Below, piece by piece: positions 1 through 64,000 of a stretch of DNA of 64,000 nt. Where the stretch lies: the sequence record PZ496581.1; one strand, written 5' to 3'. This stretch comes from a phage. Both the position numbers and the translations under genes were made by a program. Each line of letters begins with the position of its first letter. Positions within the stretch are counted from its first letter, which is position 1. The notes under the pieces were generated by a model that did no database searches, had not been told where the DNA came from, and saw nothing but the letters and a program-made list of their open reading frames with translations.

Positions 1-136
1 TCCATACTTTAATTTGGATAACATCTATGCTGGAACTGTGACGATGTATTGGTATAAGGGGAATAATATACTTGAGGAAGATCGCTTAGCGGCTATATGC
101 AACCAAGCGGTCCGAATACTAGGAAGGGCTAAATAA

Positions 137-409
137 TTAGTTGTTAGAATACATCGCTAAATGACGATAAATATTTTCAAAACCTTCATTGAATTCACTA
201 ATCAGTGTTTTCTTTTCTTCGGCAGTTAAATTTGTAATTAGTTTTCTAAAAGAATTCTGATTTAGCTGCCGACCATCTTTTTTAATTCCAATCTCATTCA
301 AGAATCCGATGAAACTTGCTCGGTCTTCAACAATATCTTCCCTAGAGAATTTAATCAAAATAGAAGCAATAGTAATAATTTCACGTACGATTTCAATGTC
401 TTTATTCAT
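137..409 (-). CDS. asiA: anti-sigma70 factor AsiA
   Basis: 90 aa; near-identical over full length to T4 AsiA as recalled (MNKxIxxVREIITxASILIKFSREDIVE...KKTLIxEFNEGFE). Confidence 0.85.
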   Translation of the reverse strand: MNKDIEIVREIITIASILIKFSREDIVEDRASFIGFLNEIGIKKDGRQLNQNSFRKLITNLTAEEKKTLISEFNEGFENIYRHLAMYSNN

Positions 410-455
410 AACGTTTTATTCATTCCATTTAGTTGATATGGATATAGTACCATTA

Positions 456-671
456 TCAGTGTTGATTGTAAACGGCTTTTTCTACGCTTTTAACGTAATT
501 GGTATAGTCTTCCTGTTCGTACGAGTGTAAGACCAAGAACAGAACTAATAGTTCATTATAGACTAAAGCCTCACGCTCACGTTCGGCCTCTACTACGTTC
601 TGAAGATTATGACTCATATTGTTCCTTATAACTATCAATGTAGTCCTGTATGTCAAAGAATGACATTTCAT
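456..671 (-). CDS. hypothetical small protein (start probably internal ATG near 617)
   Basis: ORF overlaps the end of the upstream gene; only distal part likely coding. Confidence 0.25.
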   Translation of the reverse strand: MKCHSLTYRTTLIVIRNNMSHNLQNVVEAEREREALVYNELLVLFLVLHSYEQEDYTNYVKSVEKAVYNQH

Positions 672-906
672 ATTCTAGGACATTAAGAGCCTGTTCTTCG
701 GTGTAGTCAGAACCAAATACAATAGTGATTTCACCGGGTTTAGAATGACTGAAATCAACACTAAACTCAATTCGAGAACAGACTTCATCTTCCATATCTA
801 CGATAACACTACGACACACTTCTCGGTTAACCTGATAAAGCTCTGCAAGTTCTTCACATCGAATAACAAGTTCAGTGGCAGGATTTTCTTTTATTTTAGT
901 AAGCAT
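607..906 (-). CDS. hypothetical acidic protein (arn-region)
   Basis: 99 aa, strongly acidic; position between asiA and motA where T4 carries arn; no sequence-level confirmation. Confidence 0.4.
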   Translation of the reverse strand: MLTKIKENPATELVIRCEELAELYQVNREVCRSVIVDMEDEVCSRIEFSVDFSHSKPGEITIVFGSDYTEEQALNVLEYEMSFFDIQDYIDSYKEQYES

Positions 907-980
907 AGTCTTTACCCTTATGTTTTTGTTTGCGTTTAGATTGAAGTTCTGATTTCTTTTTGTCCTTATGGACAGAAGCC

Positions 981-1208
981 TTATTGAAATCGTGTTTTGC
1001 TACAAGATTGTTCATAATGATTTATAACCTCATTTAAACATTTATCGGTAAAAGAAAACTTTTTAGCCACAGAACATTCGATAATGTGCTCTTTCAAATC
1101 TTTAGAGTCGGTATATCCCATCTCAGTAATAAAGTGGCGAATTAAAGCTTTATTCTTATCATTAACAGAATTAAAATAATCTGCTTTAGAATCAATTATT
1201 CTCATCAT
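981..1208 (-). CDS. hypothetical protein
   Basis: 75 aa ORF, start overlaps stop of upstream ORF. Confidence 0.4.
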   Translation of the reverse strand: MMRIIDSKADYFNSVNDKNKALIRHFITEMGYTDSKDLKEHIIECSVAKKFSFTDKCLNEVINHYEQSCSKTRFQ

Positions 1209-1473
1209 CTAATTTCCTTAATTGATATTGCAACGAGCTAATAATTTCTTCGTTCATTTTAATATACATGTCGCGCAAGAAAGGTTTTAACCCATCACGA
1301 ATAATTGCTAACGTATCACCTTTACATAAATTAACCAAATAAGGATGGTCTAAAGCATCCCAACCAGGCTGATTAGCATACATACCATAGTTTTCTTCCA
1401 TCATATGATTAAGACGTTTGATATCTTGGATACGTGATTCAATAGCATCTTTCTGGAGCTGTTTAATATTCAT
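1192..1473 (-). CDS. hypothetical protein
   Basis: 93 aa ORF in operon-like array with overlapping stop/start. Confidence 0.45.
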   Translation of the reverse strand: MNIKQLQKDAIESRIQDIKRLNHMMEENYGMYANQPGWDALDHPYLVNLCKGDTLAIIRDGLKPFLRDMYIKMNEEIISSLQYQLRKLDDENN

Positions 1474-1934
1474 TAGTAAAGGTCCTCAGAGTAAAGTTCT
1501 TTTTCATTACCACCACGTTCAATACGTACTTGTCCAGCGTAAGTTGCAATAATCATTGCTTCTTCACGCGTCCAGTAATTAGAGTATTGGTCAATAAAGC
1601 CTTGGTCGTCATCACAAACTTGTTGAGTAACTAATTGAGGTTTAACTACATCTAAAACTTCTGCCATATCTTTAGAATAATGACGAGCACCTGGAATAAT
1701 AAGAGTTCGTCCATCTTTTAATTTAAAACGGTTGGCTGCACAGACAATTCGTCGTTGATACTTTTGGTTTTCATCCCAATACAAAGTCTGCCAACAGATT
1801 TCAGGAACTTCATCTAAAACATTTTGTTCTGTATATTCACCGCCGTAAGAAGCTAATTTAGCAGCCAGACTTTCCGGAGTCTCACGCGACAAAGCTTTAT
1901 CTAACAGAGCTAAACGTTCTTTAAAAGTTTTCAT
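1473..1934 (-). CDS. hypothetical protein
   Basis: 153 aa ORF, ATGA-type start/stop overlap with neighbours. Confidence 0.5.
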
Positions 1935-2260
1935 TTAAACCATCCTTTAATACGTTGCCAAATAGATTTTTGTGCTTGTTTATTTACACCAATCGAACGA
2001 ATAACCGGTTGTGACTGCTGATATTCTTTATAATCTTCTTTATAGATTTCGTAAGCTGCATCAACAAATGAACTGATCGCTGCCATGTAGTTTTTACGAA
2101 GGCCAAATGGCGCGTCATTATTTTCACGAATAACCATATATTGGCCTGCTTTAATCTTTACAATTGTCCCTAAATAAGCCCCGTGGTACCAAATATCCCA
2201 TCCTTCCTGAGTAGGTTCTGCACATTTACGAAGTTCGTTAATAATATTCAGCTTATTCAT
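1931..2260 (-). CDS. hypothetical protein
   Basis: 109 aa ORF immediately downstream of motA. Confidence 0.5.
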
Positions 2261-2270
2261 TATGTATTCC

Positions 2271-2903
2271 TCACAGTACGTTAGTTACAAGGGTAATGAT
2301 TTCTTTAGACACATTAGGGAAGTCAATGTAAGTATATTTACCACCGATCTTAATCTTAACATCATTTTCAAGAGAAGTAAACAGCTTTGATTCAGTTTCT
2401 GACATGTTGTATGCAAAGATTCTAAGAGAACCATCTCGACGAATTTCGATCTGACGAATACCTAGAACTCGTTTTGCAAATCGAACTTCCAAGTTACTAC
2501 GGTTTTCACCAATTTCTTTAACTTCAACTTTATCTTTAATATTTTCAAAAACAAAGTTTGCTAATTCATGCATTTCAGGAGTAACTCCACGTGCTTTTCT
2601 AGTGTTACGTTTCTGAAGAAGTTCTGGAGCATTTTCTTGAGCAAATAAGTCTGCAGCTTTTTGGATAATATCCATTGCTTCGCCTGTTGCTACAAGTCCA
2701 TCACCGGATTTTTCGACTAAACCTTTCTTAATCAATACACCAATGTTAGAGTTAACAACCGATGCATTGTATTCCGCTTCCAGAGCTTCACGGACATTGG
2801 CAGCAGTGGTGAAGTTGTTCTTAATGATATAAACCATTATTGCAGCAGTTTTTTCATTCAGAGCGTTTTCAGAAGCTTTGATGATGTAAGTAACTTTAGA
2901 CAT
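2271..2903 (-). CDS. motA: middle-transcription activator MotA
   Basis: 210 aa; N-terminus MSKVTYIIKAS...NSNIGVLIKKGLVEKSGDGL matches T4 MotA as recalled; early promoter and SD directly upstream. Confidence 0.85.
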   Translation of the reverse strand: MSKVTYIIKASENALNEKTAAIMVYIIKNNFTTAANVREALEAEYNASVVNSNIGVLIKKGLVEKSGDGLVATGEAMDIIQKAADLFAQENAPELLQKRNTRKARGVTPEMHELANFVFENIKDKVEVKEIGENRSNLEVRFAKRVLGIRQIEIRRDGSLRIFAYNMSETESKLFTSLENDVKIKIGGKYTYIDFPNVSKEIITLVTNVL

Positions 2904-2938
2904 TTTATTTCTCCAAATTAGTATTTGTTTTGATAGGT

Positions 2939-2970
2939 CTATAATATCATGTTTGAAGCAAAAGTAAACT
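2939..2970 (-). promoter_or_regulatory. sigma70-type early promoter (motA)
   Basis: Minus strand GTTTAC - 17 nt - TATTAT with TGn extension. Confidence 0.6.
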
Positions 2971-3007
2971 TTATTTTGGGCTCTTTTTCCAAAAGCCCTG
3001 GTAAAAT

Positions 3008-3223
3008 TTACAAACTCATTTCTTTAATAAGGCCAATAAGTTTTGCCTTTTTAGAACGAAGCTTTTCTAAACGATGTCCATTTGAACCGCGAACCACTAA
3101 AGAATTGATTTCAACTTCTAAGAAATTTAATTCTTCAACAAGTGCTTTACGGGGAGCATTCATACCAGGTTTAACTTTACCGAAACGAGTAGTTGTGTTT
3201 TGGGTTAATTTCATTTTAGACAT
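3008..3223 (-). CDS. hypothetical basic protein
   Basis: 71 aa; shares promoter-leader-MSK start cassette with motA. Confidence 0.5.
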   Translation of the reverse strand: MSKMKLTQNTTTRFGKVKPGMNAPRKALVEELNFLEVEINSLVVRGSNGHRLEKLRSKKAKLIGLIKEMSL

Positions 3224-3261
3224 TTTATTTCTCCAATTTGGTTGTTTTGTTTTGATAGGTC

Positions 3262-3292
3262 TATAATATCATGTTTGAAGCACATGTAAACT
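3262..3292 (-). promoter_or_regulatory. sigma70-type early promoter
   Basis: Duplicate of motA promoter cassette. Confidence 0.6.
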
Positions 3293-3304
3293 GTTTTGTG
3301 AGAA

Positions 3305-3332
3305 AAATGCACAAAAGGGAGCCGAAGCTCCC
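3305..3332 (-). terminator. rho-independent terminator after gene 52
   Basis: GGGAGC-UUCG-GCUCCC hairpin then U-rich tract. Confidence 0.6.
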
Positions 3333-3408
3333 TAATCATGTTTGTCCAACCAATACAGCCAAATCACTAGTGCAGCTATTGCACCGAGAAATCCTAAGGC
3401 TAGGGCAC

Positions 3409-4734
3409 TCAAAGTGCCTCCAAGTCTTTAGTGTACTCTATCACAACATCAGTAGACTTCCAATACTCATTTTCTTCTTTCTTAGCTTTAGCTTCTTCTG
3501 CTAGTTTACGTGCTTCATCGGAAGTGATATGGAAGATGTTAAGACCTACCAGTTTATCGACATGTTCTTTATACATTTCGATTTGTGCTAGCTCTTCAGT
3601 CAAAGCTTTACGAGTCTTGCCCTGAATCACAATTTCGCCACTGATAACTTTTTTGATGAAGTGTGCCTTAGCAAAAGCAAGTTTAAATGCTTTTTCAGAT
3701 TCAAGGATTTTATTGTCAATACGTTTCTGAACGTAAGTCTTACGGACTTCAACAAAATCTTTGATTAAGTCCACTACGTTATCGTAGACCGCTAATTTAC
3801 CCTTTTCATTAATCACTGTGATGTTTTGTGAACGACGTTCGATGAGACTAAAATCTTTCATGATTTTTTCATGACGTAGCTCTTCATCATCAGGAAGCGA
3901 GTACTCTTTACGGAACTTCACCTTAAACCCAAAGCCGTGTTCACCACAATCATCTTCCCATGAGATTAGACCTTTGTCTTCCAACGGGTCAAGAACCTTA
4001 CTCACATACGTTTCACGGTCGAATTTATATGGGATTTCAGTTATCTGCATTTGAGTGCGAGATGTGAACTTATACGTTCCGTGAATCTCATAACGCCCAT
4101 CAACTTCATGTACTTCACCACGGAATTCCGGGAATTCAACTTTTGGCTTAGTGACATTTTTACCTTGAAGAGCTTGTAATACAGCCTTTTTTACCGATTT
4201 AAAACTATGAGGCAGAATATTTGTTGCGTAACCGGTTGCAATACCAGAGACGCCATTCAAAAGAACTGTCGGAATAATAGGAAGATAGAATTTTGGTGGA
4301 ATGTGTTCTTTATCTTCATGAGCTGGAGCATATTCAGTATCTTTATATACGTTATAGAAATTTTTACTTACACGAGCAAAAATATAACGAGATGCTGCAG
4401 CTTTTTGGACTGTTCGAGAACCAAAGTTGCCTTGGCCATCTAACAGTGGATAGTTGTTGTTCCATGTGTTAGCCATCAATGCACCTGCATCTTGTGCAGA
4501 ATATTCACCATGGTGATAACCTAAATCTGCAACACCGCCTGCAATTGACGCAAGTTTATGAAATTTTTCTTTATTACCACGAGCCAAATCTAACGCACGA
4601 TGAACCACAAAACGTTGAACCGGCTTAAATCCATCAATCATGTTTGGGATTGCACGGTTTTCAACGGTGTACATCGCATATGCTAAGGCTTCGTTATCAA
4701 TAATACTTTTTAGATTACGAGAATTCAATTGCAT
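3409..4734 (-). CDS. 52: DNA topoisomerase II medium subunit (GyrA-like)
   Basis: 441 aa; active-site region ...AYAMYTVENRAIPNMIDGFKPVQR...; T4 gp52 size and position. Confidence 0.9.
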   Translation of the reverse strand: MQLNSRNLKSIIDNEALAYAMYTVENRAIPNMIDGFKPVQRFVVHRALDLARGNKEKFHKLASIAGGVADLGYHHGEYSAQDAGALMANTWNNNYPLLDGQGNFGSRTVQKAAASRYIFARVSKNFYNVYKDTEYAPAHEDKEHIPPKFYLPIIPTVLLNGVSGIATGYATNILPHSFKSVKKAVLQALQGKNVTKPKVEFPEFRGEVHEVDGRYEIHGTYKFTSRTQMQITEIPYKFDRETYVSKVLDPLEDKGLISWEDDCGEHGFGFKVKFRKEYSLPDDEELRHEKIMKDFSLIERRSQNITVINEKGKLAVYDNVVDLIKDFVEVRKTYVQKRIDNKILESEKAFKLAFAKAHFIKKVISGEIVIQGKTRKALTEELAQIEMYKEHVDKLVGLNIFHITSDEARKLAEEAKAKKEENEYWKSTDVVIEYTKDLEAL

Positions 4735-4738
4735 ATTT

Positions 4739-4879
4739 TCACCATATTAATGAACGAATAACCATTATAACATCTGAAATGAAAAGCACTACTTGGATTA
4801 GTCCAAACATCACACCATAGTACAGAACCGTAAGCAACAACAAGAGCCCGAAGGCTCCTGCTAAGATTTTCTTAATCAT
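4739..4879 (-). CDS. small hydrophobic peptide (46 aa)
   Basis: Hand-translated MIKKILAGAFGLLLLLTVLYYGVMFGL...; TAATG overlap with upstream peptide; below ORF-track cutoff. Confidence 0.3.
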   Translation of the reverse strand: MIKKILAGAFGLLLLLTVLYYGVMFGLIQVVLFISDVIMVIRSLIW

Positions 4880-5025
4880 TACTCGCCTTTTAACACGTTA
4901 AGAAGAGCTAAGACCGCTAAGGTACCTTGTGATACGGCCTGTTGAAATACTGTTGTTTCGCCTGTAACTAAAGTGTTAACGAATAAAAACGACCAACACA
5001 GCAATGCAATAATCCATGCTACCAT
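4879..5025 (-). CDS. small hydrophobic peptide (48 aa)
   Basis: Hand-translated MVAWIIALLCWSFLFVNTLVTGE...; position where T4 has ac/stp. Confidence 0.3.
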   Translation of the reverse strand: MVAWIIALLCWSFLFVNTLVTGETTVFQQAVSQGTLAVLALLNVLKGE

Positions 5026-5040
5026 TTTAATTACCTCAAA

Positions 5041-5070
5041 AATAAATTAAAGGCCCAACTTAATAGGCCT
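5041..5070 (-). terminator. possible terminator after ndd
   Basis: AGGCC...GGCCU stem with 10-nt loop, then UUAAUUUAUU. Confidence 0.35.
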
Positions 5071-5077
5071 ATATAAA

Positions 5078-5524
5078 TTAGTAACTCTGCAGAATGAATT
5101 TGAAATTATCTGCCAGAAGACGGTTCATTTCAGTGAGTGTTTGATATTCTGATGTATGGTTGCGAGTGAATGCCAGAGCCAATTGTCCTTTACCATAACC
5201 AGTAGTCAGTGGTTTCATGTTCTTAGCTGCAACAAAGATTACATCATATTCAATATTGTTAGTGCCCATGGTACGGGCTAGTTGCGAACGGCCTTGACGA
5301 ATGTGAGAAAGAATTGCATCCAACCCTTGTTTAGAACGTTGACGTCCTACAAAGAATCGTGCTGCTACTTGTCGCCAATCAGATGAACCTTTAACGAAGA
5401 AGTAAAAACCTTCACGAGAACGAAACTCTTTAGAAACTTCAGAACCGTATTCGCCATTACGAACTACTGCAACAACTTCACCGCCAACTGCCAGAAGGTC
5501 TTTACGAGTTAAATATTTGGACAT
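5078..5524 (-). CDS. ndd: nucleoid disruption protein Ndd
   Basis: 148 aa; ...[12 protein letters not shown]...[14 protein letters not shown]...[42 protein letters not shown] matches T4 Ndd as recalled. Confidence 0.8.
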
Positions 5525-5566
5525 GCTAATTTCCTCAATTGATTAATGTTTTTGTAATCCATGAGA

Positions 5567-5598
5567 GCATTATACTCTGCTCTCAAGAGTTTGTACAA
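5567..5598 (-). promoter_or_regulatory. sigma70-type early promoter (ndd)
   Basis: TTGTAC - 18 nt - TATAAT; -10 inside inverted repeat GAGAGC...GCTCTC. Confidence 0.55.
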
Positions 5599-5600
5599 TT

Positions 5601-5801
5601 TTATTCGGCTATATCAGAACGTTCAAAAAGCTCTTCAACAGTTAAACATTCAGTGTCATCTTCAATAAAGAATCGAGTCCAACACGTTGGGGCGATACAG
5701 TTATGAGTTTGTCCGGCGATAGAAGCTACACGAATAAGCTGCTGACCATTATTCAGGACAAATTTTTCACCAATTTCAACATCTTTAAAAAGCTTAGCCA
5801 T
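5601..5801 (-). CDS. hypothetical protein
   Basis: 66 aa ORF with its own early promoter. Confidence 0.45.
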   Translation of the reverse strand: MAKLFKDVEIGEKFVLNNGQQLIRVASIAGQTHNCIAPTCWTRFFIEDDTECLTVEELFERSDIAE

Positions 5802-5830
5802 TTTGTGTTCCTCATATTTTGATAGGACTA

Positions 5831-5859
5831 CTATACCATAATCCTACCTTGATGTAAAC
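5831..5859 (-). promoter_or_regulatory. sigma70-type early promoter
   Basis: GTTTAC - 18 nt - TATAGT. Confidence 0.5.
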
Positions 5860-6051
5860 AATTAAATTACATTAAAATATGTTAAAGCCAACCATGTTCC
5901 AGTGAACGAACATGCGATGTAAAAACCCGTATCACAAATTGTTCTTAGTACAATAAGAAGTGCATTTTTCATAAGTACCTCAATGCAATTGAAAATATTA
6001 TACAAATCATAGGGATACTAAGCAACCATATTCCGATCCACATTTTAGAGC

Positions 6052-6315
6052 TCATATCTCAACTTCCGCGAGTTCCATATATCCTTTGTTGATAACCTCT
6101 TTAAGGTCTTTAGAAAGAATAACACCAAAATGGTCGTTCATATGTCCATTAACCAGACGAGTTATTTCGGATTCAGATGACATATAAGGCACGTCTGAGT
6201 CCCAATGAGATAGACCCAAATGGGTATAAATCATCCCTTCGTCATCTGCAGTGTTGTACATTGAAACAAATTCGCCTGTTACTTTATGTTTTGCGTAGAA
6301 AAATTTAAATTTCAT
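6052..6315 (-). CDS. hypothetical protein
   Basis: 87 aa ORF with its own early promoter. Confidence 0.45.
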   Translation of the reverse strand: MKFKFFYAKHKVTGEFVSMYNTADDEGMIYTHLGLSHWDSDVPYMSSESEITRLVNGHMNDHFGVILSKDLKEVINKGYMELAEVEI

Positions 6316-6342
6316 GATGTTATCCTCTTTTAGATAGGACTA

Positions 6343-6371
6343 CTATATCATAGTCCTACTTAGTTGTAAAC
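6343..6371 (-). promoter_or_regulatory. sigma70-type early promoter in stem-loop
   Basis: GTTTAC - 18 nt - TATAGT; flanked by TAGGACTA...TAGTCCTA. Confidence 0.5.
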
Positions 6372-6383
6372 ACTTTTATGAAA

Positions 6384-6860
6384 TTAAAGATGAAGATACC
6401 ACCCGTTGTAGTTGCTCTTGCGGACGATTTTCTTTAGGTCTTCATGGTCTCCCACGAACTTTATAGAATAAGAGAAGACGTCAGGTGAGGTTTCTTTGAC
6501 ATCTAATATAATAATGCAATCTGCGACTCGATGATTCAAGAAGGGCCCTATATTGATTCCATTACCACCCGGATAATCACCACTGTATCCTGTGGTAACC
6601 GAAATCCATTTAGAATCTATCTGGTGCGTCTTGACTTCGACACGCAACCCGCAGTATTTAGGATGAGCTAACACATCCCATGCATACGTGTACGGGTCTT
6701 CTACGTCTTCATTACCTTTATTAACATATCCGTCTAGCCAATTTGCTACTACATACTCTGCAAAGACTGCAACCTTACAACGTCGAACAACGTCTTCTTT
6801 TATTTGACCTGGATCTTGTTTCAACGAGTACCGAGCAGTGTCAGCAATCTTCACCTTCAT
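6384..6860 (-). CDS. hypothetical protein (denB-position)
   Basis: ORF-track ORF trimmed to internal ATG (MKVKIADTAR...); upstream extension looks non-coding. Confidence 0.4.
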   Translation of the reverse strand: MKVKIADTARYSLKQDPGQIKEDVVRRCKVAVFAEYVVANWLDGYVNKGNEDVEDPYTYAWDVLAHPKYCGLRVEVKTHQIDSKWISVTTGYSGDYPGGNGINIGPFLNHRVADCIIILDVKETSPDVFSYSIKFVGDHEDLKKIVRKSNYNGWYLHL

Positions 6861-6876
6861 TTCACTAGTCAAAAAC

Positions 6877-7164
6877 TCATTCGACAGGATAAATGTCGGA
6901 AGACTCTTCAGCCTCAACAGCCCCAAGTTCGTCTTTACCATAGATACCTCTGATATGTAGTTCGCCAAAATAAATGCGGTCACCTTCTTCAAGATATTCT
7001 GCATCTACAGGCGGAATTTCAATAACAACTTCGTCGCATTCTAACCAGCCGTAGTGTGCATCGCCAGGATGTTTTACCAATTTAGCACAATAAACTGATT
7101 TACACTTATGATGACCACGAAGATTAGCAATTTTGGATTCTGATACGTCAAATGGATGAATCAT
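6877..7164 (-). CDS. hypothetical protein
   Basis: 95 aa ORF just downstream of rIIB terminator. Confidence 0.4.
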   Translation of the reverse strand: MIHPFDVSESKIANLRGHHKCKSVYCAKLVKHPGDAHYGWLECDEVVIEIPPVDAEYLEEGDRIYFGELHIRGIYGKDELGAVEAEESSDIYPVE

Positions 7165-7176
7165 AATTACCCCTAA

Positions 7177-7200
7177 AGAAAAAAGGGGACCGAAGTCCCC
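7177..7200 (-). terminator. rho-independent terminator after rIIB
   Basis: GGGGAC-UUCG-GUCCCC hairpin then UUUUUUCUUU. Confidence 0.65.
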
Positions 7201-7205
7201 AATTA

Positions 7206-8153
7206 TTATTCTGTAAATAATTCAGTAACGTCTGAAATTACTTCATAACGACAAGTACGCATCTTAGCATCACCATAGTCAACCGGGATGGATACAACAT
7301 CACGTGGATGAACTTTAACTTTCACAACTTTATCTGAGCTTGAACCAAAGTGGCGAATATAAGATTTAGCACAAACGTGGAGACCGCGAGAACAGGTTTG
7401 AGTATCATCGTCGTTAACTCGAGTACGAGGCATTGAAACAACTTTACCTGGGGAGTTATCAAATGTACCACTATAACAGTCTAAATAGTCCTTACGAACT
7501 ACTTTCCACGCATAGAAATGACCATCTTCAGTGATTTCAATATCGTTTGCAACCAAGAAGTCGAATAAACGTTGTACAGCTTTTTCGCTTGGGTTTTCTA
7601 ACAGGTTTTCAAGGAATGGCAGATAGAATTTAAAGTCTTCACCTTTTTCCATGGAATCAATAATACGGTTAACCAGCCCTGAACGAATCTCTATACCTTG
7701 ATAAAATAAACTACCACCTTCAATAGTAACATTACCATCAACAAACTTAGTAATAGCTTTCTTGATGTTAATAAGTTCGACAGCTTTACTAAGGTTTCCT
7801 GCGACCAGATTAGCTTTAATTTCTTCAAAATTTGCATGACTTGATGGAGTCGCATTGTATGCTACGCGTCCTTCAATAATTGAAATAAATTTAGATGACG
7901 CGTTCCATACGATTTCAGGACGATGTCCGCCGATAATAGGTTCATCATTTTCTGGAACTTCTTCGATTACATAAGAGGCATCGTTTGCTTCAGGGACAAC
8001 GCCTTCTGCTTTAAAATTCTTAACAATCTTACGAAGAGTATCTGTTGAAATGTCGAAGTAATCGGCAATTTCTTTACGAGTCCATTTGCCTGATTCAACC
8101 AGGCCGTAAGCTTCTAACTGTTCTTCTTGGGACAAGCATTTAATATTGTACAT
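7206..8153 (-). CDS. rIIB: rIIB protein
   Basis: 315 aa; MYNIKCL... start and C-terminal ...VNDDDTQTCSRGLHVC.KSYIRHFGSS match T4 rIIB as recalled. Confidence 0.9.
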   Translation of the reverse strand: MYNIKCLSQEEQLEAYGLVESGKWTRKEIADYFDISTDTLRKIVKNFKAEGVVPEANDASYVIEEVPENDEPIIGGHRPEIVWNASSKFISIIEGRVAYNATPSSHANFEEIKANLVAGNLSKAVELINIKKAITKFVDGNVTIEGGSLFYQGIEIRSGLVNRIIDSMEKGEDFKFYLPFLENLLENPSEKAVQRLFDFLVANDIEITEDGHFYAWKVVRKDYLDCYSGTFDNSPGKVVSMPRTRVNDDDTQTCSRGLHVCAKSYIRHFGSSSDKVVKVKVHPRDVVSIPVDYGDAKMRTCRYEVISDVTELFTE

Positions 8154-8162
8154 AATGTTTCC

Positions 8163-10378
8163 TTATTTGGCCGCTTCCACGGCCTTCATGAATTTAACGA
8201 TTTGAGCGACCTGTTCTTTGGAAAGAGTACCACGTCGTCCCATGTATTCTGACACAATATGATAATTGGTTTCGAATTCAATAACCATTTTATCATCATT
8301 ATCGTAAGCATTATCTTTAAGCTTATCGAAAATTTTAGCGCACAATTCTAACTTCCTGTTCAGGTCTCTGTTATCAGCACCTGCGAATCGATTCCATCCC
8401 CAGCGATTATTTACTGTTGAGAGTTTTGCAAAGTCTTTACTGATTTCTTTGTTCTTAGAGCTAAAATACTTACTAAGGAAGTTAAGCTCTTCGTTACGAG
8501 TAATATGATTCAAATAAGGCTGTGCTCTACGACTTGGTGATACATACTCATCATAATCCACTTTATCAATTAGCGTAATATAGTCGTTAATTGATTTTTC
8601 GAACAAGCATTCTACTTCACCAAGTTTACGAACTTTCTTAGCAATCTGTGGACGGACTACAGTGAACTCTTTAATACCTGACAAATCAGCAATACGGGTC
8701 AAGAAATTGGAGTCATAGTTCAACCAACCTTTATCTGCGTCAAGACATTCAGCATTAGAACGATTACGAACTATAGCATAACCTTGGATTTCATCAGCTT
8801 CACTCGCTGGAATAAAGAGATCTTCCGATACCCAAACATCGTTTTCGTTCTTGAAGAAACGATGGGCACTCGGTGATTTAGGGCGAGGCCCATTAGAACG
8901 AGTCTTGACTTCAATCCATGGCTTAACGATTTGTAAAAGCTCTGAAGTCTTGTACATGTTAATGTTGTCGCCATCAAAGATAACTTTAAGGCGTTCCAGA
9001 AGTTTCATTGCATCTTCGTCTGTAGGGTCAACGAATAGTACGCTTTTACCAAAACCGCGTGGAACTTTACCGGTTAATTTAACCTCGTCTTTAGACATTT
9101 CAATTGAATTAAGAGCTCGCATTAATGGAACGCGTCCCTTAACGTCGTCAATAACAATTTCAACGTTTTTAATGTTAATGCCAATCAGGCTATTAATTGA
9201 AATGGTTGTTGATGAGCTACCACTTTCACGAATACGACGAAGACGAGGGGATTCAACGATATCGTATACGACGCCAAGATTACACCACTCAGGCCCCATT
9301 TTAAAACGTTTGTACAACTCGGAATAAGTTAGTTGTTCTTTAGAGTATTTCAGTGATTCAATATTAGACCCGGCCTTTTCCATGTATTTACGAGCGGTAT
9401 AGCCAAGAGAATCAATTTCACGGAACACATGACGTGGGTATTTACAATCAATCCATTTCTTAGAATCTTCAGCGAACAATTTAGCATCGATTTCTGCAAC
9501 ACGTTTATGGATATTTGCTACTGTACGTTTATCAAATGACAATGCTTCACGAGACGGGGCTACATCTAGTTCACCCATAGGGAATTTAATATAAGCTGTA
9601 GTGCATCGCGTCATCATCCATGTTTGTTCTTTAATAACACTTCCGATTGGATATACAATACCACCATAAACAGCCATGATATTACCACGTTCACCCCATG
9701 GAGCTTCCTTGGCCAAATATACATCGTCAAATTCAGGAAAGTATTTAATATCTTTAACACCACGAACTTCTGCAATATCACCTAGAGGACGCATAACATA
9801 TGCAATTTCAGATGCGAACTTTTCAAAATCTTCTGGGTTAACCGGTACAACTACTTCTACACCCGTACGGTCATCGGGGCCCATCTTATCTACAAAGGTT
9901 GGCTTAATTTGTGGACCTGTGTCATCTTGGTAGATTACGTAACCACGAACTTCACCGTTGTGATAAGACGTAAGGTTAAACGTATCGGTATATGCTAGTG
10001 GAGCTTTAGAGCCGAGTCCGAATCCACCAATGAAATCGTTACTCGATGTTTTAGTTGAAGCAAAATATGAGTTATAGATTCCTGGCTCTTCGTCATTACC
10101 TCGAATGGTGAAATCACTCATACCAGGACCAAAGTCTCGAACTACAAAACGCGGGTCTAAACGACCTGGAGCCTGAACAATAAACTTATCAGTGCAACCA
10201 TTAAGAATTTGTCCATCGATACAGTTTGTGATTAATTCACGTACACAAGCCAATTCTTTGTTTGTATAAAGGTCTCATTAGACAAAATCTTATAAACTTT
10301 GCTATTGCCTTGAATAGTGAATGCTGTGCTCTTACCGCCTGAACCAATAATTGTTTCTTTAGCCGTTTCAATAATCAT
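8163..10378 (-). CDS. rIIA: rIIA protein, reading frame broken near 10271-10276
   Basis: Main 696-codon frame has GHKL N-box (VRELITNCID) but no ATG; rIIA-like N-terminus MIIETAKETIIGSGGKS... starts at 10378 in another frame. Confidence 0.65.
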
Positions 10379-10390
10379 ATTTTTCTCTCA

Positions 10391-10591
10391 TCACAAGTTA
10401 CGTTTAAAAATTTCTGCTACTTCAAGAAGTTCTTCTTTAGTAGCTGTATCGGTTTGTATTTTATATCGAATTTCTTTAAAGCGTTCTTTAAAGGACTCTG
10501 CTGACTCGATATCAAAAAATCTTTGGATAAGCCGGAATTCCCGGAGCACTGCTTTATCAAAAAGTTCCAAGTCCACGTTATATGTTCTCAT
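10391..10591 (-). CDS. hypothetical protein (rIIA.1 position)
   Basis: 66 aa ORF immediately upstream of rIIA. Confidence 0.5.
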   Translation of the reverse strand: MRTYNVDLELFDKAVLREFRLIQRFFDIESAESFKERFKEIRYKIQTDTATKEELLEVAEIFKRNL

Positions 10592-10683
10592 AATATTCTC
10601 TTCAGTAGATTCCTAGGGCACTATTACTAAAGACCATATAATCTATCATCTTATGTGTAATAGTGTCTCAGGCTATTCAGGAT

Positions 10684-11784
10684 TTACGCTGTGAAGATTT
10701 TATCCCACATCGCAACAACTGCATCTCGGTTATACTTCTTCCATACTGCTTCAGCACGTTTAACTCGAGCTTCGTATGTGTCAGTGAATTCTAATACAGC
10801 TTTTGTGTAAAGCGCAACTACTTCTTTCTTAGGAGTAGAGGAATCAATTTCTACACGCACAGTATCTGGGTCATATTCGAATGTCGCGTGCGGATAATCC
10901 TTAAAAACTAACTGGATTACAGGGACACCTTTAGAGATGGCTTCAATAGAACTATTCTCTACCGTACCTGTGTCAGGACATGTATTAATAAGTGCTTTAG
11001 CTGTTTTAAGACGTTCCATGATTTCACTGTGTGGAGCATCAATAATAACAGGATATTTAGCTGGTGGTGCCCATTTGCTTGGACAATAACCAATACCATT
11101 TTCGCCTAGTGCTTTAATTGCTTCAAGAGCAACATCAGTGCGACGCATTTTAGTGTCATAACGTTGAGCACTAATAATCAAATCAGTTGCTGGGAGAACT
11201 TCTGGCTTTTCAGTCAAACAAATAACCGGATAATCTTCGGCTTCAAACAACGGATTTGCTCGCCAATAATCATAATCAATTTTGTCAGTCAGACCTGAAG
11301 TCATATAACAATATTTGCGTTCAAATTCACGGAAGGCTTTAGTAGGAGCATAACTCTTACCACCATTCTTATGAATTTGAATAGTCTGGTCCCAAATTTG
11401 AACAATGCCACGAGATACCGGTTCAAATGGTGTTGCCATAAAATTCTTATGAACTTTAGAGAGACCTGCGTCTTTAATTGCCTGAACGGTTAGTTTAGTC
11501 GGTTCCATAGTAACAACAAAATCGTATTCATGGATGCCGGCTAGTTCAACAATCTTACGAGCCATAGTATAACTCATACCTAGACTGAATTTAGTCAGAT
11601 GACCAACAGGATGGTGTGTAACTTTCCAGTCACCAAACGTGTCATTATCAAAGCCGATATAATCAATATCAGCACCGATGGACACAAGATATTTCAACAC
11701 ATTTAAATGTACTGCTTCAAGACCACCTTGTACACGGTCAGGATTAAATGGGACTGCACGAGATGGGATAAACATAACTTTCAT
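10684..11784 (-). CDS. GT-B-type glycosyltransferase candidate
   Basis: 366 aa; N-terminus MKVMFIPSRAVPFNPDRVQGGLEAVHLNVLKYL and C-terminal TCPDTGTVENSSIEAISKGVPVI resemble GT-B (GT4-like) signatures. Confidence 0.5.
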   Translation of the reverse strand: MKVMFIPSRAVPFNPDRVQGGLEAVHLNVLKYLVSIGADIDYIGFDNDTFGDWKVTHHPVGHLTKFSLGMSYTMARKIVELAGIHEYDFVVTMEPTKLTVQAIKDAGLSKVHKNFMATPFEPVSRGIVQIWDQTIQIHKNGGKSYAPTKAFREFERKYCYMTSGLTDKIDYDYWRANPLFEAEDYPVICLTEKPEVLPATDLIISAQRYDTKMRRTDVALEAIKALGENGIGYCPSKWAPPAKYPVIIDAPHSEIMERLKTAKALINTCPDTGTVENSSIEAISKGVPVIQLVFKDYPHATFEYDPDTVRVEIDSSTPKKEVVALYTKAVLEFTDTYEARVKRAEAVWKKYNRDAVVAMWDKIFTA

Positions 11785-11804
11785 AATTAAGCCTTATTAA
11801 AATT

Positions 11805-11827
11805 AAAATGAAGCTCCCGAAGGAGCT
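11805..11827 (-). terminator. possible terminator after gene 39
   Basis: AGCUCC-UUCG-GGAGCU hairpin overlapping stop, then U-rich tract. Confidence 0.45.
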
Positions 11828-13644
11828 TAGGACATCCATTCTTTACGAAGTTCTGAATCATCACCCATCAACATTTCAAAGAGTTCTTTCCAATTTTCAG
11901 GAAGTTTAACTACGTCGTACACAGGGTTCTGAATCATTTCACGATATTCTGACTTTTCAAGGGAGCCTAATCCCTTGATGTATCGAATACTATGCTTAGG
12001 CAGTGTATCTTTAACTTCTTCATACTCAGCTACAGTATAAAACCATTTTTGAGTTTTGCCAATTTGTGCAATAATTACAGGCGTTTTAACAAAGCGAATA
12101 CGTCCTTGTTCAAACAATTCAGGCCAATTACTAAAGAAAGCAAGCAAAGCCGGATAGATACTTCCAAGACCGTCGTGATCTGCATCAGTCATAATTGCAA
12201 TATTACGATAGTTCGTATTCTCTGCCTTTTCACCAAGAATAAGACCTGTGATAGCACAGATATCAAAGAGCTCTTTGTTCTTCATCATATCAGCATATGA
12301 CATACCCCAGCTATTCATCACCTTACCACGTAATGGGAATCCGCCGTGTAGTTCACGGTCACGAACATCAATGAGATAACCAATTGCCGAATCACCTTCT
12401 GTTAAAAACAATGTCGTATCTGCATCTTTACCACATTGGTTAGCTTTAATATGCTTATGAACCTTAGCTTTAGTCGCCTTTTTAGCTGCTTTAGTTTCTG
12501 CAGCCTTTTCTGCTGCCAATTTACGAGCTAATGCTGCTTCAACAATAGGCATAATCAAGGCTTCGTTTTTAAGAAGTGCCTGAGCAATTTTCTTAGCATC
12601 TAATTGGATATGATTACGAATATCACCATACGTTGACGTTAAACGTTCTTTAGTCTGAGAATCAAAACGCATGTTGCTCATGTCTCTAATAAACATCAAC
12701 ATTGTGAGGCATTCTTTAACACGAGCTTTAGTGACTTCAATACCCTTATATTTCTTTTTAATACCCGGCAAAAGATGTTCACAGATATCATCCATTACAC
12801 ATTCAACATGATGGCCACCATTTTTAGTATGGATGTTATTCACATAAGTTAAATGACGGAAGCCATCTGGTGATGTTGTGAATGCTATAGAGACTTTATC
12901 ATTTTCTTGAATGATGTTATCTTCACCGAATTGTTTAGCAAATCGTTTAAAATTACCATCAACCTTTTTACCATTAAATGTGAACTTGATATCAGGATAA
13001 ACGACTGCCAATGTTTGAAGTCGGTCTAAAGTAATATCTAAATAAATTTGAGATAAATTATGCTCTTCAAATGAAGTGAAATCAGGAGTGAAGATTACTT
13101 TAGTGCCTTTACCTTTAGATTTCTTAGAAGACCATGATTTGTTTTCCATTCCGTTTGAACAGTTAACAGTGATTTCATTTTCGCCATCTGATGTGATGCC
13201 TGTAAACAACGTAGAGAAGATATTAGTTAAACTACTCCCGACGCCGTTCATACCACCAGTCTTGCGTTCAGAGTCATCACCAAAGTTACCACCAGCCTTT
13301 GGAATAGTCCAGGCTGCTACAGGCCCAGGAATTTGTTCACCCGTTTGGTCGGTAACTAAACCTTGAGGAATACCACGTCCGTTATCTTCCACCGAAACTT
13401 GATTATTTTTAATTTGCACATCAATTTTATTTGCAAACTTAAATGATGTACGAATAGCTTCATCAACCGAGTTGTCAATAATCTCATCGATTAATTTAAC
13501 CAGGCCAGGAACATATTCAACTTGTTGATATTTACCAAACAAAAAACGCTCATGTGCTTCTTTAGCCGAAGAACCAATATACATACCACTACGTTTCTTA
13601 ATATGTTCTACATCTGACAATACCTTAATTTCATTTTTAATCAT
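11827..13644 (-). CDS. 39: DNA topoisomerase II large subunit (GyrB-like), 39 and 60 equivalents fused
   Basis: 605 aa continuous ORF; GHKL ATPase N-terminus, TOPRIM region; no split or bypass element. Confidence 0.9.
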   Translation of the reverse strand: MIKNEIKVLSDVEHIKKRSGMYIGSSAKEAHERFLFGKYQQVEYVPGLVKLIDEIIDNSVDEAIRTSFKFANKIDVQIKNNQVSVEDNGRGIPQGLVTDQTGEQIPGPVAAWTIPKAGGNFGDDSERKTGGMNGVGSSLTNIFSTLFTGITSDGENEITVNCSNGMENKSWSSKKSKGKGTKVIFTPDFTSFEEHNLSQIYLDITLDRLQTLAVVYPDIKFTFNGKKVDGNFKRFAKQFGEDNIIQENDKVSIAFTTSPDGFRHLTYVNNIHTKNGGHHVECVMDDICEHLLPGIKKKYKGIEVTKARVKECLTMLMFIRDMSNMRFDSQTKERLTSTYGDIRNHIQLDAKKIAQALLKNEALIMPIVEAALARKLAAEKAAETKAAKKATKAKVHKHIKANQCGKDADTTLFLTEGDSAIGYLIDVRDRELHGGFPLRGKVMNSWGMSYADMMKNKELFDICAITGLILGEKAENTNYRNIAIMTDADHDGLGSIYPALLAFFSNWPELFEQGRIRFVKTPVIIAQIGKTQKWFYTVAEYEEVKDTLPKHSIRYIKGLGSLEKSEYREMIQNPVYDVVKLPENWKELFEMLMGDDSELRKEWMS

Positions 13645-13684
13645 GTTGTCTCCTCGTTATGAAGGTATTCTATCATCCAAAATC

Positions 13685-13710
13685 TAAAGCAAAAAGGGCC
13701 TAAGCCCTTA
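13685..13710 (-). terminator. rho-independent terminator
   Basis: AGGGC-UUAG-GCCCU hairpin then UUUUUGCUUU. Confidence 0.55.
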
Positions 13711-14134
13711 TTTAAATTTAATTTTCTGAAGTGCATCAATTGCAGCCAAACGCCCTTGTTCACTTTTAACTGTAATGACCACATCGCCTGATACGATCAC
13801 CGAACCATCAACAAATTCTATAGAGCCCTTTTTTGAAATCGACAGCTGTATCTGGTTCCGGAACTTCTTCAAAGAATTTAAATTCTGCACCATAAAGCAG
13901 AATATCACCTTGCATACTATGAATAGTTCGGCCATAATCGCCTACGGCTTCTACAGCAATCATCGAAACACCGTAACCAATCATCTCTTCCACAATAAAA
14001 TCTTTGGACAATAAAGTAGTATGCAGATTAGTATTAAGACGTTTACCAGTCGTATTAAGAATTCTCAAGAAATTATCTTCCTGTCCTTTGATAATACGAT
14101 ATTTCTTACCAACTTCAAAACCTTTAAAAGCCAT
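13708..14134 (-). CDS. hypothetical protein with apparent frame break
   Basis: Two overlapping ORFs whose protein-like parts join across a T6 run at 13829..13834. Confidence 0.4.
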
Positions 14135-14136
14135 AA

Positions 14137-14316
14137 TTAACCCTTCTTAAGTAAGTCGTAAAAACCACCGTTCACATGTTTAGGAGCAGAAACCCGACGA
14201 GTAGACAGACGATGACATTCAGGGCAAACATCGTTTTCTCGTTCAGAAATTCTTTTAATTTTTTCATATTCATGACCACAATCTTCAGATTGACATTTAT
14301 AGTCGTATAACGGCAT
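14137..14316 (-). CDS. zinc-ribbon protein (FmdB-like)
   Basis: Hand-translated 59 aa [18 protein letters not shown]...CPECHRLSTRR; TAATG overlaps with both neighbours. Confidence 0.45.
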   Translation of the reverse strand: MPLYDYKCQSEDCGHEYEKIKRISERENDVCPECHRLSTRRVSAPKHVNGGFYDLLKKG

Positions 14317-14729
14317 TATTGTTCCTTAAAGTGAGCTTTCAACATTTGATACAAAGACCATGCCTGGTCGTTATTTTCGATAGTAATCGTCATCACCGGA
14401 AATTCAGACAATTCGTCAAGTTCACCAGAATCTTGCTCTTTAGACTCTTGATATGGATTTCCAACTTCGTCAAAGAACTCTGCTTCATTCGTGGAGAGCC
14501 AGATAAAGTTTTCATCAAGGATATCACCGCCTGTTGCGTATCCAACCATGCCAGTAGATGTCACAATTTTAGTAGGACGACCAAGATGGTCAACATCTAA
14601 TACTTTAAATGGTTCCATGCCAAGACGTCGTGCATAAATCCCATTATCAGTGTGGTCTTTAATAAACTCTTCTTGGGCACGTTTATCTTTAAATTGGTAC
14701 CATGAGTTAACGCGGAATTTATTAGCCAT
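14316..14729 (-). CDS. hypothetical protein
   Basis: ORF trimmed to ATG ([11 protein letters not shown]...). Confidence 0.5.
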
Positions 14730-15001
14730 TAGTAAGTTTCCTTCCAATAAGTTGTACCGTTTTCAGTGATTTCACGGAAGATACCATAGATAGGCATTTC
14801 ATCGCCGAGTTTTTCGTAAACGTAAACCACTTCAGTGTAGCATAAAAATTCGGTCCAGTTTTTCTGTACAACAACTAAATCAGGATTAAACAGAACATCT
14901 TCAAACTCATCGATGTTTGAATCAGTAGTTACGTTTTTAATGATTTGACGTTTCATAATATTCTCCTCTTGTTTTGATAGGTCTATAGTATCATAGACCA
15001 T
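14729..15001 (-). CDS. hypothetical protein
   Basis: 90 aa ORF with early promoter upstream. Confidence 0.5.
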
Positions 15002-15016
15002 AGTTGTTGTACATCA
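14983..15016 (-). promoter_or_regulatory. sigma70-type early promoter in stem-loop
   Basis: TGTACA-like -35, TACTAT -10; GGTCTAT...ATAGACC inverted repeat. Confidence 0.45.
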
Positions 15017-15538
15017 TTTTAGCAAAATAAAATCAACTTGTTCTGCCAATGAACGTCTGAACATTGATTGACAACTTCCGAGTATGAAATCAGGTGCTTC
15101 ATAGACCGCGATGTAGTATCCTTTAGCTTTCAAGAGTTCAACATCCACCTGGTCATCAAACCATGCATAAACCGCGTCAACACTTTCAAATCCAAAATAG
15201 AACCCTTGAGCCCAATCTTCACTCAATTCAAATGTGTGCTCAATTCTATAGTATCTTAAGATATTTTGTTCAAGGAGTTTGTCTTCATTTACTGTAGGAC
15301 GATTAGGGACGTTATAGTTGTCGCCGTGATGGTAGAAATTACCTGAGATTATTCCATGTTTATCAAGGAACTCCCATGTTTCTTCAGAGTTGTCGGTGCC
15401 CGACCAACCGTATGGTGAGCGAGGTTCTTTATTCCAAGAGGTTTCCCAAATTCTGACGGCTTTACCGTCTTCGATAGCAATTCCTGGTAATGATTCACGT
15501 TGAGTACAAAAACTACGTTCTACGCGGTAAACTAACAT
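15014..15538 (-). CDS. hypothetical protein
   Basis: 174 aa ORF with early promoter upstream. Confidence 0.5.
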   Translation of the reverse strand: MLVYRVERSFCTQRESLPGIAIEDGKAVRIWETSWNKEPRSPYGWSGTDNSEETWEFLDKHGIISGNFYHHGDNYNVPNRPTVNEDKLLEQNILRYYRIEHTFELSEDWAQGFYFGFESVDAVYAWFDDQVDVELLKAKGYYIAVYEAPDFILGSCQSMFRRSLAEQVDFILLK

Positions 15539-15562
15539 ATTATTCTCCTCTGGTTGATATGG

Positions 15563-15593
15563 TTATAATACCAAAACCAGAGGAGAAGTAAAC
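15563..15593 (-). promoter_or_regulatory. sigma70-type early promoter in stem-loop
   Basis: GTTTAC - 17 nt - TATTAT; CTCCTCTGGTT...AACCAGAGGAG. Confidence 0.55.
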
Positions 15594-15597
15594 AACT

Positions 15598-16017
15598 TTA
15601 TGCGAAAGCAGCTGGGCTATATTTTTTAATTTGGAATTCAGGAACTACCATGAACTGTCCAGCGAAAACGATGTTATAAAGCTTAACACCATCTTCTACC
15701 CAACGGTCGCTAATAAATCCAGCGATTTGCTTAGTTTTCCACGGTGTTCCATCAGTTGCCGCAGCAATAGTGAATTCATGGTCTTTTTCAACAGAAACTG
15801 ATCTGCATAGTCCCCATTTGAACGCTTTTTCTTCTGGTTCAATGAATTGGCTTGAGACATAACCAATGTTACCATCAGCGTCACGAACTTTAACTTCGTT
15901 ACGTCCAAAAACCGGATCACTCACAGAAAGAACTTCAACCAACTTCCCGGCAACTTTAGAGCGAGAAGCAACGGATACATATACATAATCACCTGTAGAG
16001 AGATTTACAATATTCAT
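15598..16017 (-). CDS. hypothetical protein, tandem paralog A
   Basis: 139 aa; shares SRSKxAGKLVEV, FKWxLC, GFISDxWVEDGxKLYNIVF with adjacent ORF. Confidence 0.5.
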   Translation of the reverse strand: MNIVNLSTGDYVYVSVASRSKVAGKLVEVLSVSDPVFGRNEVKVRDADGNIGYVSSQFIEPEEKAFKWGLCRSVSVEKDHEFTIAAATDGTPWKTKQIAGFISDRWVEDGVKLYNIVFAGQFMVVPEFQIKKYSPAAFA

Positions 16018-16026
16018 AATAATTCC

Positions 16027-16491
16027 TTAAGCTTTACGAGGAGACACATAGCGAGTGATTTCAGATTCTTTAACAACTCGGAAGTCACCTAAGAATACGA
16101 TATTGTATAACTTTTCACCATCTTCAACCCATTGGTCACTAATGAAGCCACACATAGTATCAGTTTTGCTTGGATAACCGTATTCGTCGATGTAATCAAA
16201 TTCTTTATCGGTTATAAATTCAACGCCTTTGCAAAGGGCCCATTTGAACTGTGTAGTAGGCTCAACGATATCGCTTGAAGCAAAGTGGGCACTTACACGA
16301 GTTTCCAAAAATTTAGGACTTACGTAAGCGTACTGAGTTTCAGTTTTTCCAGAACTAGGAATGATTCGAACTTTAACTTCTTTAATACGGCCCATGCCAT
16401 TAGTACGAAGTCCTACTACTTCAACCAGCTTTCCTGCAGCTTTAGAACGAGACGCTGTCGATACACGTTTAATTTCACCAATATTAATCAT
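16027..16491 (-). CDS. hypothetical protein, tandem paralog B
   Basis: 154 aa; paralog of 15598..16017. Confidence 0.5.
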   Translation of the reverse strand: MINIGEIKRVSTASRSKAAGKLVEVVGLRTNGMGRIKEVKVRIIPSSGKTETQYAYVSPKFLETRVSAHFASSDIVEPTTQFKWALCKGVEFITDKEFDYIDEYGYPSKTDTMCGFISDQWVEDGEKLYNIVFLGDFRVVKESEITRYVSPRKA

Positions 16492-16520
16492 ATTTTTTTC
16501 TCTCTTTGTTTAAGATAGAT

Positions 16521-16552
16521 TCATTATACTCCAACCATCCTTGGTTGTAAAC
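16521..16552 (-). promoter_or_regulatory. sigma70-type early promoter, repeated cassette copy 1
   Basis: GTTTAC - 18 nt - TATAAT; ttcattatactccaaccatccttggttgtaaac also at ~57981 and ~59001. Confidence 0.6.
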
Positions 16553-16557
16553 TGGTT

Positions 16558-17235
16558 TTATCGCTGTTTTACACTTAACGGGTCAGGATTCTCAGGGACA
16601 TCTTCAAGGCCAAGCGCATAACGCTGAGCATATTTTAACATCAAAATATCTTTAGCACAATCATGAATACTATCATGGGCAACGAATCCTTTTAGCGTAC
16701 CCATCGGTAATGGACACATACTTAATCCTCGTGTCAAAGAGTAAGCTTCGATTGCCGTACGAATATCACGTTGAGCCCAGAATTTAACAGGTTCTAATTT
16801 ATCAGTATCAATATCTGGTTCAAGAACACCTTCATCACGATAGAGGTCACGAATCAAATCGACCAAGATCGGGAAGTCAAAGCTCATACCACGGCACCAC
16901 ATCTGTGATTTCCATTGGTCAACTTTATTAGCTCGGCAATAGTCTAAAAAGATTTTAATGCCTTCAAGCGTAGTGACATCGTCTTCAGACGGAGCCAAGT
17001 TTTTACGCGCTTCAACCGATTGTTCTTTCCACCATTTCATAGTTGATTTAGCGAAAACTCGCTTCCCTTTCTGAGAAGCTAAATTAAATTTAATTCGCTT
17101 ACCTCGTTGAACAAGTTCTTCAAATGATTCAACAACTTCAGGGTCGGAATTATATGCAATAACCGCAAGGTCAATAACAGCCGCTTTTGATGTATTGCCG
17201 AATGTTTCAAAATCTATAATAACATCAGTGCTCAT
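16558..17235 (-). CDS. dexA: exonuclease A (DEDD 3'-5' exonuclease)
   Basis: 225 aa; IIDFETFG exo motif; T4 DexA size and position next to dda. Confidence 0.85.
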   Translation of the reverse strand: MSTDVIIDFETFGNTSKAAVIDLAVIAYNSDPEVVESFEELVQRGKRIKFNLASQKGKRVFAKSTMKWWKEQSVEARKNLAPSEDDVTTLEGIKIFLDYCRANKVDQWKSQMWCRGMSFDFPILVDLIRDLYRDEGVLEPDIDTDKLEPVKFWAQRDIRTAIEAYSLTRGLSMCPLPMGTLKGFVAHDSIHDCAKDILMLKYAQRYALGLEDVPENPDPLSVKQR

Positions 17236-17244
17236 AATTTTCTC

Positions 17245-18558
17245 TCAAATAAAATGGACGTCAAACCGACCACGAGTTGTGCCGACGTACAATAACTGTT
17301 TAGCTAATTCTGAATCAGCATAATGGATACACGGTGTATAAACAAAGGCCGTGTCAACAGACATACCCTGGGCCTTATGGAAGGTTGATACTGGTAGTGC
17401 CTTCACCTTAGTGAACATACGTTTAGCATCCCAGAATTCGCTCCATGGAGCTTTACCGCCTTTATTCCAGAATTTGTATGTTTCTGCGGTCTTAGCCAAA
17501 AACAAATTGAATTTATAAAGCTCTTCTTCAGAAGAAATAACCTTTATATCTTCGCGGATATATTCTTCATCATCCCCATATGTTTCTACTGTAAGATTCC
17601 AGTATCGTATCATATATTCGCCTGAAACACCACGTGCTTTAACGAATGTAGACGTTTCTACAGCATCTCGAATACGAACGAATTGCCCGTTATTGAAAAG
17701 CATTTCGGTCATATTTTTACCATCTAGCTTATATGTCTTAGTAAATGGCTCTTGTAGAACAATGACTTCGTCTTTAATAAATGGTTTTTCTGTTTCAAGA
17801 AGTTTTCGGCGAATAATTGAATTTAACTTATCCACCGACTTATTTGTGAATGCCATCATTCGATTTTCGAAAAGGTCTTCAGGAGTTTTAACGACGTTAA
17901 AATAGTTCATCATATACGATTTAAGGTCTGTATATCCATGAACACCGTGCCCATCAACTACTTTATCGTAAATCCATTTGCCATTACGAATATCAGTCGC
18001 AACATCAATAATTGGTGCATTGCTACGTTTAACTTCTGTAAGGTTGCATTGCACGAAGTCTTTGTGAGTGAAGAAAGGACTTAGATACGCAGTTGATTCG
18101 CCTGGGTCTACCGGTCGAATCTGACATCGGTCACCAATTCCAATTACTGTGCACCATTTAGGGATACTAGCTAACATTATTTTAAACAGAGAACGGTCGC
18201 ACATTGACGCTTCATCAAATAACAGTACACGACACAAGGCTAAGTCGGGAACCTTTTTCTGTTCAAACAATACGTTTTCTTCGTATGTAGTTGGGTTGAT
18301 TTTAAGAATGCTATGAATAGTCGATGCTTCTTGACCCGCAAGTTTGCTTAGAACCTTTTTAGCAGCATGTGTAGGGGCTGCTAAAATAATACCTGATTCT
18401 CCAGAAGAAATAAGGGCTTCAACGATGAATCTAGTAAGGGTTGTTTTACCTGTACCAGCGGGCCCATTAATAGTTACATGATGTTTCTTTTCTTTAATAG
18501 CGTTCATAACAACGTTGAAGGCGTTTTTCTGGCCTTCAGTCAAATCATCAAATGTCAT
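17245..18558 (-). CDS. dda: Dda DNA helicase (SF1B)
   Basis: 437 aa; Walker A INGPAGTGKTT, Walker B LLFDEASM; T4 Dda size. Confidence 0.9.
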   Translation of the reverse strand: MTFDDLTEGQKNAFNVVMNAIKEKKHHVTINGPAGTGKTTLTRFIVEALISSGESGIILAAPTHAAKKVLSKLAGQEASTIHSILKINPTTYEENVLFEQKKVPDLALCRVLLFDEASMCDRSLFKIMLASIPKWCTVIGIGDRCQIRPVDPGESTAYLSPFFTHKDFVQCNLTEVKRSNAPIIDVATDIRNGKWIYDKVVDGHGVHGYTDLKSYMMNYFNVVKTPEDLFENRMMAFTNKSVDKLNSIIRRKLLETEKPFIKDEVIVLQEPFTKTYKLDGKNMTEMLFNNGQFVRIRDAVETSTFVKARGVSGEYMIRYWNLTVETYGDDEEYIREDIKVISSEEELYKFNLFLAKTAETYKFWNKGGKAPWSEFWDAKRMFTKVKALPVSTFHKAQGMSVDTAFVYTPCIHYADSELAKQLLYVGTTRGRFDVHFI

Positions 18559-18866
18559 CGTAAAGTCCCTGCAATTGGAATACTAACAATACGGCCTGTG
18601 TCCAGGATTCGTTGATACAATCTTTGCGTCTCCGCATCTAGTTTAATGTGTTTCATTTCAAGCTTATTAAACCAGAACTTACGCGGAGTTTCGACCATTC
18701 TTAGAACTCCCATTTTTAAATCTGTTTTATACTGTGTTTTCAAAGTATCGAAAACTTTATCTGCAATATCCTTTCTAAAAAATACTGCAGGACGATGCTC
18801 ATCAAGTGGAACCGGGACAGTAAATCCTTCCATATCTCGATAAACTATTGCATATACATAAACCAT
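18555..18866 (-). CDS. hypothetical protein (dda.1 position)
   Basis: 103 aa ORF overlapping dda start. Confidence 0.5.
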   Translation of the reverse strand: MVYVYAIVYRDMEGFTVPVPLDEHRPAVFFRKDIADKVFDTLKTQYKTDLKMGVLRMVETPRKFWFNKLEMKHIKLDAETQRLYQRILDTGRIVSIPIAGTLR

Positions 18867-18868
18867 AA

Positions 18869-19615
18869 TTAACCTTTAATCAGTTGGAATAATGATGCGC
18901 TAAGTGGTAAGCCACGTTTCAATTTTAATTTACCAATGAAACCAATCTTTTCAAAACGTTGCAGACCTTGGATAACTTTATCATATGTATCGAAAAGCGA
19001 TTCAGCGTCAGTTAATTTAGTTTTAGTTTTCCAGTCAGAGCCTTTAAGAAGAACGTTGAGTTTAGTAAGTTCATGGCCTTCTGCTTGATGTGAGCCATTA
19101 ATGCGTGCTTTCAAAGCAACAATTCTAAGTTTAGATTCGTTAGATAAAGGTTGATTTTTCATCATGTTCGCCATATGCTTAACACGATTTTCACGTTTTG
19201 CTCGGATTTTTAAAATAGTGTCATAAACCTTTTTAATTTGGGCCCATTTCTTCTCGTCGAGATTAAGTTTCTCTACTTTACGGGCAGAAGGATTAGCGAT
19301 ACGTCTTGCAATGGCATCACGTTTCCTAATAAGTTCTTCTAATGTTAAATCAGAACGAGCCGTGTTATATTTTTTCTTAACTGGGATAACATTACCTTTA
19401 ATGTAGCCTATATCATTATTAAAACGTTCTAAGGATAATTTCTCACCTTCAACAGAGTTATTAAAAGATTCACCTGAGTAAGCGCAGACCTTTTGATCAA
19501 GAATGTTTTTAAGGTAATTAAAGTCTAAGTTAAAATCCTTAGAGCGTCTCTTCGCAGAAGCTCTGGTGTGGTCAAGACGTCGATTGATTTTGTTAATTTT
19601 ATTATTTGATAACAT
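18869..19615 (-). CDS. hypothetical basic protein (srd position)
   Basis: 248 aa; assignment by position only. Confidence 0.35.
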   Translation of the reverse strand: MLSNNKINKINRRLDHTRASAKRRSKDFNLDFNYLKNILDQKVCAYSGESFNNSVEGEKLSLERFNNDIGYIKGNVIPVKKKYNTARSDLTLEELIRKRDAIARRIANPSARKVEKLNLDEKKWAQIKKVYDTILKIRAKRENRVKHMANMMKNQPLSNESKLRIVALKARINGSHQAEGHELTKLNVLLKGSDWKTKTKLTDAESLFDTYDKVIQGLQRFEKIGFIGKLKLKRGLPLSASLFQLIKG

Positions 19616-19768
19616 AATATTTTCCTCTGTCTTACGGACGTTAAGGTCATTTAGCTGATAAGCTTATAATATCATGCCCTCAGGTAGTGTACACTCTTTT
19701 TTCATAAAATGCTTTAATTTTTTATGTGTTATAATGGTTCTGAGTTCCATCCGGTTATTCCAATTCAG

Positions 19769-20377
19769 TCAGTAACTGACAATAGACAGATTCCAGATTG
19801 TATAACGTCCATCTTGAATAATAGAATCTACACGTAGTGTAGTCCCTATAGGGAGCATAAATTCACATTCGTCAGATATAAGTCTAGCATTAGACCGTCT
19901 TGTCGCTTCAGGGAAAGCTCCATTGAACTCACAAGATGGCGCAGCCAGAATCATGTTAAGCATATGTTCACGGAAGTTGAAAGCAAATGGTGCATCTTTG
20001 ATGCAGAACATATTAAATGTTCCGTAAAAATTATACGAAGCAAAGTTACGTGCTACACCGAACACTGGGCTGAAGCTCATTACTCTGTCAAATTTAATAA
20101 TACTACCAATGCCTTTATCATCGAGTGTGGCCATAGTTTTCTTAGAGATTCCACGATACATTGTCTCAGGAACAGAAGACGACCAATTTCTACGAACAAT
20201 TGCACTTAAATCTTGTTGGATGCTATCGGGCTTGTTTTCCATACACTGCCACAGTACACTTTGTTCAATGTCGCTGAATTGCTCATCGATTTTGTACTGA
20301 AGCATATCTTGATAATCTGGGCATTGAGCACGACGAACCATTTCTTCAATTTCACACTCGTTATACGGCATAAACAT
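19769..20377 (-). CDS. modA: ADP-ribosyltransferase ModA-like
   Basis: 202 aa; paralogous to next ORF; conserved YRG...S...E pattern of R-S-E ARTs; T4 mod locus position. Confidence 0.6.
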   Translation of the reverse strand: MFMPYNECEIEEMVRRAQCPDYQDMLQYKIDEQFSDIEQSVLWQCMENKPDSIQQDLSAIVRRNWSSSVPETMYRGISKKTMATLDDKGIGSIIKFDRVMSFSPVFGVARNFASYNFYGTFNMFCIKDAPFAFNFREHMLNMILAAPSCEFNGAFPEATRRSNARLISDECEFMLPIGTTLRVDSIIQDGRYTIWNLSIVSY

Positions 20378-20403
20378 TTAGGTTTCTCCTCTGGATGATA
20401 GGT

Positions 20404-20435
20404 CTATAATATCATCGTCCTTGTTGTTTGTACAC
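20404..20435 (-). promoter_or_regulatory. sigma70-type early promoter (modA)
   Basis: GTGTAC -35, TATTAT -10. Confidence 0.5.
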
Positions 20436-21016
20436 TAAAAATTCAACATTTTCAAATGAATGATTTTGTATAATCGAGATAAAGGGTCATATTCTAAGTC
20501 TTCAATTTCCACAATCTCAAATCGAGAGATACCTGAGACCATGTACTCTTGTTCAGATTCAATCATATCTAGGACATCGATACGAGTTTCTTCCATAACA
20601 TGCTTAGGGTTCTTTCCGGCGAGTACAATGTTAACCATGTTTTGGTAGTAATCAAAAATGAATGGAGCATTCCTGAGACTAAGAATAGTGTACGTCTGAT
20701 ATTCCCATCTCCCGGAGAATTGACGAGCTGTACTGAAATCAGTTGTGAACGATGTTACTCGTCCAGGAGACCAATGGCATCCAACAGAAAGAAGGGAAAG
20801 ACGTTCTACTTCTTCTGGAGTTACACCACGGTAGAGTTCTACTGGTACTGTAGAAGTCATATGCTTACGAACAAGATGGTCTAATTCATAGTGGAAATCC
20901 GGGTCTTCCTTAGAATCGGTGCAAGCCCAGAGAATGTTTTGTTCTTGGCGGGTGAATTTGCTATCAATCAGATTTGTTAGGTATTCACGTTCTTGAAGTT
21001 CAGATTGACATGTCAT
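20435..21016 (-). CDS. modB: ADP-ribosyltransferase ModB-like
   Basis: 193 aa; paralog of 19769..20377. Confidence 0.6.
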   Translation of the reverse strand: MTCQSELQEREYLTNLIDSKFTRQEQNILWACTDSKEDPDFHYELDHLVRKHMTSTVPVELYRGVTPEEVERLSLLSVGCHWSPGRVTSFTTDFSTARQFSGRWEYQTYTILSLRNAPFIFDYYQNMVNIVLAGKNPKHVMEETRIDVLDMIESEQEYMVSGISRFEIVEIEDLEYDPLSRLYKIIHLKMLNF

Positions 21017-21042
21017 GATAGACCTCCATTTAAAGATAAGCC

Positions 21043-21071
21043 TATCATAACACGAGAGGAGGGAATGTAAA
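21043..21071 (-). promoter_or_regulatory. sigma70-type early promoter (modB)
   Basis: GTTTAC - 17 nt - TATGAT. Confidence 0.5.
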
Positions 21072-21232
21072 CTACTTTTTAAGCTTTCCTACTAAAGGTC
21101 CATCAGGACCAGGTTGTTCTAACATGAATAAGGATGCTTTAAAAAGCAATGTCAACCCTTTCACCATTCGATACCATGTCTCAAAGTCTTTTTCCTTGAT
21201 TTCTAGTAAGAATTTCTCTTTAAATTTCTCTT

Positions 21233-21421
21233 TCATTTCCAAGGACTCCATGGTGGAGGGTCGTCATAATAAGAGGCAAGGTCTTTCAGGGCTTCGACAG
21301 GTAAACTAAAGCCGTGTCGTTGTATAATACTATCTAGTTCATCAACAAGTTCACTACGATGCACTTTAAGAGCCTCAACTTCAGGCTCGTCAAACATACT
21401 CATAAGGTCCATATTATTCAC
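21233..21421 (-). CDS. hypothetical protein
   Basis: 62 aa ORF. Confidence 0.4.
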   Translation of the reverse strand: MNNMDLMSMFDEPEVEALKVHRSELVDELDSIIQRHGFSLPVEALKDLASYYDDPPPWSPWK

Positions 21422-21878
21422 CTAAATAAAAACTAGGCTGCTCGGAGAATGTTTCTAGCACTACACCTTTTGTCTTAAAAAATTTCCAAATAGCTCGTTG
21501 CAAATGGATTAAATCTGCTAATGATGTAATAAAGTATTTTTTGGCAAAATACTTATGGTCTCGCTTTTCAAACAAGTCTAAACGCTTTTCAGGATTCACA
21601 TAAACGGCATTTTCCGTAGATTCATAACCTAAGTCCTTTATGCCTTCTTCAAGACTAAACGGAGAATTTTTAGAACGAGTAATAGCTCCAACTCGCTCTA
21701 CACGAATTTTGTAACCTTTAGGAATCTGCAATTTGCAGAATTCTTCTACGATATATTGCGGATTATTTAGACTTTTGTTAATGAGGATAGCTATTTCTAG
21801 TGGAGTCTTATCTTCCACTGGTATATGTTTAAATGACTTGGCTTCAAGCAAATACATTTTAAATAGCATAGCATCCAT
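21414..21878 (-). CDS. hypothetical protein (mrh region)
   Basis: 154 aa ORF. Confidence 0.45.
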   Translation of the reverse strand: MDAMLFKMYLLEAKSFKHIPVEDKTPLEIAILINKSLNNPQYIVEEFCKLQIPKGYKIRVERVGAITRSKNSPFSLEEGIKDLGYESTENAVYVNPEKRLDLFEKRDHKYFAKKYFITSLADLIHLQRAIWKFFKTKGVVLETFSEQPSFYLGE

Positions 21879-22057
21879 TATAATTTCCTCGATGGTTCAC
21901 CCATATAAAGTTTTACAATACGTTCGCCTTCATCTTCGACGAGCTTTTCTTCATGTTTCTGGAATTCTTTAGCCATATTCTCTTCAAGAACATCCAGCCA
22001 ATCTTCTGGACCGACACCATCGTCCCAGCTTTTAAACCATCTTACCAATCTGTTCAT
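21878..22057 (-). CDS. hypothetical protein
   Basis: ORF trimmed to ATG (MNRLVRWF...). Confidence 0.35.
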   Translation of the reverse strand: MNRLVRWFKSWDDGVGPEDWLDVLEENMAKEFQKHEEKLVEDEGERIVKLYMGEPSRKL

Positions 22058-22254
22058 TCGCAGCTCCCTGAGCTTGAACCACAATCAGAATAACTTGACC
22101 CAGAATCACCAGGCCAAGACGATACGTATGAATGATTATAACTTGAAGAGCTTGAAGCATTAACATGTTTTGTTTTTGGACGAACAACTTCTTCCATCAT
22201 TCCGTCACCGATATATTCCCAACTTTTTTCGTGTGTATCAGGAATAGGCATCAT
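22054..22254 (-). CDS. hypothetical protein with Ser/Gly/Cys-rich C-terminus
   Basis: ORF trimmed to MMPIPDTHEK...; low-complexity SSSSSYNHSYVSS...GSSSGSCE tail. Confidence 0.35.
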   Translation of the reverse strand: MMPIPDTHEKSWEYIGDGMMEEVVRPKTKHVNASSSSSYNHSYVSSWPGDSGSSYSDCGSSSGSCE

Positions 22255-22267
22255 ACCTTCGCCTGGT

Positions 22268-22495
22268 TTAACAGCAAACAACTTCTTCAGTATCGTAAGC
22301 ATTAATTGTTCCTCGAACAAAACGAACACCACCATCATCCCAGCGGATTTCGGCATTAAATTTGACGTCTTCACCATCCATCATGAATGAGTGTACGACT
22401 ACATCATCATAATATCCAAGACCGTACTTTAATGAAACTTCTTGAGCAATCAAAGCACCTAATGTGTTATTAGGTTTAATCCAACGATTTAACAT
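22268..22495 (-). CDS. hypothetical protein
   Basis: 75 aa ORF with early promoter and GAGGAG SD upstream. Confidence 0.45.
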   Translation of the reverse strand: MLNRWIKPNNTLGALIAQEVSLKYGLGYYDDVVVHSFMMDGEDVKFNAEIRWDDGGVRFVRGTINAYDTEEVVCC

Positions 22496-22518
22496 ATTGT
22501 TCTCCTCTTGAGTAAGTA

Positions 22519-22552
22519 AGATATCTTAACACAGTTTTTAGTGGTTGTAAAC
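22519..22552 (-). promoter_or_regulatory. sigma70-type early promoter
   Basis: GTTTAC - ~18 nt - TAAGAT, GAGGAG SD downstream. Confidence 0.45.
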
Positions 22553-22561
22553 TGTAGAAAC

Positions 22562-22588
22562 AAAAAAAAAGGAATCCCGAAGGATTCC
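22562..22588 (-). terminator. rho-independent terminator after soc
   Basis: GGAAUCC-UUCG-GGAUUCC hairpin followed by U9. Confidence 0.75.
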
Positions 22589-22597
22589 TTAAATTAT

Positions 22598-22834
22598 TTA
22601 ACCATTTACTGGTGTAGGGGTAAACATTGCAGCGTTCTTAGTTTTCCAGTCAGCTGCATCAGAAACTACAGTAGAATAAGCTGCCTTTTCTGATGGAAAG
22701 ATTTGGTAATGAGAATCTGCAATCCGATGTTCGTTTGAATAAATCTCAAACGGCACAGAAACTTCCATACCTTTAACTTCTTTACTTTCACCAGCAGGAT
22801 GCGTAAAGGTTTTGATGTTTACATAACCACCAAT
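22598..22834 (-). CDS. soc: small outer capsid protein Soc; no canonical start codon
   Basis: Hand-translated ...GGYVNIKTFTHPAGESKEVKGMEVSVPFEIYSNEHRIADSHYQIFPSEKAAYSTVV...; AAGGAG SD then ATT ATT GGT; below ORF-track cutoff. Confidence 0.7.
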   Translation of the reverse strand: MGGYVNIKTFTHPAGESKEVKGMEVSVPFEIYSNEHRIADSHYQIFPSEKAAYSTVVSDAADWKTKNAAMFTPTPVNG

Positions 22835-22871
22835 AATTAACTCCTTTGTTGTTTAATTACAGGTGTATTTA

Positions 22872-23087
22872 TTATGCATATTTCTTGTCGATATAAAAAT
22901 GACCACCGCCTTTAACAAAGACCCAGAATAGATTTCTATCGTCTGTATCCCGGCAGTAAAAATCATCTAACCGGAAATAGTTTTCTTCAGGGAATTCAAG
23001 ATGTCGCCCGAGTTCTATCGCATCAGAACCGAACGCTTTAGTAGCGGGACGACCATCATCGTCCCATTTCTTGAAATTGAATTGCAT
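22872..23087 (-). CDS. hypothetical protein
   Basis: 71 aa ORF between soc and 56. Confidence 0.45.
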   Translation of the reverse strand: MQFNFKKWDDDGRPATKAFGSDAIELGRHLEFPEENYFRLDDFYCRDTDDRNLFWVFVKGGGHFYIDKKYA

Positions 23088-23608
23088 TAATAACCTCGGT
23101 CTTGGCGAGCGAAGTTTTCAGCATTCTTCAGATAATACAGTTTGAAGATTTCTTCAGCAGAAAGTCCCAGACCTTGGAACATATTTAGAACGAAATGCAG
23201 AATATCAATCATTTCAAATTTAATTTCAAGCTGGTCTTCAGGAGACAGTTCATCGATACGACGATTTCGATATTCAGCATGTTGTGCTTTCCATGGCTTC
23301 CATACAGAGCTAGCGGCTTTCTCACCATTGCTCATACCGCCAAGTGAAGTCAGCAGTTCACGGAATTCATCATCAATATAATCTTTCTGATTACGCAGCC
23401 AATCAACAACATCGCCAGCAGTAGCCAATTCATCAGGATGTTTGTTATGTTCAGGCTTGTCATTTGCCAGACGAACCTGTAAAGATTTCTGCATATCAAG
23501 CATTACCTGCAGTGGGTCTTTATCTTCGTGAATCAGAGCATTAAAATAAGCTTCTTCTGCTTTATCAACACCAGAAATAAGTTGTGAACATTCGTTAAAG
23601 TGCGCCAT
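23087..23608 (-). CDS. 56: dCTP pyrophosphatase (dCTPase/dUTPase)
   Basis: Trimmed to ATG (MAHFNEC...); ...LQVMLDMQ...ETAGDVV.W...DDEFRELLTSLG...EEIFKLYYLKN.ENFARQDRGY matches T4 gp56 as recalled. Confidence 0.9.
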   Translation of the reverse strand: MAHFNECSQLISGVDKAEEAYFNALIHEDKDPLQVMLDMQKSLQVRLANDKPEHNKHPDELATAGDVVDWLRNQKDYIDDEFRELLTSLGGMSNGEKAASSVWKPWKAQHAEYRNRRIDELSPEDQLEIKFEMIDILHFVLNMFQGLGLSAEEIFKLYYLKNAENFARQDRGY

Positions 23609-23696
23609 TATTTTTCCTTTCAATTCAGTATAAGAGAGTTAATTCTAACATTAATTTTATAAAGCGTAATAAATAATAGGTAACTAAGGAGATATT

Positions 23697-23894
23697 ATGT
23701 TTAAACTTCCATCGTTAATCAACGCTATTAAAGGCAATAAAAAGAAAACTGCTATCGCTGCAATAGTTGTAGGTGGCATTATTTCATGGAACTTCGGGAT
23801 TGCACCATTGTTAGTTGCCCATGGTGTTATGGTTCCTTCTGTTCCATTGGATACTGTAGTTGATTTGGCCTTTGCTATTATAGGGCTTGTTTAA
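23697..23894 (+). CDS. small hydrophobic protein, plus strand
   Basis: 65 aa; AAGGAG 5 nt upstream of ATG; only convincing plus-strand ORF in window. Confidence 0.4.
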   Translation: MFKLPSLINAIKGNKKKTAIAAIVVGGIISWNFGIAPLLVAHGVMVPSVPLDTVVDLAFAIIGLV

Positions 23895-24913
23895 ATCTTC
23901 GAATAACGAGATAATCTCATTTTAGCATGCAACCCACTTGAAATATTCTGTTTCATATATTCTAAAATTTCTTGTGGTGTTGCATTTTCTTTCATTACCA
24001 TATCATTCACATCCTTTGATCTCCATGGAGCTCGGTCCCAGAACATGACACGTTCGCCTGCATTAACTAATCGCTTCATGCGAGCTATAGTATCCGGATG
24101 CCTAGGTTCATTATCCATTACCCATACCCGACGTTCTTTAAATGGTACCACATCTAAATCTATTGAGCCGCCTGTAATAGCGATTGCATTGGGTATGAAT
24201 AAACTATCAATAGGACCTTCCATTACCCAGACGTCTCCTTCCTTAACACGTTCAACACCATAAATTTTTGTTGCAGATTCAAAAGCTTTAATAGTGATAT
24301 ATTTTTGAGGAGCATCTTTACGAAGTGCACGTCCTTGGAATGACTCGGCCTTCCCATCTTTATTAAAAATAGGAATAACTAAACGCGGTTCAGGAATCTC
24401 TTTCTTATATGTGCCAGGTTGAATCTTGTTGACCAATTTAGGCCATTCTAATGTGAACCATAATCTGTTCCATGATTCTTTAGGAATGCATCTAGACTTA
24501 ACATATTTCACAATAGGATGCTCTTCAGGCAGCTTGTCCAGACGAGAACAAGACGGCAAAGAATTTATAGTCTTTTTTTCCGGCTCCGGCTTAGCTTCAG
24601 GAACCTTTTCAATCTTTGGTTCCATTCTAGCTTTTTCTTTACGAACTTCCATTAGATATTCGCGATAAAGCTCTTCATCATACTCTTTTAAGTATCCGGA
24701 AATTGTATTGTGGTATTGACAGTTATAGCAATGTACATTACCAGGAGTACCGCCATAATACCATCCGCGAGCTTTCATTGCATCTGTCTGGGAGTCGCCA
24801 CAAACTGGACAACGAAACGTTAATTTAAATGTGCTTGAATTATTGATTTGTCTAAAACGAGGGAGGTGAGAAAACGCACGATAAGCAAATTCATTATCTA
24901 TCCATTCAGCCAT
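23891..24913 (-). CDS. 61: DNA primase
   Basis: 340 aa; N-terminal zinc ribbon FRCPVCGDS...HCYNC; T4 gp61 size and position. Confidence 0.9.
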   Translation of the reverse strand: MAEWIDNEFAYRAFSHLPRFRQINNSSTFKLTFRCPVCGDSQTDAMKARGWYYGGTPGNVHCYNCQYHNTISGYLKEYDEELYREYLMEVRKEKARMEPKIEKVPEAKPEPEKKTINSLPSCSRLDKLPEEHPIVKYVKSRCIPKESWNRLWFTLEWPKLVNKIQPGTYKKEIPEPRLVIPIFNKDGKAESFQGRALRKDAPQKYITIKAFESATKIYGVERVKEGDVWVMEGPIDSLFIPNAIAITGGSIDLDVVPFKERRVWVMDNEPRHPDTIARMKRLVNAGERVMFWDRAPWRSKDVNDMVMKENATPQEILEYMKQNISSGLHAKMRLSRYSKI

Positions 24914-24952
24914 AGTATTCTCCAGAGGCCTTAAATTAATAAGGCCATCTTA

Positions 24953-25447
24953 TCACAACTTATTAATATTTACTTTAATTCGCTTTCTTTTCTTGGAAGG
25001 AATTTGTTCGGGACCTTTATTTACGACTGCACCTGTAGTTGTTCCTGATGCAATAGCTTGAGGACTGCCGCCTGAATCACCAGCAACCATATCCTCAAAT
25101 AAAGGGAGTTCTTTAAATATTTCTTTCTGTTGTTCTTCCGTAATGTTATAGCGTGAAGCTACAGCACTCCAAGCAGACATCATTGATGCCATTCCATTAA
25201 GACCTGGAACAGTGTTCATCATTCGCTTCATTGAACGAACTGAAGCATGAAAAGGTGTATAAGCCGCTTTCTCTTCAGGAGTGGAAGGGCGTTTAAGAAC
25301 ACTTCCACGTTCATCGATGATTTTGGCTTCGTATGCTTTCCATTCGGTAAAAGGTTTTTGCATTAGTCGAATAAACTTATATGCGTAAACAGAATCTATT
25401 GCAGTGTTAATAATACCCATAGGTACCTCCTGAGTATATTTAATCAA
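24953..25447 (-). CDS. hypothetical protein (61.1 position)
   Basis: 164 aa ORF. Confidence 0.5.
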   Translation of the reverse strand: MIKYTQEVPMGIINTAIDSVYAYKFIRLMQKPFTEWKAYEAKIIDERGSVLKRPSTPEEKAAYTPFHASVRSMKRMMNTVPGLNGMASMMSAWSAVASRYNITEEQQKEIFKELPLFEDMVAGDSGGSPQAIASGTTTGAVVNKGPEQIPSKKRKRIKVNINKL

Positions 25448-25637
25448 TTACAAAGATTGCTTTGTCACCATTTATATCTGTGACTTCATATGTAGTGCCT
25501 TCATACTGTGGAATATTCCAAATTACACCGTCATTAGCTTTTACGCTAATATGGCATTGGTGTTTTGAAACAACTTCATAATCTTCAAAACTTGTAAAAA
25601 CACTAATTTTAGAACCAGTGCAAATTGCAGTAGTCAT
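25440..25637 (-). CDS. hypothetical protein
   Basis: 65 aa ORF. Confidence 0.45.
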   Translation of the reverse strand: MTTAICTGSKISVFTSFEDYEVVSKHQCHISVKANDGVIWNIPQYEGTTYEVTDINGDKAIFVID

Positions 25638-25638
25638 T

Positions 25639-26298
25639 TTAACCTCGATTCATAAATGCATTAAATATTTGGTCATCAACAGAAATTTCTAATTCGACTT
25701 CAATTGCTTCAGCCTTTTCTTCAGGTGGTAATTCGTATCCACACACTACAATTTTTTCATCGATATCAAAATATACAGAAGCAATACGATTAATGTTATT
25801 TTCAGTTAAGTCTAATTCAACATCAACATCTTTTTGGCCTACACTTAGAGGATAACTAATACGGGTTATTTTATTATCTTTAACAAAGAGTCCACCAACA
25901 TACTCTGTACTACGTTTGAAGTTTACACGTTTCCGAATTGAAAGATATGATGCATCTTTACCGTGAGCTCGGCTCATAGCACATAATGAATAGCTAGAAT
26001 AAGAGATGTCAAATCCTACACCTTCAATATGAGCCAACGTGTCATGATTAAACCAATTATAATCATATGCCAAATCCATTATATTGTAATATGTGAAAGG
26101 CACAGGATTAACATCATATGTTGTACCTTTAAAATCTGCCCAGGCAACGATTTCGTTATCTTTAACAATTACAAAAATTACACCGAGATGGTATCCGTTA
26201 TTATTTTCATTCGGCGTTATATTATAACATTGTGCATTAGGAAATTTACCATATTTAAATGGCGCATTTTTGTGCATATAATAAATCATATTATTCAC
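25639..26298 (-). CDS. hypothetical protein (61.2 position)
   Basis: 219 aa ORF. Confidence 0.5.
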   Translation of the reverse strand: MNNMIYYMHKNAPFKYGKFPNAQCYNITPNENNNGYHLGVIFVIVKDNEIVAWADFKGTTYDVNPVPFTYYNIMDLAYDYNWFNHDTLAHIEGVGFDISYSSYSLCAMSRAHGKDASYLSIRKRVNFKRSTEYVGGLFVKDNKITRISYPLSVGQKDVDVELDLTENNINRIASVYFDIDEKIVVCGYELPPEEKAEAIEVELEISVDDQIFNAFMNRG

Positions 26299-26584
26299 CT
26301 GTGATTTCGGTTACGATATCTTTGTTATCGAAATTAGGGTCACAATACAAAACATAGTTGTACTGCATGATACCGCCAGACTTAAGTTGTTCAACAACTT
26401 TATTAACCATATTAGGACGGTCTCGTTTAGTGATGTTCATGATATCAGAGAAGATTTGTTGTTCAACATCTTCTTGATTTGCAGTCATTGACCACTCACA
26501 GAGGTCTTTATCATAACCTGCCGTAACTGGAGCCGGTGCACATGATACTGCAAGTAAGATTGCTGCCAATGATAACTTTTTCAT
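26291..26584 (-). CDS. sp: Spackle-like periplasmic protein
   Basis: 97 aa with N-terminal signal peptide; T4 Sp size and 61.3 position. Confidence 0.6.
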   Translation of the reverse strand: MKKLSLAAILLAVSCAPAPVTAGYDKDLCEWSMTANQEDVEQQIFSDIMNITKRDRPNMVNKVVEQLKSGGIMQYNYVLYCDPNFDNKDIVTEITGE

Positions 26585-26609
26585 TTTAACTCCTTAGTTG
26601 ATTTGATAG

Positions 26610-26642
26610 GACTACTATACTATAGTCCATCTATAATGTAAA
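26610..26642 (-). promoter_or_regulatory. sigma70-type early promoter in stem-loop (sp)
   Basis: GTTTAC - 18 nt - TATAGT; GGACTACTATA...TATAGTCC. Confidence 0.5.
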
Positions 26643-26647
26643 CAAGT

Positions 26648-26896
26648 TTATTCTTTTTCGCGAATAATAATTACTTGTTGAGGCTGCTGAGCCGATTTCT
26701 TTTCGGCAACGATAGACCAAATTAAAGTTCCAATCCAACCAACCATCGTCCAGTTAAAGAGTAAAGATACAAAGAAAATTGCTGTTGTGCTTTTTGTGCC
26801 ACGAATAAGTGCGATTACCCAAGGCAACATGTAAATGATGATTGAACCAATACCTGCGATTAAAACTGCTACTGAACTAGCTACGAATAATTCCAT
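26648..26896 (-). CDS. imm: superinfection immunity protein Imm-like
   Basis: 82 aa, two TM segments, GWIGTLIW motif typical of Imm family as recalled. Confidence 0.55.
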   Translation of the reverse strand: MELFVASSVAVLIAGIGSIIIYMLPWVIALIRGTKSTTAIFFVSLLFNWTMVGWIGTLIWSIVAEKKSAQQPQQVIIIREKE

Positions 26897-26931
26897 GTTA
26901 ATTTCCTCTTGATTTGTTATGTTTATAGTAT

Positions 26932-26954
26932 CTTATTTTAACTTTGGTGTAAAC
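26932..26954 (-). promoter_or_regulatory. sigma70-type early promoter (imm)
   Basis: GTTTAC - 18 nt - TACTAT. Confidence 0.45.
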
Positions 26955-26957
26955 CAA

Positions 26958-27326
26958 TTAATTAAATTTGTTTAAACGTTCAATACACTGGACGTAGTTA
27001 TTCGCGATTTGTTTCTGGGTAGGCTCTTTACCGGTTGTTTCAACATAGCGAATGAATGCGATTTCAGTAGCCTGTAAGCAATGTTCTTTAACGCGTTGTT
27101 CTTTTGACAATGCTACAGTATCAGAGTCACGATAACGTTGAGCATGGGCATCAGCTTGAATCATTCGATTACCTACAGTAACCGGGTCTTCCACTTCAAC
27201 TTTAGGTTGGTCGTACTGTTTAACATTCGGATTGTAAATCAATTGGCCGACGTTATTAGGGATAAAGCCATGGGCACCACATCCGGTTAATCCAAACACC
27301 ATTGCTAAAGCGATTAATTTTTTCAT
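26958..27326 (-). CDS. putative lipoprotein
   Basis: 122 aa; signal peptide with lipobox-like LTGC. Confidence 0.5.
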   Translation of the reverse strand: MKKLIALAMVFGLTGCGAHGFIPNNVGQLIYNPNVKQYDQPKVEVEDPVTVGNRMIQADAHAQRYRDSDTVALSKEQRVKEHCLQATEIAFIRYVETTGKEPTQKQIANNYVQCIERLNKFN

Positions 27327-27354
27327 TTCAATTTCCTCTGTAGTTGATAGAAAG

Positions 27355-27383
27355 ATAGTAACACAGTATGTGGTGCTTGTAAA
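27355..27383 (-). promoter_or_regulatory. sigma70-type early promoter
   Basis: GTTTAC - 17 nt - TTACTAT. Confidence 0.45.
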
Positions 27384-27386
27384 CAG

Positions 27387-27599
27387 CTATTTTAAACTTT
27401 TGCGAAATTTGCGTTTTTCTTGACGAATCTGTCGTTTAGTCGGACGTACAGCAAATTTAACGAAGTCCACTTTGCCGTGTGGAAACTTTTCAGATGCTTC
27501 GCAGTCCATCATTAGTTCCCATCCTTCCAGAATAAGAGCTTTCCATTGTGTAGTTGATGCAAATTCGTATGTTGATGGTTTAAACACAGTTGAATACAT
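27387..27599 (-). CDS. hypothetical small basic protein
   Basis: Trimmed to MYSTVF...; C-terminus VRPTKRQIRQEKRK resembles 55345..55515. Confidence 0.45.
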   Translation of the reverse strand: MYSTVFKPSTYEFASTTQWKALILEGWELMMDCEASEKFPHGKVDFVKFAVRPTKRQIRQEKRKFRKSLK

Positions 27600-27600
27600 A

Positions 27601-27792
27601 TTATCCTCTGAAATCAGCTTCAAAAACTTTCTCGTCATTAACAAATGCTTTAACTAATGCTTTGTTCACTTCAGCAAGTTGTACCGTAACCCACTCGATT
27701 TCTTCGCGATCACCTGATAACATGATATCTTTAGTGAACATCTCACCGCTTTTAAACCAACCGATAAAAGTAACTTTAGTTAATTTGCTCAT
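27601..27792 (-). CDS. dmd: Dmd antitoxin
   Basis: ~63 aa from internal ATG; ...FIGWFKSGEMFTKDI...AEVNKALVKAFVNDEKV...RG matches T4 Dmd as recalled. Confidence 0.8.
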   Translation of the reverse strand: MSKLTKVTFIGWFKSGEMFTKDIMLSGDREEIEWVTVQLAEVNKALVKAFVNDEKVFEADFRG

Positions 27793-28106
27793 ATTTCCTC
27801 GCAAAATGCCCATTCAGCGTGATAAACTGTAGCACCTTTAGTATTATTCATTTGAACTACGTCTACCGGAGAAATTACTCGATAGAGACGTGGTTCACCT
27901 CCATAAGAGCGTGCTGCTCGTCCTGCATAAATCTTTGCTAAACCGATATCTTCAGTAAAGAATACACGATCCAAGTTTTTCTTACGTCCAGTTTCAGACA
28001 GAACTCCTGTTTCCTCAGGAGGACAAAGCATGTTTTCGATGTTAGCTGAACTACTTGAACCGTGATAAAAAATCTTAAATTCTGCTTTACAATCGATGGT
28101 TTTCAT
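27789..28106 (-). CDS. hypothetical protein with H-G-S ... Y-F motif (possible mini ADP-ribosyltransferase-like fold)
   Basis: 105 aa; FYHGSSS...DRVFFTED...IYAGRA pattern reminiscent of PARP/Tpt1 NAD-binding core. Confidence 0.45.
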   Translation of the reverse strand: MKTIDCKAEFKIFYHGSSSSANIENMLCPPEETGVLSETGRKKNLDRVFFTEDIGLAKIYAGRAARSYGGEPRLYRVISPVDVVQMNNTKGATVYHAEWAFCEEI

Positions 28107-28128
28107 TTTGTTCTCCAGTAGTTGATAG

Positions 28129-28161
28129 GACTATAATAACACAACTACTGGAGAAGTAAAC
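28129..28161 (-). promoter_or_regulatory. sigma70-type early promoter in stem-loop
   Basis: GTTTAC - 17 nt - TATTAT; 12-bp inverted repeat CTCCAGTAGTTG / CAACTACTGGAG. Confidence 0.55.
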
Positions 28162-28536
28162 TTAAAAACGTAATTTAGATATATCTGCGTTGATTTCGTT
28201 TTGGTTTGCATCGTATGCAATTAAACGAACCGCTTTAGATGGGTCATTCAATGCATAGAAATGATGGAACATTGCTCGAACGATATCACCATTTACGAGT
28301 TCTACCTGGATAGGAGAACCTTTTTCGAGTTGGAAATGTTCATAAGCTTTGATGGTTCGTAGATAATCAAGTTTTTGATTTCCGGCTCCAACTATTTGTA
28401 CGATACGTTTGCCCATGTTTTCCATACGAGATACAATAGTTTTAGGAGCAAGAATAACGTAGGTTGCCAGTGGAGAAACTACTTCAACAGTTGTGTTTTC
28501 GGTGATTGCAGTAAAAATTGCTTGAGACATATTCAT
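28162..28536 (-). CDS. hypothetical protein
   Basis: 124 aa ORF with early promoter. Confidence 0.5.
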   Translation of the reverse strand: MNMSQAIFTAITENTTVEVVSPLATYVILAPKTIVSRMENMGKRIVQIVGAGNQKLDYLRTIKAYEHFQLEKGSPIQVELVNGDIVRAMFHHFYALNDPSKAVRLIAYDANQNEINADISKLRF

Positions 28537-28565
28537 AATGTTTTCCTCTTGGTTGGTGTAAGTAC

Positions 28566-28594
28566 ATCATATCATGCCTAGAGGAAGATGTAAA
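28566..28594 (-). promoter_or_regulatory. sigma70-type early promoter
   Basis: GTTTAC - 18 nt - TATGAT. Confidence 0.5.
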
Positions 28595-28600
28595 CCCCGA

Positions 28601-28624
28601 AAGGAGACCGAAGTCTCCTTTTTT
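28601..28624. terminator. UUCG/CGAA hairpin after gene 41, terminator-like on both strands
   Basis: GGAGAC-cgaa-GTCTCC; T6 follows on plus strand, A6 precedes. Confidence 0.45.
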
Positions 28625-28625
28625 A

Positions 28626-30068
28626 TTAAAATTTTAACTCATTGGCTAAGCTATCTAGGTCAGCACGTGTTGCTTTGGCTTTACCTACGCGTTCCGTACG
28701 ATTCACCTCTGCCTGACGCATCTGAGCACCTGCGTTTTCATTTACTGTGTTAGGTGTGTTCATGCCTTCTTGCTCAATCTCAATCCATTTCTGGTTGCCT
28801 TTACGTACACCCATCAGGAATTTATTCCACTTATTCTTATCACCATATCGTGATTTGATTTGTTTGATAAGTTGTTGTTCAGCTTGTGCAAGTTCTTCGG
28901 TTTCAATTACGGCCAACATGAAATCTGCCGTTGCTGGTAAACCTGCTGATTCTGCGATATCACTCATGTTCATATCCGAAGCATCCCATGCTGCACGTCC
29001 TACTTGAGCTGCAGTCCATAGAACCGTTTCAGATTCTACTGCTAATGCACGAAGTTCTTCTGCGATAGCTTTAACTAATGTGTAGCTATTTTCAGTGTAA
29101 ACTCTGATACGACAAGACCCACAAATACCTAAGTAATCAACCATGATTACAGATGGCACAAAGTTCTTCTTAAGTTTTAACTCATTAAGCAATGCACGGA
29201 ATGTATTAGCATTAGCTCCACCAGTAGGATACTGTTTAACTACTAAACGTCCTAATGTGGATTTTGAACGCCATTTTTCCATCTTGGCTTTATATTCAGC
29301 ATAAGATACGTTACCATCATCGATATCATCGAGTGATACGTCAAGCATGTTTGCATCTATACGCTTAGCACAAACTTCTTCAGCCATTTCCATGGAAATA
29401 TAAAGAACATTATGACCTGTTTGAAGATAATCTGCAGCAAGTGAACAAAGGCCTAAAGATTTACCAACGTTAACACCGGCCATTAAAACGTTTAGTGTAC
29501 CTGTTTCAGCACCACCTTTAGTGATTTTATTCAAAATGTTTAATTTGAACGGGACCTTACGTGCTTTATTTAGATAAGAAAGCCAGCGTGCTTCGTAGTC
29601 TTCCATCCAGTCATGTCCAACATAACTATCGAACGAAATTGAAAGTGCTTGACGCATAATATCAGGAATAGCTCCTACGTCAGGCATTTTCTTGTTACGT
29701 TGTTCTGGAGGTAGTTCAGCATTAGACTGAATCTCAATGATTTTGGATGTAGCATTATACATCGCTTTTTGCTGGACATATTTCTCAGTTTCTTTAACCA
29801 ACCATTCATGGTCTTCAGGAGTATCAGCCAATTTTTCAATTAGGTCTGAAGTTCCTTTATATTCGGCTTCAGTTAAAGAACTGTTATCTAAAGCCACCTT
29901 TAACGCATTGATAGATGGCATTGCATTATATTCGTTAACGTGGCTCTTTATAATTTTAAAGACATTTTTTGCCGGTCCACGCTCAAAATACTCAGAATCC
30001 ATATAAGGCCAGACCTTAGAAAAATAAGCCTGGTCATATACGAGATGAGACAAAATAATTTCTACCAC
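28626..30068 (-). CDS. 41: replicative DNA helicase (DnaB-like)
   Basis: 480 aa; Walker A GVNVGKS; T4 gp41 size and position. Confidence 0.9.
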   Translation of the reverse strand: MVEIILSHLVYDQAYFSKVWPYMDSEYFERGPAKNVFKIIKSHVNEYNAMPSINALKVALDNSSLTEAEYKGTSDLIEKLADTPEDHEWLVKETEKYVQQKAMYNATSKIIEIQSNAELPPEQRNKKMPDVGAIPDIMRQALSISFDSYVGHDWMEDYEARWLSYLNKARKVPFKLNILNKITKGGAETGTLNVLMAGVNVGKSLGLCSLAADYLQTGHNVLYISMEMAEEVCAKRIDANMLDVSLDDIDDGNVSYAEYKAKMEKWRSKSTLGRLVVKQYPTGGANANTFRALLNELKLKKNFVPSVIMVDYLGICGSCRIRVYTENSYTLVKAIAEELRALAVESETVLWTAAQVGRAAWDASDMNMSDIAESAGLPATADFMLAVIETEELAQAEQQLIKQIKSRYGDKNKWNKFLMGVRKGNQKWIEIEQEGMNTPNTVNENAGAQMRQAEVNRTERVGKAKATRADLDSLANELKF

Positions 30069-30077
30069 GATAACTCC

Positions 30078-30440
30078 TTAAAAGAATTTAAATTTTTTCT
30101 TGGTTCGTTCATTAAAAGCTTGTTGTACTTGCATTGTAACACATTTTTCAACATGTGGTGCAAGTTCTGCTTTTCTGTCCTGGTCAAGAACTGCAAAGTC
30201 CATTACGATTTTACCATCAACCCAGTCTAGTTTTGTAATATAGACTATATGATGGGAACCGTCTTCAAGTGTAATCAGAATCTCTTGAATGACATTTTCC
30301 ATTGCTGAACGGATAATTTTAAGAGATTCATTAAACACTCGTTCTTTGCGAATGTCCTCCCCTTCCGAAGAAGGGGATTCATCAACGATTTCTAGATTTA
30401 AATCATCGAGATTATTCATCGAAATCTTCCATTTCGTCAA
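30078..30440 (-). CDS. hypothetical protein (gene 40 position)
   Basis: 120 aa ORF between 41 and uvsX. Confidence 0.45.
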   Translation of the reverse strand: MTKWKISMNNLDDLNLEIVDESPSSEGEDIRKERVFNESLKIIRSAMENVIQEILITLEDGSHHIVYITKLDWVDGKIVMDFAVLDQDRKAELAPHVEKCVTMQVQQAFNERTKKKFKFF

Positions 30441-31584
30441 GGTCGTTTTCTATATCTGCTGCAGATGGAGCATCAGAAGTTTTAACCGGAACTTTAGTTG
30501 TTGCTTTGCAATTAATAAGGTCGTTAACAGCGTCATCAACTTCTTTAATAGAAGAGATAGCACCTAGTTTATATTTAGTTTCAATTGCATCTCGGAAAGG
30601 TTTGTGTTTAAACAAAGGTCCCCAGAATTCTACACAATCAGTAGCTTTAGCACGCCATGATTTTTCTTCACGAATCATTTCACCTGTTTCTTCGTCAAGG
30701 AATTCGCGAGCATACCAACCGGCTTTAGGCTTAACCACAAAACCGATTTCAGTTGCCATTTCTAACAAGCCACTGAATGGGTCAATACCGCCATCAAAAT
30801 TAACCGTGATCGGGAAAGTAGATTTCTCTTTAACTGTGCGAGATTTTTCTGCTTTCAACGTGAAGTCATAACCGGTCAATTCTGTACCTTCTTTAACCTG
30901 ACGTTTAGAGATAAAAAACACTGTGTTGGCAGAATAAAGAATACCTGTACCACCGCCCATAATCTCTTTAGGATACAATCCGCCAATTTCCATTGCGGTA
31001 TGGTTAATTGCAACACACGGAATATCTTTAATAGTCAGATACGGGGTCACAATACGGAAAAGAGATTTAAGTGCCTTAGCACGAGACATATCACCTACAA
31101 CTTTCTCGTTCAATGCATCTTCAGTTTCTTTCTTAGATGCAGTATTACCGATTGAATCGATAAAGATAATAACTTTATCACCCCGTTCAATCGCGTCAAG
31201 CTGATTAGTCATATCAACTTTAAGTTGTTCGACGGATTGAATCGGAGTATGAACTACACGGTCTAAATCAACACCCATTGAACGAAAATAAGATTCTGAA
31301 GCACCGAATTCTGAGTCATAAAACAAACAGATTGCATCTTTATATTTCTTCATATACGCTGCGACCATAGTTAGTCCAAACAATGTTTTAAAATGTTTAG
31401 AAGGTGCAGCAAAAATAGTCAAGCCTGATTGCAATCCTGCATTCAGAGCACCACCTAGTGCAATATTCAACATCGGAATACGAGTAGGGACTTCATCACG
31501 ATTATTAAACAGCTTAGACTTAGTCAAGTCTGCAGTCATTTTAGAAGTAGAAGCTTTAATCAGACGAGATTTTAAATCAGACAT
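30412..31584 (-). CDS. uvsX: UvsX recombinase (RecA-like)
   Basis: 390 aa; RecA fold motifs; T4 UvsX size and position. Confidence 0.9.
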   Translation of the reverse strand: MSDLKSRLIKASTSKMTADLTKSKLFNNRDEVPTRIPMLNIALGGALNAGLQSGLTIFAAPSKHFKTLFGLTMVAAYMKKYKDAICLFYDSEFGASESYFRSMGVDLDRVVHTPIQSVEQLKVDMTNQLDAIERGDKVIIFIDSIGNTASKKETEDALNEKVVGDMSRAKALKSLFRIVTPYLTIKDIPCVAINHTAMEIGGLYPKEIMGGGTGILYSANTVFFISKRQVKEGTELTGYDFTLKAEKSRTVKEKSTFPITVNFDGGIDPFSGLLEMATEIGFVVKPKAGWYAREFLDEETGEMIREEKSWRAKATDCVEFWGPLFKHKPFRDAIETKYKLGAISSIKEVDDAVNDLINCKATTKVPVKTSDAPSAADIENDLDEMEDFDE

Positions 31585-31637
31585 TGTATTTTTCCATAGG
31601 CATCATTATATTTTACTCATGTTTAAAAGATAAGATG

Positions 31638-31664
31638 ATTATATACTAAGGGTTATACAGCATT
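31638..31664 (-). promoter_or_regulatory. possible MotA-dependent middle promoter (uvsX)
   Basis: AATGCTGTA (MotA-box-like) - 12 nt - TATAAT. Confidence 0.3.
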
Positions 31665-31682
31665 TAAAACTTTAAATGGCTC

Positions 31683-32231
31683 TTAACGAGCCCATTTGAT
31701 GATTTCTGTAATCAAATCATTACGTTCGCTTGCATTAAATCCTATAACTTTGTTAGCACCATCATGATTAAGTAATTGATACGTTTGGATTTTGTTATGA
31801 ATTGCAAACTCTTCAAAATGTGAAATGACTGTATTAAAACCGAATGAAGACAAAGTAATAAGGTCGTCTTCAAAACTTTCAGTCATTTCGTTACGTGTTA
31901 AAATAATTGTGAACACATCATGGTTTTGGCAAAGACGAACATAATCCTGTTCATAAACGTCAAGAACCGAGTCCGCATCTTGTCGAATACGTCCATAAAC
32001 CCAGTTACTAATATATCCACGGTCTAATAGATAAATCTTAGTAGGGTCTAAATAATTCAACATCGTTTCGAAACAGCCAACTTCATTTCGAGACTTAACA
32101 TCGAAACGTCCATCAACTGTTCGTTTAGGGAAATCAATCTTTACATATCTTTCACTAATTTCCATTATGTCATTAATGAAAGTTGTTTTACCAGCATTAT
32201 CCGGGCCATCTACTAAAATAATTTTAGCCAT
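31683..32231 (-). CDS. P-loop kinase (thymidylate-kinase-like)
   Basis: 182 aa; Walker A GPDNAGKTT, LLDRGY resembling TMPK DRY motif; at T4 bgt position. Confidence 0.5.
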   Translation of the reverse strand: MAKIILVDGPDNAGKTTFINDIMEISERYVKIDFPKRTVDGRFDVKSRNEVGCFETMLNYLDPTKIYLLDRGYISNWVYGRIRQDADSVLDVYEQDYVRLCQNHDVFTIILTRNEMTESFEDDLITLSSFGFNTVISHFEEFAIHNKIQTYQLLNHDGANKVIGFNASERNDLITEIIKWAR

Positions 32232-32232
32232 T

Positions 32233-33132
32233 TTATTCCTCGATTACGACATCTTCGTATTTAGGTATATTATACGGTGAAGAAATTAAAGCATTAAAGT
32301 AGATGAACTCACCAAGACCTGGATGGAATACTTCTTCAGGATTTTCGAAATATTGAATCTTCGGACGTCCTTTAAGAATTTGATAGTACTCAGTTTTAGT
32401 TGGTTTAAAAATTCGAATCAACGCTTCTTCAGGATACTTATTTCTGTCGAAGCTATTATTTGGATCGGTTATATAAAGCGGTTGACCTAATTGAATTGCA
32501 CATTCAACCACTTGTTCAAAACGATAGCACGGGTCACTAATTCGAAATGGATGAAAAATACCATCTAGATGAATAGGAGCCAAATCACCTACAAGACGCT
32601 GCATGATGGAAGGACGTATAACTTTCTGGGTTATGATAATCTTATTACCATCGGCACCAGCGTTAACCAGCACTTCTTTTTGACGTTCATTCAACACAGT
32701 AGTTTGAAGTGAACGATTAACCGACAACATATCGGTTTTTAAGAATTCGTCAATATAAAAACGTGGTTTATTAGGGTCTGCAGTGATATTGAAATTGAAT
32801 TCCACATCAAAAGCGCCGTCATATCCGGTGATATCTGTGATTAGAAAATCACAATCATAATAAGCAATTAATGAATCAACCACAAATTCATTTTCAGACC
32901 AGAAATATTTACGAGTGTTATACGCGTTATCTTTATACCATAATGGAACAAACTTAAATTCTGGAAAAAGACGTTCGCATTCTTTAATATCAGATGCATT
33001 ACGTGGATATGTAATCACATCACCCGGATTAGCACGGTGCAAATGAAGTTGGAAGTTGCCATCCTTAAGGATAGCATACTGTCCAGTTTCATAAGACCGC
33101 ATACTCAAAATAGGTACGCGGAAAATAGCCAT
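32233..33132 (-). CDS. hypothetical protein
   Basis: 299 aa, no recognised motif; at T4 bgt position. Confidence 0.5.
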   Translation of the reverse strand: MAIFRVPILSMRSYETGQYAILKDGNFQLHLHRANPGDVITYPRNASDIKECERLFPEFKFVPLWYKDNAYNTRKYFWSENEFVVDSLIAYYDCDFLITDITGYDGAFDVEFNFNITADPNKPRFYIDEFLKTDMLSVNRSLQTTVLNERQKEVLVNAGADGNKIIITQKVIRPSIMQRLVGDLAPIHLDGIFHPFRISDPCYRFEQVVECAIQLGQPLYITDPNNSFDRNKYPEEALIRIFKPTKTEYYQILKGRPKIQYFENPEEVFHPGLGEFIYFNALISSPYNIPKYEDVVIEE

Positions 33133-33848
33133 TAGTCAAGGAATCCTTTAACATAATCAAAATCACGTTCAAACACATGGGCACTTACCATGGTATGAGT
33201 ATAATCACCAACTTCTACACCACATTCGTTAGCGATATAATGAAGTAATTTTCCTTGGAGATAAAAATCCAACTGCATAACAACAGCACAGTTCTGAGAA
33301 CGCATATGACAGTGGGTATAAAGCTTACCATCACGAATATAATAAGTCACTGAGTCAGTACATGGATATTCAAGCGTTTCGTCTGAATCAAGCAAAGCCT
33401 GATCAGAACTTTCTAGAATTTGGAACACAACTCTTCGAGAGTTAGGCTTCTCTTTAAGTTCTTTTAGAAGAGCTGGTAATTGGGCCGCAATGCGAGGACC
33501 ATAGAAAGTGTTGAAGTTCGCCGGCAAAACATCTGATTTTGGTTTAGAAATAAATTTAGCGACATTAGGATATGCCTTAAACGCTTCTTCTGCGTTGGTA
33601 CCACCAGAAATCATAAACTTCCAGAAGTCTTCGGCATATTCATAAGAGATGCGGTTAATACGTGGGTCGGTCATTTTGAATGATGATGGAGTGTCAACAA
33701 CTACTGTCATAGACCCAATTTCATTACAACGTCCAATACGAGAATCAGTTACGAATTCCGGGTTTTCTAAAATTTCACGATTGACTGCTTTAAATGCGGT
33801 TTGAAAATCTGCGGCTTTGATATATTTCATTGTGTTATGTTTTCCCAT
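33132..33848 (-). CDS. 42: dCMP hydroxymethylase-like (thymidylate synthase fold)
   Basis: 238 aa; PNSRR...YPCTDSVTYYIRDGKLYTHCHMRSQNCAVV parallels T4 gp42 PDSRRG...CTNTVQYLIRD...NMRSNDVV; divergent. Confidence 0.7.
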   Translation of the reverse strand: MGKHNTMKYIKAADFQTAFKAVNREILENPEFVTDSRIGRCNEIGSMTVVVDTPSSFKMTDPRINRISYEYAEDFWKFMISGGTNAEEAFKAYPNVAKFISKPKSDVLPANFNTFYGPRIAAQLPALLKELKEKPNSRRVVFQILESSDQALLDSDETLEYPCTDSVTYYIRDGKLYTHCHMRSQNCAVVMQLDFYLQGKLLHYIANECGVEVGDYTHTMVSAHVFERDFDYVKGFLD

Positions 33849-33890
33849 GTTTACCTCAATACAATTTATTATATACTCAATTCGTAAAGC

Positions 33891-34130
33891 TTATTTGAAT
33901 TTCTTGACAATGTTGATATAACGTAAAGCTTCAGCATCGATACTTCCAAGAACACTATGAAGAAATGCATCAGCGTAGTATTCCAATTGAACAGGTTCTT
34001 TAATCACTTTAGCCGCTTTAGTTTCAAACAGGCCCATCAGGGCCTGTTTAAGAATTTGTTCATTAGTGTTCAGTTTCATAGTCAAAATCTCTTCATTAAG
34101 TTGGTGGTTAAAAGTTTTTCTAGAAATCAT
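33891..34130 (-). CDS. hypothetical protein
   Basis: 79 aa ORF. Confidence 0.4.
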   Translation of the reverse strand: MISRKTFNHQLNEEILTMKLNTNEQILKQALMGLFETKAAKVIKEPVQLEYYADAFLHSVLGSIDAEALRYINIVKKFK

Positions 34131-35287
34131 TCCGGGTACCTCAAAGCGTCATCAGAGTTAGTTATATCAATAATAGATATAGAGTTTTCTGCTAACCCGT
34201 TTTTAGATAATTGACGTTTATAATATCTTTCACAATATGTACACGTCGTCCCGCAGATTTCATTAGCACAATCGAAATCTGGATGTCTGAACCACCTTTT
34301 TTCTAAAAAGCCATCTAACAAAGAGGTTTCAATATTTACTGTATGTGAAAACTCAGTTTCGTTTTCAAGAGTGAAAATAGTCTCTAAAGGCTTCCACAGT
34401 TCTAACAAATTACCTTCAAACTTTTCAGAAGCGTATGCTTCAAGAACTTTCAAAATGTAGTCTGTGCTACCTGTACGTCCTGAAACTTTGAATTGAGTGA
34501 TACCAATATCATTATAAAGTTTCAAATCTTGAGGACGAACAAAACGAGTTCTCAACCAGTTAAATGGGTCTGTATCACGAGCTTTAATACAGTGCTGCAT
34601 AGGATATCCGTTTAAGGATTTAGCATCATCAGCTGTAACATCAGTACTATGGAAAATATAGCAAGAGTCACGATAGCTACAATGTGTTGTATACCCTTTA
34701 CCAGCATTAGAACAGAACTCATTTACAAGAACTTCAAATATTATATTGTTCTTATTGCAAAACTCTGCTGCACGCTTCAGGAAAGAAACTGAACGGTTCT
34801 TATGAATTCCACAGCAGACCTTTTTGATATTATATTGGTCATGCAAGTATTTGATTTGAGTTACAGCATCGACATGTAGAATTGTTGAAACTTCAATCTC
34901 AATGTCTTTATTGACTTCACGAACAATTTCCATAACAACAGGGTTAGCGATAGTAATACGCCATACGCCTATTGACCAAAGATACTGAACATAATCCTGA
35001 ATAGCTTTCTTCTTCCACTCAACTAGTTCTCTTTTTGAACCAGGATTTATCGTGTTGAGTGTATAGTTAAAGCAAATACCTAATTCGTTACAACGTTTAA
35101 CGTAATCTTCTAACATCTTTTTGTCAACGTCAGGAAGCCTAAAATCAGGTCTGGCTGCTACAAAAGCCATTTCTCTTGTAGAGCCGTATACTTCATTTAT
35201 CAAGCTATTAGGATAAGTTTTATTGAGCTCTACGATTTTATCAAGAAGAGCTAAATCAAAATTCGTTCCGATTTTAAAAGTATTCAT
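34127..35287 (-). CDS. hypothetical enzyme, weakly peptidase-U32-like
   Basis: 386 aa; EVLVNEFCSNAGKGYTTHCSY loosely resembles U32 signature; Cys cluster CGTTCTYC at C-terminus. Confidence 0.45.
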   Translation of the reverse strand: MNTFKIGTNFDLALLDKIVELNKTYPNSLINEVYGSTREMAFVAARPDFRLPDVDKKMLEDYVKRCNELGICFNYTLNTINPGSKRELVEWKKKAIQDYVQYLWSIGVWRITIANPVVMEIVREVNKDIEIEVSTILHVDAVTQIKYLHDQYNIKKVCCGIHKNRSVSFLKRAAEFCNKNNIIFEVLVNEFCSNAGKGYTTHCSYRDSCYIFHSTDVTADDAKSLNGYPMQHCIKARDTDPFNWLRTRFVRPQDLKLYNDIGITQFKVSGRTGSTDYILKVLEAYASEKFEGNLLELWKPLETIFTLENETEFSHTVNIETSLLDGFLEKRWFRHPDFDCANEICGTTCTYCERYYKRQLSKNGLAENSISIIDITNSDDALRYPE

Positions 35288-35347
35288 TTTTTTTGCATCT
35301 CGCGTTAATTGATGTGATGGTTTTTTTTGCAGGTCTTACTTAAATTA

Positions 35348-35749
35348 TTATAGATTCGGTTTATATGATTTAAATGTTTCGAATTCGCCTTTATTCATAA
35401 GAGCTTTGAATTCGTCAGGACGCATAGCTTTGTCGTCGATAATCCAATCATATACTGGTTTATGTGTTAGCAAATTATGGTACTTCAAACCAATGTTTTC
35501 CAAGTTCTGAATCAGACTTGGGAGAATGTCAATTGCTATACGACCAGGACCTACTGACTTCATACCACGAGCAGTGTAAAGCGTTATGGTATGCCCTGCA
35601 TCATACAGGGCATTAATGGCAGACACCATTTCGACGTCTGGTTTGAAGTTCACGTAATCACGATTGTTATTCCATTCCGTGATGCAATCATCGACATCAA
35701 AACAAAGATTAAGCATGTTTTCTACACGGTGCATTAGATTCGTTCCCAT
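35348..35749 (-). CDS. HAD-superfamily phosphatase
   Basis: 133 aa; motif I FDVDDCIT, motif IV WIIDD. Confidence 0.55.
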   Translation of the reverse strand: MGTNLMHRVENMLNLCFDVDDCITEWNNNRDYVNFKPDVEMVSAINALYDAGHTITLYTARGMKSVGPGRIAIDILPSLIQNLENIGLKYHNLLTHKPVYDWIIDDKAMRPDEFKALMNKGEFETFKSYKPNL

Positions 35750-37419
35750 TGATGAGTGATATCGCCACCGATTGGACGATAGGAAACACCAGTTTCTTTA
35801 TCAGTTAGTACCCATTTACCAGGATTTTTTGTAATCAGAGTAGCCGTTACAGGTTCTGCTACGTCATAACTAATAGAGCCGTCCTGAAGTACACGGCCCA
35901 TGTTACGTAATTGCTTAGTCAGAAGTTCCATACCTTTATAATATGCGGCTACCGCTTTAAGTGGATTATTCTTGAAATAACCACCTAATGCAATCCAGAT
36001 AATTGCCACTGCCAAATGATGATACTCGTTAAACGAACTCATCTTTCCATATTTGTAAACTAATGGATTGATGTTAATAGTCACATTACAAGTTGTTTCA
36101 TCAATAGTAAACTGTCCCCAGGTCGGATTAGCATTGAATTCATCATAACCTGAAACAGCATAAAGCACTTTAGCTTCATCATACAATTTTGGCCCGTAAA
36201 TCTTGGTTTCGCCAAAATATCCACGAGGGTCGATAAACTTGACTTCGCCGTTATCAGTAATCATAGTATTACTGAAGTTCGGGTCACCATGAATAACAGA
36301 GTACTGTCCCTGAGAACGGTTATGATAACGAATAAGATGTTCTAAAGCTTGTTTCAACATTGGCTTCAGACGTCCAATCTTAGTGTAGTTCACATGTGTG
36401 ATTTTACCAAATGAATCAATCAATGGTTGAATGCTTTCACAACGATCAATAACTTTCGTATAGAATTCTTTAGTGAAATCACGACGAACAGTTTCAGGAC
36501 TTACAAAATAAGTGTCTGTGCTGAATTTCAGTGCATCTAAAATTGCATCAACAATTTGTGGACGAGCAAGACTTGATTTGGATTTAATATATTCAAATGC
36601 TGGCTTACCTTTAATGCGTTCCATTTCAAAGTTATTTTCATTAACAGAAACTAACTGAGGAACTGAATCTGATTTCACTTTAAGATACCACGAAATCTCA
36701 TCTTTCTGAAGAGCTCGTCCCTGTTCGGTTAATGCGAATTTAGTTACAGTTTCTTCACCAATTTCAACTGCATTAAAACTACGATTAAGTTCACGAACTT
36801 CATGAGCTTTTTCAAGTTTAGGCATATCACCTAAATCAATTAGATTCATAAGCTCTGATTTATTGAATGCGCTGGCGTAAAGGAATTCTACGAAATCACG
36901 TCCTTTGCAGTATTCATGAATTTCTTCATCAGTAGAACCCATATAGAATTCCCAGTCTTTGAACTGATAAATTCCTACAACATTACCACCTGTTGAACCT
37001 ACGTTAGTGATATTTTCACCGTCGAAATTATATCGACATTCGTCACCCTTAACATAGATTGCGTTAACATTCCAAGACCATGAACCAAAATCAGGAATAA
37101 TATCACACCAGTTAACAATTACATTATGGCCGTCTAAATCTTTGTGTAATTTAGCAAGAGCATAAGCAGAACCATACGCTTCATCAACTGTACGAATAGT
37201 CACATTGAACCCTTCTTGCTCACAATAAGCTCGAACAGTTTCAGCAAATTTTGAATGAACTACTACAATAATTTCATCTGCGCCAAGGTCAGAATAAATT
37301 GTATACAAATTGCTCAGAATAGTGTCTTGTTTATAATTCACAAGAACTTTTGGAATATGATGCGTTATTGGATACAAACGAGTTGCCAGTCCAGCACCAA
37401 GAATAACAGCTTTTTTCAT
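35734..37419 (-). CDS. bifunctional sugar-phosphate nucleotidyltransferase / APH-like kinase
   Basis: 561 aa; N-terminal AVILGAGLATRL...PKVLV; C-terminal HGDPNFSN...IDPRG. Confidence 0.65.
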   Translation of the reverse strand: MKKAVILGAGLATRLYPITHHIPKVLVNYKQDTILSNLYTIYSDLGADEIIVVVHSKFAETVRAYCEQEGFNVTIRTVDEAYGSAYALAKLHKDLDGHNVIVNWCDIIPDFGSWSWNVNAIYVKGDECRYNFDGENITNVGSTGGNVVGIYQFKDWEFYMGSTDEEIHEYCKGRDFVEFLYASAFNKSELMNLIDLGDMPKLEKAHEVRELNRSFNAVEIGEETVTKFALTEQGRALQKDEISWYLKVKSDSVPQLVSVNENNFEMERIKGKPAFEYIKSKSSLARPQIVDAILDALKFSTDTYFVSPETVRRDFTKEFYTKVIDRCESIQPLIDSFGKITHVNYTKIGRLKPMLKQALEHLIRYHNRSQGQYSVIHGDPNFSNTMITDNGEVKFIDPRGYFGETKIYGPKLYDEAKVLYAVSGYDEFNANPTWGQFTIDETTCNVTININPLVYKYGKMSSFNEYHHLAVAIIWIALGGYFKNNPLKAVAAYYKGMELLTKQLRNMGRVLQDGSISYDVAEPVTATLITKNPGKWVLTDKETGVSYRPIGGDITHQWERI

Positions 37420-37600
37420 GTTGAAGTCCTCATTGGTAAGTAGGAGTATTGTACACTATTCTAGTTAAAGCATTCATACTTTGCTTGTAGTCCAATCATA
37501 ATCCATCCAATTACAAGTGTTGGAATCATTACCGGAGCCGTTAAGCTCCAGTAGATAGTCATGACAAGCATCAATAGTAAAAGTCCTATTGTTATTGCTT

Positions 37601-38236
37601 TCATTGTTCGCCTCGTAACATGGCACCTAGTGCACCGCCTGGATGGAACTTAAGGAAATCATTAGAGGTAAATCCACGTTCAGACGAAAGGTTGATAGCA
37701 AACGTATCGATAAGTGCTAACAACAATGTAGTGGACATCGTCGGAGCTAAAGAGTTCTCGTCAACTTCTACCGCGATACCGGTGCAGAACGTATAATCAA
37801 AAAGAGCTTCGTATTCTTGTGGAATGTCAGGGTTACAATGTAACAGAATCTGTTTAACCTGAGGACGAATCATACGAAGATGTTTAGCAACACCTATCAT
37901 TTCTTCAGTCTTACCAGAACGACTGATGTGAACTAATACATCATTAGGTGCAATAAATCCTGCGTCACCATGAGAATAATGCCCGGTGTTCAAATACATG
38001 CTAGGAATACCTAGTGAAGCAAAAGTCTCGGAAGCTTTAGTTGCGATATTAGCATTCTTACCAACACCTGTAATAATTACCCGGCTTTCATAATTACTAA
38101 GTCCAGGGCGTCGAAGAGTTTCTAGAATAGCATTATAACGAGCAGGGTTTTGACTAATTACTTTAGCCATAGTGGCAAGAGATGAAGCTTGTTTTACGAT
38201 TGCGTCAATAGCGATAGTAATAGGAGTAGTTTTCAT
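37601..38236 (-). CDS. SIS-domain sugar-phosphate isomerase (arabinose-5-phosphate isomerase-like)
   Basis: 211 aa; VIITGVGKN, HISRSGKTEE, APTMSTT, FHPGGALG align with KdsD/GutQ SIS domain as recalled; no CBS domains. Confidence 0.75.
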   Translation of the reverse strand: MKTTPITIAIDAIVKQASSLATMAKVISQNPARYNAILETLRRPGLSNYESRVIITGVGKNANIATKASETFASLGIPSMYLNTGHYSHGDAGFIAPNDVLVHISRSGKTEEMIGVAKHLRMIRPQVKQILLHCNPDIPQEYEALFDYTFCTGIAVEVDENSLAPTMSTTLLLALIDTFAINLSSERGFTSNDFLKFHPGGALGAMLRGEQ

Positions 38237-38276
38237 ATTTCTCTCATTTAATTAGTTGGCCGTCCTTGGCATTATA

Positions 38277-40988
38277 TCAAAAATCAAACATATCGAACAG
38301 AGATGCTTTCTTCTCGTAATCGAGTTTAGCTGCTGATGTGAATCCTTCAAGTGGTTTAATAAATGTCTTCTCAAGGAGAACAGTGTAGTCCATCCAATGA
38401 AGTACATCGTCTTTAATTAAATCTGTGATTTCAGTACCAGAAGGCCATGCGATACATTTATCACCGAATGGGTTTCCTTCACGTAAAGGCAGAACATATA
38501 CTTTTTCACCTTCTACAACTTGCGGTGCATCGATATTACCTTTGATAGCCCGGTTATACGTCAGAATTCCACGAATATGGAACGGGCATTTGGGACCAGG
38601 GAATCCACCGACGTCATATTTAGCAATGTTATTCGCAGAAGATACCGACGCGATGCTAATATAATTCAACTGACGGAATTCTTTTTCAAACTCTTTAAAA
38701 TATTCTTGTAATGATTCTTCACCTTCCTGAAGCATACGACGAATACATTCCTTAAGAGCTTTCTGTACTGCTTTAGGAGTCGAAGATTTCTGTGTTTCGA
38801 GACCCATGATTTTAAGCTTAGGTTCAGCGTATCTGGTTCCTTCCATATCCCATACATTCAAGGCATAACGTTTCTTACCTGTCCAAAATCCGCCAATACC
38901 TTTAGAACCAAGCGGAGGCCCAGCGATAGCTTCTCGGTCCATGAACATTAAGTGTTGTTTATTGTTCATGTATTCACACATTTCACGGAAACCTCTATCA
39001 ATAGCTGGTTCCATACGTTCACGTGCAAACTTATCTAAGAAGTCTACCCAATGGTTGGTATCACGGAATTTAGATTCACCAACCTTATCGATAATTTTAT
39101 CGGCAGATACGTAAATAGAGTCTGTATCACCATAAAGAACGAAAGCTTCACCTTCTGTACCACAAACTTCATTCAGATATTCATTAACTTTACGTTCAAT
39201 CCACTGTAAAGCCATTTGTCCGAATGTTGTGATTGCAGTAGCATTACGCAAATCATAATAACGGAACCAAACGTTTCCAAGTGCACCATAAAGTGAGTTG
39301 ATGAGCAATTTACGGTTAATTTGTGCAGTCATACCTGCAACTTCAGTACGTTGAGCTCTAAACAACATTTCATTAAGAGATTTAGCAGACAACTTTTTAA
39401 TCTTTTCTTTAATCTCATCGCTGAAGTCGAAACGATAATCAACATCTAATGGTTCGTCAACAGAAAGATTAGGATTATGCAATGCCTCTTTAATTATTTC
39501 ACCATTACGTTGAGCTGCAAGCATGTAACCTTTATGTTCTTTACGTTGATTAAAGACCTTAGTGATTTCAGTTGGAACTACACCATCACGGTCTTTATAA
39601 TACATCATGCCGTTAGGAGAACAACTGTACACATCTGAAGGACGTTCAGCGATTGCGTTAATATAATCATGCAATGGAGCTACTTTAAACGTTCCTGCTA
39701 TTGTTTCCGGGCTAATATTCACTTGGCGAATAATACTTGGATACAGAGATGTAAGGTCGAAACTCATTACATATTTGTATCGATTTGGAATAGGTTCCTT
39801 AACAAAAGCGCCAGGATAAGGTTGAACCGGGTGAGAACGACCTTGTGGAATCACCTTGTTCTGTTCTTTAAGGCTATTAAAAATAATAGCATCCCATGTT
39901 TTAATTGGGCCAAACACAGATTGAATCTGTATCTTAGCATAATAACCCATGTCCAAACTCAAGTTGATGAACTGACGCTTAGCATCAATTTGCAATACAC
40001 GATACACATCGATAATGTTATAAGAAATATATCGTTGGTGATTGCTTTCACGAAGTTTAGAAATAGGGCCGTCATATTTCAGTTTACCAACGTTCAATTC
40101 AAATTCTGAAATGTAATCCAGAGAATACGATGGTTGATTGGTAAAAGAGAATTTTTTGTAAAGGTCAATGTAATCAAGAACAGAGATACCGAACAATGTA
40201 ATGATTTCACGAGAACCATACATGTTTTCGATAACTTTAACACGAGTTTTACGATGTGGTGATAAACGTTTCGCAGTAGATTCGCCAAAAATATTCTTGA
40301 TTCGGTTATACACATATGGAATATCGAATGACTCAACGTTCCATCCAGTCAAAATGACAGGAGTTTTCTGTTGCCAGAAGTTGAGATATTCCATCAACAA
40401 TTCTTTTTCGTTATCGAACGGTATATAAATGATTTTATCGATAATTTCGGATGGAACTTCATCACCACCTTGTTCTTGAAGCTTAGCCGCAATTTCGATA
40501 GACCATTCTTCTACATTACCATACGGAGAATTCAATAGATCAAATACGTAGAACCTGTCGTCAATTGAGTCATAATGGGTGATAGCATCAATCGGATGTT
40601 TTGCTTGTGATGGCTCAGGGAACCCATCCGGAGATGTTACTTCGATGTCGAAGTTAGCCACACGAATTTTTGTATGGTCGTATTTGATTTCATAGTTATA
40701 AGTGTCAGACAAATACGCCAATTTGAAATCGTCCATACCAAGTGCTTCAAGTCCGATATCTTCCATGCGTTTAATCCATTGGGAGGCATCACGCATATTA
40801 GCGAACAACTTACGAGTACACGGCTTACCGTAGATATCGAAATATTTCGTAGCCTGACTTTCTGGACAATGAGCAAACAGTGATGGTTTATATTCTACTT
40901 CACGAGTACGTTCACGGCCATTAGAATCGATGTAACGTTCAAAAATTGAATCACCAATCTGTTCAACCGTTAAGTAAAATTCTTTCAT
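38277..40988 (-). CDS. 43: DNA polymerase (family B)
   Basis: 903 aa; exo FDIE, polymerase YGDTDS; MKEFYLTVEQ start. Confidence 0.95.
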   Translation of the reverse strand: MKEFYLTVEQIGDSIFERYIDSNGRERTREVEYKPSLFAHCPESQATKYFDIYGKPCTRKLFANMRDASQWIKRMEDIGLEALGMDDFKLAYLSDTYNYEIKYDHTKIRVANFDIEVTSPDGFPEPSQAKHPIDAITHYDSIDDRFYVFDLLNSPYGNVEEWSIEIAAKLQEQGGDEVPSEIIDKIIYIPFDNEKELLMEYLNFWQQKTPVILTGWNVESFDIPYVYNRIKNIFGESTAKRLSPHRKTRVKVIENMYGSREIITLFGISVLDYIDLYKKFSFTNQPSYSLDYISEFELNVGKLKYDGPISKLRESNHQRYISYNIIDVYRVLQIDAKRQFINLSLDMGYYAKIQIQSVFGPIKTWDAIIFNSLKEQNKVIPQGRSHPVQPYPGAFVKEPIPNRYKYVMSFDLTSLYPSIIRQVNISPETIAGTFKVAPLHDYINAIAERPSDVYSCSPNGMMYYKDRDGVVPTEITKVFNQRKEHKGYMLAAQRNGEIIKEALHNPNLSVDEPLDVDYRFDFSDEIKEKIKKLSAKSLNEMLFRAQRTEVAGMTAQINRKLLINSLYGALGNVWFRYYDLRNATAITTFGQMALQWIERKVNEYLNEVCGTEGEAFVLYGDTDSIYVSADKIIDKVGESKFRDTNHWVDFLDKFARERMEPAIDRGFREMCEYMNNKQHLMFMDREAIAGPPLGSKGIGGFWTGKKRYALNVWDMEGTRYAEPKLKIMGLETQKSSTPKAVQKALKECIRRMLQEGEESLQEYFKEFEKEFRQLNYISIASVSSANNIAKYDVGGFPGPKCPFHIRGILTYNRAIKGNIDAPQVVEGEKVYVLPLREGNPFGDKCIAWPSGTEITDLIKDDVLHWMDYTVLLEKTFIKPLEGFTSAAKLDYEKKASLFDMFDF

Positions 40989-41040
40989 TTAATTTCCTTT
41001 AGACGAGTTATTGTCTTTTGTTTGTTGATGAACTTATTAT

Positions 41041-41060
41041 ACTCCAAATGGGACCGAAGT
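41041..41060 (-). promoter_or_regulatory. hairpin in regA-43 intergenic leader (terminator or translational operator)
   Basis: GGGAC-UUCG-GUCCC ~55 nt upstream of gene 43 start; weak U tract. Confidence 0.35.
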
Positions 41061-41069
41061 CCCATTGCT

Positions 41070-41438
41070 TTAATTACCAATTGTATATTTTGCTTTCAAA
41101 GTCCAGTCATCTTTCTGTTTAAAAGAGATAACACGGAAGTTATTAGTCAGGCCAAACAGATCTTCACGAGCAGAGTCTTCAATAACAATCAAGCCCCAGT
41201 CTTCAAGCAACTGAGCAATCGAATCACGTCGCTGATAGTCTTCACCATCAATATCAACCTGACGTCCGTCCATACGCAGCATTTCTTTAAAGTGGACGAT
41301 GTAATATTTACCTTGCTTTTGGAGGATATGACAGGACTGATAAAGAACTTTATCCTTGTTATTAGCGATGCCCATACGGGTCAGAGTCTCTTTGACTTTC
41401 AGAAAATCTTCGGGGTTCTTCAATTTAATTTCGATCAT
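41070..41438 (-). CDS. regA: translational repressor RegA
   Basis: Trimmed to MIEIKLK..., 122 aa; near-identical to T4 RegA as recalled. Confidence 0.9.
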   Translation of the reverse strand: MIEIKLKNPEDFLKVKETLTRMGIANNKDKVLYQSCHILQKQGKYYIVHFKEMLRMDGRQVDIDGEDYQRRDSIAQLLEDWGLIVIEDSAREDLFGLTNNFRVISFKQKDDWTLKAKYTIGN

Positions 41439-41440
41439 TT

Positions 41441-42004
41441 TTACCATTCCAATGCTAATTTTTTAAATTGTTTTTGTTCTTTCACATTTTTTGTAACTTC
41501 TTTGAGAAACTCATCAGTGACCATGGCCTTCAGTTCTTTAAGGACTATTGGCAACTTGTTATTTTTTTCAAGGAGCCGCTTATACTCGGTAGCATCATTC
41601 ATGTTGATTGTGTAATGTTTCATCAACAGTTTGATAACTAGTAACTCTGAAGTGTCTTCGACTAGTTTAGCCCATTTAGAGAATCGTCGGCCACGTGGAA
41701 TTGCCGCCATCATATAGTTGAAGTGCGCTTCATCACTTAATTCAGAACCGACTAAGTTCATCATGTAAACGGCTGGCATACATTCTGGGAACTGGGATAA
41801 TGAGTTCTCAACCATAAATTTTGAGTAGTCGACCTGAGCAATTGACATAGATTTCTTTTCATTAATAGCATTAATGATTTTAAAGAATTCATTCTCAGGT
41901 TTTTCTTTAAACATGTCAGCACATTTTTGAATCGCATCAGCGTCGTTAGACTTCCATGCAATTTGGTGCTCGTTAAGTTGGACGTCATCATCAAATAAGT
42001 TCAT
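41441..42004 (-). CDS. 62: clamp loader small subunit
   Basis: 187 aa; T4 gp62 size and position. Confidence 0.8.
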
Positions 42005-42005
42005 A

Positions 42006-42968
42006 TTATTTCCAAGTCAGTTCGCAGGTCAGTTGAAGAAGCATATACATAACATGTAATTCAATATTACTTGCTAATCCATGAAACTTATTATTTTCGC
42101 CTGCAATTTCATAAAGCGAAATAATACTTTTACCTGGTGCAACTTTGTCATAACACTCAGAAACTAATTTATCGATGAACCATGAATAATCAGCGGCATA
42201 TTTTGGAGCTAACGCACGAAGCTGTTTGATATCTTTATTTTTCATTGCTTCTATGACATCATCTACCGTGCCACGATCATTGGTTACAATCGACAAAATA
42301 CCTGCATCAAGAACACCTTTAGACGAGTACTGGTCTAATTGACCAATTGTACGTCGAAAGTCCGGGAAGTTCTTTTTAACCAGAGCTGCAACAACTTTCA
42401 TATCAGCGATTTCGATATTTTCATTCTTACAGATTTCAACCATACGATGAATCATTTTCTTCATCATTGAGATTTTATCTTCTTCGGTTGGACGTCCGAA
42501 TTCGATAACTCGACAACGACTACGTAATGGTTCAATAATTCCATCGATGTTGTTGGCAGTAATAATAATAGAACAGTTACTAGAGAATTCTTCCATGAAT
42601 GTACGAAGGTGACGTTGTGATTCGGCGAGGCCACTACGGTCAAATTCATCAATAACAATAACTTTAGGTTTGCCTTCCATTGAGACTGAACGAGCGAATG
42701 CAGTTAACGGACCACGCACAAAATCAATCTTACAATCAGAACCGTTGACGAACATCATTTCGGCATTGATATCATTACATAATGCTTTTGCTACGGTTGT
42801 TTTACCTGTACCAGGAGAAGGAGAGTGCAAAATAATATGAGGAAGTTTTCCTTTAGATACTAAAGACTTGAATGTTTCATGGTCATACGCGGGCAGAATA
42901 CATTCGTCAATGGAAGAAGGACGATATTTCTGTTCTAGAATGTGTTCTTTGGAATTGATAGTAATCAT
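42006..42968 (-). CDS. 44: clamp loader large subunit (AAA+)
   Basis: 320 aa; Walker [11 protein letters not shown], Walker B VIVIDEFD, sensor SRC. Confidence 0.9.
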
Positions 42969-43043
42969 GTAATTTTCCTCATTATCATTAAACTGGAGGA
43001 TTTCTCCTCCATAATCGTATCACAATAAACGTAAAGCTTTGAC

Positions 43044-43730
43044 TTAGAAGTCGTGAGTAGAATCGGCTTCCATCGCAATAACATAACTTACTTGAGAGCT
43101 TTCAAACTTGGCTGCAACTTTATCACCAGCTCCCCACAACATTACTTTATAGTTACCTGGCTGGATTTTCATATTAGCCATATTGATTACGAAGTTAAAG
43201 TTGTTAGAACCATCATAATCGGTAAGAGTTAAAGAATACTTAGGACGAGTTAGTCCAGAATCTTCAACTTTATTATAGCCATTGATAACAATTTTACCAT
43301 CTTTATTTGTAATAGCAATTGTATCAATCTGAAGACCACGTGAAACTCGAAGCAATTGTTGAAGGTCTTCAACTTTAATTTCAGTAATCACAGAAGCCAC
43401 TGGGAATTGAATTGGCTTATTAGGAAAAACAATGGTGCTCTTGTCGGCAGCAGGCCAATAAACTGTGGAACGTGTATCTGCAATTTTAATATTGCCATCA
43501 GTGTGCATTGAAATTTCAGCATCATCAGACACTAGACTCAAAATGCTTAAGAAGCTATTCAAATCATAAAGTGCTACGTCAAAATCAATTTCATCAGAGA
43601 TATTTGCTTCCGCATAAGTGGTGCCATTAACTGCACGAGTCATAATAAATTTACCTTGACTCAGCAGAATGCCAGAGTTAATAGAGGCAAAGTTTTTCAG
43701 AATAGCGATAGTATCTTTAGACAGTTTCAT
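43044..43730 (-). CDS. 45: sliding clamp
   Basis: Trimmed to MKLSKDT..., 228 aa; T4 gp45 size and position. Confidence 0.9.
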   Translation of the reverse strand: MKLSKDTIAILKNFASINSGILLSQGKFIMTRAVNGTTYAEANISDEIDFDVALYDLNSFLSILSLVSDDAEISMHTDGNIKIADTRSTVYWPAADKSTIVFPNKPIQFPVASVITEIKVEDLQQLLRVSRGLQIDTIAITNKDGKIVINGYNKVEDSGLTRPKYSLTLTDYDGSNNFNFVINMANMKIQPGNYKVMLWGAGDKVAAKFESSQVSYVIAMEADSTHDF

Positions 43731-43772
43731 TTTATTTCCTTTCAAGACAATTCAAAGTTTATAACAAATTTA

Positions 43773-44189
43773 TTATGCAGCAACCATCTGCTTTTTAATA
43801 GCTTCAGGCAGTGATTCAATATATTCTGGAATTTTAGAAGCAACAATTTCGCCAGCTGCAATTAGTTGTTCGTCGGCATCAACACAGTAGAAATCTTCTA
43901 GACGCTCAGAACCATCTTTATCAAGAACGATTTTTCCGCCGGCTTCAATAGAATCTTTATAGTGCTTACGCATCAGATGAATCCACATATCAGATACATC
44001 GTTATCAATAAAACCATAAATCATAAAACGAGTTTCTTGTGGCAAAGATTGGAGTTTTTTAGCACTTGCGTCATCACAATGCAGGACCCATGCTTTACGA
44101 ACACGATTATGGTTATGTGGGTTAGCGTCAGTACGGATAGAAGTAACTTTCAGATCAGCAGCAGTGAAACCTTTAGCAGTAGTAAACAT
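43773..44189 (-). CDS. hypothetical protein (rpbA position)
   Basis: 138 aa ORF between 45 and 46. Confidence 0.45.
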   Translation of the reverse strand: MFTTAKGFTAADLKVTSIRTDANPHNHNRVRKAWVLHCDDASAKKLQSLPQETRFMIYGFIDNDVSDMWIHLMRKHYKDSIEAGGKIVLDKDGSERLEDFYCVDADEQLIAAGEIVASKIPEYIESLPEAIKKQMVAA

Positions 44190-44201
44190 ATTATTTCTCT
44201 C

Positions 44202-44402
44202 TTATTCGTAGAAGTCGGTAACTGTCCATGCAGAATTGCGATTAGACGTTATTTTATTATACTCATCTTTAAAAGCAGATTTGAGCATTTGTTCAGTAAC
44301 AATATGTTCTTCACCTGAAAACGTATTGGTCAAAACATATTTTTTAATTTCAGGGGCAACTAGAAGATGTTGTCCGGTTGAATACTCCATGTTGTTCTCC
44401 AT
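44202..44402 (-). CDS. hypothetical protein (45.2 position)
   Basis: 66 aa ORF. Confidence 0.4.
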   Translation of the reverse strand: MENNMEYSTGQHLLVAPEIKKYVLTNTFSGEEHIVTEQMLKSAFKDEYNKITSNRNSAWTVTDFYE

Positions 44403-44444
44403 TTAATTTGATGTGGTCATTATAACCACATCGTGTTAAAGCGT

Positions 44445-46133
44445 TTATGAAACAGTCATTACCGTAAATCGTCCAACTTTGCTCATTTGAAGATGTTGTC
44501 CATAACGTTGAGGGTCATGGTCTCGATGAGAGATAATGAACACGTTAGTATTTTGTAAACTTCCAAGAATAGTATCTATAGCCTTAACAGCTTCAGAATC
44601 TACAGCGCCGTCAAAAACCTCATCAAGAATCAACGTGTTGATTTTAACACCAGAGACCTTTTCAGCAATATCTCGCCATGTAAACAACAATGCGATATCG
44701 ATACGCGCTTTTTCGCCTTGACTAAATGAAGCATAACTAAAATCTTCACGGCCACGTGATTTTATAGATTCATTGAATTCTTCGTCAATAGAAAACACGT
44801 AATCAGCTTCCATGATTTTAAGATAATGGTTAATCTGCTTGTTGAACAGAGGCACATATTTTTTAATGATAGCACCTTTAATACCAGAATCTTTTAACAT
44901 ATCTGTGATAATACCACGATGGTATTTTTCAAGAACGATATCTGATTTTGTTTTAATGATTTTATCAAGTTCTTTTTGAAGCAAAGCTATCTCATCGGCA
45001 TGGTCGATAAATTCAGCCGAGGCTTGTTCTATTGCAGCTTTAACTTTCTTAGCTTTATCAATAGTGGCAATCATTGCTTGTTTCTTGGTACGAATATCAG
45101 ATGCAAGGTCCTGTTTAGTCTTAACATTAGCTCTATATTCGTCCACTAGGACACTCAGATTATCTCTGTGACATGTAAGTTGCTCGAATGAGTGATTACA
45201 TTCGTGAAGCTTATCGGTAATCTTAGAGACAATAGGATCACCCTGGTGCAACTGTGATGCACAAGTAGGACATGTACCACCATCATGATACATCTTAATA
45301 ACTTTGTTATATGAGTCAATTTTAGATTTAATCAAGAATGCTTCTTGTCCGATCTTGTTGAACGCCTCAGTAGGGTCTTCGTCAAGAACGATATTAAGTA
45401 GACGCTCGTTAGCTTCTTCAATTTCTGCTTTTAATGAACGAGCTTCTTTGGCTAGGTCGTCATACATATTCTGTAGACGCGCTACATTATCACCAGATAA
45501 TTTCTTTTGACGTTCGATATTCTCGTTATAAATCTTAATTTGTTGGATAACACCATCTTTCTTGGCATCGAGAACTTGTCCCTGGGAATTAAGTTCTCGA
45601 ACTTGAGACTTATTGATTTTATCCATTTCAGCGAGTGTGCCGACTTCTAAAAGGTCTTCGACAAGTTTTCTACGAGCAGGGGTGCTAAGAGCCATGAAAG
45701 GGGTATACCCTGCCGTCCCAAGCACAACGATTTGTTTAAAAGACGCGTATGACATTCCGATGCTACGTTCAAATTCTTCTTGGAAGTCACGACTGCTGGC
45801 AGATTCATCAAGACGAACACCGTCAACGGAGATTTCGAAAATATTGGGCTTTTGGCCACGTCTAATGAAGTATTTTTTATCATCGAATTCCATCCAAAGC
45901 TCAACTAAGAGCTCTTTCTTGTTCGTGCTATTAATGATTTGTCCTTTCTTAACATCACGAAATGGTTTACCGAAAAGTCCGAAAGTAATGGCTTCTAACA
46001 TCGTAGATTTACCACCGCCATTTTTACCAGTGATTAATGTCTTTTGGACTTTATCTAATTGGATATCAATAGGATTCCCACCTACCGACATGATGTTTTG
46101 ATAACGAACACGATTTAATTTAAATGATTTCAT
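44445..46133 (-). CDS. 46: recombination nuclease ATPase subunit (Rad50/SbcC-like)
   Basis: 562 aa; Walker A GKNGGGKST, signature SQGEKAR, Walker B LILDEVFDG. Confidence 0.9.
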   Translation of the reverse strand: MKSFKLNRVRYQNIMSVGGNPIDIQLDKVQKTLITGKNGGGKSTMLEAITFGLFGKPFRDVKKGQIINSTNKKELLVELWMEFDDKKYFIRRGQKPNIFEISVDGVRLDESASSRDFQEEFERSIGMSYASFKQIVVLGTAGYTPFMALSTPARRKLVEDLLEVGTLAEMDKINKSQVRELNSQGQVLDAKKDGVIQQIKIYNENIERQKKLSGDNVARLQNMYDDLAKEARSLKAEIEEANERLLNIVLDEDPTEAFNKIGQEAFLIKSKIDSYNKVIKMYHDGGTCPTCASQLHQGDPIVSKITDKLHECNHSFEQLTCHRDNLSVLVDEYRANVKTKQDLASDIRTKKQAMIATIDKAKKVKAAIEQASAEFIDHADEIALLQKELDKIIKTKSDIVLEKYHRGIITDMLKDSGIKGAIIKKYVPLFNKQINHYLKIMEADYVFSIDEEFNESIKSRGREDFSYASFSQGEKARIDIALLFTWRDIAEKVSGVKINTLILDEVFDGAVDSEAVKAIDTILGSLQNTNVFIISHRDHDPQRYGQHLQMSKVGRFTVMTVS

Positions 46134-46384
46134 ATGTATTCTCTTCGAATGAAGTCCTCTACATATTTTAACATGTCATCTCTATCAGCAAAATATTCAT
46201 CTAGTTCCGCATACATAACAACACCTGGTGCATACTCACAGGTAACATACATTGTTCCAAAGAAACGAGGAGTTGATTCCTCGTAATTCTCAGTCCATTC
46301 AACGATACCAATATAACCGTCACCAATACTAAATTCATGACGATGGATTTCATAATCAGTCTTCGTCATTATACGCATCCTCAA
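46130..46384 (-). CDS. hypothetical protein
   Basis: 84 aa ORF. Confidence 0.45.
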   Translation of the reverse strand: MRMRIMTKTDYEIHRHEFSIGDGYIGIVEWTENYEESTPRFFGTMYVTCEYAPGVVMYAELDEYFADRDDMLKYVEDFIRREYI

Positions 46385-46613
46385 TACACGCTTCAGCCAT
46401 TTTAAGAATAGAGCCGGGAGTATCGTTGTCCATTATATTAAAGCTAAATTCAATAGCCCAGTCGGTGCAGACATGAACTGCTTTAACTTCATTGCCTTCA
46501 ACGCGTAATGGCTCAATCCAATACTTGATGGTGTTCTCGAATCCATCATCATCTTTAACGTCTATTTCAACTTCAAGCCCGAGCCCAGCATTGTTAAATT
46601 CATCTAAAGTCAT
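46356..46613 (-). CDS. hypothetical acidic protein
   Basis: 85 aa ORF. Confidence 0.45.
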   Translation of the reverse strand: MTLDEFNNAGLGLEVEIDVKDDDGFENTIKYWIEPLRVEGNEVKAVHVCTDWAIEFSFNIMDNDTPGSILKMAEACIEDAYNDED

Positions 46614-47629
46614 TGTGTTGCCTCAATATAAAGTTCGTTGGAATATTTGACCAGCGCTTCTCTGTCTTCGTCTGAGATATCTGGAATCGCGTCAATATAT
46701 TCTTTAATGATATCTTGAAGTGATTTAATCTCGATTTCCTGGTCATCATCAGATTCAACACTGTTATCAACTTTAGAAACCATACGAAGAGAGTGAACTA
46801 CTTTTTCAAGTTCAGATTCAAACTTAGTCAACTCTGAATCAATTTCTGATACTATAACACGTACGGCTAGATTAGTATAATCAGAATAATTAATTTTGCC
46901 TTTAAACGGATAAGTGATTCGTCGATGCCATGTTGTTTCATTAGGAATAAATTCCATACGTTCAACATCAGTGTCAAATACCCAGAATCCGCGTGGGTCG
47001 TTCTCATCGCCTGCAGTAAGGGTCCATGGTGTCCCAATATATTTGACGTTAGCAGCTTCAGAGATTGTGTGGAAGTGGCCGGACCAGACTTGTTTATAGG
47101 TCTTTAAGAAATCAGGTTCAAGCCCATGAGACTTCATTCCTTTATAGAAATAGAAGCCATTTAATTCCCAGTGACCAACACAATATGCGGCAGAAGAAGT
47201 CTTGATGTGCTCTAAGATTTCACCTGTATTTTCTTCACACATCCATGGAATGATATCAATCAGACATCCGTCAAAATCTACAGTAGTTGGATGTTCGTAA
47301 ATAGTAAAGTTTTCAAATTGAGTTAACAATTCAGAAACAGTGTTAGGTGTTATTGTATTCTTAAACGCCATGTCATGGTTTCCTATCGTGACATGAACGT
47401 GAATGCCTGCTTTAGAAATCATATCAACGATTTCACGATTGAATTCCATTGTACGATGTGTTATTGCTTTACGGACGTCAAACCAATCGCCGTACTGAAT
47501 CCAAGTTTTAATCCCGTGTTTCTTAGAGTATTCAATTGCTTGACGAATACCATCACGTTGAATATCTTGAATCCATGGGTCGTCTTGTTTGACTCCGATA
47601 TGGAAGTCGCCTAAGTGCAAAATTTTCAT
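46610..47629 (-). CDS. 47: recombination nuclease subunit (Mre11/SbcD-like)
   Basis: 339 aa; phosphoesterase motifs HLGDFH, GDWFD, GNHD. Confidence 0.9.
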   Translation of the reverse strand: MKILHLGDFHIGVKQDDPWIQDIQRDGIRQAIEYSKKHGIKTWIQYGDWFDVRKAITHRTMEFNREIVDMISKAGIHVHVTIGNHDMAFKNTITPNTVSELLTQFENFTIYEHPTTVDFDGCLIDIIPWMCEENTGEILEHIKTSSAAYCVGHWELNGFYFYKGMKSHGLEPDFLKTYKQVWSGHFHTISEAANVKYIGTPWTLTAGDENDPRGFWVFDTDVERMEFIPNETTWHRRITYPFKGKINYSDYTNLAVRVIVSEIDSELTKFESELEKVVHSLRMVSKVDNSVESDDDQEIEIKSLQDIIKEYIDAIPDISDEDREALVKYSNELYIEATQ

Positions 47630-47671
47630 ATTATTTCCTCATTAGTTAATTCATTCTATCATCCGTTTATA

Positions 47672-47700
47672 AAGCAAAAAAGGAACTCCGAAGAGTTCCT
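47672..47700 (-). terminator. rho-independent terminator
   Basis: GGAACUC-UUCG-GAGUUCC hairpin then UUUUUUGCUUU. Confidence 0.65.
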
Positions 47701-47866
47701 ATCCACATAGTACACCGTACAGAGGCTCATTTGAACTTTTAAATCGAATGGGCTTGTACGTAATAGTTCCTTCGGCTTTAGCTTTATCATAAGACTCTTT
47801 AAAACGTCTCATTCTTTCTGCTTTGCCTTTACGGATTTTATCGAAATTTTCAGAAGTCGGGATGTT
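47699..47866 (-). CDS. small basic protein
   Basis: Hand-translated 55 aa MTNIPTSENFDKIRKGKAERMRRFKESYDKAKAEG...; GAGG SD; stop inside terminator stem. Confidence 0.3.
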   Translation of the reverse strand, partial: NIPTSENFDKIRKGKAERMRRFKESYDKAKAEGTITYKPIRFKSSNEPLYGVLCG

Positions 47867-47911
47867 CGTCATGCATAAGCACCTCTCAGAAAATGCCTAA
47901 ATCAATTTCTC

Positions 47912-48133
47912 TCATCGTTTCCACCATTTCTTAACTTGAAATGAATCGACCCACACGAGTTGTTTTGGGTCTGCCTTTACAATAGGCGGACAAATTTCTG
48001 TAATAGAACCGTCGTGATATTCCTTTTCAGAAATTTTAACACAAAGAGGACCTCCCAATTTAAGGGTGAACCCTGCGTTCAGCTTCAGACGTTTAAACTT
48101 TGTTTGAACTAGCGCCATTAATGATGTCCTCAA
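47912..48133 (-). CDS. hypothetical protein
   Basis: 73 aa ORF. Confidence 0.4.
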   Translation of the reverse strand: MRTSLMALVQTKFKRLKLNAGFTLKLGGPLCVKISEKEYHDGSITEICPPIVKADPKQLVWVDSFQVKKWWKR

Positions 48134-48416
48134 TAGCCTGACGAGTAGTAACCCACTGGATTTTAATTAACTTGTCATTATATGGTTGTCGTAGAATATC
48201 CCGAGATTTCTTAATAGCATATTCGTAAGCTTCGAAGTTGTTTTGAATTGCTGCTTCTTGAGCATGAGCATAAAGACGGTTTAGTTCAAAACGATTCTTT
48301 TTAAGAATCTTTTCGGATTTTTTACGTGCTTCAGCTTCATTTTTCTTTTGGATTTCTTGTAGCATTTTAGCTACTGCATCTTCTGCTTCTTTATTTTCAA
48401 TAATCTCGGTAGTCAT
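48093..48416 (-). CDS. hypothetical protein
   Basis: 107 aa ORF. Confidence 0.45.
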   Translation of the reverse strand: MTTEIIENKEAEDAVAKMLQEIQKKNEAEARKKSEKILKKNRFELNRLYAHAQEAAIQNNFEAYEYAIKKSRDILRQPYNDKLIKIQWVTTRQAIEDIINGASSNKV

Positions 48417-48417
48417 A

Positions 48418-48633
48418 TTATCTCATTAAATTAAAATAAAAACGTCCATCCTCTTCAATACAGAACTCGTACTCAACCGGAGTCCCATTTATCGAAAATG
48501 ACACGTCATGTGGGTTCAAAGGGTCGATGTCAAAATTAATTTTAAATTCTCGACCCAACAGTTTTACCAAATAAGGGATTGCTTCGTCAAAAGGTTCTTC
48601 TAAGTAGTTAGAGATGTCAATTGTCATCCTCAT
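48418..48633 (-). CDS. hypothetical protein
   Basis: Trimmed to internal ATG after gp55 stop. Confidence 0.4.
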
Positions 48634-49192
48634 ATAAAAAATCCAAACTAGGCGAATCGCTAACAACTTCCTTCTTTTCAGCCCCAGGAGCTTTATAAGC
48701 GGATTCTTCATAATGCGTCATTTTATCGTAGATGTCTTGAATAAACGTTTCATCTACCAACGCTACCATATCATCGTCATGACTGTCGTAGACATTATGA
48801 ACGAAGTAACTATATTTCTTTGCAACTTCCTTACGTTCTTTTTTGATACGTTGGACAAAAGCATTAAAACAAGCTCGAGTTATGTATGCATGTGGGTTAT
48901 TGTACTTAGTTTCGTCGAAATTATGAAGTCCCTTAATAGAGGCTTCAATCCCATCTGCAATCATCTCCTGTTTCCAAGACTGGGTATATCCTGAAAAGTT
49001 GAAACGTTTGGACAGGCCTTCGGCGATAAGCATAATTGCTAAACCGATGGTATCATTCTGACGAATAATTTTGTTTGGGTCTTTATTATTTAAGAGCTCC
49101 TTTTTCCACTCGATTATAGCGGCGAGAAGCTCTTTATTATTCACATAGTTATTTTTAGGTTTTTGTTCAGTCATAAGTACCTCTTGGCTCAA
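48617..49192 (-). CDS. 55: late sigma factor gp55
   Basis: 191 aa; ...[62 protein letters not shown]... matches T4 gp55. Confidence 0.9.
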
Positions 49193-49246
49193 TTCATAGG
49201 TCTATTATATCATAATATTTAGAGACCTATCTTAAAGCACGAGATA

Positions 49247-49516
49247 CTATCGGAGCAAACAATAAGCCTGAAACACTTTTTCCATTAAACGTTTGAACTC
49301 ATGGATATCGATATAAAGCTCAGTAAGACCGGCATTATAAAGAAAATCTAAAAAGTTCTCATGTGTTTCGTTATAGTCGCCTTCGTTTAATTGAGATACA
49401 TGAGTTTCCCAAAAACCAACACCTTTAACGAATGGAAAATACGTGACTTTCATGTATTCGTCAACATAAAATTCGCCCAGCTTTTCTTCAGTTATACTGA
49501 TTCGAGTTAATTTCAT
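49247..49516 (-). CDS. hypothetical protein
   Basis: 89 aa ORF. Confidence 0.45.
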   Translation of the reverse strand: MKLTRISITEEKLGEFYVDEYMKVTYFPFVKGVGFWETHVSQLNEGDYNETHENFLDFLYNAGLTELYIDIHEFKRLMEKVFQAYCLLR

Positions 49517-49740
49517 TCTAGTTCCTTTGCTGCTTCAAGAGCAGCATCCAGCGAATCAAATTGGTCAACGAAATCAATATTCAACGCATCGTCAACCGTA
49601 GCATATAACCACCATTGTTTGAATTCGTATTCTAGAATAAATCCAGGACCTTCAATCTGAGGAAGACCTAGACTATTTGTACCAACTTCGTAACCAGCTA
49701 GACGCAGGTCATTAATCAAAGTTTCTGTTAATACGCTCAT
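49513..49740 (-). CDS. hypothetical protein
   Basis: 75 aa ORF. Confidence 0.45.
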   Translation of the reverse strand: MSVLTETLINDLRLAGYEVGTNSLGLPQIEGPGFILEYEFKQWWLYATVDDALNIDFVDQFDSLDAALEAAKELE

Positions 49741-50117
49741 TTTACCGCCTTAACAATTTTCAGGTCAACGAATTTTTTCTTACGTTGATTTTTCATACGA
49801 CGGATAGTCTTTTCAGAGATTTCATGTTTCTGATAAGCTTTAGATTCAACACCAAATGCAGCAACGTCAAATTCAGAAAGAATATATTGTACTAGAATTT
49901 CACGAATAGAATTACGTCCAATTTTCTGGTCGTGTTTTTGCATGATTTCATAAAGACGGAATTCCCACGCGTCAAGAACTTGAGGAGTAACAATATTGCC
50001 GGATTCCAGAAGAGCAACAACTTTATCGAAAGCGAAAGAATTAACTACGTTTTTGATTTTAGTAGACATATTATTTTCCTCGGTTATTTTATTATCCAAC
50101 GAGAGAATTATACTCAT
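49737..50117 (-). CDS. hypothetical protein
   Basis: 126 aa ORF with early promoter. Confidence 0.45.
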   Translation of the reverse strand: MSIILSLDNKITEENNMSTKIKNVVNSFAFDKVVALLESGNIVTPQVLDAWEFRLYEIMQKHDQKIGRNSIREILVQYILSEFDVAAFGVESKAYQKHEISEKTIRRMKNQRKKKFVDLKIVKAVK

Positions 50118-50138
50118 CTCTCAAGAGTTTGTATACTA
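50105..50138 (-). promoter_or_regulatory. sigma70-type early promoter, related to ndd promoter
   Basis: GTATAC -35, TATAAT -10 inside GAGAGA...TCTCTC; shares ctctcaagagtttgta with 5581..5596. Confidence 0.5.
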
Positions 50139-50375
50139 TTTTTTAAGCATGAAAAGTAAGTAATTTGTATCACGTGGAGTAATATCAACACCCATATCAA
50201 AGATGCCTTTATAGATTGGGTATTTGTTTTCGGTTGTATCGAAGCTGAAACTATTTCCATCACAACTAACAGTAATAGCATCTGTTAAAATGTCATACTC
50301 AATCCTAACAATTGAATCCCCAATTTTAACGTCGAGGTGTTTTTTGAATTTGATAAAATCTAATTCTTGGGCCAC
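50136..50375 (-). CDS. hypothetical protein
   Basis: 79 aa ORF with early promoter. Confidence 0.45.
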   Translation of the reverse strand: MAQELDFIKFKKHLDVKIGDSIVRIEYDILTDAITVSCDGNSFSFDTTENKYPIYKGIFDMGVDITPRDTNYLLFMLKK

Positions 50376-50405
50376 GATATTTTCCTCATTTTAAGACGAT
50401 AGGAA

Positions 50406-50435
50406 GATAATAACATGTCTTCCTATCGTTGTACA
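50406..50435 (-). promoter_or_regulatory. sigma70-type early promoter in stem-loop
   Basis: ATGTAC -35, TATTAT -10; GATAGGAAGA...TCTTCCTATC. Confidence 0.5.
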
Positions 50436-50438
50436 TTA

Positions 50439-50639
50439 TTAACCGAACTTTTTAGCGCCTTTCCAGCCTTCGTACATAACTGCACAAGTCAGTAGTACAG
50501 CGTGCTGGCATTCTTTGTATTTGTAAATCCAGAACCAGCGTAAGAAGTCTTCGTCCTCAACACCGTTGAGTTTCATGTTGGCGAAGAATTCAGCTCGTTC
50601 TTCGCGAAGTTTTTGAGATAACATAGATTCAGGATTCAT
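50439..50639 (-). CDS. hypothetical protein
   Basis: 66 aa ORF. Confidence 0.4.
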   Translation of the reverse strand: MNPESMLSQKLREERAEFFANMKLNGVEDEDFLRWFWIYKYKECQHAVLLTCAVMYEGWKGAKKFG

Positions 50640-50863
50640 TTTATATTCCAGACCCCATTTTCATCGATGAACTTAATCCAGTCATTTACAGACCATTTAG
50701 TTGTATCACCCTTTGGATTAACATTTAAAGTATATAATCCCTGCTTAAAAAGCATTCGTTTGATATTCATAATTTCCTCAACTGTAACGATAACATTCGT
50801 TAGCTTTACGTTTGGCTTCAGTATGAGAAGTATTATAATCATAATCTTCTTTACTGTAAACAT
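50636..50863 (-). CDS. hypothetical protein
   Basis: 75 aa ORF; true start may be internal. Confidence 0.3.
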   Translation of the reverse strand: MFTVKKIMIIILLILKPNVKLTNVIVTVEEIMNIKRMLFKQGLYTLNVNPKGDTTKWSVNDWIKFIDENGVWNIK

Positions 50864-51071
50864 CTTTTTTCAACTTACGAACTTCTTTGCGGAGTTGTCG
50901 ATTCATTTCATTCTTGACTTCAGAATCAACGCCTTTCATACGTTTCCATTTATCTGAGCGGAAAATGTTTTCAACCATGTCTTTGTGGCTAACACCGTCA
51001 GGAGCTTTACGTTTACCAAAATAGTCATAATCGCGAACTTTCAAATCTTTACGACGATACGTTTTACCCAT
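50778..51071 (-). CDS. hypothetical basic protein
   Basis: Trimmed to MGKTYRRKDL... Confidence 0.4.
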   Translation of the reverse strand: MGKTYRRKDLKVRDYDYFGKRKAPDGVSHKDMVENIFRSDKWKRMKGVDSEVKNEMNRQLRKEVRKLKKDVYSKEDYDYNTSHTEAKRKANECYRYS

Positions 51072-51122
51072 AAGTACCTCAGAGGTTGATTGATACAACG
51101 CGTTTGATAAAATTCACTTCAC

Positions 51123-51330
51123 TTACTGAAAGGTCTCTTTAAGACCGATTGATTCTAAACGCTGAATAAAAGTCAACATTGGGATATAGTCCCAATGTGT
51201 TTTAGACGTTTGATAAGTACGGACGCCATTAGCAATTTCAACGTTCAAATCGGAAATGGTAATGAATATCGGACGTTCGTTATTTACATTAAGAGATAGA
51301 ACAACTTTCTTCGAATTCAGACTAATCATT
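51123..51330 (-). CDS. hypothetical protein
   Basis: Trimmed to MISLNSKK...; ORF-track extension overlaps its own promoter. Confidence 0.4.
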
Positions 51331-51358
51331 TTATTTTCCTCTATAGTAGATGGTTTAA

Positions 51359-51387
51359 TCTTAACACGTCTATTGAGGATGTAAACT
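51359..51387 (-). promoter_or_regulatory. sigma70-type early promoter
   Basis: GTTTAC - 17 nt - TAAGAT. Confidence 0.45.
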
Positions 51388-51494
51388 GTTTTATGAAAAT
51401 ATTTTCGATTTGAGAGGGGCACAAGGAGATAGTGAAGTGAAGATTCCAATGGATTATATTAGAAATGGGATAAAGAAGACCAGGCGGCACCTGG

Positions 51495-51803
51495 TCAATC
51501 TTCTATGATATCAGAGTCATATCCTAATGAAATCAAGGACTTTTTAAACTCTGCAATATTCTTTTGTTTCTTATCATTTAAAAATATGACAGGATAACGA
51601 ATATTAAGTGAAGTGAATCCTGCACGTTTAGCAAGAGATACGATTAAAGGACGGTCATATTCAATCTTACCATTATTAGTGAGGACTTTATAAAATGTAT
51701 AAGGAGCATTGAGCTCCTTTAAAAGTTTTGTAACAGTATAACATCCTGGACAACGTCCTACTTCTTCAGGGATGCCATAAATTTCAATCTTGTTGTGTTC
51801 CAC
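51495..51803 (-). CDS. glutaredoxin-like protein (NrdH-type)
   Basis: 102 aa; CPGC redox motif near N-terminus; adjacent to nrdG/nrdD. Confidence 0.5.
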   Translation of the reverse strand: MEHNKIEIYGIPEEVGRCPGCYTVTKLLKELNAPYTFYKVLTNNGKIEYDRPLIVSLAKRAGFTSLNIRYPVIFLNDKKQKNIAEFKKSLISLGYDSDIIED

Positions 51804-52127
51804 AATTATTCCTTGCCAAGAACAGAATTCAGTTTATTAGTAATTTTGTCCAAACGTTCATTGAATTCGCTGGAGGATAAACCCTTTTCCGGAGAAATTA
51901 AACTAATCACGAAAAATACAACAGTAAAAGGAATAAGAAAATAGCTCCAACTGCCATAAACAAAAAGAATGTTACAGTTGTAAGAAAATCAGCTAAACCT
52001 TTACGAAATTTATACATATTTACCCTTAATTAACTAAGCATTGATAAGCACTAAACTATATTGGGAATAAAATTCTGGACCAAAATGAAAAATCATATCA
52101 TTTATAGTATCCATAATATAATTCAAT

Positions 52128-52598
52128 TTAATCATGTTTCCACACCCCATCGGTATTTGTCCAAAGTCGCTGATTATCTGATCCTCGCCACAGCTTTTTA
52201 GTCGGAAGATTTTTCTCATACTTCCCATCAATAATAACATCAACATATTTAAGCATTTCTAGCTGTTTAATATCTTCAAACTTATATCCTGTCCACAACC
52301 AAATGCTTTTATTTGGATAAAGATTTTTTACTGTTTGAGCAATGCAATGAATAACATCTCGATTATCAGGATAGAGAGGGTCACCTCCGGTTATAGTCAA
52401 TCCTTCTATATAATCATTATTCAAACATTCAATTAATTGTTCTAGTGTCTCTCCGGTGAATGGAATACCATTTCTAGCATTCCATGTTGATTTATTATAA
52501 CACCCTTCGCATTTATGCAAACAACCTGTAACGAAAAGAACGACCCTGCAACCAGGGCCATTCACAAAATCGCAAGGATAAAATCTATCATAATTCAT
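52128..52598 (-). CDS. nrdG: anaerobic ribonucleotide reductase activating protein (radical SAM)
   Basis: 156 aa; CLHKCEGC cluster. Confidence 0.85.
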   Translation of the reverse strand: MNYDRFYPCDFVNGPGCRVVLFVTGCLHKCEGCYNKSTWNARNGIPFTGETLEQLIECLNNDYIEGLTITGGDPLYPDNRDVIHCIAQTVKNLYPNKSIWLWTGYKFEDIKQLEMLKYVDVIIDGKYEKNLPTKKLWRGSDNQRLWTNTDGVWKHD

Positions 52599-54412
52599 TG
52601 GTGTTTAACCCTATGCATGATTTCTTTATTTTTACCGAGATTAAATCCGCGTTCGTTAGGATTTCCCAAATAACCGCATGTTCTTCTTATGGTGTTCATC
52701 TTTTTAGGATCAGTTTCTCCACAAACTGAACAAACAAATCCGTTTTCAGTAGGAGTCATTTCATGGGTACTTCCGCATGTAAAACATTTATCTACTGGCA
52801 TATTAACACCAAAATAATCTAAATGTTGTGCAGCATAATCCCATACGGCCTCAAGACCTTTTAAGTTATTTTTCATATCAGGAAGTTCAACATAAGAAAT
52901 GTGACCACCTGTCGCAATGAAATGATATGGCGCTTCATGAGAAATCTTTTCAAACGGAGTAATATTTTCTTCTACTGAAACATGGAAACTATTAGTGTAC
53001 CAGCCTTTATCAGTGACATCCTTTACACTTCCATATTTTTCTGTATCAAGTTTACAGAAGCGATAACAAAGGTTTTCAGCAGGAGTAGAATACAAACTAA
53101 AAGCAAACCCAGTTCTTTCAGTCCACTGTTTAAGATGAGCATTCATTTTAGTTAAAATTTCTTGCCCAATATCACGACCGACAAGAATATTCAATTCGTG
53201 AATACCAATGTATCCTAGGGACACTGAACTTCTACCGTTTTTAAATAACTCAATTATATCGTCATCAGGTTTAAGACGAACCCCGAATGCACCTTCTTGG
53301 TAAAGAATAGGAGCAACAGTCGCTTTAACTCCTTTTAAGGAACTAATTCTACACATCAAAGCTTCAAAACATAAATCCATTCGTTCATTGAATAATTCAA
53401 CAAATTTCTGTTCGTTAAATTGCGTTCCAATATAAGAATCTAACGCGATGCGAGGAAGATTCAATGTTACAACACCAAGATTATTGCGACCATCAAGAAT
53501 TTCATTACCGGTTGAATCTTTCCATACACTCAAGAAACTACGGCAACCCATTGGAGAAACAGGAACTGAAGAACCGGTAATAGCTTTATTATTCTTAACC
53601 GAAATAATGTCAGGATACATTCTTTTGCTTGCACATTCTAACGCAAGTTGTTTAATATCATAGTTTGGATCATCTTTATAAAGATTAACACCTTCTTCAA
53701 CAAACATAACAAGCTTAGGGAAAATAGGAGTTATCCCATCACGACCAAGACCTTTAATACGATTTTTCAGAATTGCTTTCTGAATCATTCGTTCAGTCCA
53801 GTCAGTTCCCGTACCAAATGTAATTGTTACAAAAGGAGTTTGTCCGTTTGAACTAAAGAGAGTATTTACTTCATACTCATAAGCTTGAAATGCGTCATAG
53901 ACATCTTTTTCTGTTTTGGATTGAGCATAATTCAACGCATCAGCGATTTGCCATTTTTCTGCATCCTCAATATGTTTTGCATAGGTGCGTTTAACATAAG
54001 GAGAAAGTACTTTATCTACATTCGCAAATGTAGTTCCGCCATACTGGTGTGAAGCAACCTGTGCGGTAATTTGTGCCATAATTGCAGTAGCAACGCCAAT
54101 TGATTTAGGAGTTTCAATCTGTGCATTACCTAGCTTAAATCCATTCTCAAGCATCCCCTTTAAATCGACTAAACAGCAATTGGTAAACGGAAGAGCAGGA
54201 GAATAATCAATATCATGCATGTGAATGATTCCGCTTTCATGCGCATTCATAATAAAAGACGGGACCATATTTTTGGCAATGTGCTTAGACACAATACCAG
54301 CCATAAGGTCCCGTTGAGTTGGAAAAACACGAGAATCTTTATTAGCATTCTCGTTCAAAAGATCTTTATTAGTTTTATAAATTAATCCTTCAATTTCTTT
54401 TTCAATTTTCAT
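52595..54412 (-). CDS. nrdD: anaerobic ribonucleoside-triphosphate reductase
   Basis: 605 aa continuous ORF; C-terminal glycyl-radical RTCGY and Zn-ribbon CxxC pairs; no intron. Confidence 0.9.
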   Translation of the reverse strand: MKIEKEIEGLIYKTNKDLLNENANKDSRVFPTQRDLMAGIVSKHIAKNMVPSFIMNAHESGIIHMHDIDYSPALPFTNCCLVDLKGMLENGFKLGNAQIETPKSIGVATAIMAQITAQVASHQYGGTTFANVDKVLSPYVKRTYAKHIEDAEKWQIADALNYAQSKTEKDVYDAFQAYEYEVNTLFSSNGQTPFVTITFGTGTDWTERMIQKAILKNRIKGLGRDGITPIFPKLVMFVEEGVNLYKDDPNYDIKQLALECASKRMYPDIISVKNNKAITGSSVPVSPMGCRSFLSVWKDSTGNEILDGRNNLGVVTLNLPRIALDSYIGTQFNEQKFVELFNERMDLCFEALMCRISSLKGVKATVAPILYQEGAFGVRLKPDDDIIELFKNGRSSVSLGYIGIHELNILVGRDIGQEILTKMNAHLKQWTERTGFAFSLYSTPAENLCYRFCKLDTEKYGSVKDVTDKGWYTNSFHVSVEENITPFEKISHEAPYHFIATGGHISYVELPDMKNNLKGLEAVWDYAAQHLDYFGVNMPVDKCFTCGSTHEMTPTENGFVCSVCGETDPKKMNTIRRTCGYLGNPNERGFNLGKNKEIMHRVKHQ

Positions 54413-54882
54413 TTTAAACTCTTTCTAAGTTGCTTCTTAAATGAAGCTATTAACTGTGTTTTGGTGTCAGATTCATTATATTCAAATCCTCTTTGAAGCA
54501 TCTCAGCCATCATTTCCTCTTTACCTAGTCTTGAGAACTCTTTAGTTTTGTCTGGAACAAAATTAGGATGGATATTATTATCAGAATAATCTTGTTTCAA
54601 ATAAGCAAGAAGAGCTTCAAGCCATTCGAGGTAGTCGACATCACGTCCTTTAAGACCGGAACGGTTGAACTTATGCTTCATTTGACCTTCTGCTGCGTTG
54701 CACAGATTACAGAGTAATCCACGAACTCTACCGGCTTTTGGCCCGTTTAATTCGTGGTCGTGGTCAAGATGGTTACCTTGAACATCAGGGTCTAATTCAC
54801 GGTGGCAAATAGGACACTTACCGTTCTGTGCATCATAAAATTTTTGTTTTTCTTCTTTATATTTTGCGCCTGATAATAACAT
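54409..54882 (-). CDS. 49: endonuclease VII (Holliday junction resolvase)
   Basis: 157 aa; near-identical to T4 endo VII as recalled. Confidence 0.9.
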   Translation of the reverse strand: MLLSGAKYKEEKQKFYDAQNGKCPICHRELDPDVQGNHLDHDHELNGPKAGRVRGLLCNLCNAAEGQMKHKFNRSGLKGRDVDYLEWLEALLAYLKQDYSDNNIHPNFVPDKTKEFSRLGKEEMMAEMLQRGFEYNESDTKTQLIASFKKQLRKSLK

Positions 54883-54917
54883 GATAAACCCTTACCTTAA
54901 ATAGATAAGGGTATTTA

Positions 54918-55343
54918 TTAACTTAAACGTCTTTCTAAATATTCAATGTATTCTGCGGCTGCTTGCATCAGGTTACCTTCATAGCCGTCGTTATTTTCTT
55001 GTCCGGCTAATTTAGCTAATGCATAAGAAATTCGTTCACCTTCGAATTCACCAAGTTTACTACCTAGCACATCCGCAATATCAGCCGAATCAATTTCTTC
55101 GAGTTCATCTATTGAATGTGATTCCCAGAAGCACCAAAGAGAAGTATCACGGTCATAGATGCAAAGTTTCTCACCTGTGTTCAACATCACTTCGATAATG
55201 CCATGGTCGCCATAACCATCTTCGGTCGTAGTACCAATTACCTTGATGATCGTATCTTTCTTTAATTCAGGAAACTTGACTTGTAGTTCTTCATCTTCTT
55301 TAACAATCTTGAACCACTTACCACGTGTGTCAGAAATATTCAT
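54918..55343 (-). CDS. hypothetical acidic protein
   Basis: 141 aa ORF downstream of nrdC region. Confidence 0.4.
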   Translation of the reverse strand: MNISDTRGKWFKIVKEDEELQVKFPELKKDTIIKVIGTTTEDGYGDHGIIEVMLNTGEKLCIYDRDTSLWCFWESHSIDELEEIDSADIADVLGSKLGEFEGERISYALAKLAGQENNDGYEGNLMQAAAEYIEYLERRLS

Positions 55344-55344
55344 A

Positions 55345-55515
55345 TCAATATCCTCTATAAAAGTTGCGATGCGTGCGTTTCGCTTTGCGAAGCTGACGTT
55401 TAGTTGGTCGAACCGTAAATGGTCGTCCGGAGAAAAAATTTGGTTCAGTTTTAATCAACACATACCAATCGTGTTCGCCACTTTTTAATAAACGGTATAA
55501 CAATTTAACTTGCAT
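55345..55515 (-). CDS. hypothetical small basic protein
   Basis: Trimmed to MQVKLLYRLL...; C-terminal VRPTKRQLRKAKR. Confidence 0.4.
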   Translation of the reverse strand: MQVKLLYRLLKSGEHDWYVLIKTEPNFFSGRPFTVRPTKRQLRKAKRTHRNFYRGY

Positions 55516-55643
55516 AATAATCTCTTCCCATTTCCAAATCAATCATATCGTTTACTGTAGGTTCATCATAACACGTTTCTTCGTCGTTGTAAACTGTTTC
55601 GACGTCTGGCTCGACAGTTTCCCATCGAGCCGAATACCATGGT

Positions 55644-55853
55644 TTAACCCCGGAGTTTATTGAGCTCTTCATAATCAATCCAGGATTCTAGTCCGGACGG
55701 CAAAGCTGATTCAATTTCCCAAAGAAGCTCTTCAATTTTCTGAAGACGATCTAATTCTTCAACAGGAATAGTAACCATTGATGGAGCTCTTGCTGCACTA
55801 ATATCGTAAATCATATTTACCCCAGTTTGACCATGCAATCGCCATATTTCCAT
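55644..55853 (-). CDS. hypothetical protein
   Basis: 69 aa ORF. Confidence 0.4.
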   Translation of the reverse strand: MEIWRLHGQTGVNMIYDISAARAPSMVTIPVEELDRLQKIEELLWEIESALPSGLESWIDYEELNKLRG

Positions 55854-56032
55854 TTAGAAATAGACTTTTCGCCATTAGAATAATAAACTTCGAGTTTAGC
55901 ACGATTATTTTTAATTTGAATAACCTTGGCTGTCATCAAAGTTCCATACCCATAGTAAACTGCAACTTCATCACCTACATATACCGCGTTTCCACGGTAG
56001 TCATGGATATAATCAGTTCCTTCAAGCATCAT
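55817..56032 (-). CDS. hypothetical protein
   Basis: 71 aa ORF. Confidence 0.4.
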   Translation of the reverse strand: MMLEGTDYIHDYRGNAVYVGDEVAVYYGYGTLMTAKVIQIKNNRAKLEVYYSNGEKSISKWKYGDCMVKLG

Positions 56033-56292
56033 TTAAAATATTCTCGCAGTTGATCAAATCCACCAATGTGACTTCCGTCAGGAGCAAACACTTGAGGCAT
56101 AGTCAATCCGACTTGTGATTCACGTCCAAGCTTAACCAGAAGCTCAGCAATTTTCTCATCATCAAAAACACCTTTTTCTGGCATAACATTAATGAATTCG
56201 AATGGCTGTTTCTTAACAGTCAGCAATCGTTTCGCGTTATCACAGAAAACGCAACGGTGAATAGTAGAGTCATACCCGTACACTTTAAACAT
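56029..56292 (-). CDS. nrdC: thioredoxin/glutaredoxin
   Basis: Trimmed to MFKVYGYDS...; CVFC active site; matches T4 NrdC as recalled. Confidence 0.85.
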   Translation of the reverse strand: MFKVYGYDSTIHRCVFCDNAKRLLTVKKQPFEFINVMPEKGVFDDEKIAELLVKLGRESQVGLTMPQVFAPDGSHIGGFDQLREYFK

Positions 56293-56698
56293 TATTTTTC
56301 CTTTCATCGATTAAATATGCAACACCAAATACAATACATGTAATAAAACCTGTGATACAGATAGAAACCAACAACACTGTACCAAAGAACCAAATCAGGT
56401 TATCTTTAGTAGTTTGTTTGATATCCATCTCACGAATTTCTATAGCTATCGTATCACCTTTATTCAGAAGCGTATAAAACGACGGTGATACACGCCTGTC
56501 AAAAACTCGTCCTTGCTCATCTTTATAGACTGCAATAAATTCTAATTTAGAATATTTTCCTGTAGATTGACCTGAAATTAATTCCACTACCTCCACAGGA
56601 ATTACTTTAGTTTCCATGTAAGTATTCTGGCTGTTCCAAATGAATGGAATGATGGCAAAAACTAAAGCTGCAATAAAACAACGAAGGCTATATCTCAT
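56285..56698 (-). CDS. hypothetical membrane protein
   Basis: 137 aa with N- and C-terminal hydrophobic segments. Confidence 0.45.
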   Translation of the reverse strand: MRYSLRCFIAALVFAIIPFIWNSQNTYMETKVIPVEVVELISGQSTGKYSKLEFIAVYKDEQGRVFDRRVSPSFYTLLNKGDTIAIEIREMDIKQTTKDNLIWFFGTVLLVSICITGFITCIVFGVAYLIDERKNNV

Positions 56699-57003
56699 TA
56701 TAATGTTCTCTCAAATTTGTGGAAGCATTTACGGCATTTCAATTTCAAGTTATCAGTGGTCCAGTTAACCAGTTGGACTTGGATAGTTCCACATTCTGGG
56801 CATGGATGTTTTGCTGCCGATTTGGCAGCATTTTCACGTCGTTCAACCATTTTCATTATTTCGTTCCATGCTGGAGGAACGAACTCTTCTTCACTATGAA
56901 TTTTATCTCGCTGAACAAATTCAATCTTTGAACTATCATCAATAAACTTAACTAAGCCATGATTAGTGTTCATATCAATATCCTCTAAAAGACGTAGTTT
57001 CAT
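56698..57003 (-). CDS. hypothetical zinc-ribbon protein
   Basis: 101 aa; CPECG...CRKC. Confidence 0.45.
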   Translation of the reverse strand: MKLRLLEDIDMNTNHGLVKFIDDSSKIEFVQRDKIHSEEEFVPPAWNEIMKMVERRENAAKSAAKHPCPECGTIQVQLVNWTTDNLKLKCRKCFHKFERTL

Positions 57004-57953
57004 TATAAAACCTCAATGGCATTTCGTAAACCATCCGCTTTTGCATTAAGAGCTTTTAATGATTTAGTTTGTTCTGCAATCTGGGCTTCGACTTCTTTCA
57101 GACGAGATTTGAGATATTCGCGTTCTTCTCTTAAGTTATCAACTTTTTCTACTTTAGGTTCTTTAATAGGCTTAGGTTTATACGTATTAGGGTTCTTCAG
57201 CTTAATTTGAATACGAGAACTGAATAACATTGAACCGTTATCTTCGGTTTCACTATGCATTTCTACCACGTCCATGATTCTTAACATCATGCGAAGTTTA
57301 TAAGACAGCGAACGAATGGTTTTATTGTGCTTCTTAATTTCTTCAGCTTTCATGGTGCCGAGATTACGTGAGTAGTAATAAGGAACCTGAATATCAATTG
57401 ATAATGATGCGGTACCATTACCAGTTGGTTTGAATACTGCAGTAACCCAATCTTTAACATGAACTTTATTTGTACGATCATCGCCACCTGTGAATAATTT
57501 ACAAGAATGTTTAAAAAGCATATTCACTTGGTTATTGAATTCACAAGCAAATTTATCAGCAAATTTAGTTTCAGGAATGGTAGTTAACCAATCAGCCAAA
57601 TGAGTCTTTTTAACATCATTAACAATAGTGAATTCAACCAAATCGGTTTTAGATGTCACAGATTTAATAAAGCTCGGCTTCATAAAGTTTTTAATGTTAT
57701 CGCGAGCTACAGTAGAAGATAATAAACGAGAACGTTTGAACCATTGAAGCAACGTCCCTAACGAATGAGAATACGCATTTTGAGTATCTTTACAGATATG
57801 ATTTTCTTGGCCTATGTATGTACCAAAATCGCGAAGAATACCACTTACTACATCTCGGTGTGGAACATCAAATCCTAATGAACCAGAAGCACGTTGGGCA
57901 TGAACGTTAGCGATAAGACCTGCAAAGTATTCAATGTAATGTGAACGTGTCAT
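57003..57953 (-). CDS. hypothetical protein with C-terminal coiled coil
   Basis: 316 aa; driven by repeated promoter cassette. Confidence 0.5.
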   Translation of the reverse strand: MTRSHYIEYFAGLIANVHAQRASGSLGFDVPHRDVVSGILRDFGTYIGQENHICKDTQNAYSHSLGTLLQWFKRSRLLSSTVARDNIKNFMKPSFIKSVTSKTDLVEFTIVNDVKKTHLADWLTTIPETKFADKFACEFNNQVNMLFKHSCKLFTGGDDRTNKVHVKDWVTAVFKPTGNGTASLSIDIQVPYYYSRNLGTMKAEEIKKHNKTIRSLSYKLRMMLRIMDVVEMHSETEDNGSMLFSSRIQIKLKNPNTYKPKPIKEPKVEKVDNLREEREYLKSRLKEVEAQIAEQTKSLKALNAKADGLRNAIEVL

Positions 57954-57979
57954 AATATTTTCCTCTCGTTAAGATAAAT

Positions 57980-58011
57980 TCATTATACTCCAACCATCCT
58001 TGGTTGTAAAC
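57980..58011 (-). promoter_or_regulatory. sigma70-type early promoter, repeated cassette copy 2
   Basis: Same ~35-nt sequence as 16521..16552. Confidence 0.6.
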
Positions 58012-58015
58012 TATT

Positions 58016-58975
58016 TTATGATTTTAATGCATTCATTGCGTTAAAAAGTTTAGAATACTGCAACTGGAGATTCGTTACAACACTTTGAGCATCACGAAGC
58101 TTAGCTTGTGCTTTGTCAAGTTCAACGGATAGTTGGTCTACAGTGGCCTTGATTTGATTGTAATGGTAATCTTCGGCCGGAAGAAGGTCATTAGAAACAT
58201 TTAGTTTTACTGCAGACAGTTTGCACACATTTGGCAAACCTTTAAACATTGATTTACCCGAAGTAGAATATGCACCTAGAACTTCAGCATTGCCAGTTGG
58301 GGTTGCAGTAATTGACGCTTCGAACGTTGCATTTTCCTTTTTAAGATTTTGATAGTATTCAGAGTCTTTGTGCCACCATGACGCAGGAACCTTTTTACCA
58401 ATAGATACACGAGCCTGGATAGCGATATGGCCCTTATTCTTGATAGGGTCGATAATATTAAGCTCACGAGAATAAATTGCTTTAATCTGGTGGATATTAT
58501 CACCTAAAACTTCCAACGCTTGGTGGAATACACGAGCAACGTTATCATTCTTAGGTTTATACGTAAGAGTGAACTCGTTCTCACTGATAACCATGATTTC
58601 CAACTTATCGTAAGTATATTTCAAATGTTTCATGTTAATTGCTTGAGGACGAATACGAGAAGCAATGGCCATCAGATTGTTAAGGTTATTCCGGAACTGC
58701 TTAGCGAAATATTGTCCTTCACCGCCAATACAAAAATTACGAAGTTTCTGTTTGGCTAATAAACGGCTGAACTCACCATTTTTAATGAACTCTTTAACGG
58801 GTGTGTTAGTAACGCATTCAAATTGAGTAAACTTACGAGAATTAATCCCATAATATGAACAGATTTCCTCAATCTCTTCAGGAGTCTTTACAGGCATACG
58901 GATAGGATTAGGACCTGGGGTATATGCGTTCGAGGTAAATTCTTTGATAAGTTCTCTACGTGTAATAGAAGCCAT
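58016..58975 (-). CDS. hypothetical protein with C-terminal coiled coil
   Basis: 319 aa; driven by repeated promoter cassette. Confidence 0.5.
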   Translation of the reverse strand: MASITRRELIKEFTSNAYTPGPNPIRMPVKTPEEIEEICSYYGINSRKFTQFECVTNTPVKEFIKNGEFSRLLAKQKLRNFCIGGEGQYFAKQFRNNLNNLMAIASRIRPQAINMKHLKYTYDKLEIMVISENEFTLTYKPKNDNVARVFHQALEVLGDNIHQIKAIYSRELNIIDPIKNKGHIAIQARVSIGKKVPASWWHKDSEYYQNLKKENATFEASITATPTGNAEVLGAYSTSGKSMFKGLPNVCKLSAVKLNVSNDLLPAEDYHYNQIKATVDQLSVELDKAQAKLRDAQSVVTNLQLQYSKLFNAMNALKS

Positions 58976-58999
58976 TTTGTGTTCCTCATGTTGAAAAAT

Positions 59000-59031
59000 T
59001 TATTATACTCCAACCATCCTTGGTTGTACAT
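59000..59031 (-). promoter_or_regulatory. sigma70-type early promoter, repeated cassette copy 3
   Basis: Same cassette with ATGTAC -35 variant. Confidence 0.55.
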
Positions 59032-59101
59032 CATTCCTTAAGAAGTTTTACTACTTGAATAAGATTAGCTCGTTCTGTTTTATTTTTACCATTTAAGCCT
59101 G

Positions 59102-59395
59102 CTAATCGTGAGATTTCATCGTCAGAACGTTAAGTTTATTCAGCGCGCTGAAGATTCCATCAGCCATTGATTTTCCATAACCTTTACACGCTTTAATAAG
59201 TGCTCGCGGCAGATTAGTATAGATTTCAGACGGCATATGAAAATCAAATTTACTAGTCAGTAATTGATGAACTTGGATAGCAATTTGCTCATAATTAAGT
59301 GCTCTGCGATCGTTATGGTCTTTAAACCACACTTTAATCTGTGAAGCACATAAACCGTTAATTTCATGTTTTACCGCATCAGATGTAATGCTCAT
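59102..59395 (-). CDS. hypothetical protein
   Basis: 97 aa ORF. Confidence 0.45.
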   Translation of the reverse strand: MSITSDAVKHEINGLCASQIKVWFKDHNDRRALNYEQIAIQVHQLLTSKFDFHMPSEIYTNLPRALIKACKGYGKSMADGIFSALNKLNVLTMKSHD

Positions 59396-59457
59396 AACTA
59401 TTTCCTCAGATTGAATTGGAACTCAAAACCATTATAACCCGTCCTTGGGTAAAGCGT

Positions 59458-59985
59458 TTATGCGTGAACCGTCTTTAAACGTTCTTCAAATTTCCGAAGA
59501 GTACTAATACGTTCTGCTTTCTGTTTTGTATAGTTTGCAATACGTTCTGAAGTGAGAGCGTATCGTTCGTTTACTGTTTCTTTCATGAAGTCAGGGATTT
59601 CACGAGAAGCTTTAATTTCATCAAACTTATCGAGTACTGCCTGGTCTTCAGCAATTAAATTTTCGTACATCTCGATATCTTTCTTGATGAAGTCGATATC
59701 TTCCTGGGTTACTTTGGATAAACGAGATGCTTTATCCTTTTTGTACTGCTCGTTAGTTTCACGAGACCAGAATAATGTACGTTTTTTGTTAGTGTTTTTG
59801 TAGACTTCCACAATTCCAACTGAATCGATGATAACAATCCAATTCCAGCGAGATTTGAAAATCTGACCTCCGTCCACGATAATCTCATTACCATAAGCAA
59901 TGTCATTAAAGAACTTACTTTGTGCTTCAGATTTAAATTTACCGTCGTTATAATTTACCAGGTTGAAAATATCTTTAGCGTTCAT
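59458..59985 (-). CDS. hypothetical protein
   Basis: 175 aa ORF with early promoter. Confidence 0.5.
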   Translation of the reverse strand: MNAKDIFNLVNYNDGKFKSEAQSKFFNDIAYGNEIIVDGGQIFKSRWNWIVIIDSVGIVEVYKNTNKKRTLFWSRETNEQYKKDKASRLSKVTQEDIDFIKKDIEMYENLIAEDQAVLDKFDEIKASREIPDFMKETVNERYALTSERIANYTKQKAERISTLRKFEERLKTVHA

Positions 59986-60011
59986 GTTTTACCTCCAGTA
60001 GTTGATAGGTC

Positions 60012-60041
60012 TATAATAACATAACCATAGACCTTGTAAAC
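60012..60041 (-). promoter_or_regulatory. sigma70-type early promoter in stem-loop
   Basis: GTTTAC -35, TATTAT -10; AGGTCTAT...ATAGACCT. Confidence 0.5.
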
Positions 60042-60043
60042 AG

Positions 60044-60331
60044 CTAAAAGAAACTTTTTTCGGTATTTTTTCCACTGAACCAAACAGACTTCGGTATTTT
60101 CTGTAATTTTTCAGATTTAAGTTTCTCTTCCTTCTCTTTCTTATATACATCCTTGTCGTACTGGAGCATCTCTATGGCATTCTTTTGCAAACGATCTAAG
60201 GTAATTAAGGCTTTAGTTTTTCCTTTCAAGGAAGAGTCCTGGCGAACCTCCTCGCTATATTGCATTGTAGAACTAACCATACGATGAGCATAGAGTTCGA
60301 CTGCGGCTTTAATTTTTTGCATAAAATCCAT
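60044..60331 (-). CDS. hypothetical protein
   Basis: 95 aa ORF; overlaps upstream ORF by ~105 nt. Confidence 0.4.
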   Translation of the reverse strand: MDFMQKIKAAVELYAHRMVSSTMQYSEEVRQDSSLKGKTKALITLDRLQKNAIEMLQYDKDVYKKEKEEKLKSEKLQKIPKSVWFSGKNTEKSFF

Positions 60332-60432
60332 AACATATCCTCTTTGATTTGTACATCATTATTTTTAAATATTTCTATGCCCTCAGTAGGTTCCTGGTGT
60401 CCTTCTTTGAGGTAAGCCATATGATTATTCAT
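60226..60432 (-). CDS. hypothetical protein (possibly N-terminal part of a frame-broken gene)
   Basis: 68 aa; only N-terminal ~30 aa look protein-like. Confidence 0.3.
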   Translation of the reverse strand: MNNHMAYLKEGHQEPTEGIEIFKNNDVQIKEDMLWILCKKLKPQSNSMLIVWLVLQCNIARRFARTLP

Positions 60433-60469
60433 CTTTATAGCTTTTGTTACCTCAGAACTTCCTATAAGC

Positions 60470-61471
60470 TTATTTCAGTAAAGTTACTTCAGAGATTTCC
60501 TCCCAACCATCTTTATCAGTTGAAATAAAATCTGCTACATAAAGAGCCGTACGTAATGATACATTGCGAAGACGAGATACGTTAGCCTTCATCCAGGACA
60601 ATGCTTTATACGTTTCTGCATCCGTCAGACCACGTTTCTGCATCATGTCAGTAGATAATATTACATCTTCAACTCGAACCATAATCTCTTCATTAGAGTG
60701 TACTCCAAGGTCGAGATACACTGAACGAGATACTAAAGCTTGAAGGTGTGGAGCAAGTTTCGAACCCCGTTCTAACTCTTTATCGATATCAACGTTTGTA
60801 ATGAAAACGATAGTACCTTCAAACACAAATTCTTTATCAATACCCTTATCATCGAGATAAGATGACGCAGTGCTCCAACAAACTTTGCGTTTATCTCCGG
60901 TATCTAATGCTGCTTTAAGAAGGTTCAAGATATCCATATCCGAGAATACGTCAACGTCATCGATTAAGAGAACGCTGTCTGCATCACGGTTGAGCCAAAG
61001 TTGTTCGTAAAGGCCAATACCAGAGATTTTACCATTAATGCTTTTGTATTTGATGAAACCATTATCATTAGCATTATTAAGTGCTTTATCCAGAGAATAC
61101 GTCTTACCAATACCAGCTGCACCTGAAATAATGAGTGAACGAATTTTGCCATCGATAATGCCATTCGTCATCATGTTCATTACTTTAAAGCGTTTGTTGA
61201 TACGAGTTTTCATATCTTCAGTGCTTTCAACAACTGCAACTGGTGATGTCTCAACTCCTTCCATTACGATGTCTGATTTGAAGACCCATACTCCACGTTC
61301 AGAACCATCAATCATAACGAAAATTTTACCATCACCTAAGTGGGAACATTCAGGATTAAGCTTTGCTGGGAACCAGGTCTTTGTGGCAACATAAGAACCA
61401 GAGATTTCGTTATTACGATAGATACCTTTTTTGATTTGAACGTTGAACATTTTATTCTCCAATTTACTCAT
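60470..61471 (-). CDS. P-loop ATPase (AAA-like)
   Basis: 333 aa; Walker A ISGAAGIGKTYS, Walker B VLLIDDVD. Confidence 0.55.
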   Translation of the reverse strand: MSKLENKMFNVQIKKGIYRNNEISGSYVATKTWFPAKLNPECSHLGDGKIFVMIDGSERGVWVFKSDIVMEGVETSPVAVVESTEDMKTRINKRFKVMNMMTNGIIDGKIRSLIISGAAGIGKTYSLDKALNNANDNGFIKYKSINGKISGIGLYEQLWLNRDADSVLLIDDVDVFSDMDILNLLKAALDTGDKRKVCWSTASSYLDDKGIDKEFVFEGTIVFITNVDIDKELERGSKLAPHLQALVSRSVYLDLGVHSNEEIMVRVEDVILSTDMMQKRGLTDAETYKALSWMKANVSRLRNVSLRTALYVADFISTDKDGWEEISEVTLLK

Positions 61472-61486
61472 TTCGTTTCGATAGGT

Positions 61487-61517
61487 CTATAATAACATAT
61501 CCTAAAAGCATGTACAC
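61487..61517 (-). promoter_or_regulatory. sigma70-type early promoter
   Basis: GTGTAC -35, TATTAT -10. Confidence 0.5.
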
Positions 61518-61530
61518 TACTTTTTAAAAA

Positions 61531-61563
61531 TATTTTAACCCCCTAAAGGGACCCGAAGGTCCC
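61531..61563 (-). terminator. possible terminator
   Basis: GGGACC-UUCG-GGUCCC hairpin; interrupted U tract. Confidence 0.4.
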
Positions 61564-61568
61564 CACAT

Positions 61569-61834
61569 TTACTTATCGCACTTAGCAACATAATTAGGCA
61601 TATCACAGAATACAGAGCGAGTAACTACTCGGCCCTTTGACCATGCTTCAGTTGCTTGTCCGGCCGTGCTATTAATATAGCTTGATTTAAGTTCTCAATA
61701 CCCTGAGAATGTGATGCATTTACCGAACCATTGGAAGGCCCAGAAGACTGGTTACCACCAGCTCCTGCACCTGTGGTAGCACCAACAGAGAATGCCATCA
61801 TTACTGCGAATAAACCAATTACTAATTTTTTCAT
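61569..61834 (-). CDS. secreted small protein with apparent frame break
   Basis: Signal peptide MKKLVIGLFAVMMAFSVGA; protein-like C-terminus ...TAGQATEAWSKGRVVTRSVFCDMPNYVAKCDK is in another frame. Confidence 0.35.
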
Positions 61835-61865
61835 ATTTACCTCAAGTTAAGGGTTATTTATCTAT

Positions 61866-62852
61866 TTATTTATAGTAAGAATTATGATTTTCGAGATAGA
61901 CTTGCTCAAGGAAATCATCCCAGAAACTCATATCTACTTTTTGTTGCATACCGTTCTTAGCGGCTTGTTCTGACGCATGTTCAACTTGGTCAACGATATC
62001 TTCTAGGAATTCTTGTACAGTTTTAAACGTATGTTTACCAAGCTTAACATCGAGAATAAATGGAGCATCCTGAAGTGGGTAAACCAGGTCGCCGGTTTTG
62101 TAAATTTCCAATAATTGAAGTCCACCACGACATGCATGACTCAATGCTTTCCAGTCAATACCTTCGTTGGCTTCCGCCTTACGAGCACGTTCACCGTAGT
62201 TCTCTTCCAGTTTAACCAGGATGGCATTGAACTCTTTATTGGTTAACGTATCTTGGAATTTACGATCTAACAGATTATAGAATGTTTGCTTACCTGTTTT
62301 CTCGTTTTCGGTTTCAACCCACGAAGCAAATTCACCTACAGGCAGAACATTCTTCATATGTGATAAACGAATTACTGCACCGTTATCAAAGTATTGTCCC
62401 CATTCATTAGAACGTTTAAGGGCTTGACGAAGAACAGCCAGTCGAGAACCCTTGACGCCGTATTTAGAAGCTTGCTTACGGACATACCCTAAATAAGATT
62501 TCATGTTAGTGGTATAGAAACGAGACCTGTTATCTTGAATATACTTCCATACATCAGGCAAATCAGATTTAACTACTAGACTTTGTGGAGTGTGAAGCAT
62601 ATCTAATGCGACGGTTTCACCATCCGCGGCTAGTTTAAAGAAATATTTGAGACTATACAACTCATGGTCCACGTCGTCTTTTGTGTTCTTAGAAGATGTG
62701 TTATTCGTGTTCTTGCTCATGTGTTCTTTAACGTTACCGGTCAAGATATCACGAGCATGAGGGACATAAATTTCTTTAAAATCGACGTCAGATTCAGGAG
62801 TAGACGTTCCATAAAGGTGGCTACCAAAGTAAGCCTTAACAATAGTTTTCAT
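61866..62852 (-). CDS. nucleotidyltransferase-fold protein
   Basis: 328 aa; N-terminal GS...x9...DVD minimal NTase motif (AYFGSHLYGTSTPESDVDF). Confidence 0.5.
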   Translation of the reverse strand: MKTIVKAYFGSHLYGTSTPESDVDFKEIYVPHARDILTGNVKEHMSKNTNNTSSKNTKDDVDHELYSLKYFFKLAADGETVALDMLHTPQSLVVKSDLPDVWKYIQDNRSRFYTTNMKSYLGYVRKQASKYGVKGSRLAVLRQALKRSNEWGQYFDNGAVIRLSHMKNVLPVGEFASWVETENEKTGKQTFYNLLDRKFQDTLTNKEFNAILVKLEENYGERARKAEANEGIDWKALSHACRGGLQLLEIYKTGDLVYPLQDAPFILDVKLGKHTFKTVQEFLEDIVDQVEHASEQAAKNGMQQKVDMSFWDDFLEQVYLENHNSYYK

Positions 62853-63618
62853 TATTCACTTTCCTTTCATAATCTTCAATGAACTGTAATATTAAGCGTT
62901 GGTAATTTGATTTAGGATAACCCATTTTACTAATATGGGTTCCGAAAGCCCCACGCTTAGGTCGATTCAATTTAATCCAAAGTTCGTAAAGCATATCATA
63001 ATCTTCCCAGTGTTTACCAGTTCGTTGTCTAGCTTTAGACGCTTCAGACTGTCTCTTTTTAGTTTCTGGATTATCTAGGGCCTTTTTAACAGCTCTTGAA
63101 TGCCGTTCTTTAACATCATCTCTCTTAAAGGCCTCTTTGATAGCAGTAGATATTTTTGCTTTAACTTCAGGTCTATTCTGTGCCTCTATTTGAGAATCTG
63201 ACATTTTAGCCTTTATCTCAGGGAGGCTCATGGTCGCTGAACGCTTATCACGATATTCTTGTGATTCCCATATATCTTTCATTCTATTAGAGTGAATTTC
63301 TGAAAACTTTTCCCTTACGTCTTTATAGCCTCTTGAGGTTAATTTAAGATTTCGTCCTAAAGCATCTTCGCCTAAATTATAGAACGCCCAGTAAGCGTAA
63401 ATCAATCCGTCGGAGTTTGGGTGAATTTTTGATAATAACCAATGAGCGATAAAATGTTCCCTGGCAGTCAATAAAACTTTATTACTCGGGTCATCACTCC
63501 CTCCAATACATGAAGGGATTATGTGATGGGATTCAGTATAATAATTCAACTCAGACTTATCACTGCCTCTAAGTTTTCCTCGTTGAATTATTGCATCATA
63601 ACATTTGATATAATTCAT
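62836..63618 (-). CDS. HNH homing endonuclease
   Basis: 260 aa; ESHHIIPSCIGGSDDPSNKVLLTAREHFIAH HNH core; repeated basic DNA-binding-like modules. Confidence 0.75.
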   Translation of the reverse strand: MNYIKCYDAIIQRGKLRGSDKSELNYYTESHHIIPSCIGGSDDPSNKVLLTAREHFIAHWLLSKIHPNSDGLIYAYWAFYNLGEDALGRNLKLTSRGYKDVREKFSEIHSNRMKDIWESQEYRDKRSATMSLPEIKAKMSDSQIEAQNRPEVKAKISTAIKEAFKRDDVKERHSRAVKKALDNPETKKRQSEASKARQRTGKHWEDYDMLYELWIKLNRPKRGAFGTHISKMGYPKSNYQRLILQFIEDYERKVNNENYC

Positions 63619-64000
63619 TTGCCTGACTTGTATTCAAGAGTAGGACACACTTTAGCTTTACGAGCTTTTAAAAATTCAACGATAATCGATTTCTTGGGTT
63701 GAATAGGCGCAAGTCCATTTTTAATTCGTTCTTGGTTTTGTGCAATGAGCTCAATTTCTTTATAATATTTTCTGTCGTTATATTTGTCTAACAACCAAGA
63801 CGGACCAATTACCAACCCGGTAGCAATAAAAGCCATGACTGCTACAATTAAAATGCCTACACCAATTGAGGCTGGAACTAATGTCCATAGACTGCTAAAA
63901 ACAAAGAATTTAGTTAAAATTTCCTGGCCAATGATTGTGACTGCTGCTAAAATCGCAAATCCAATAATTGAAGCAGCCAATACCGGGATTAGCGTTTTCC
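63615..64000 (-). CDS. hypothetical membrane protein, 5' end probably beyond window
   Basis: Frame stays open to window edge; two or more TM segments. Confidence 0.4.
   Translation of the reverse strand, partial: KTLIPVLAASIIGFAILAAVTIIGQEILTKFFVFSSLWTLVPASIGVGILIVAVMAFIATGLVIGPSWLLDKYNDRKYYKEIELIAQNQERIKNGLAPIQPKKSIIVEFLKARKAKVCPTLEYKSGK

Follow-up and report, generated by a model that had tools for sequence, protein, structure and literature searches.

Recombining promoter cassettes of the PeSL type probably bracket a small ORFan gene between gene 52 and motA in an RB69-like phage

How do two adjacent genes of a compact phage genome come to share almost the same promoter, the same leader, the same ribosome-binding site and even the same first three codons? 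This question is raised by the locus in front of motA, the activator of middle-mode transcription, in a 64-kb stretch of phage DNA (hereafter the window). Over positions 2200..4800 the window is 98–99% identical to many genomes of Mosigvirus, i.e., RB69-like T-even phages (BEU50, ZQ3, HX01, JS09, and APCEc01 are examples), and is assigned to this genus. Gene 52, a 71-codon open reading frame (ORF71) and motA are all encoded here on the minus strand. Gene 52 (3409..4734) specifies the medium subunit of topoisomerase II (Pfam DNA_topoisoIV, 2.8e-77), carries the gp52 label also in records 98–99% identical to the window, and represents the conserved upstream neighbour of the cassette pair. It is followed by a putative mini-ORF read from the sequence (3332..3412, minus strand), encoding 26 hydrophobic amino acids, with a TTG start overlapping the gp52 stop codon (TTTGA) and its own stop codon abutting a terminator hairpin; its position is that of T4 motA.1, and an ORF is annotated at the same position in T4, pEK20, and QL01. 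ORF71 (3008..3223; MSKMKLTQ...) precedes motA as the genes are transcribed and is an ORFan that falls into PHROG family phrog_6200 of unknown function (1.6e-39). The identity of motA itself (2271..2903), proposed in the preceding sequence-only reading, agrees with Pfam domains MotA_activ (2.4e-39) and MotCF (2.1e-8) and with the annotation of near-identical records. The cassette pair is thus flanked by two conserved genes, 52 and motA, in the long arm of early genes, with many similar promoters nearby, such as those at 5835 and 6347, and apparently not in a classic hyperplastic region.

The same reading had described a duplicated cassette composed of promoter, leader, Shine–Dalgarno (SD) sequence and start codon in front of both motA and the 71-aa ORF, spanning regulatory as well as coding sequence. 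The alignment bears this out on the minus strand, with coordinates shifted by 1–2 nt only: both ORFs start with ATG TCT AAA, and homology reaches codon 3. Copy 1, preceding motA, occupies 75 nt from the -35 hexamer to codon 3 of motA (2895..2969) and comprises the -35 element GTTTAC (2969..2964), TG (2949..2948), the -10 element TATTAT (2946..2941), a predicted transcription start near 2934, SD GGAG (2914..2911), ATG (2903..2901), and codons 2–3 TCT AAA (2900..2895). Copy 2, preceding ORF71, occupies 77 nt from the -35 hexamer to codon 3 of that ORF (3215..3291), its respective elements being GTTTAC (3291..3286), TG (3271..3270), TATTAT (3268..3263), a predicted start near 3256, GGAG (3234..3231), ATG (3223..3221), and TCT AAA (3220..3215). 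The start-to-start spacing of the copies is 322/320 nt. In global alignment 70 of the 77 columns are identical, and identity is not confined to the -10 and -35 hexamers, being concentrated in two exact blocks: 37 nt covering promoter spacer, -10 element and start region (TGCTTCAAACATGATATTATAGACCTATCAAAACAAA at 2924..2960 and 3246..3282) and 22 nt covering SD, ATG and codons 2–3 (TTGGAGAAATAAAATGTCTAAA at 2895..2916 and 3215..3236). Such identity is patchy, since 8–10 diverged nucleotides with a 2-nt indel separate the blocks, and two mismatches (TTTT vs ATGT) lie directly 3′ of the -35 hexamer. With up to three mismatches allowed, both a 36-nt query taken from the longer block and the 22-nt block itself have exactly two sites in the 64-kb window (0.00 and 0.01 sites, respectively, expected from shuffles). 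The pair also obtained the top score, 65, among 171 pairs formed by 19 early-promoter-like sites of the window, while the next pair scored 52 and the median was 17. Identity over the stretch from the -10 element to approximately +8, TATTATAGACCTATCA, which recurs in many early promoters of the phage, is generic early-promoter similarity; what is specific to the pair is identity in the spacer, the remaining leader, the SD spacer, and codons 2–3.

Both copies have the form GTTTAC-N17-TGaTATTAT characteristic of T4-type early promoters, i.e., GTTTAC, a 17-nt spacer, TGn and TATTAT, and both carry C residues at -3 to -1. As in T4 and RB69 early promoters (consensus of Miller et al., 2003; Nolan et al., 2006, PMC1524935; Hinton, 2010, PMC2988021), GTTTAC at -36 to -31 and the 17-nt spacer are accompanied by an extended TGn, a TAnnnT -10 element, an A/T-rich upstream region and C at -3 to -1, and promoters of this kind are found in front of conserved early genes and novel ORFs alike. 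Ordinary representatives, however, share consensus positions only, whereas the pair considered here shares non-consensus positions of spacer, leader and coding sequence as well. With +1 positions placed according to the T4/RB69 early-promoter consensus, which is C-rich at -3 to -1 (PMC1524935), leaders of 33 nt (copy 2) and 31 nt (copy 1) are predicted, in both of which GGAG stands 7 nt before ATG. RNA folding gave them no more structure than their shuffled versions (z = +0.2 and +0.35), ruling out a structured leader or operator hairpin, and covariance models of Rfam found no match at E ≤ 1 on either strand of 2200..3600 and hence no known RNA element in the leaders. A middle promoter was also considered and rejected: the MotA box, (a/t)(a/t)(a/t)TGCTTtA, needs to be 12 ± 1 bp upstream of the -10 element, where it replaces the -35 element (PMC2988021), whereas TTTTGCTTCA in copy 1 is only 7 bp from TATTAT and GTTTAC is present in addition. 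By analogy with established T4 biology both cassettes would be expected to provide strong immediate-early promoters and efficient unstructured initiation regions.

Each promoter is preceded by a hairpin that begins 0–10 nt past a stop codon, and A/T-rich stretches fill the interval between hairpin and -35 element. The stem-loop upstream of copy 2 (3303..3332, minus strand) consists of GGGAGC-TTCG-GCTCCC (3332..3317) and the U-rich tail TTTTGTGCATTTTT (3316..3303); the RNA fold of the 3332..3317 hairpin has an energy of -15.5 kcal/mol (z = -3.4), the records of SA79RD and ATK47 give the element as a rho-independent terminator, and by these sequence features it is a probable intrinsic terminator of gene 52 transcription. 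The stem-loop upstream of copy 1, GGGCTTTT-GGAAA-AAGAGCCC (2978..2998, minus strand), directly follows the ORF71 stop codon and folds with -15.2 kcal/mol (z = -3.65). No U-tract comes after it; it is listed as a terminator by WebGeSTer in SA79RD and is kept together with ORF71 in Dhakavirus and Tequatrovirus carriers.

The occurrence of the 71-aa ORF in related phages, which the sequence-only reading had proposed to check, turned out to be variable. Pattern scanning of IMG/VR for ORF71 loci retrieved only the genomes of JS98 and VR5, and the GenBank phage collection was used instead. There ORF71 is present in 94 phage records, including about 76 of Mosigvirus (at least 90% amino acid identity), a Dhakavirus group with 72–77% identity (JS98, VR5, Bp7, C6, and IME08), and three of Tequatrovirus. 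It is missing from RB69 and about 90 other Mosigvirus records, i.e., approximately half of the records of this genus do without it. Vacant loci are of two types. The spacer between gene 52 and motA of RB69 contains one cassette, whose upstream half is that of window copy 2 while the leader is that of copy 1, and the same chimera is found in pEK20; sequence comparison places the crossover for this empty site within the 37-nt block. In AV118, a20, SSE1, O157tp3 (O157 typing phage 3), and p000y, the leader and SD block of copy 2 are retained and ATG TCT AAA is joined to codon 4 of motA (GTT ACT), which positions the apparent crossover within the 22-nt block. At full length the RB69-type junction exists essentially only in RB69, and the AV118-type junction is much commoner (about 93 records in the bands of at least 95% identity), with a single promoter copy in 60/60 records among the matches listed. 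The Dhakavirus QL01 is an equivalent chimera of the two JS98 copies. The empty sites are exact chimeras, with junctions inside exact blocks, and each empty form is one reciprocal crossover away from the occupied form; thus at most one of the Mosigvirus empty forms can be primordial and at least one must have been derived from an occupied locus.

All three states coexist within the species Mosigvirus JS09, represented by JS09 with ORF71, SSE1 with the AV118-type junction and pEK20 with the RB69-type junction. Over 590 nt of motA the window, possessing ORF71, has 7–8 differences from p000y and a20, which lack it, vs 14 from ATK47, which has it, and RB69 differs from O157tp3 by 4, so the ORF71 states are interleaved with respect to motA similarity (ECCR664 was left out of distance comparisons, since its indels break the ungapped comparison). 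Such interleaving would mean either that gain and loss recur or that the flanks recombine often, and flank similarity, which recombination may have scrambled, does not fix the number of independent events. A very short comparison of the AV118-type leader (13/19 vs 8/19 identities) weakly hints at an origin of this empty site by loss, loss and gain being indistinguishable from structure alone.

A composite element with these properties is already described for T4-type phages as PeSL, promoter-early stem-loop (Arbiol et al., 2010, PMC2839356; Comeau et al., 2014, PMC4122927). In the T4/PST group it consists of the promoter TTTACW-N17-TAYWAT with a hairpin just upstream and with SD and start codon at the 3′ end, while the stem-loop is preceded by an AT-rich region and by the stop codon that ends the upstream gene; the published description also comprises strong promoter activity, terminator or attenuator activity, excised mini-circles and a preference for hyperplastic regions (PMC2839356, PMC4122927). 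In the window the promoters read (G)TTTACT or (G)TTTACA, a 17-nt spacer and TATTAT with TG one base before the -10 element; hairpins 3332..3317 and 2998..2978 are upstream of them; at the 3′ end GGAG stands 7 nt before ATG and homology continues to codon 3; and the ORFan is replaced by single chimeric cassettes in RB69, pEK20, AV118, a20, SSE1, O157tp3, p000y, and QL01. The cassettes therefore show every sequence-level feature of PeSL. The likeness concerns the composite motif as such (hairpin, AT-rich region, sigma-70-like early promoter, SD and start codon), the flanking by two copies of an ORFan that is missing from close relatives with one chimera, as in the case of RB49 ORFan192 vs phi1, and the crossovers between the -10 element and ATG, as reported for PeSL mini-circles. 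The differences are the position, i.e., the gene 52–motA junction of Mosigvirus, Dhakavirus, and Tequatrovirus beside a conserved regulator and apparently not in a hyperplastic ORFan cluster, and the extension of homology and of one crossover class past ATG into codons 2–3, whereby the ORFan took the N-terminal tripeptide of motA.

Lambdoid morons, defined as ORFs with their own promoter and terminator, are thought to be acquired non-homologously and often differ in GC content. ORF71 resembles them in being small and accessory, in having a promoter to itself and hairpins on both sides, and in its variable presence between two conserved genes. In contrast to morons, it appears to be gained and lost via homologous recombination between repeated promoters and has co-diverged with its flanks; the same contrast with morons was drawn by Nolan et al., 2006 (PMC1524935).

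We take the arrangement to be a pair of recombining PeSL-type cassettes and not a one-off duplication, i.e., an instance of an already described phenomenon (PMC2839356, PMC4122927): a real feature, ordinary for T4-like phages, following a known mechanism and revealing no new one. Particular to this locus are the placement at motA, the homology extending into codons 2–3, two types of empty site, concerted evolution in two genera, and transfer across genera. As the explanation of the whole we consider it likely that the PeSL-type pair brackets ORF71, which entered between motA and its ancestral promoter, and that the copies recombine with each other. Each cassette, assembled from hairpin, AT-rich region, T4-type sigma-70 early promoter, short unstructured leader, GGAG and start codon, would have the gene that follows it transcribed in the immediate-early phase and translated efficiently. 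Comparison of the genomes shows the repeats to behave as substrates of homologous recombination, which homogenises the copies through exchange and gene conversion and is powered by the very active recombination system of the phage. The same homology permits deletion or re-insertion of a 320–322-bp unit made of ORF71 and one cassette, the crossovers being located either in the promoter block (37 nt) or in the SD/start-codon block (22 nt), and such a unit can also pass between phage genera; an excised circle is predicted to measure 320–322 bp. The locus is a well-documented natural example of how T4-like phages gain, lose and exchange small accessory genes without harming the neighbours, repeated promoter cassettes giving both expression signals and recombination homology; genomes in public collections include carriers of ORF71, precise empty sites of two different kinds and a case in which this ORF crossed from one genus to another.

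The age of the arrangement is indicated by comparison between genera. ORF71 of the window differs from that of JS98 in 62/216 nt (28.7%), and this divergence matches that of the Mosigvirus and Dhakavirus flanks (about 27% for motA and about 30% for the 3′ end of gp52), so the two-promoter tandem is most likely older than the split of Mosigvirus and Dhakavirus. Nevertheless, within one genome the copies agree without exception along 37 nt in Mosigvirus and 41 nt in JS98, and both share genus-specific bases in GCTT(C/T)AAAC and GATA(T/C)TATAG (GCTTCAAAC and GATATTATAG vs GCTTTAAAC and GATACTATAG). Strain variants following the -35 element also co-vary in both copies, being TTAT in VR5, TTCT in JS98, and TTTT in SA79RD; in other Mosigviruses, unlike SA79RD, these bases differ between the two copies. 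Strong selection on promoter function conserves sequence too, and it is only the co-varying sites, not identity by itself, that argue for conversion; they indicate gene conversion between paralogous cassettes as the probable source of the similarity.

An exchange of the same kind may be recorded in the start of ORF71. While motA begins with ATG TCT AAA in T4, Dhakavirus, and Mosigvirus, ORF71 begins with ATG AAT/AAC AAG ATG AAA (MNK) in Dhakavirus and Tequatrovirus, and only in Mosigvirus with ATG TCT AAA ATG AAA (MSK), placed after the SD spacer of motA. The simplest reading is that a conversion tract from the 5′ end of motA, running from its SD through the third codon, overwrote the start of ORF71 and changed MNK to MSK; in other words, ORF71 of Mosigvirus would begin as it does because the motA 5′ end was copied onto it. 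The same tract would have created the 22-nt homology which now constitutes the second crossover site. Recombination tracts can thereby enter coding sequence by a few codons and rewrite the N-terminus of an ORFan.

The identity of the copies may alternatively be ascribed mainly to selection, which would preserve a shared module of expression and decay composed of promoter strength, initiation region and a RegB/S1 site, so that ORF71 receives the short burst of synthesis typical for MotA and perhaps acts together with it in the early-to-middle switch. The RegB/S1 site of T4, GGAGAAUAAAA, with the general form GGAGRAYARAA, must be single-stranded (PMC1702504), and T4 motA mRNA is a good RegB substrate (PMC1702504, PMC2988021) whose burst expression matters (PMC2988021). 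The SD regions of both copies read GGAGAAAUAAA, close to this consensus: 9/11 positions of GGAGRAYARAA fit (1–6 and 9–11) while 7–8 deviate. They resemble the RegB/S1 targets of T4 early mRNAs (Durand et al., 2006, PMC1702504) in the GGAG SD, the A-rich run, the unstructured leader and the gene motA itself, and differ from them in sequence (GGAGAAAUAAA vs GGAGAAUAAAA/GGAGRAYARAA), the sites here being predicted ones. A gene for RegB is annotated in RB69 and is outside the window here. Since both SDs are GGAG followed by an A-rich run, the mRNAs of motA and ORF71 are probably inactivated by RegB/S1 a few minutes into infection, as T4 motA mRNA is. Selection for a shared module agrees with all this, with purifying selection on ORF71 and with its constant location next to motA. 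Yet in the Dhakavirus and Tequatrovirus carriers the leaders, SD spacers and codons 2–3 of ORF71 and motA differ from each other, so the gene pair can be maintained without identity of this part; about one in two Mosigvirus records manages without ORF71; many early genes have GGAG with an A-rich run, e.g., at the promoter near 61494; and conversion accounts better for the spacer variants, which look neutral and co-vary. We regard selection as an unlikely main explanation of the identity, possible as a contributing factor and not required. The narrower proposal, that the SD/start-codon block of Mosigvirus is a selected post-transcriptional operator (initiation region plus RegB/S1 site) tying ORF71 to the MotA burst, is quite improbable; if true, ORF71 would be a hitherto overlooked accessory factor serving either the early-to-middle transcription switch or the MotA/AsiA machinery.

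The very high identity of both exact blocks and the restriction of the MSK start to Mosigvirus might likewise suggest that the 5′ region of motA was tandemly duplicated just once, and recently, in this lineage, with no exchange since and with a similarity that simply reflects youth. Such a history appears very improbable: the two-promoter arrangement exists also in Dhakavirus, where the ORF is diverged to the extent of its flanks and hence old, the variants of VR5, JS98 and SA79RD change in both copies together, and the patchy identity with its indel is more readily produced by separate conversion tracts than by one duplication. That two unrelated promoters converged on the early-promoter consensus, with neither common origin nor exchange, is effectively refuted by the outlying rank of the pair among the 171 and by the chimeric single copies of relatives, which show real recombination between the copies, and is at odds with the non-consensus identity (17-nt spacer except for 2 nt, leader, SD spacer, and codons 2–3), even though phage early promoters do share long stretches (GTTTAC, TG, and TATTAT-AGACCTATCA) and those of T4 are known for an extended consensus (PMC2988021).

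The reading with recombining cassettes is further illustrated by the Tequatrovirus BGP (168.7 kb), in which ORF71 differs from that of the Dhakavirus VR5 in only 7/216 nt, while the flanks are T4-like (9/590 differences from T4 in motA and 5/400 in gp52). Dhakavirus-type sequence extends over ORF71, the hairpin and the -35 half of the next promoter, and the right-hand junction is inside the promoter spacer, so that the native T4 promoter and leader of motA now stand before ORF71 and the imported promoter stands before motA. The layout indicates that ORF71 has moved horizontally between genera and illustrates how an insertion looks prior to homogenisation. The claim of cross-genus transfer is based on the full-length BGP genome, as UoN_LDJ77_1 (111 kb) could be a chimeric assembly. 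In pEK20 a switch from Dhakavirus-like to Mosigvirus-like sequence is situated in the U-tract of the terminator.

As for the product of ORF71, the protein has no match in Pfam and no significant sequence match in PDB, and BFVD returned only its own orthologue. An AlphaFold2 model built from the single sequence (pLDDT 78) predicts a disordered N-terminus followed by a helical hairpin. The dN/dS of about 0.2 relative to the JS98 orthologue, which implies purifying selection, and a divergence at the level of the neighbouring genes mark ORF71 as a genuine gene that has diverged in step with its flanks. Some of the related records inspected carry no annotation for this ORF and the second promoter. 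For the purposes of annotation, an indel of 320–322 bp in alignments across this locus is biological and not an assembly error.

Dhakavirus-type ORF71, the 71-aa ORFan preceding motA, is carried by two T4-like (Tequatrovirus) genomes, BGP and UoN_LDJ77_1 (600..1020 in their gene 52-motA loci, L014 and L010, locus numbering), where it differs from its VR5 counterpart at 7 of 216 nt and is placed, together with its hairpin and half promoter, between the native T4 motA promoter and motA; the promoters flanking ORF71 in these two genomes are dissimilar. In the Mosigvirus pEK20 (L007, about 560..760), the end of gene 52, the following mini-ORF and the terminator hairpin are Dhakavirus-like, and Mosigvirus sequence resumes inside the terminator U-tract, this switch being a mosaic junction at the cassette boundary. 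The leader of Bp7 motA possesses an SD spacer (GGAGATACAAAATG) of the type preceding ORF71 in VR5, C6 and Bp7, unlike the usual Dhakavirus motA spacer, and this match suggests that conversion here ran the opposite way. The Bp7 record (L015, 1022..1613) splits motA into two annotated CDS, which may reflect a frameshift or sequencing error. In ECCR664 (L009), shortening of an A-run in ORF71 by 1 nt (AAAAAGG to AAAAGG) ends the match at residue 68; since its 134 kb record contains numerous indels, this deletion is likely a sequencing error.

The mini-ORF situated between gene 52 and the terminator hairpin in the window (3332..3412 (-)) would encode a hydrophobic 26-aa product (SALALGFLGAIAALVIWLYWLDKHD after the TTG start), its start codon overlapping the gene 52 stop as TTTGA. 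T4 motA.1 occupies the same position, as does a 34-aa ORF annotated in pEK20 and QL01. Several close relatives lack annotation of the mini-ORF.

A third early promoter (window ~61440..61540, -10 at ~61494 (-)) is followed by a leader similar to those of motA and ORF71, and its SD region coincides with the exact T4 RegB/S1 consensus GGAGAATAAAA. Downstream lies a 333-aa P-loop ORF in the position of RB69 nrdC.11; because its mechanical start (MSKLENK) falls within the promoter leader, the true start is probably MFNVQ. The early promoters with -10 elements at ~57987 (-) and ~16528 (-), separated by 41 kb, have in common an exact block of 35 nt (GTTTACAACCAAGGATGGTTGGAGTATAATGAAT...) and constitute the second most similar promoter pair window-wide; they too are candidates for recombining with, or converting, each other. 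A sub-family of early promoters is distinguished by a near-palindromic -10 region (AGGACTAT..TATAGTAGTCCTATC; -10 at ~5835, ~6347 and ~26619 (-)). Immediately upstream of the ndd region, two of its promoters flank small ORFs of 66 aa and 87 aa.

Follow-up and report, generated by a model that had tools for sequence, protein, structure and literature searches.

The window analysed here, a 64,000-nucleotide stretch of phage DNA (sequence record PZ496581.1), is from a Mosigvirus (RB69-like) genome, and the list of its ORFs places an ATG-initiated reading frame of 366 aa, encoding the GT-B glycosyltransferase candidate considered below, on the minus strand at 10684..11784. The translation of this ORF includes MKVMFIPSRAVPFNPDRVQGGLEAVHLNVLKYL and TCPDTGTVENSSIEAISKGVPVI, and the N- and C-terminal strings quoted in a first-pass annotation of the same DNA are found in it. 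That annotation had also put the gene between rIIA.1 and gene 39, and both the ORF order and the PHROG matches agree: on one side lies rIIA.1 (66 aa, 10391..10591; PHROG 1683; 100% identity to RB69 rIIA.1), and on the other a fused gene 39 for the topoisomerase II large subunit (605 aa, 11827..13644; PHROG 543), residues 452-605 of which give a gp60-like match. Because gene 39 is fused, the T4-style interval with a separate gene 60 and mobA is absent here. The gene order around the 366-aa ORF is the same in RB69, Bas46 and ESh27. As a separate observation on this region, comparison with RB69 and Bas46 shows that rIIA in the window contains an inserted GA (2 bp, ~10273-10276), which causes a frameshift after about codon 34. 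A split rIIA in several Mosigvirus records was also considered and set aside; in ESh27, the one record checked, it is a mislabelled rIIA.1.

A Shine-Dalgarno-like AAGG, read from the sequence, stands at 11792..11795 of the minus strand, 7 nt 5' of the ATG, as expected from the earlier claim that the gene has a Shine-Dalgarno sequence of its own. The accompanying claim that the gene is bracketed by terminator hairpins holds on the upstream side, where the terminator scan called a terminator-like hairpin at 11811..11828 on the minus strand (AAGCTCC-TTCG-GGAGCTT; 7 pairs, 4 GC). This hairpin, AAGCTCCTTCGGGAGCTT, and its T-rich tail come right after the gene 39 stop and 5' of the transferase gene. 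On the downstream side, 3' of the stop codon, there is a long imperfect hairpin at ~10612..10672 (minus strand), with 9-bp arms CACTATTAC and GTAATAGTG and an inner stem (RNA fold -25.8 kcal/mol, z = -2.77), but the terminator scan makes no call there and, because it has no U-run, this hairpin is not a canonical intrinsic terminator. No promoter above the shuffled background was found in the 42-nt gap 5' of the gene, which is probably read through from gene 39 or transcribed from within it.

The ORF lies far beyond chance and is a genuine gene, because its match to PHROG 8302 is full-length (residues 1-366 of 366, E 4e-222) and tblastn gives 210 phage records in which 80% or more of the protein is covered. 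At the nucleotide level, 154 phage records match a 1.7-kb region with coverage above 80%, and identity reaches 98.4% in the closest of them (PNJ-6, PhAPEC2, HX01, JS09 and others). The protein itself is 98.9% identical (362/366) to RB69 ORF003c/gp3 (NP_861693.1), 98.4% identical to Bas46_0103, annotated as 'putative hmC-arabinosyltransferase', and 98.6% identical to the phage HY126 glycosyltransferase of PDB entries 9iqz (apo; E 5e-250) and 9ir0 (with UDP), both released on 2025-07-16. These three proteins share with the window protein the 366-aa length, the position, the accompanying cassette and the fold (TM 0.97). Only 4-6 substitutions separate it from them, 0 of which fall in invariant or nearly invariant family columns, and a comparison of sequence, length, synteny, cassette and fold found no functional distinction. 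Judged by these identities, the gene and its counterparts in RB69, Bas46 and HY126 are orthologs. The gene is thus already known, having been a candidate since 2018, with a crystal structure in 2025 and a pathway role in papers of 2025-2026, and in itself it offers nothing biologically new beyond the 2018-2026 literature. The family to which it belongs amounts to 11 clusters (50% identity, E<=1e-3) in a representative library of 1.84 billion proteins.

Searches with the 366-aa protein returned no family match in Pfam (E<=10) or NCBIfam (E<=1), including no match to the Pfam profiles for CAZy GT4, Glycos_transf_1 (PF00534) and Glyco_trans_4, at E<=10, and a HMMER profile of the family matched 9iqz and nothing else in the PDB. 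Sequence profiles of HMMER sensitivity cannot confirm the glycosyltransferase assignment, and fold comparison is needed. A first AlphaFold run with a 6-sequence alignment gave a pLDDT of 58. The second alignment was enlarged to 13 sequences by five remote homologs of full length, a shorter homolog of 302 aa and a marginal match, all from an exhaustive representative search, and with it the AlphaFold (AF2) model reached a pLDDT of 91.5 and a pTM of 0.87. Strand and helix elements alternate in the two halves of this model, which Foldseek aligns to 9iqz with a TM of 0.97 (rmsd 1.3 A) and to the UDP-bound 9ir0 with a TM of 0.96. At E<=1e-3 it matches 325 PDB chains, and all of the 50 listed are GT-B-fold proteins. 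As modelled, the 366-aa protein is a GT-B fold with two Rossmann-like domains. Its best non-phage structural matches are of the retaining GT4 type, namely the tetrahydrobiopterin glucosyltransferase 9v0l, BshA (3mbo), PimA (2gej), MshA (3c4q), WaaG (2iv7), PglA and sucrose-phosphate synthase, with TM 0.6-0.67, E 1e-9 to 1e-12 and 10-14% identity. The TM of 0.97 to 9iqz and these GT4-type neighbours bear out what had been read from the letters as a GT-B-like N-terminus and a GT4-like C-terminus. HHpred against glycosyltransferase families had been suggested as a check on that reading, and such a search had in fact already been made, and passed, with RB69 ORF003c, giving E 1.9e-24 to the T4 alpha-GT 1XV5 and ~1e-26 to GT4 structures (Thomas et al. 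2018, PMC6024577).

Within the family, the invariant residues include G20-G21 (in GGLE), R208 and R214, six apart, and E281, and E276 is nearly invariant; E276 and E281 both lie within TGTVENSSIEA. By analogy with PimA and MshA, we take G20-G21, R208/R214 and E276/E281 to be the glycine loop, the basic pair and a variant EX7E of a GT4-like donor site. When the EX7E motif was checked by eye, without structural superposition, it was G273 that stood 8 residues before E281, with E276 nearly invariant. The conserved residues thus resemble a GT4-like donor site, and the 98.6% identity to the UDP-bound protein of 9ir0, together with the TM of 0.96, predicts that the 366-aa protein binds a UDP donor.

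A possible source of that donor lies elsewhere in the window, where an arabinose cassette occupies 31683-38236, between uvsX (30412..31584) and the DNA polymerase gene (38277..40988), with all genes on the minus strand. From the uvsX side, it consists of a nucleotide (thymidylate-like) kinase (31683..32231; PHROG 761; 99.5% identity to RB69 gp45); a 299-aa putative first (base-proximal, alpha) arabinosyltransferase corresponding to RB69 gp46:47 (32233..33132; PHROG 3891, E 8e-156); a thymidylate-synthase homolog, the 5-hydroxy-dCMP synthase (33132..33848; Pfam PF00303; 99.2% identity to RB69 gp48); a peptidase-U32-like protein (34127..35287; Pfam PF01136; PHROG 5757; 98.7% identity to RB69 gp50); an AfhF-like sugar phosphatase of HAD type (35348..35749; PHROG 1238; 94.7% identity to RB69 gp51), with a role as described in PMC13326640; an AfhE-like bifunctional protein of 561 aa, sugar-1-phosphate nucleotidyltransferase and kinase (35734..37419; PHROG 4098), equivalent to RB69 ORF53_52c (gp52:53); and a SIS-domain arabinose-5-phosphate isomerase (37601..38236; Pfam SIS; PHROG 5670; 96.7% identity to RB69 gp55). 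The cassette is complete, with ~95-99.5% identity wherever the RB69 counterpart is intact. The 561-aa protein has a Pfam NTP_transferase match in its N-terminal part and weak kinase matches in its C-terminal part, its equivalence to the RB69 protein being drawn from the PHROG alone, and proteins of this type make UDP-arabinofuranose (PMC6024577, PMC13326640). The 299-aa transferase is one intact ORF, 100% identical to the Bas46 protein by tblastn and with identities of 97.8% and 100% to the two pieces into which its RB69 counterpart is split, and a base-proximal role has been proposed for its type (PMC13326640, PMC13390438). On the side, the intact 299-aa and 561-aa ORFs of the window corroborate that sequencing errors lie behind the split ORFs 46/47 and 52/53 of the RB69 reference.

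The complete cassette and the 98.6% identity to the UDP-bound HY126 enzyme support the first-pass annotation in its view of a DNA glycosyltransferase fed by the NDP-pentose of the 42-43 cassette. The acceptor base that it had named, hmC, is instead 5-hydroxycytosine, the ThyA homolog of the window being 99.2% identical to RB69 gp48, which has been shown experimentally to be a 5hodCMP synthase (PMC13326640). In place of the RSCD169 of E. coli ThyA, the window homolog carries RSQN, in a locally ambiguous alignment. MS and NMR have established that RB69 DNA carries alpha-D-Araf-5-hydroxy-dC and beta-D-Araf-(1->3)-alpha-D-Araf-5-hydroxy-dC (Lee et al. 2026, PMC13326640). Across phages, the number of transferases goes with the length of the arabinoside, as Thanatos has one and makes mono-arabinose, RB69 and NP have two and make mono- and di-arabinose, and DLP3 has three and makes tri-arabinose (PMC13326640, PMC13390438). 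Two putative DNA arabinosyltransferases are described as acting in sequence in Mosigvirus, the second of them encoded between rIIA and the topoisomerase gene (PMC13390438), and RB69p003 appears as 'beta-arabinosyltransferase 2', as a proposal, in Table 1 of PMC13326640, a paper that indicates experimental confirmation for DLP3 gp76/77 and the ThyA homologs only. In vitro, DLP3 gp76 and gp77 together add further Araf from UDP-Araf onto arabinosylated RB69 DNA, and purified gp76, gp77 and gp79 are each inactive alone on 5hoC-DNA, gp76 and gp77 working only jointly (PMC13326640).

Which of the two arabinoses the 366-aa enzyme adds can be approached through the distribution of the two transferases. 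A tblastn search located the 299-aa type in 349 phage records, among them those of Klebsiella (26), Serratia (14), Enterobacter (9), Proteus (7) and Yersinia (6) phages, and the 366-aa type in 212 (Mosigvirus 156, Acinetobacter phages 55, Tegunavirus 1), with one copy per Mosigvirus (at least 95% identity) and two per Acinetobacter phage (~42%). In the Klebsiella, Serratia, Enterobacter, Proteus and Yersinia phage groups, tblastn found no match of the ORF003c type, one Tegunavirus record apart, so that the 366-aa type is practically limited to phage groups in which the 299-aa type is present as well. Full-length identity of the 366-aa protein is 43% with DLP3 gp77 and 40% with gp76, and the two DLP3 proteins share 58% with one another. 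BLASTP detected no similarity between the 366-aa and 299-aa transferases, and the idea that the two are recent paralogs was ruled out on that account. The 299-aa transferase of the cassette is probably the base-proximal enzyme, being the likelier of the two for that role, and therefore the 366-aa enzyme probably glycosylates the first arabinose and not the base. Based on the nested phylogenetic profile, the co-orthology with DLP3 gp76/gp77 and the published proposals, it is likely that the 366-aa enzyme adds the second, beta-1,3-linked arabinofuranose; both the choice of step 2 over step 1 and the assignment of this linkage to the 366-aa enzyme are what we infer from that evidence. The gene is probably the 'Aat' of Bas46, presuming that Aat is its ortholog and that the name denotes the transferase adding further arabinoses.

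Some points count against the second-step reading. The second linkage is beta, whereas the proteins closest in fold belong to the retaining GT4 type. DLP3 gp76 and gp77 are active only as a pair (PMC13326640), so that a single enzyme may not suffice, and Pfam and NCBIfam profiles by themselves assign the protein to no glycosyltransferase family. The protein may be an inverting catalyst in a retaining-type scaffold, if the donor is UDP-alpha-D-Araf, or its selectivity may set a sequence-context-dependent ratio of mono- to di-arabinosylation and so lay a second, patterned layer of modification over the DNA, although we hold this suggestion to be rather doubtful. The alternative that it is the first, base-proximal arabinosyltransferase acting on the modified cytosine was put forward for RB69 ORF003c in 2018 and is effectively also what the first-pass annotation had read. 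ORF003c was then the sole RB69 protein to score against HMMs of T4 alpha-GT and phage G gp306, besides its HHpred E of 1.9e-24 to 1XV5 (PMC6024577), and the annotation of the Bas46 ortholog as an hmC-arabinosyltransferase points the same way; RB69 gp46:47 was at that time split by a sequencing error and went unnoticed. Many phage groups hold the hydroxylase/UDP-Araf cassette and the 299-aa transferase without an ORF003c-type gene, the mono-arabinosylated Thanatos has the cassette-type transferase alone, and DLP3 gp76 and gp77 act on arabinosylated DNA but are inactive on 5hoC-DNA (PMC13326640). Moreover, a deletion of Aat, the probable ortholog in Bas46, is obtainable and was scored for defence sensitivity, the phage being sensitised to a defence system (PMC13216743, citing Mahler 2025). 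A base-proximal role for the 366-aa protein is, in light of this, unlikely.

It is quite improbable that the 366-aa protein is instead a non-autonomous partner, dependent on complex formation with the 299-aa transferase or on obligate oligomerisation, that tunes the extent or sequence context of arabinosylation and does not catalyse step 2 independently. The tri-arabinosyl product of DLP3 does form only with both gp76 and gp77 (PMC13326640), but Mosigvirus has one copy, and the DLP3 pair arose as paralogs specific to that lineage (58% mutual identity, 40-43% to the 366-aa protein). The chain labels of 9iqz/9ir0 reach H in the PDB match table, compatible with crystal oligomers, and conversion is incomplete in RB69 and NP, whose DNA contains both mono- and di-arabinosyl cytosine, in NP at 1:4 (PMC13390438); against this, all putative donor-site residues are kept and the ortholog alone binds UDP (9ir0). 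Finally, the top non-phage structural matches are GT4 enzymes acting on lipids, LPS or small molecules, and one phage record labels an ortholog as a phosphatidylinositol mannosyltransferase, which would fit a non-DNA target such as a host envelope glycolipid or protein, as with PimA, WaaG and BshA. That the family has only 11 clusters in the representative library, that among annotated phage genomes it is restricted to groups with the 5hoC/UDP-Araf cassette, that its genes sit inside the cassette in DLP3, the Acinetobacter phage examined, and that DNA is the substrate of the paralogs in vitro (PMC13326640) make such a target highly improbable.

With the 366-aa protein taken as the second arabinosyltransferase, the pathway in this phage could be envisioned as follows. 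The ThyA homolog would replace dCMP with 5-hydroxy-dCMP, and the isomerase, the kinase/nucleotidyltransferase and the phosphatase of the 42-43 cassette would convert ribulose-5-phosphate to UDP-D-arabinofuranose. The 299-aa transferase would attach the first arabinofuranose to the base at O5, in the alpha configuration, after which the 366-aa enzyme, with UDP-Araf bound in the cleft that separates its two Rossmann-like domains, would link another arabinofuranose to the first one at O3. The resulting beta-D-Araf-(1->3)-alpha-D-Araf-5-hydroxy-dC in the DNA would protect the genome against defences based on restriction, CRISPR and glycosylases.

A parallel to this second step is found in DLP3, whose gp77 and gp76 (beta-arabinosyltransferases 2 and 3) have the GGLE, R-x5-R and TGTVEN-S-EAIS-G-PV core in common with the window protein and work with UDP-Araf on DNA that is already arabinosylated (PMC13326640). 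DLP3 has the gene in duplicate, inside the cassette beside the kinase, whereas the window has a single copy ~20 kb from the cassette, and DLP3 builds a tri-arabinoside where Mosigvirus builds a di-arabinoside. The alpha- and beta-GT of T4 (GT72 and GT63) are likewise GT-B enzymes that use a UDP-sugar and decorate a modified cytosine of phage DNA after replication, but they work with glucose and 5hmC, not with arabinofuranose and 5hoC, and their acceptor is a hydroxyl of the base, while that of the window enzyme is probably a hydroxyl of the sugar. The 366-aa protein had no HMMER profile similarity to either T4 enzyme, and neither was among its top 50 Foldseek matches. A closer functional analogy than the T4 enzymes is the beta-alpha-GT of T2/T6, which adds the second glucose of gentiobiose. 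With the bacterial GT4 enzymes (BshA, PimA, MshA, WaaG and 9v0l), the protein would share, in the by-eye mapping, the N-terminal glycine-rich loop, the basic pair and the C-terminal acidic helix motif, but it differs from them in having, by that mapping, G273 in place of the first Glu of EX7E, in its putative acceptor, a DNA-borne sugar, and in a product linkage that is reported to be beta.

Arabinosylated 5-hydroxycytosine is a recently characterised hypermodification of phage DNA and a barrier to restriction enzymes, type I CRISPR-Cas and the Brig1 glycosylase, and the second arabinose reportedly alters which defences see the DNA. For the phage of the window, DNA with both mono- and di-arabinosyl-5-hydroxycytosine can be predicted, and this predicted modification matters for its sequencing, cloning and engineering and for its use in phage therapy.

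In the window, the gene for the ORF003c-type glycosyltransferase (366 aa, the probable second DNA arabinofuranosyltransferase) is the sole occupant of the interval between rIIA.1 and gene 39. Gene 39 itself (11827..13644) encodes a fused topoisomerase II large subunit of 605 aa, with the gp60-like segment included as residues 452-605, and thus the gene 60/mobA interval of T4 is absent from the window. In the same region, rIIA (8163..10378, minus strand) is frameshifted by a 2-bp insertion, GA, at 10273-10276 (about codon 34), where the window reads AATGAGACC and both RB69 and Bas46 read AATGACC, so that the gene is broken into an N-terminal ORF of 48 aa (10232..10378) and, in a different frame, a remainder of 696 aa (8163..10253). 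The rIIA of ESh27, another Mosigvirus, is intact at 2214 nt. The insertion in the window could be a genuine rII mutation or an assembly error.

Within the 5-hydroxycytosine/UDP-arabinofuranose modification cassette, two genes are each present as one intact ORF in the window, while being split in the RB69 reference record: the 299-aa transferase, a putative base-proximal arabinosyltransferase (32233..33132; ORFs 46/47 in RB69), and the 561-aa nucleotidyltransferase/kinase (35734..37419; ORFs 52/53). The intact ORFs lend support to the published explanation, in which the splits in RB69 stem from errors of Sanger sequencing. The ThyA homolog (33132..33848) carries RSQN opposite RSCD169 of E. coli ThyA, which would agree with D169N, the published signature of 5-hydroxy-dCMP synthases, although MAFFT places a gap of 2 residues here and the column assignment, and with it the agreement, is uncertain. 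Also conserved inside the cassette is a peptidase-U32-like protein (34127..35287), the counterpart of RB69 gp50, to which the published pathway gives no step and which was tentatively labelled a "sugar or heterocycle reductase" in Table 1 of PMC13326640.

When the phage collection was searched by tblastn with window 10687-11784, an ORF003c-type match at less than 60% identity was found in one record with an organism name starting with "Tegunavirus"; in the same collection, the Yersinia Tegunavirus records, e.g. TG1, had the 299-aa type only. The single match may represent a further poly-arabinosylation lineage or may simply be a weak match. In the case of the Acinetobacter phage DLP3, there are two ORF003c-type paralogs, both inside the modification cassette and adjoining the kinase (6001-8296 of the DLP3 sequence, L001), whereas the single Mosigvirus copy lies about 20 kb from the cassette, at the rIIA/39 junction. 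It follows from these two arrangements that the ORF003c-type gene was relocated in one of the lineages.

Follow-up and report, generated by a model that had tools for sequence, protein, structure and literature searches.

Dispersed predicted early-promoter cassettes with a spacer hairpin as probable recombination substrates in a T4-type Mosigvirus genome

Why should a phage genome carry almost the same short intergenic sequence in front of three genes whose products have nothing in common? This question is raised by a 33-nt repeat in the 64,000-nt stretch of phage DNA analysed here as a whole (sequence record PZ496581.1; hereafter the window), which is 97-98% identical to the Mosigvirus (RB69-like, T4-type) coliphages AV114, JM17, moskry, mobillu and NBG1 and which we assign to that genus as an RB69-like genome. 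A pattern search of the whole window at up to 3 mismatches returned 3 matches to the repeat, as compared with 0.00 expected from 100 dinucleotide-preserving shuffles. A chance repeat is thereby ruled out, and the three near-identical cassettes that an earlier note on this DNA had claimed are confirmed; the coordinates given there were 1-2 nt too high and otherwise right. Copies 1 (16520-16552) and 2 (57979-58011) are identical over the 33 nt, with 0 mismatches, and the 3 mismatches of copy 3 (58999-59031) all fall at its 'gtacat' end. The earlier note had named divergence on exact alignment as the result that would speak against a shared origin. Instead, an anchored comparison found that copies 1 and 2 agree at 44 of 45 positions, a stretch that begins 2 nt before the -35 box and ends 15 nt after the -10 box and has unrelated flanks, and copy 3 shares with both of them a 27-nt core, TACAACCAAGGATGGTTGGAGTATAAT. 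Across 178 records the cassette is present in 2-5 copies per genome, and the window holds the three copies plus two shorter relatives.

All three copies are read on the minus strand, on which the cassette sequence is GTTTACAACCAAGGATGGTTGGAGTATAATGAA. The copy 1 module (16492..16557) takes up the entire intergenic gap from the dexA stop codon to the ATG of a motB-like gene and consists of a -35 box TTTACA (16546-16551), the hairpin CAACCA/AGGA/TGGTTG (16532-16547), the tetranucleotide GGAG (16529-16532), a -10 box TATAAT (16523-16528) and the leader GAATCTATCTTAA, after which the ribosome-binding site follows. The copy 2 module (57954..58015) occupies the gap between nrdC.5 and nrdC.3, with its -35 box at 58005-58010, hairpin at 57991-58006 and -10 box at 57982-57987. 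The copy 3 module (58976..59033) lies in the gap between nrdC.6 and nrdC.5, with a -35 box TGTACA at 59025-59030, hairpin at 59011-59026 and -10 box at 59002-59007; its first cassette base is overlapped by the TGA stop codon (59031-59033) of intact nrdC.6.

The genes near the three copies, whose names follow the RB69 curation, are likewise all on the minus strand. The dexA exonuclease gene (16558..17235) lies upstream of copy 1 and the motB-like gene (16027..16491; 154 aa, Pfam PF17613) downstream of it, nrdC.3 (57003..57953; 316 aa, phrog_1435) lies downstream of copy 2, and nrdC.5 (58016..58975; 319 aa, DUF7235, PF23882) is bracketed by copies 3 and 2. As had been claimed, each copy thus precedes a different gene, here the motB-like gene, nrdC.3 or nrdC.5, and the encoded proteins are unrelated: BLASTP among nrdC.3, nrdC.5 and nrdC.6 found no pairwise similarity, none of the three resembles MotB either, and the nrdC.3, nrdC.5 and nrdC.6 proteins fall into distinct PHROG and Pfam families. 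That gene and promoter were duplicated as one unit is therefore rejected, and the repeat is better described as a discrete regulatory module than as the remnant of a duplicated gene. The motB family itself is represented on the minus strand by paralogs in tandem (15014-16491; 154 aa, 139 aa and motB.2 of 174 aa), and the number of genes in this array varies among relatives, from 3 to 4 annotated 'transcriptional regulators'.

The composition of the module is that of a sigma-70 promoter. TTTACA (copies 1 and 2) or TGTACA (copy 3) is separated by a 17-nt spacer from TATAAT, giving matches to the sigma-70 consensus of 11/12 in copies 1 and 2 and of 10/12 in copy 3, and the spacer contains the inverted repeat CAACCA-AGGA-TGGTTG. 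In the three copies a stop codon stands 0-8 nt before the -35 box, and a ribosome-binding site with an ATG follows 25-35 nt after the -10 box. The anatomy of -35 box, hairpin and -10 box that had been read from the sequence earlier is therefore borne out, on the minus strand, where the neighbouring genes lie; a plus-strand promoter was dismissed, since every gene and every ribosome-binding site here is found on the minus strand. In T4 early promoters (the 'uber' UP/-35/TGn/-10 class), an A-rich UP element accompanies GTTTAC at -36 to -31, TGn and TATAAT. Compared with this class, copies 1 and 2 carry GTTTAC and TATAAT, and copy 3 has ATGTAC. The TGn of an extended -10 box is absent, GAG preceding the -10 box, and the A-rich UP-like region is cramped, with a stop codon only 5-8 nt before the -35 box, the upstream coding sequence ending too near for a full UP element (the sequence available before the -35 box is ATAAAACCA in copy 1, ATAAAATA in copy 2 and AAGGAATGA in copy 3).

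Counterparts of these sites in RB69 were predicted as early promoters Pe:8947, Pe:8387, Pe:51019 and Pe:52042 by a profile search (Nolan et al. 2006, PMC1524935, additional file 3), in which copy 2 corresponds to Pe:51019 and copy 3 to Pe:52042. These RB69 sites are orthologous to those of the window, and the additional file gives their promoter coordinates, without reference in that part of the publication to near-identity, to a hairpin or to a link with indels. Two counterpart sites are also annotated as promoters in the NBG1 record. The window contains approximately 21 early-promoter-like sites on the minus strand, and stems of at least 6 bp are present in 8/21 of these, versus 7.6% of random 44-nt segments (p ~1e-4). 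From sequence alone, we infer that the cassettes act as promoters and that they do so early; it is then reasonable to suppose that motB, nrdC.3 and nrdC.5 would be co-regulated from their near-identical promoters.

Promoters of this kind have been described before. Promoter-early stem-loops (PeSLs) are known from phages RB49/phi1 (Arbiol et al. 2010, PMC2839356) and from T4/PST and KVP40/nt-1 (Comeau et al. 2014, PMC4122927). [quoted passage not shown] Elements of this class occur in many scattered copies, chiefly among non-essential early genes; their stem-loops terminate or attenuate transcription arriving from upstream, and promoter activity and mini-circles also belong to their definition. 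The cassette resembles PeSLs in joining a sigma-70-like early promoter to a spacer stem-loop in the interval that separates a stop codon from the next ribosome-binding site, in its promoter sequence (TTTACA-17-TATAAT in copies 1 and 2 fits the T4-group consensus, and copy 3 reads TGTACA-17-TATAAT), and in the fact that dispersed copies flank accessory genes, with hybrid elements at the indel junctions of close relatives. It differs in belonging to Mosigvirus, a genus outside the analyses of Arbiol et al. and Comeau et al., and in its stem, which is short, not G/C-rich, without a T-tract and predicted to be a poor terminator; the G/C-rich PeSLs of RB49 are effective terminators, a property that probably does not apply to the cassette of the window. 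The loop is also different, being an invariant AAGGAY in three genera, whereas the published elements are of the form G(n)-loop-C(n) or AGNA-loop-TCNT. A search of the available literature found no paper that ties PeSLs to RB69-type phages, and nothing on early transcription of nrdC.4. In T4, the sequences GTTTACTTT(A/G)CCACAAGGATGTGGTATAAT upstream of gene 60 and nrdC.4 (NC_000866, ~2415-2444 and 50930-50959) have the same architecture of -35 box, AAGGAT hairpin and -10 box and are identical at 29/30 positions although 48 kb apart; they differ from the cassette in their stem (CCAC/GTGG), in an extended -10 (TGG), in having no GGAG and in their flanking genes.

On the evidence as a whole, we consider it highly probable that what is repeated here is a T4-type PeSL cassette, consisting of an early promoter, a spacer hairpin and a shared leader. 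The cassette would thus be of a known kind in a genus for which PeSLs had not been described, and the promoters themselves had already been predicted. According to this explanation, the 55-65 nt between a stop codon and the next ribosome-binding site would pack together a strong sigma-70 early promoter, the spacer hairpin and a common leader. Host RNA polymerase would initiate approximately 7 nt after TATAAT, and motB, nrdC.3 and nrdC.5 would each receive the same early promoter.

Several further early-promoter-like sites on the minus strand are of a related appearance. At seven of these (5569-5597, 6342-6370, 26614-26642, 28133-28176, 50107-50135, 60013-60056 and 15545-15608) the -10 box is enclosed by longer palindromes of 6-12 bp, for example TAGGACTA...TAGTCCTA, GAGAGC...GCTCTC and CTCCAGTAGTTG...CAACTACTGGAG, and in many of them a TAG(A/T)CCTATCAA box stands right after the -10 box. 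These palindromic sites look like additional PeSL subfamilies.

What, then, does the hairpin contribute? It has a 6-bp stem and a 4-nt loop, with a predicted RNA fold of -6.9 kcal/mol, which does not surpass that of shuffled sequences (z = -0.4 to -1.8), and a terminator scan did not flag it, the T-tract being absent from its tail, GAGUAUAAU. An intrinsic (Rho-independent) terminator is therefore unsupported: because the hairpin is weak and without a T-tract, a role in termination is doubtful, and a classical terminator unlikely. Covariance models of Rfam, run over the whole window, gave no match at the gathering threshold; elsewhere there were chance-level matches only, with E up to 10. More can be learned from the relatives of the hairpin. 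When the pattern TAC-N5-AGGA-N6-GAGTATAAT, in which the stem is left free, was scanned against 2.9 million viral contigs, 45 matches were obtained. Those in coding sequences pair at 0-4/6 positions, and those that lie in the promoter context of T4-type phages without exception at 5-6/6, with the stems CAACCA/TGGTTG, CATCCA/TGGATG and CTTCCA/TGGAGG (the last including a sense-strand G.T pair). The CATCCA form is found in Dhakavirus at a syntenic site, upstream of an nrdC.4-like paralog.

T4 has four hairpins with an AAGGAT loop and stems of at least 4 bp, upstream of gene 60, nrdC.4, nrdC.3 and nrdC.7; each of them lies between genes, is read on the early strand and runs into a -10 box. The window has five such hairpins, including a short form before nrdC.6 and one after gene 43. 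The short form, GCTTTACCCAAGGACGGGTTATAAT (59431..59455, minus strand, upstream of nrdC.6), has the stem ACCC/GGGT, the loop AAGGAC and a -10 box TATAAT (59431-59436), and a -35 box at the proper spacing is absent. It is kept in RB69, NBG1, moskry and AV114, and the T4 and Dhakavirus version reads TTATACC-AAGGAT-GGTATAA. The fifth hairpin, GCC/GGC around an AAGGAC loop (38259..38270, minus strand), lies directly 3' of the stop codon of gene 43 (DNA polymerase) and precedes a gene of 211 aa (37601-38236); it has the loop of the cassette but no -35 box.

Selecting sequences with AAGGAY and a -10-like hexamer gave a bimodal set, in which 13 sequences have 3-7 consecutive pairs and the other 13 have 0-1. 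In the 13 distinct sequences of the paired family, which come from three genera, 95.3% of cells are paired versus 62.5 +/- 4.7% after shuffling (0/500), a percentage that is inflated, as members were told from chance matches partly by their pairing. Within this family, 4/5 pairs change on both sides (covariation score 0.73 versus 0.14), and in no slid register does pairing exceed 51%. The loop AAGGAY is invariant between eight different stems at homologous sites in Mosigvirus, Dhakavirus and T4, two G.T pairs of the family work on the sense strand only, and the hairpin is always 3' of a stop codon. Covariation thus shows base pairing that is evidently under selection, around an invariant loop. 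Since the hairpin lies upstream of the start site of its own promoter, it can be present in RNA only through read-through from upstream; a transcript reading through from dexA, for instance, would carry the hairpin of copy 1. In the PeSL explanation, the hairpin most likely acts in such read-through transcripts, where it could serve as an attenuator, as a protector of 3' ends or as a processing signal.

The last of these functions leads to the alternative that survives best, although we regard it as rather unlikely: that the element is primarily an RNA-processing module, in which the phage endoribonuclease RegB with ribosomal protein S1 would cut at the GGAG 3' of the hairpin in read-through transcripts only, leaving the downstream gene uncoupled and the upstream mRNA capped by a 3' hairpin, with promoter and processing site sharing the same bases. 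The sense-strand-only G.T pairs and the constant position after a stop codon are what would be expected of such an RNA signal, and RegB is active in RB69. The sequence GGAGUAUAAU(G/A/C) directly 3' of the stem fits positions 1-9 of the 11-nt RegB/S1 target GGAGAAUAAAA, a GGAG with an A-rich tail in early intergenic transcripts that has A or U at position 5, a pyrimidine at 7 and A at 6, 8 and 9; the corresponding bases are GGAG-U-A-U-A-A-U-(G/A/C) in the cassette and GGAGUAUAAAU in the T4 version between nrdC.4 and nrdC.3. However, positions 10-11 do not fit, the A at position 11 being among the most conserved, and the first G of GGAG is taken up by the last pair of the stem, although RegB requires its RNA target to be single-stranded. 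Furthermore, GGAG is missing from the T4 gene 60 and nrdC.4 elements and from the short variants, and most intergenic GGAG sites tested in T4 are uncut.

A broader proposal, to which we give only a small chance, is that the AAGGAY hairpin, which T4, Dhakavirus and Mosigvirus have in the nrdC cluster, at gene 60, at motB and after gene 43, is not a generic PeSL stem but a specific, conserved recognition element of the Tevenvirinae early region, for which a dedicated factor would exist that reads the fold in RNA or in single-stranded DNA. Processing of the RegB/S1 type at GGAGUAUAAU would be one example, and targeting of recombination by a structure-specific nuclease another. If this were true, some 30 nt would serve at once as promoter, as RNA signal and as recombination hotspot, by which counter-defence genes like nrdC.5 would be mobilised.

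The second property of the cassettes, apart from their promoters, is that genes come and go between them. In moskry, NBG1 and RB69, the gene motB.1 lies between dexA and motB and is flanked by two cassettes, A (GTTTACAACCAAGGATGGTTGGAGTATAAT, stem CAACCA/TGGTTG, leader CTTTCTATC...) and B (TGTACATCCAAGGATGGATGGAGTATAAT, stem CATCCA/TGGATG, leader GAATTCAA...). In the window and in AV114 motB.1 is absent, and the one cassette present has the upstream half of A and the downstream half of B, which places the motB.1 crossover within the shared TGGAGTATAAT. Because motB.1 is found in most relatives (an indirect estimate, the motB.1 and motB leaders being too alike for a 100-nt junction query), the state of the window is that of a minority and probably derived.

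The same pattern is seen at nrdC.5. Two direct repeats, copies 3 and 2, stand on either side of this gene at a distance of 1,020 bp from each other. AV114 is without nrdC.5, and its junction consists of the 3' end of nrdC.6, the ATGTAC containing the -35 sequence of copy 3, the shared core, and the leader and start codon of nrdC.3. A 100-nt query across the AV114 junction detected the junction of this precise nrdC.5 deletion in 21/156 records. Three haplotypes of nrdC.5 junction can be distinguished, an AV114 type (leader CTTT...), a JM17/p000v type (leader GAATC...) and that of ESCO47. In ESCO47 (OM386662.1, ~40760-40825), the gap between nrdC.6 and nrdC.3 holds a chimeric stem whose arms are mismatched, CAACC on the 5' side and GGATG on the 3' side, and the crossover is thereby placed in the loop.

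There is also a signature of exchange between distant copies. The dexA-side and nrdC.3 copies of RB69 have the leader CTTTCTATCTTA in common, and copies 1 and 2 of the window the leader GAAT(C/T)TATCTTAA. The leaders of distant copies therefore change together between phages, which argues for homogenisation by gene conversion over 41 kb.

Comparison of flanking gene content with relatives, as the earlier note had suggested, thus finds the motB.1 and nrdC.5 indels to be bounded by cassettes. Of its proposal that the module arose by duplication or recombination, recombination holds, two gene-sized indels starting and ending in a cassette and leaving hybrids behind; simple duplication of gene and promoter fails, the proteins being unrelated. 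Comparative genomics shows cassette identity serving, as judged from these junctions, as a substrate for recombination, with gene loss leaving a hybrid cassette. Whether a given indel was a deletion or an insertion is inferred from parsimony. Within the PeSL explanation, the 27-47 nt of identity between dispersed copies would be the substrate for the recombination machinery of the phage. Exchange between direct copies would delete the intervening gene or, in reverse, insert one, and would leave one functional hybrid cassette, so that the remaining gene would keep a promoter; exchange between distant copies would homogenise the cassettes.

Would such exchange need a site-specific nuclease? We think it quite improbable that the rearrangements are driven by breaks made when the hairpin, or a cruciform, is cut by a structure-specific or sequence-specific nuclease such as endonuclease VII or an enzyme of the homing type. 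The chimeric stem of ESCO47 places one crossover in the loop, the crossover of an RB49 mini-circle has also been mapped to the loop (Arbiol et al. 2010, PMC2839356), and the loop is invariant across genera. However, the junctions of AV114, JM17 and the window are localised only to 11-27 nt of identity and their crossovers may lie anywhere in it, which fits ordinary short-homology recombination, and extrusion of a cruciform is hardly to be expected from a stem of 6 bp.

The spacer palindrome could instead be an operator, bound by a dimeric protein of phage or host that would switch the early promoters together. [quoted passage not shown] We therefore consider this reading very unlikely. Least credible of all is a passive relic of tandem duplication of genes with their promoters, without ongoing exchange and with a functionless hairpin, which would suit the tandem nrdC.3-nrdC.8 array, where genes of similar size all have an AAGGAY hairpin promoter, and the paralogy of the motB genes, but not the dissimilarity of the nrdC.3, nrdC.5 and nrdC.6 proteins beside cassettes identical over 27-33 nt, the position of copy 1, 41 kb off and before an unrelated gene family, the concerted change of distant leaders between phages or the compensatory substitutions in the stems.

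By analogy only, PeSL cassettes may be compared with lambdoid morons and integron attC cassettes, in which accessory genes also travel with a regulatory or recombination signal of their own. Morons differ in having no flanking conserved repeats. The likeness to attC extends to its recombination site, a single strand folded into a hairpin in which unpaired bases are conserved; integrons differ in their dedicated integrase and promoterless cassettes, whereas here no integrase is implicated and the repeat itself is the promoter.

The evidence from the indel junctions for cassette-mediated gene loss is unusually clear, and it provides a natural example, in a genus much used for therapy isolates, of how accessory genes may be gained and lost without loss of regulation: since exchange takes place in a repeat that doubles as the promoter, whichever gene remains would still be expressed early. 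Mildly new is one aspect only, the combination of a conserved AAGGAY loop and co-varying stems over three genera, which shows that the stem-loop half of the cassettes is under selection of its own, a point left open in the PeSL literature. The presence or absence of nrdC.5 among phages that are otherwise 97% identical could translate into differences in host range, and if the nrdC.5 indel does affect host range, part of this variation might be predicted from a map of the cassettes. T4 nrdC.5 restores infection of cells that carry the Dsr1 defence system (PMC9391042). The nrdC.5 protein of the window is 25% identical to that of T4 over ~310 residues (E = 1e-11) and can be regarded as its diverged homolog, for which an anti-Dsr1 function is plausible. 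If that function is shared, the deletion found in 21/156 relatives would toggle a counter-defence gene.

Cassettes are not the sole route to rearrangement in this region, as is demonstrated by nrdC.6 of the window (59035-59457, minus strand; breakpoint ~59125), which carries a frameshifting internal deletion of 631 bp relative to NBG1, RB69 and moskry and is a pseudogene, an ORF of 97 aa (59102-59395) being left of the 331 aa encoded in those phages. A cassette-mediated origin of this truncation was rejected: the deletion ends are an 8-nt microhomology, two (T/G)ACGATGA-like copies, and no cassette was used. T4 recombines readily at short homology of 2-10 bp. Other differences were also observed. 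Between nrdD and gene 49, AV114 has a gene for a homing endonuclease (OR352944.1, 121348-122169) that is absent from this position in moskry and RB69, and its nrdC.7-like gene appears to be split into two short ORFs. The gap between nrdC.10 and nrdC.9 (60332-60469, minus strand) is ~140 nt in the window and much shorter in RB69, representing another small indel in surroundings that are hyperplastic.

Follow-up and report, generated by a model that had tools for sequence, protein, structure and literature searches.

In the stretch of phage DNA analysed here (sequence record PZ496581.1; 64,000 nucleotides, hereafter the window), the soc gene begins with ATT in place of the ATG found in its relatives, and this is probably a private loss-of-start allele, null or hypomorphic, of a dispensable decoration gene. 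An ordinary knock-out or knock-down mutation is the most likely explanation; a base-call error is less likely, and an evolved AUU start is not favored. The loss of the soc start is real as a fact of the sequence and is biologically ordinary; it opens no new mechanism.

The conceptual Soc protein matches the Pfam Soc family PF16855 over residues 3-66 (71.4 bits versus a cutoff of 27, E=9e-20) and matches RB69 Soc (PDB 3IG9) across residues 1-78 (E=1.7e-46). The gene follows gene 56 (dCTPase) and precedes mrh.2, all on one strand, as in the RB69 and T4 annotation, and no second soc copy was found within the 64-kb window. Over the 20-kb stretch around soc, identity is about 97.9% with several Mosigvirus genomes, the nearest GenBank phages, and 97.4% with RB69. 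Judged from these identities, the window is a Mosigvirus, that is, an RB69-like T-even (T4-family) phage, itself absent from the collections searched. With RB69 and Mosigvirus Soc (PDB 3IG9/3IGE; PF16855) the window shares the 78-codon frame, in which about 91% of the residues (71 of 78, first codon counted) are identical in RB69 Soc, and it also shares the Shine-Dalgarno sequence (SD), the hairpin, the terminator and the gene 56/mrh.2 placement of soc. It differs in having ATT as the first codon and two private residue changes; from the commonest Mosigvirus Soc allele, the window protein departs only at G17S, at S77N and at the start. A further difference from RB69 and most other Mosigvirus phages is the ORF directly upstream, a cassette otherwise found in Gaprivervirus VR25 and Dhakavirus 04086.

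The features that define the soc start are:

22598..22834, minus strand: soc coding frame, 78 codons plus TAA at 22598-22600, with codon 1 being ATT, not ATG.
22832..22834, minus strand: site of the start codon, here ATT; base 22832 is the one that differs from relatives, being T on the minus strand (G in relatives) and A on the plus strand (C in relatives).
22841..22846, minus strand: Shine-Dalgarno sequence AAGGAG, with a 6-nt spacer to the ATT at 22834; invariant in every aligned relative.

Around the soc start the minus strand reads GCA TAA TAAATACACCTGTAATTAAACAACAAAGGAGTTAATT ATT GGT GGT TAT GTA AAC ATC AAA; divided into codons, the upstream stop codon TAA (22855..22853) is followed by ACA ACA AAG GAG TTA ATT (22837..22835) ATT (22834..22832) GGT GGT TAT GTA AAC. 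Past the two ATT codons the Soc frame continues as GGYVNIKTFTHPAGESKEVKGMEVSVPF and runs to the TAA at 22600..22598. The original prediction, made from the sequence alone, was that this soc homolog lacks an ATG, GTG or TTG start, and indeed none occurs in frame from the upstream TAA to codon 23 (Met23, ATG at 22768). As it stands, soc has no full-length ORF that could be expressed from a canonical start, and since the frame has no such codon before Met23, an ORF list gives only a 56-aa ORF, 22598..22768. The same prediction placed AAGGAG 6-9 nt from both ATT codons; counted from the last base of the SD, the spacing holds for the second ATT (6 nt) but not for the first, which is 3 nt away. The 6-nt spacer puts AAGGAG within working range of the AUU, as at AUU starts of the infC/pcnB type. 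Two out-of-frame codons that the prediction did not mention, TTG (22833..22831) and GTG (22830..22828), overlap the soc start site.

Comparison with the soc start in related phages, which had been proposed as a check, showed that the relatives have ATG exactly where the window has ATT: the second ATT (22834..22832) occupies the same alignment column as the ATG of all relatives aligned. The ATT allele was then surveyed by megablast with a 55-mer centred on the changed base, such that each 28-nt seed must include that base. The ATT 55-mer was found in 0 of 50,697 phage records, while the ATG control 55-mer was found in 209, of which 104 were identical across all 55 nt. Three IMG/VR contigs and one metagenome contig carry the surrounding 30-mer, all four with ATG; the exact ATT 30-mer was not found in the metagenome and genome collections. 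The start codon of T4 soc is also ATG. The proposed reading of apparent ATT initiation as a property of the gene is therefore not supported, given ATG in 209/209 phage records, in 4/4 contigs and in T4, and ATT nowhere else. Neither is the AUU conserved among orthologues, as it would be for a start of the infC/pcnB type (0 ATT versus 209 ATG records). With ATT in no other record and ATG in all sampled relatives, ATT is private to the window genome and is derived from ATG. A start-codon point mutation, one of the options offered in the original prediction, agrees with the single G to T change of the ancestral ATG (22832; C to A on the plus strand). The phage JN02, whose annotation is feature-less over soc, was considered as another start mutant and rejected: it has the ATG and an intact gene, and its record is sparsely annotated. 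Independent assemblies of this phage were sought by exact-protein look-up, which gave no record for either the 56-aa ORF or the 71-aa ORF upstream of soc.

The expression signals around soc are the following:

22828..22865, minus strand: hairpin spanning the site of translation initiation; its loop holds the SD and its 3' arm the start codon.
22865..22853, minus strand: 5' arm of the hairpin, CACCUGUAAUUAA.
22852..22841, minus strand: hairpin loop of 12 nt, holding the SD.
22840..22828, minus strand: 3' arm of the hairpin, UUAAUUAUUGGUG, with the start codon; also written UUAAUUAU[G]GGUG.
22866..22873, minus strand: late-promoter-like motif AATAAATA, matching at 7 of 8 positions the TATAAATA of most Mosigvirus relatives.
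22559..22590, minus strand: intrinsic terminator 3' of soc, with a 9-bp stem AAGGAATCC/GGATTCCTT, a UUCG loop, then a T-run.

The sequence TATAAATA is the T4 late promoter, and the T4 soc initiation region has been reported to be sequestered in a helix (PMC3014915). The window resembles T4 soc in this translational control: a TATAAATA-type motif, here matching at 7 of 8 positions, stands directly 5' of an inverted repeat whose loop and 3' arm contain the SD and the start codon, respectively. It differs from T4 in its arm sequences, in the promoter AATAAATA, and in the window base, which turns a U.G pair of the stem into a U.U mismatch through the G to U change. The hairpin folds at -10.8 kcal/mol in the ATG version of the relatives (z -3.5) versus -7.9 kcal/mol in the window; the equivalent T4 soc hairpin, with arms CAUGUAAUU/AAUUACAUG, gives -8.6 kcal/mol when folded alone rather than in consensus with the Mosigvirus sequences. 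By analogy with gene e and I-TevI (PMC3014915), the hairpin would form in long early transcripts and mask the start, and late transcripts, whose 5' ends would lie just past the late promoter, would be made without the 5' arm. On the same analogy, the Mosigvirus soc hairpin is a putative regulatory element. The architecture, kept in the sampled relatives and in T4, confirms 22834..22832 as the authentic soc start. At the other end of the gene, the terminator is annotated as such in the relatives KAW3E185 and MM02. Its stem-loop, 22569-22590, is flanked by A/T runs and gets a terminator score on either strand; it may be bidirectional. Past the soc terminator, before the next gene is reached, the window has a private intergenic 1-nt deletion at 22520, near a sigma-70-like promoter match at 22551..22523.

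Directly upstream of these signals is an additional reading frame:

22872..23087, minus strand: ORF of 71 aa in a different frame, its end separated from the soc start position by 37 nt.

The first two bases of AATAAATA are the last two of this ORF's TAA stop codon. Decay of the promoter, with AATAAATA as a second hit on soc expression, was considered and rejected, since VR25 and 04086 also carry AATAAATA before an ATG-initiated soc. Going by this distribution, AATAAATA is part of the upstream 71-aa ORF cassette, and the 7/8 late-promoter variant appears to be tolerated naturally. In tblastn the 71-aa ORF is 95.8% identical to VR25 (Gaprivervirus) and 88.7% identical to 04086 (Dhakavirus); it is found in 10 phage records in total, has distant homologues in Citrobacter phage, and gives a weak Pfam match to DUF7422 (26.6 bits, just under the cutoff of 27). 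Most Mosigvirus phages carry soc.1/soc.2 or nothing at its place. Mosigvirus homology resumes exactly at the conserved late-promoter/hairpin, which suggests this block as a recombination junction.

Two other changes are found within the soc frame:

22786, minus strand: G17S, GGT to AGT, a private non-synonymous change; Gly17 is invariant (as synonymous GGC/GGT) in the 17 other soc alleles examined.
22605, minus strand: S77N, AGT to AAT, a private non-synonymous change; S/G variation occurs at position 77 among relatives.

Over the rest of soc (234 nt), 12 phage records match the window with exactly these two mismatches, and there is no better match. In a collection of 15 billion proteins the consensus Soc protein is found on 143 contigs. 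The S17 and N77 variants, the double variant and the 56-aa fragment are all absent from it, and a search of the same proteins for an ATG ancestor carrying S17 and/or N77 gave no example. The 90%-identity cluster of the consensus Soc (P0010, P0015) also lists 75-aa proteins that are homologues not of Soc but of the mrh.2-like ORF 22268..22495, which seems to be an artefact of the cluster table and not a biological signal.

In the relatives, soc is under purifying selection: 21 of its 32 variable codons vary only synonymously. The window's three private soc changes include no synonymous one, versus 12 non-synonymous and 33 synonymous private coding changes elsewhere (Fisher P = 0.026, from three events only). 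At the rate of the neighbouring genes, 0.15 non-synonymous changes would be expected in soc (Poisson P = 0.011 for at least two extra, again from few events), and the neutral expectation for 237 nt on the window's branch is 1.8 changes, near the three observed. As a sequence pattern, this fits a gene whose function was lost some time ago and that has since been drifting without constraint. With position 77 naturally variable and residue 17 aligned to an Asn in T4 Soc, both substitutions could also be harmless polymorphisms in a working protein.

One G to T transversion would have converted the ancestral ATG to ATT in an otherwise typical Mosigvirus soc. The late mRNA would still load ribosomes at the strong SD AAGGAG, and at the start position the AUU would compete with an overlapping out-of-frame UUG, which should win and which opens a short frame:

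22819..22833, minus strand: predicted out-of-frame mini-ORF of 4 codons, UUG GUG GUU AUG UAA.

The UUG of the mini-ORF was made by the G to T change itself and is 7 nt from the SD; the relatives read UGG. In E. coli, AUU initiates at 1-2% of the AUG level, and UUG belongs to the 10-100% class of start codons (10.1101/063800), so that in-frame initiation at the soc AUU would be expected at only about 1-2% of the AUG level. AUU mRNAs reach 40-75% of AUG activity in vitro under some conditions (PMC5499595), and residual Soc could therefore exceed 1-2%. In T4, each capsid carries 870 copies of Soc, a dispensable protein; null mutants are viable and grow normally, losing viability at pH 10.6 (PMC3012670), and capsids without Soc are less stable when pH or temperature is high (PMC3012670, PMC10580926). 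Soc output in the window phage would probably fall far under about 870 copies per capsid; with output that low the virions would be essentially Soc-less, and the loss would be tolerated because Soc, which only adds stability to the capsid at extremes of pH and temperature, is not needed for growth. Read most economically, the phage is viable and Soc-deficient, or close to it. The predicted phenotype, viable with a Soc-less capsid, is that of laboratory soc-null T4, made with amber or deletion mutations and used in capsid display (PMC3012670, PMC10580926); the window differs in having a start-codon missense change, in belonging to a different genus, and in that the AUU may leak.

Could the change be an error in the sequence? 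If so, the true codon would be ATG and the T at 22832 a consensus error of sequencing or assembly, the plus-strand CCCA having been read as CCAA. Cytosine is hypermodified in T-even phages, and the error would fall on such a cytosine. The allele is unique across all collections searched, and both the start change and G17S are homopolymer-boundary shifts. Private substitutions were counted by aligning positions 15000-35000 of the window with eight Mosigvirus genomes (nine genomes, 20 kb). The window has 57 private substitutions, with a transition-dominated spectrum, and the other genomes have 18-166. Boundary shifts make up 9 of these 57, versus 44 of 598 in the eight relatives (Fisher P = 0.03), about a twofold excess; however, the relatives L008 and L011 have fractions similar to the window's, and the excess is for that reason not decisive. 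Further against an error, the window's coding DNA has no private single-base indels (frameshifts) across the 20 kb, and 73% of its private coding changes outside soc are synonymous. That split, 33 synonymous to 12 non-synonymous in the 20 kb, is, as far as substitution patterns tell, what genuine evolution under purifying selection would leave, rather than random error. Among the 655 lineage-private substitutions in the nine Mosigvirus genomes over the 20 kb, only the soc change hits a start codon; a 170-kb genome has roughly 270 start codons, and the estimated chance that a lone random error lands in one of them is about 0.5%. By these measures the assembly looks clean and reliable. A consensus error is thus unlikely, though it deserves weight; the clean assembly, together with the two further private non-synonymous changes in soc, favors a real mutation.

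If the mutation is real, the AUU might still be functional, with Soc deliberately kept at a low level, as for infC and pcnB, the E. coli genes confirmed to start at AUU (10.1101/063800, PMC5499595), and with sub-stoichiometric decoration being advantageous in this lineage. The window soc is like these genes in having AUU at the start position behind an SD, here a perfect AAGGAG at an optimal 6-nt spacing; the remaining frame is intact, without stops or frameshifts, and AUU initiation in E. coli is measurable (10.1101/063800, PMC5499595). But the AUU of infC, on which IF3 autoregulation depends, is conserved across bacteria (PMC5499595), whereas the AUU of the window is private to one genome, is conserved in none of the relatives, and replaces a universally conserved AUG; no regulatory logic like IF3 autoregulation is apparent, and a stronger out-of-frame UUG overlaps the AUU. 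Moreover, Soc forms a cage of trimers clamping the hexamers (PMC3012670), and at 1-2% occupancy it would be unlikely to stabilise the capsid; the extra private non-synonymous changes may also point to relaxed rather than maintained constraint. We consider a functional AUU of this kind very unlikely. It would be equally hard to credit, and if anything more so, that the ATT is real and maintained with Soc at a few percent of normal, possibly tuned by the UUG mini-ORF, so that sparse decoration is a selected trade-off; a maintained AUU would, if true, make soc the first structural gene of a T-even phage with a natural AUU start. Alternatively, a truncated 56-residue Soc made from the internal AUG at 22768 (Met23) might partly replace the full-length protein, 22598..22768 on the minus strand being the sole canonical-start ORF remaining in the soc frame. 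This AUG has no SD at a workable distance, as the nearby AAGG ends 1 nt before it. The product would be missing the conserved N-terminal third of the domain, since it lacks residues 1-22, with the GYVNIKTF that T4 and RB69-type Soc share and that the Pfam model covers; the exact 56-aa protein is on record nowhere. Partial replacement by such a fragment is extremely improbable.

Under the preferred reading, an ordinary start-codon mutation of soc, this Mosigvirus may be naturally Soc-deficient. If so, the stability of its capsid would be affected, in storage, at alkaline pH and on heating, which would bear on therapy preparations, and its Soc-binding sites would be left free for in-vitro display. 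Automatic gene callers will drop a gene such as this soc or call a meaningless 56-aa fragment; in annotation, soc should instead be flagged as start-codon-mutated. The loss of the soc start is also a small data point for the view that decoration proteins are easily lost.

Elsewhere in the alignment, at about 16492-16557, the window has only a 66-nt spacer where 8 of 8 aligned Mosigvirus relatives have extra DNA, about 550 nt in most; in most of them this DNA holds an annotated ORF of about 495 nt (a motB.1-like 'transcriptional regulator') between motB and dexA.

Follow-up and report, generated by a model that had tools for sequence, protein, structure and literature searches.

Within a block of minus-strand genes in a 64,000-nucleotide stretch of phage DNA (sequence record PZ496581.1; hereafter the window), a single short open reading frame (ORF) on the plus strand lies between gene 56 (dCTPase) and the primase gene 61. 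Its position raises the question of whether it is a gene at all and, if so, when it is expressed and what its product does. A first-pass annotation had taken it for a late-expressed membrane peptide or an antisense regulator.

The small ORF and its prior record

The ORF is 65 codons long, occupies positions 23697..23894 on the plus strand and ends in a TAA at 23892-23894. Its ATG at 23697 follows the Shine-Dalgarno sequence AAGGAG (23686..23691, +) after the 5-nt spacer ATATT, and both the reading frame and its start context are therefore as first described. The primase gene 61 lies on the opposite strand (23891..24913, -) and its coding sequence ends at 23891, so that the stop codons of the two convergent genes overlap within TTTAAA, sharing the 4 nt at 23891..23894; the ORF does indeed end opposite the primase stop. 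On its other side gene 56, also on the minus strand, starts at 23608, and the divergent control region between gene 56 and the small ORF measures 88 nt. That the ORF stands alone on the plus strand in a minus-strand block is strongly borne out by RB69, where the first 50 kb carry 95 features and the ortholog is the sole CDS among them on the plus strand. The ORF list contains no long overlapping ORF on the opposite strand of the small ORF. In DNA of 37% GC the length of a 65-codon ORF is not by itself significant.

Over 2 kb the window shares 96.6-97.7% nucleotide identity with phages moha, SHSML-52-1 and RB69, and by sequence its phage is RB69-like (Mosigvirus), of the T-even type. The protein encoded by the window ORF is 95.4% identical to that of RB69ORF029w, which has the same position and orientation, and its residues 1-65 match positions 1-65 of the 65-position profile of PHROG 2024 ('unknown function'; E=2.6e-27). 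RB69ORF029w was reported as a novel ORF, negative by SignalP and with a predicted transmembrane (TM) helix at residues 21-41 (Nolan 2006, PMC1524935), and the window ORF had thus already been catalogued, without an assigned function. To the record of RB69ORF029w and PHROG 2024 the present analysis adds the spread of the gene over at least seven Tevenvirinae lineages, an unannotated copy in T4 included, and a conserved, sub-consensus late-promoter-like element for which the 2006 study made no call, together with a predicted architecture that is consistently N-in/C-out and has an invariant Trp-Asn pair within the membrane. Literature searches found no papers on ORF029w or on plausible T4-style gene names, and nothing relevant on new small ORFs in T4 from ribosome profiling or proteogenomics. 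The label 'putative head morphogenesis protein' in the T6 RefSeq record was rejected, the neighbouring product names in that record being clearly scrambled.

Conservation and selection

Conservation in related genomes, which the first-pass annotation had proposed as a check, was found as syntenic orthologs in at least seven Tevenvirinae lineages. By tblastn the 65-aa protein is contained in 859 phage records; proteins 95-100% identical to it occur in more than 130 phage records, identity is 52-56% in T4-type phages, and further lineages were linked when a divergent ortholog served as the query. Plus-strand orthologs are present in T4, T6, Gaprivervirus, a Yersinia phage, Moonvirus, Jiaodavirus, Gelderlandvirus and IMG/VR contigs. 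All loci inspected (RB69, T6, one Gaprivervirus, the Yersinia phage, Moonvirus, two Jiaodavirus, Gelderlandvirus and 14 IMG/VR contigs) carry a plus-strand ORF of 61-69 aa between the gene 56 side and the primase 3' end. The left-side neighbour varies between gene 56, dam and a homing endonuclease gene, and since the small ORF is retained whilst its neighbours vary, it behaves as an independent cassette.

Nei-Gojobori dN/dS values for ten ortholog pairs ranged from 0.10 to 0.48, synonymous sites being saturated between genera in these pairs, and M1, W31, N32, P37, G43, P47 and G63 are invariant across ten diverse ortholog sequences. Judged by these comparisons, the small ORF is a protein-coding gene under purifying selection, and a genuine, vertically conserved accessory gene of the Tevenvirinae.

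A separate observation concerns the surroundings of the gene. Both flanks are insertion hot spots, with homing endonuclease genes or dam found on the gene 56 side or the primase side according to lineage (inserted genes in the comparison loci: L005 2786-3553, L009 1708-2262, L012 771-1421 and L004 2347-3126).

A late-promoter-like element upstream of the gene

The resemblance to a T4 late promoter that had been remarked upon upstream of the ORF resides in AATAAATA at 23668..23675 (+), which matches the T4 sequence TATAAATA at seven of eight positions. Every ortholog examined has either NATAAATA (its first base being A, G or C) or ATTAAATA at a distance of 12-33 nt before its start, as well as a Shine-Dalgarno sequence, AGGAGG or AAGGAG, separated from the start by 4-6 nt; in the Moonvirus and Gelderlandvirus orthologs the motif is ATTAAATA, with two mismatches. 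A perfect TATAAATA upstream of the small ORF occurs in no lineage examined, and this sub-consensus state of the motif in every lineage suggests low expression. In a pair of T4-like loci whose left flanks are unrelated, homology sets in about 4 nt upstream of GATAAATA, which places the motif within the conserved cassette.

The core of the motif is scarce elsewhere. ATAAATA occurs seven times on the two strands of the 64-kb window against an expectation of 27.7 +/- 5.6 from dinucleotide-preserving shuffles, an approximately four-fold depletion, and positions 1-50 kb of RB69 hold four NATAAATA sites where about 30 would be expected. Avoidance of the late-promoter core elsewhere implies selection against spurious late promoters. 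The other copies in the window are found upstream of soc (one), gene 49 (endonuclease VII; one) and a small secreted ORF (three, overlapping), and inside asiA (one), whilst three of the four RB69 sites immediately precede soc, ORF029w and gene 49; across the window and RB69 1-50 kb, copies of the core sit almost all directly upstream of gene starts.

Within the window, soc and gene 49 are preceded by the same AATAAATA variant as the small ORF. The soc promoter reads TATAAATA in RB69, T4, T6, P8 and KP1079, and AATAAATA in the window, KM16 and a Proteus phage. In RB69, variants with a base other than T at -13 precede inh (AATAAATA) and alt (CATAAATA), and an A or T at -13 has been described for RB69-type late promoters in a study whose HMM scan of RB69 called no late promoter at ORF029w (Nolan 2006, PMC1524935). 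A simple sigma-70 scan found no plus-strand promoter upstream of the small ORF. The element upstream of the ORF is probably a gp55-type late promoter, with a predicted transcription start at about 23680-23683 and a leader of about 15 nt. As T4-type late genes located in the early region, soc and gene 49 resemble the small ORF in having NATAAATA 20-31 nt ahead of the start codon and then a strong Shine-Dalgarno sequence; they share the strand of the early genes, however, whereas the small ORF lies on the opposite strand, converges on the primase and has a motif short of consensus wherever it was examined.

Abutting the plus-strand late-promoter motif, the minus strand carries a MotA-box-like CGCTTTA separated by 12 bp from TAGAAT (23642..23666). 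Set against the middle-promoter consensus (a/t)(a/t)(a/t)TGCTTtA, which lies 12 +/- 1 bp from a -10 element (Hinton 2010), this divergent site would appear to fit as a middle promoter for gene 56. In T6-type loci the same place is taken by a perfect TGCTTTA-N11-TATAAT, with the ATAAATA motif of the other strand falling within the spacer.

Two further observations were made in the window. Its soc gene (CDS 22598..22834, -) has ATT at 22832-22834 in place of the ATG start present in RB69 and 10 other relatives, the Shine-Dalgarno sequence, reading frame and remainder of the gene being intact; possible explanations are non-canonical initiation, a soc-down variant and an error in sequencing. At 61855-61874 (-), overlapping TATAAATA, AATAAATA and GATAAATA lie upstream of a 69-aa ORF (61625..61834) with an N-terminal signal-like sequence and a match to PHROG 2243 (unknown function), which may encode another small late-expressed envelope protein.

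Predicted architecture and topology of the product

The hydrophobic character ascribed to the peptide is real, the top 19-residue Kyte-Doolittle window scoring 1.93. AlphaFold2, run on a shallow alignment, returned a model with a mean pLDDT of 79 in which a short, basic N-terminal helix (residues 3-11) is followed by a 27-residue helix (15-41) and a short, amphipathic, acidic helix (51-62), the Pro-rich loop HGVMVPSVP (42-50) connecting the last two. The predicted TM helix (~15-41) contains the invariant W31-N32 and P37, with the Trp-Asn pair towards its predicted periplasmic end. In six lineages the N-terminal flank carries 5-6 K/R and the C-terminal flank 0-1 K/R together with 1-2 D/E, and this bias predicts an N-in/C-out topology. 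The 65-aa product is thus predicted to be, most likely, a bitopic single-pass inner-membrane protein. Of the late-expressed membrane peptide originally proposed, the membrane part is well supported by inference from purifying selection, the one predicted TM helix and the positive-inside bias, whilst late expression is a prediction from the conserved motif.

A polar Asn inside a TM helix typically drives helix-helix association, and from the invariance of the intramembrane Asn we infer that the protein acts by binding a partner or by self-association. Searches of Pfam, NCBIfam and PADLOC gave no match for the 65-aa protein, a PDB profile search gave chance TM matches only (E >= 0.18) and Foldseek against BFVD returned orthologs only. 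A word-indexed search of 5.8 billion proteins recovered seven close clusters only, and an HMMER profile search of 1.84 billion representatives two clusters only, both consisting of family members. As these resources (Pfam, NCBIfam, PADLOC, PDB and BFVD) yielded no characterised homologue, any functional assignment is a guess.

The same hydrophobic segment might be read as a long cleavable signal peptide, from which signal peptidase I, cutting after G43, would free an active periplasmic peptide of about 22 aa, VMVPSVPLDTVVDLAFAIIGLV. The conserved (A/T)-(H/Y/N)-G satisfies the -3/-1 rule in all lineages, with a small residue (A or T) at -3 and Gly at -1, and cleavage would also be in keeping with the basic n-region, the Pro at -7 and the residue other than Pro at +1. 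We nevertheless consider this improbable: RB69ORF029w is negative by SignalP (Nolan 2006, PMC1524935), a hydrophobic stretch of about 25 residues in a total of 43 goes far beyond typical signal peptides (h-region 7-15), and W31, N32 and P37, the most conserved residues, fall in the part that cleavage would discard.

Dispensability and the holin question

For a membrane-anchored protein of this size, a second holin or a pinholin-like hole-former comes to mind. T-even-type phages already encode holin T. Like the holins (T4 T, class I/II and the phage 21 pinholin), the product is a small phage membrane protein and presumably late; a single TM helix and a promoter predicted to be late also fit, and 'holin' labels are attached to it in phage KP1079 and in UniProt A0A482MZV5. 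These labels were rejected as unsupported submitter annotations. The 65-aa protein differs from holins in having no sequence or profile similarity to them and no charged, hydrophilic cytoplasmic C-terminal tail, its C-terminal 22-24 residues being hydrophobic and acidic, with 0-1 K/R, and predicted to be periplasmic. Nor is the gene linked to lysis genes, since it is flanked by those for dCTPase and primase with no endolysin or other lysis gene adjacent.

The data of a HIDEN-SEQ transposon sequencing preprint on Bas37, a relative of T4, also bear on this point (bioRxiv 10.1101/2025.11.20.689424). There, bas37_0144 is a 201-nt plus-strand gene with a 4-nt primase stop overlap, and by position and size we infer that this 66-aa gene is the Bas37 ortholog. 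Insertions are listed for it at 20 of 24 TA sites and it is classed as 'Non-essential'; in three host comparisons its log2FC values were +0.33, +0.20 and -0.28, all with q=1 and with no host-specific depletion, and passages of the main text that highlight conditionally essential genes do not include it (bioRxiv 10.1101/2025.11.20.689424). As bas37_0144 is non-essential in these data, the gene is accessory under the conditions used. This putative ortholog is thus listed as tolerating insertions, whereas T4 gene e is essential in the same study (bioRxiv 10.1101/2025.11.20.689424), and in view of these differences a role as hole-former carries little probability. An inner-membrane accessory protein remains our preferred reading of the product.

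Convergence on the primase and the antisense reading

The proposal of an antisense regulator was not supported, the amino-acid sequence being conserved and the primase overlap lost in several lineages. What it would entail is a plus-strand late transcript acting mainly as a cis-antisense RNA that pairs with the 3' end of the primase (gene 61) mRNA and lowers it late in infection, the peptide being incidental. In the window, RB69, T4, T6, KM16 and a Proteus phage the layout lends itself to this: the genes converge, their stop codons overlap (by 4 nt in each of the relatives, as in the window) and there is no intergenic terminator, so that a plus-strand transcript must enter gene 61 by at least 35-95 nt before reaching a candidate hairpin. 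In P8, UPEC07 and Jiaodavirus, however, the overlap with gene 61 is absent. In Yersinia phage P8 the ortholog and gene 61 are kept apart by a homing endonuclease gene of 768 bp; UPEC07 has 118 nt between them, including a 9-bp hairpin, and Jiaodavirus 18 nt, including a GC hairpin. Because the overlap is not conserved, an antisense role is unlikely. Purifying selection acts on the amino-acid sequence, the strong Shine-Dalgarno sequence is conserved and Rfam gave no match over 23300-24300, all of which also count against this reading, and we rate it as very unlikely.

A terminator scan found none after the small ORF. The candidate hairpin (23927..23986, +) lies inside the primase coding region, within its last ~35 codons, and is followed by the U-rich run UUUUCUUUC; its fold has a z of -2.2, whilst minus-strand RNA over the region shows no unusual degree of structure (z = +1.4). 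The equivalent T4 hairpin (L004 3475-3527) has a z of -2.8 and includes G-U pairs that can form only in plus-strand RNA. The hairpin is conserved in the T4/RB69/P8 group only; no consensus structure was obtained across eight lineages, and there was almost no covariation in the T4/RB69/P8 subset. It could conceivably terminate or stabilise the plus-strand transcript; a conserved terminator hairpin in the primase 3' end was considered and rejected as unsupported across lineages.

That the ORF is a chance occurrence yielding no product, in the spacer (3' untranslated or intercistronic) that separates genes 61 and 56, might be suggested by the wealth of short ORFs in AT-rich DNA (69 ORFs of at least 30 aa in 8 kb) and by its omission from the T4 reference annotation. 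The comparative data effectively refute this reading: the ORF keeps its length, frame, start context and motif where synonymous sites are saturated, dN/dS is well below 1 and the ORF persists across changed neighbours.

A model for the gene and its likeness to known systems

Taken as a whole, the reading of RB69ORF029w and its orthologs as a conserved, late-expressed inner-membrane accessory gene is in our judgement a likely one. Late in infection, RNA polymerase carrying gp55, the late sigma factor of the phage, would start at the sub-consensus late promoter AATAAATA, giving an mRNA with a short leader and a strong Shine-Dalgarno sequence. The 65-aa protein would cross the inner membrane once, in N-in/C-out orientation, with its basic N-terminus in the cytoplasm and a Pro-rich, acidic tail of about 22 residues, bearing a short amphipathic helix, facing the periplasm. 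The Trp-Asn pair, Pro37 and the (A/T)-(H/Y)-G...P..P-L-(D/E) segment would then serve to bind a membrane partner or to self-associate rather than to catalyse a reaction.

What process such a protein might serve can only be guessed at; tentatively, it could help in an accessory capacity to modulate some envelope process late in infection, for example the timing or inhibition of lysis, the integrity of the membrane, or exclusion. More speculatively still, and with correspondingly greater doubt, it might be an unrecognised component of T-even envelope control, a partner of the lysis-inhibition machinery of holin T and antiholin RI or of membrane-bound prohead assembly, produced at low dose from a weak late promoter and acting via its Trp-Asn pair.

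Among known phage proteins, Imm, Sp (spackle) and RI are, like the 65-aa protein, short, located at the inner membrane or periplasm and of accessory, non-essential function, and all are encoded in its genome neighbourhood, imm and sp at a distance of 2-3 kb. None of the three has sequence similarity to it. Imm and Sp are early proteins encoded on the minus strand, and RI has a folded periplasmic domain, whereas the 65-aa protein is predicted to expose no more than about 22 residues to the periplasm. A likeness in build is offered by bacterial small membrane regulators such as MgrB, a bitopic, N-in/C-out protein of 47 aa that is similar in size, has a single TM helix and a short periplasmic tail, and binds a larger membrane protein. 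There is no homology between MgrB and the 65-aa protein, which by analogy would likely act in the same manner, through TM and juxtamembrane contacts.

The overlooked T4 copy and its significance

The T4 ortholog is a 66-aa plus-strand ORF at approximately 17,738-17,938 of NC_000866 (L004 3239-3439), within the 310-bp gap between dam and gene 61, and is annotated neither in that record nor in KJ477684 (T4 'wild'). Being unannotated, it is missing from gene-level T4 datasets, including the HIDEN-SEQ T4 table, which has nothing between dam and gene 61. A different irregularity was seen in T6 (NC_054907; L003 2492-2506), where the first start of the ortholog is ATT, against ATG in T4 and in three T6-like IMG/VR contigs, and the annotated start is consequently a downstream ATG, 22 nt from the Shine-Dalgarno sequence.

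The impact to be expected from these findings is modest, the gene having already been catalogued as hypothetical and being non-essential in the one relative tested. T4 is nonetheless the reference system for the biology of virulent phages, and yet a conserved gene drops out of its omics and essentiality tables. Recording this gene as real, and as probably late and membrane-inserted, would close a small annotation gap and nominate a tractable candidate for accessory envelope or lysis functions that have yet to be explained.
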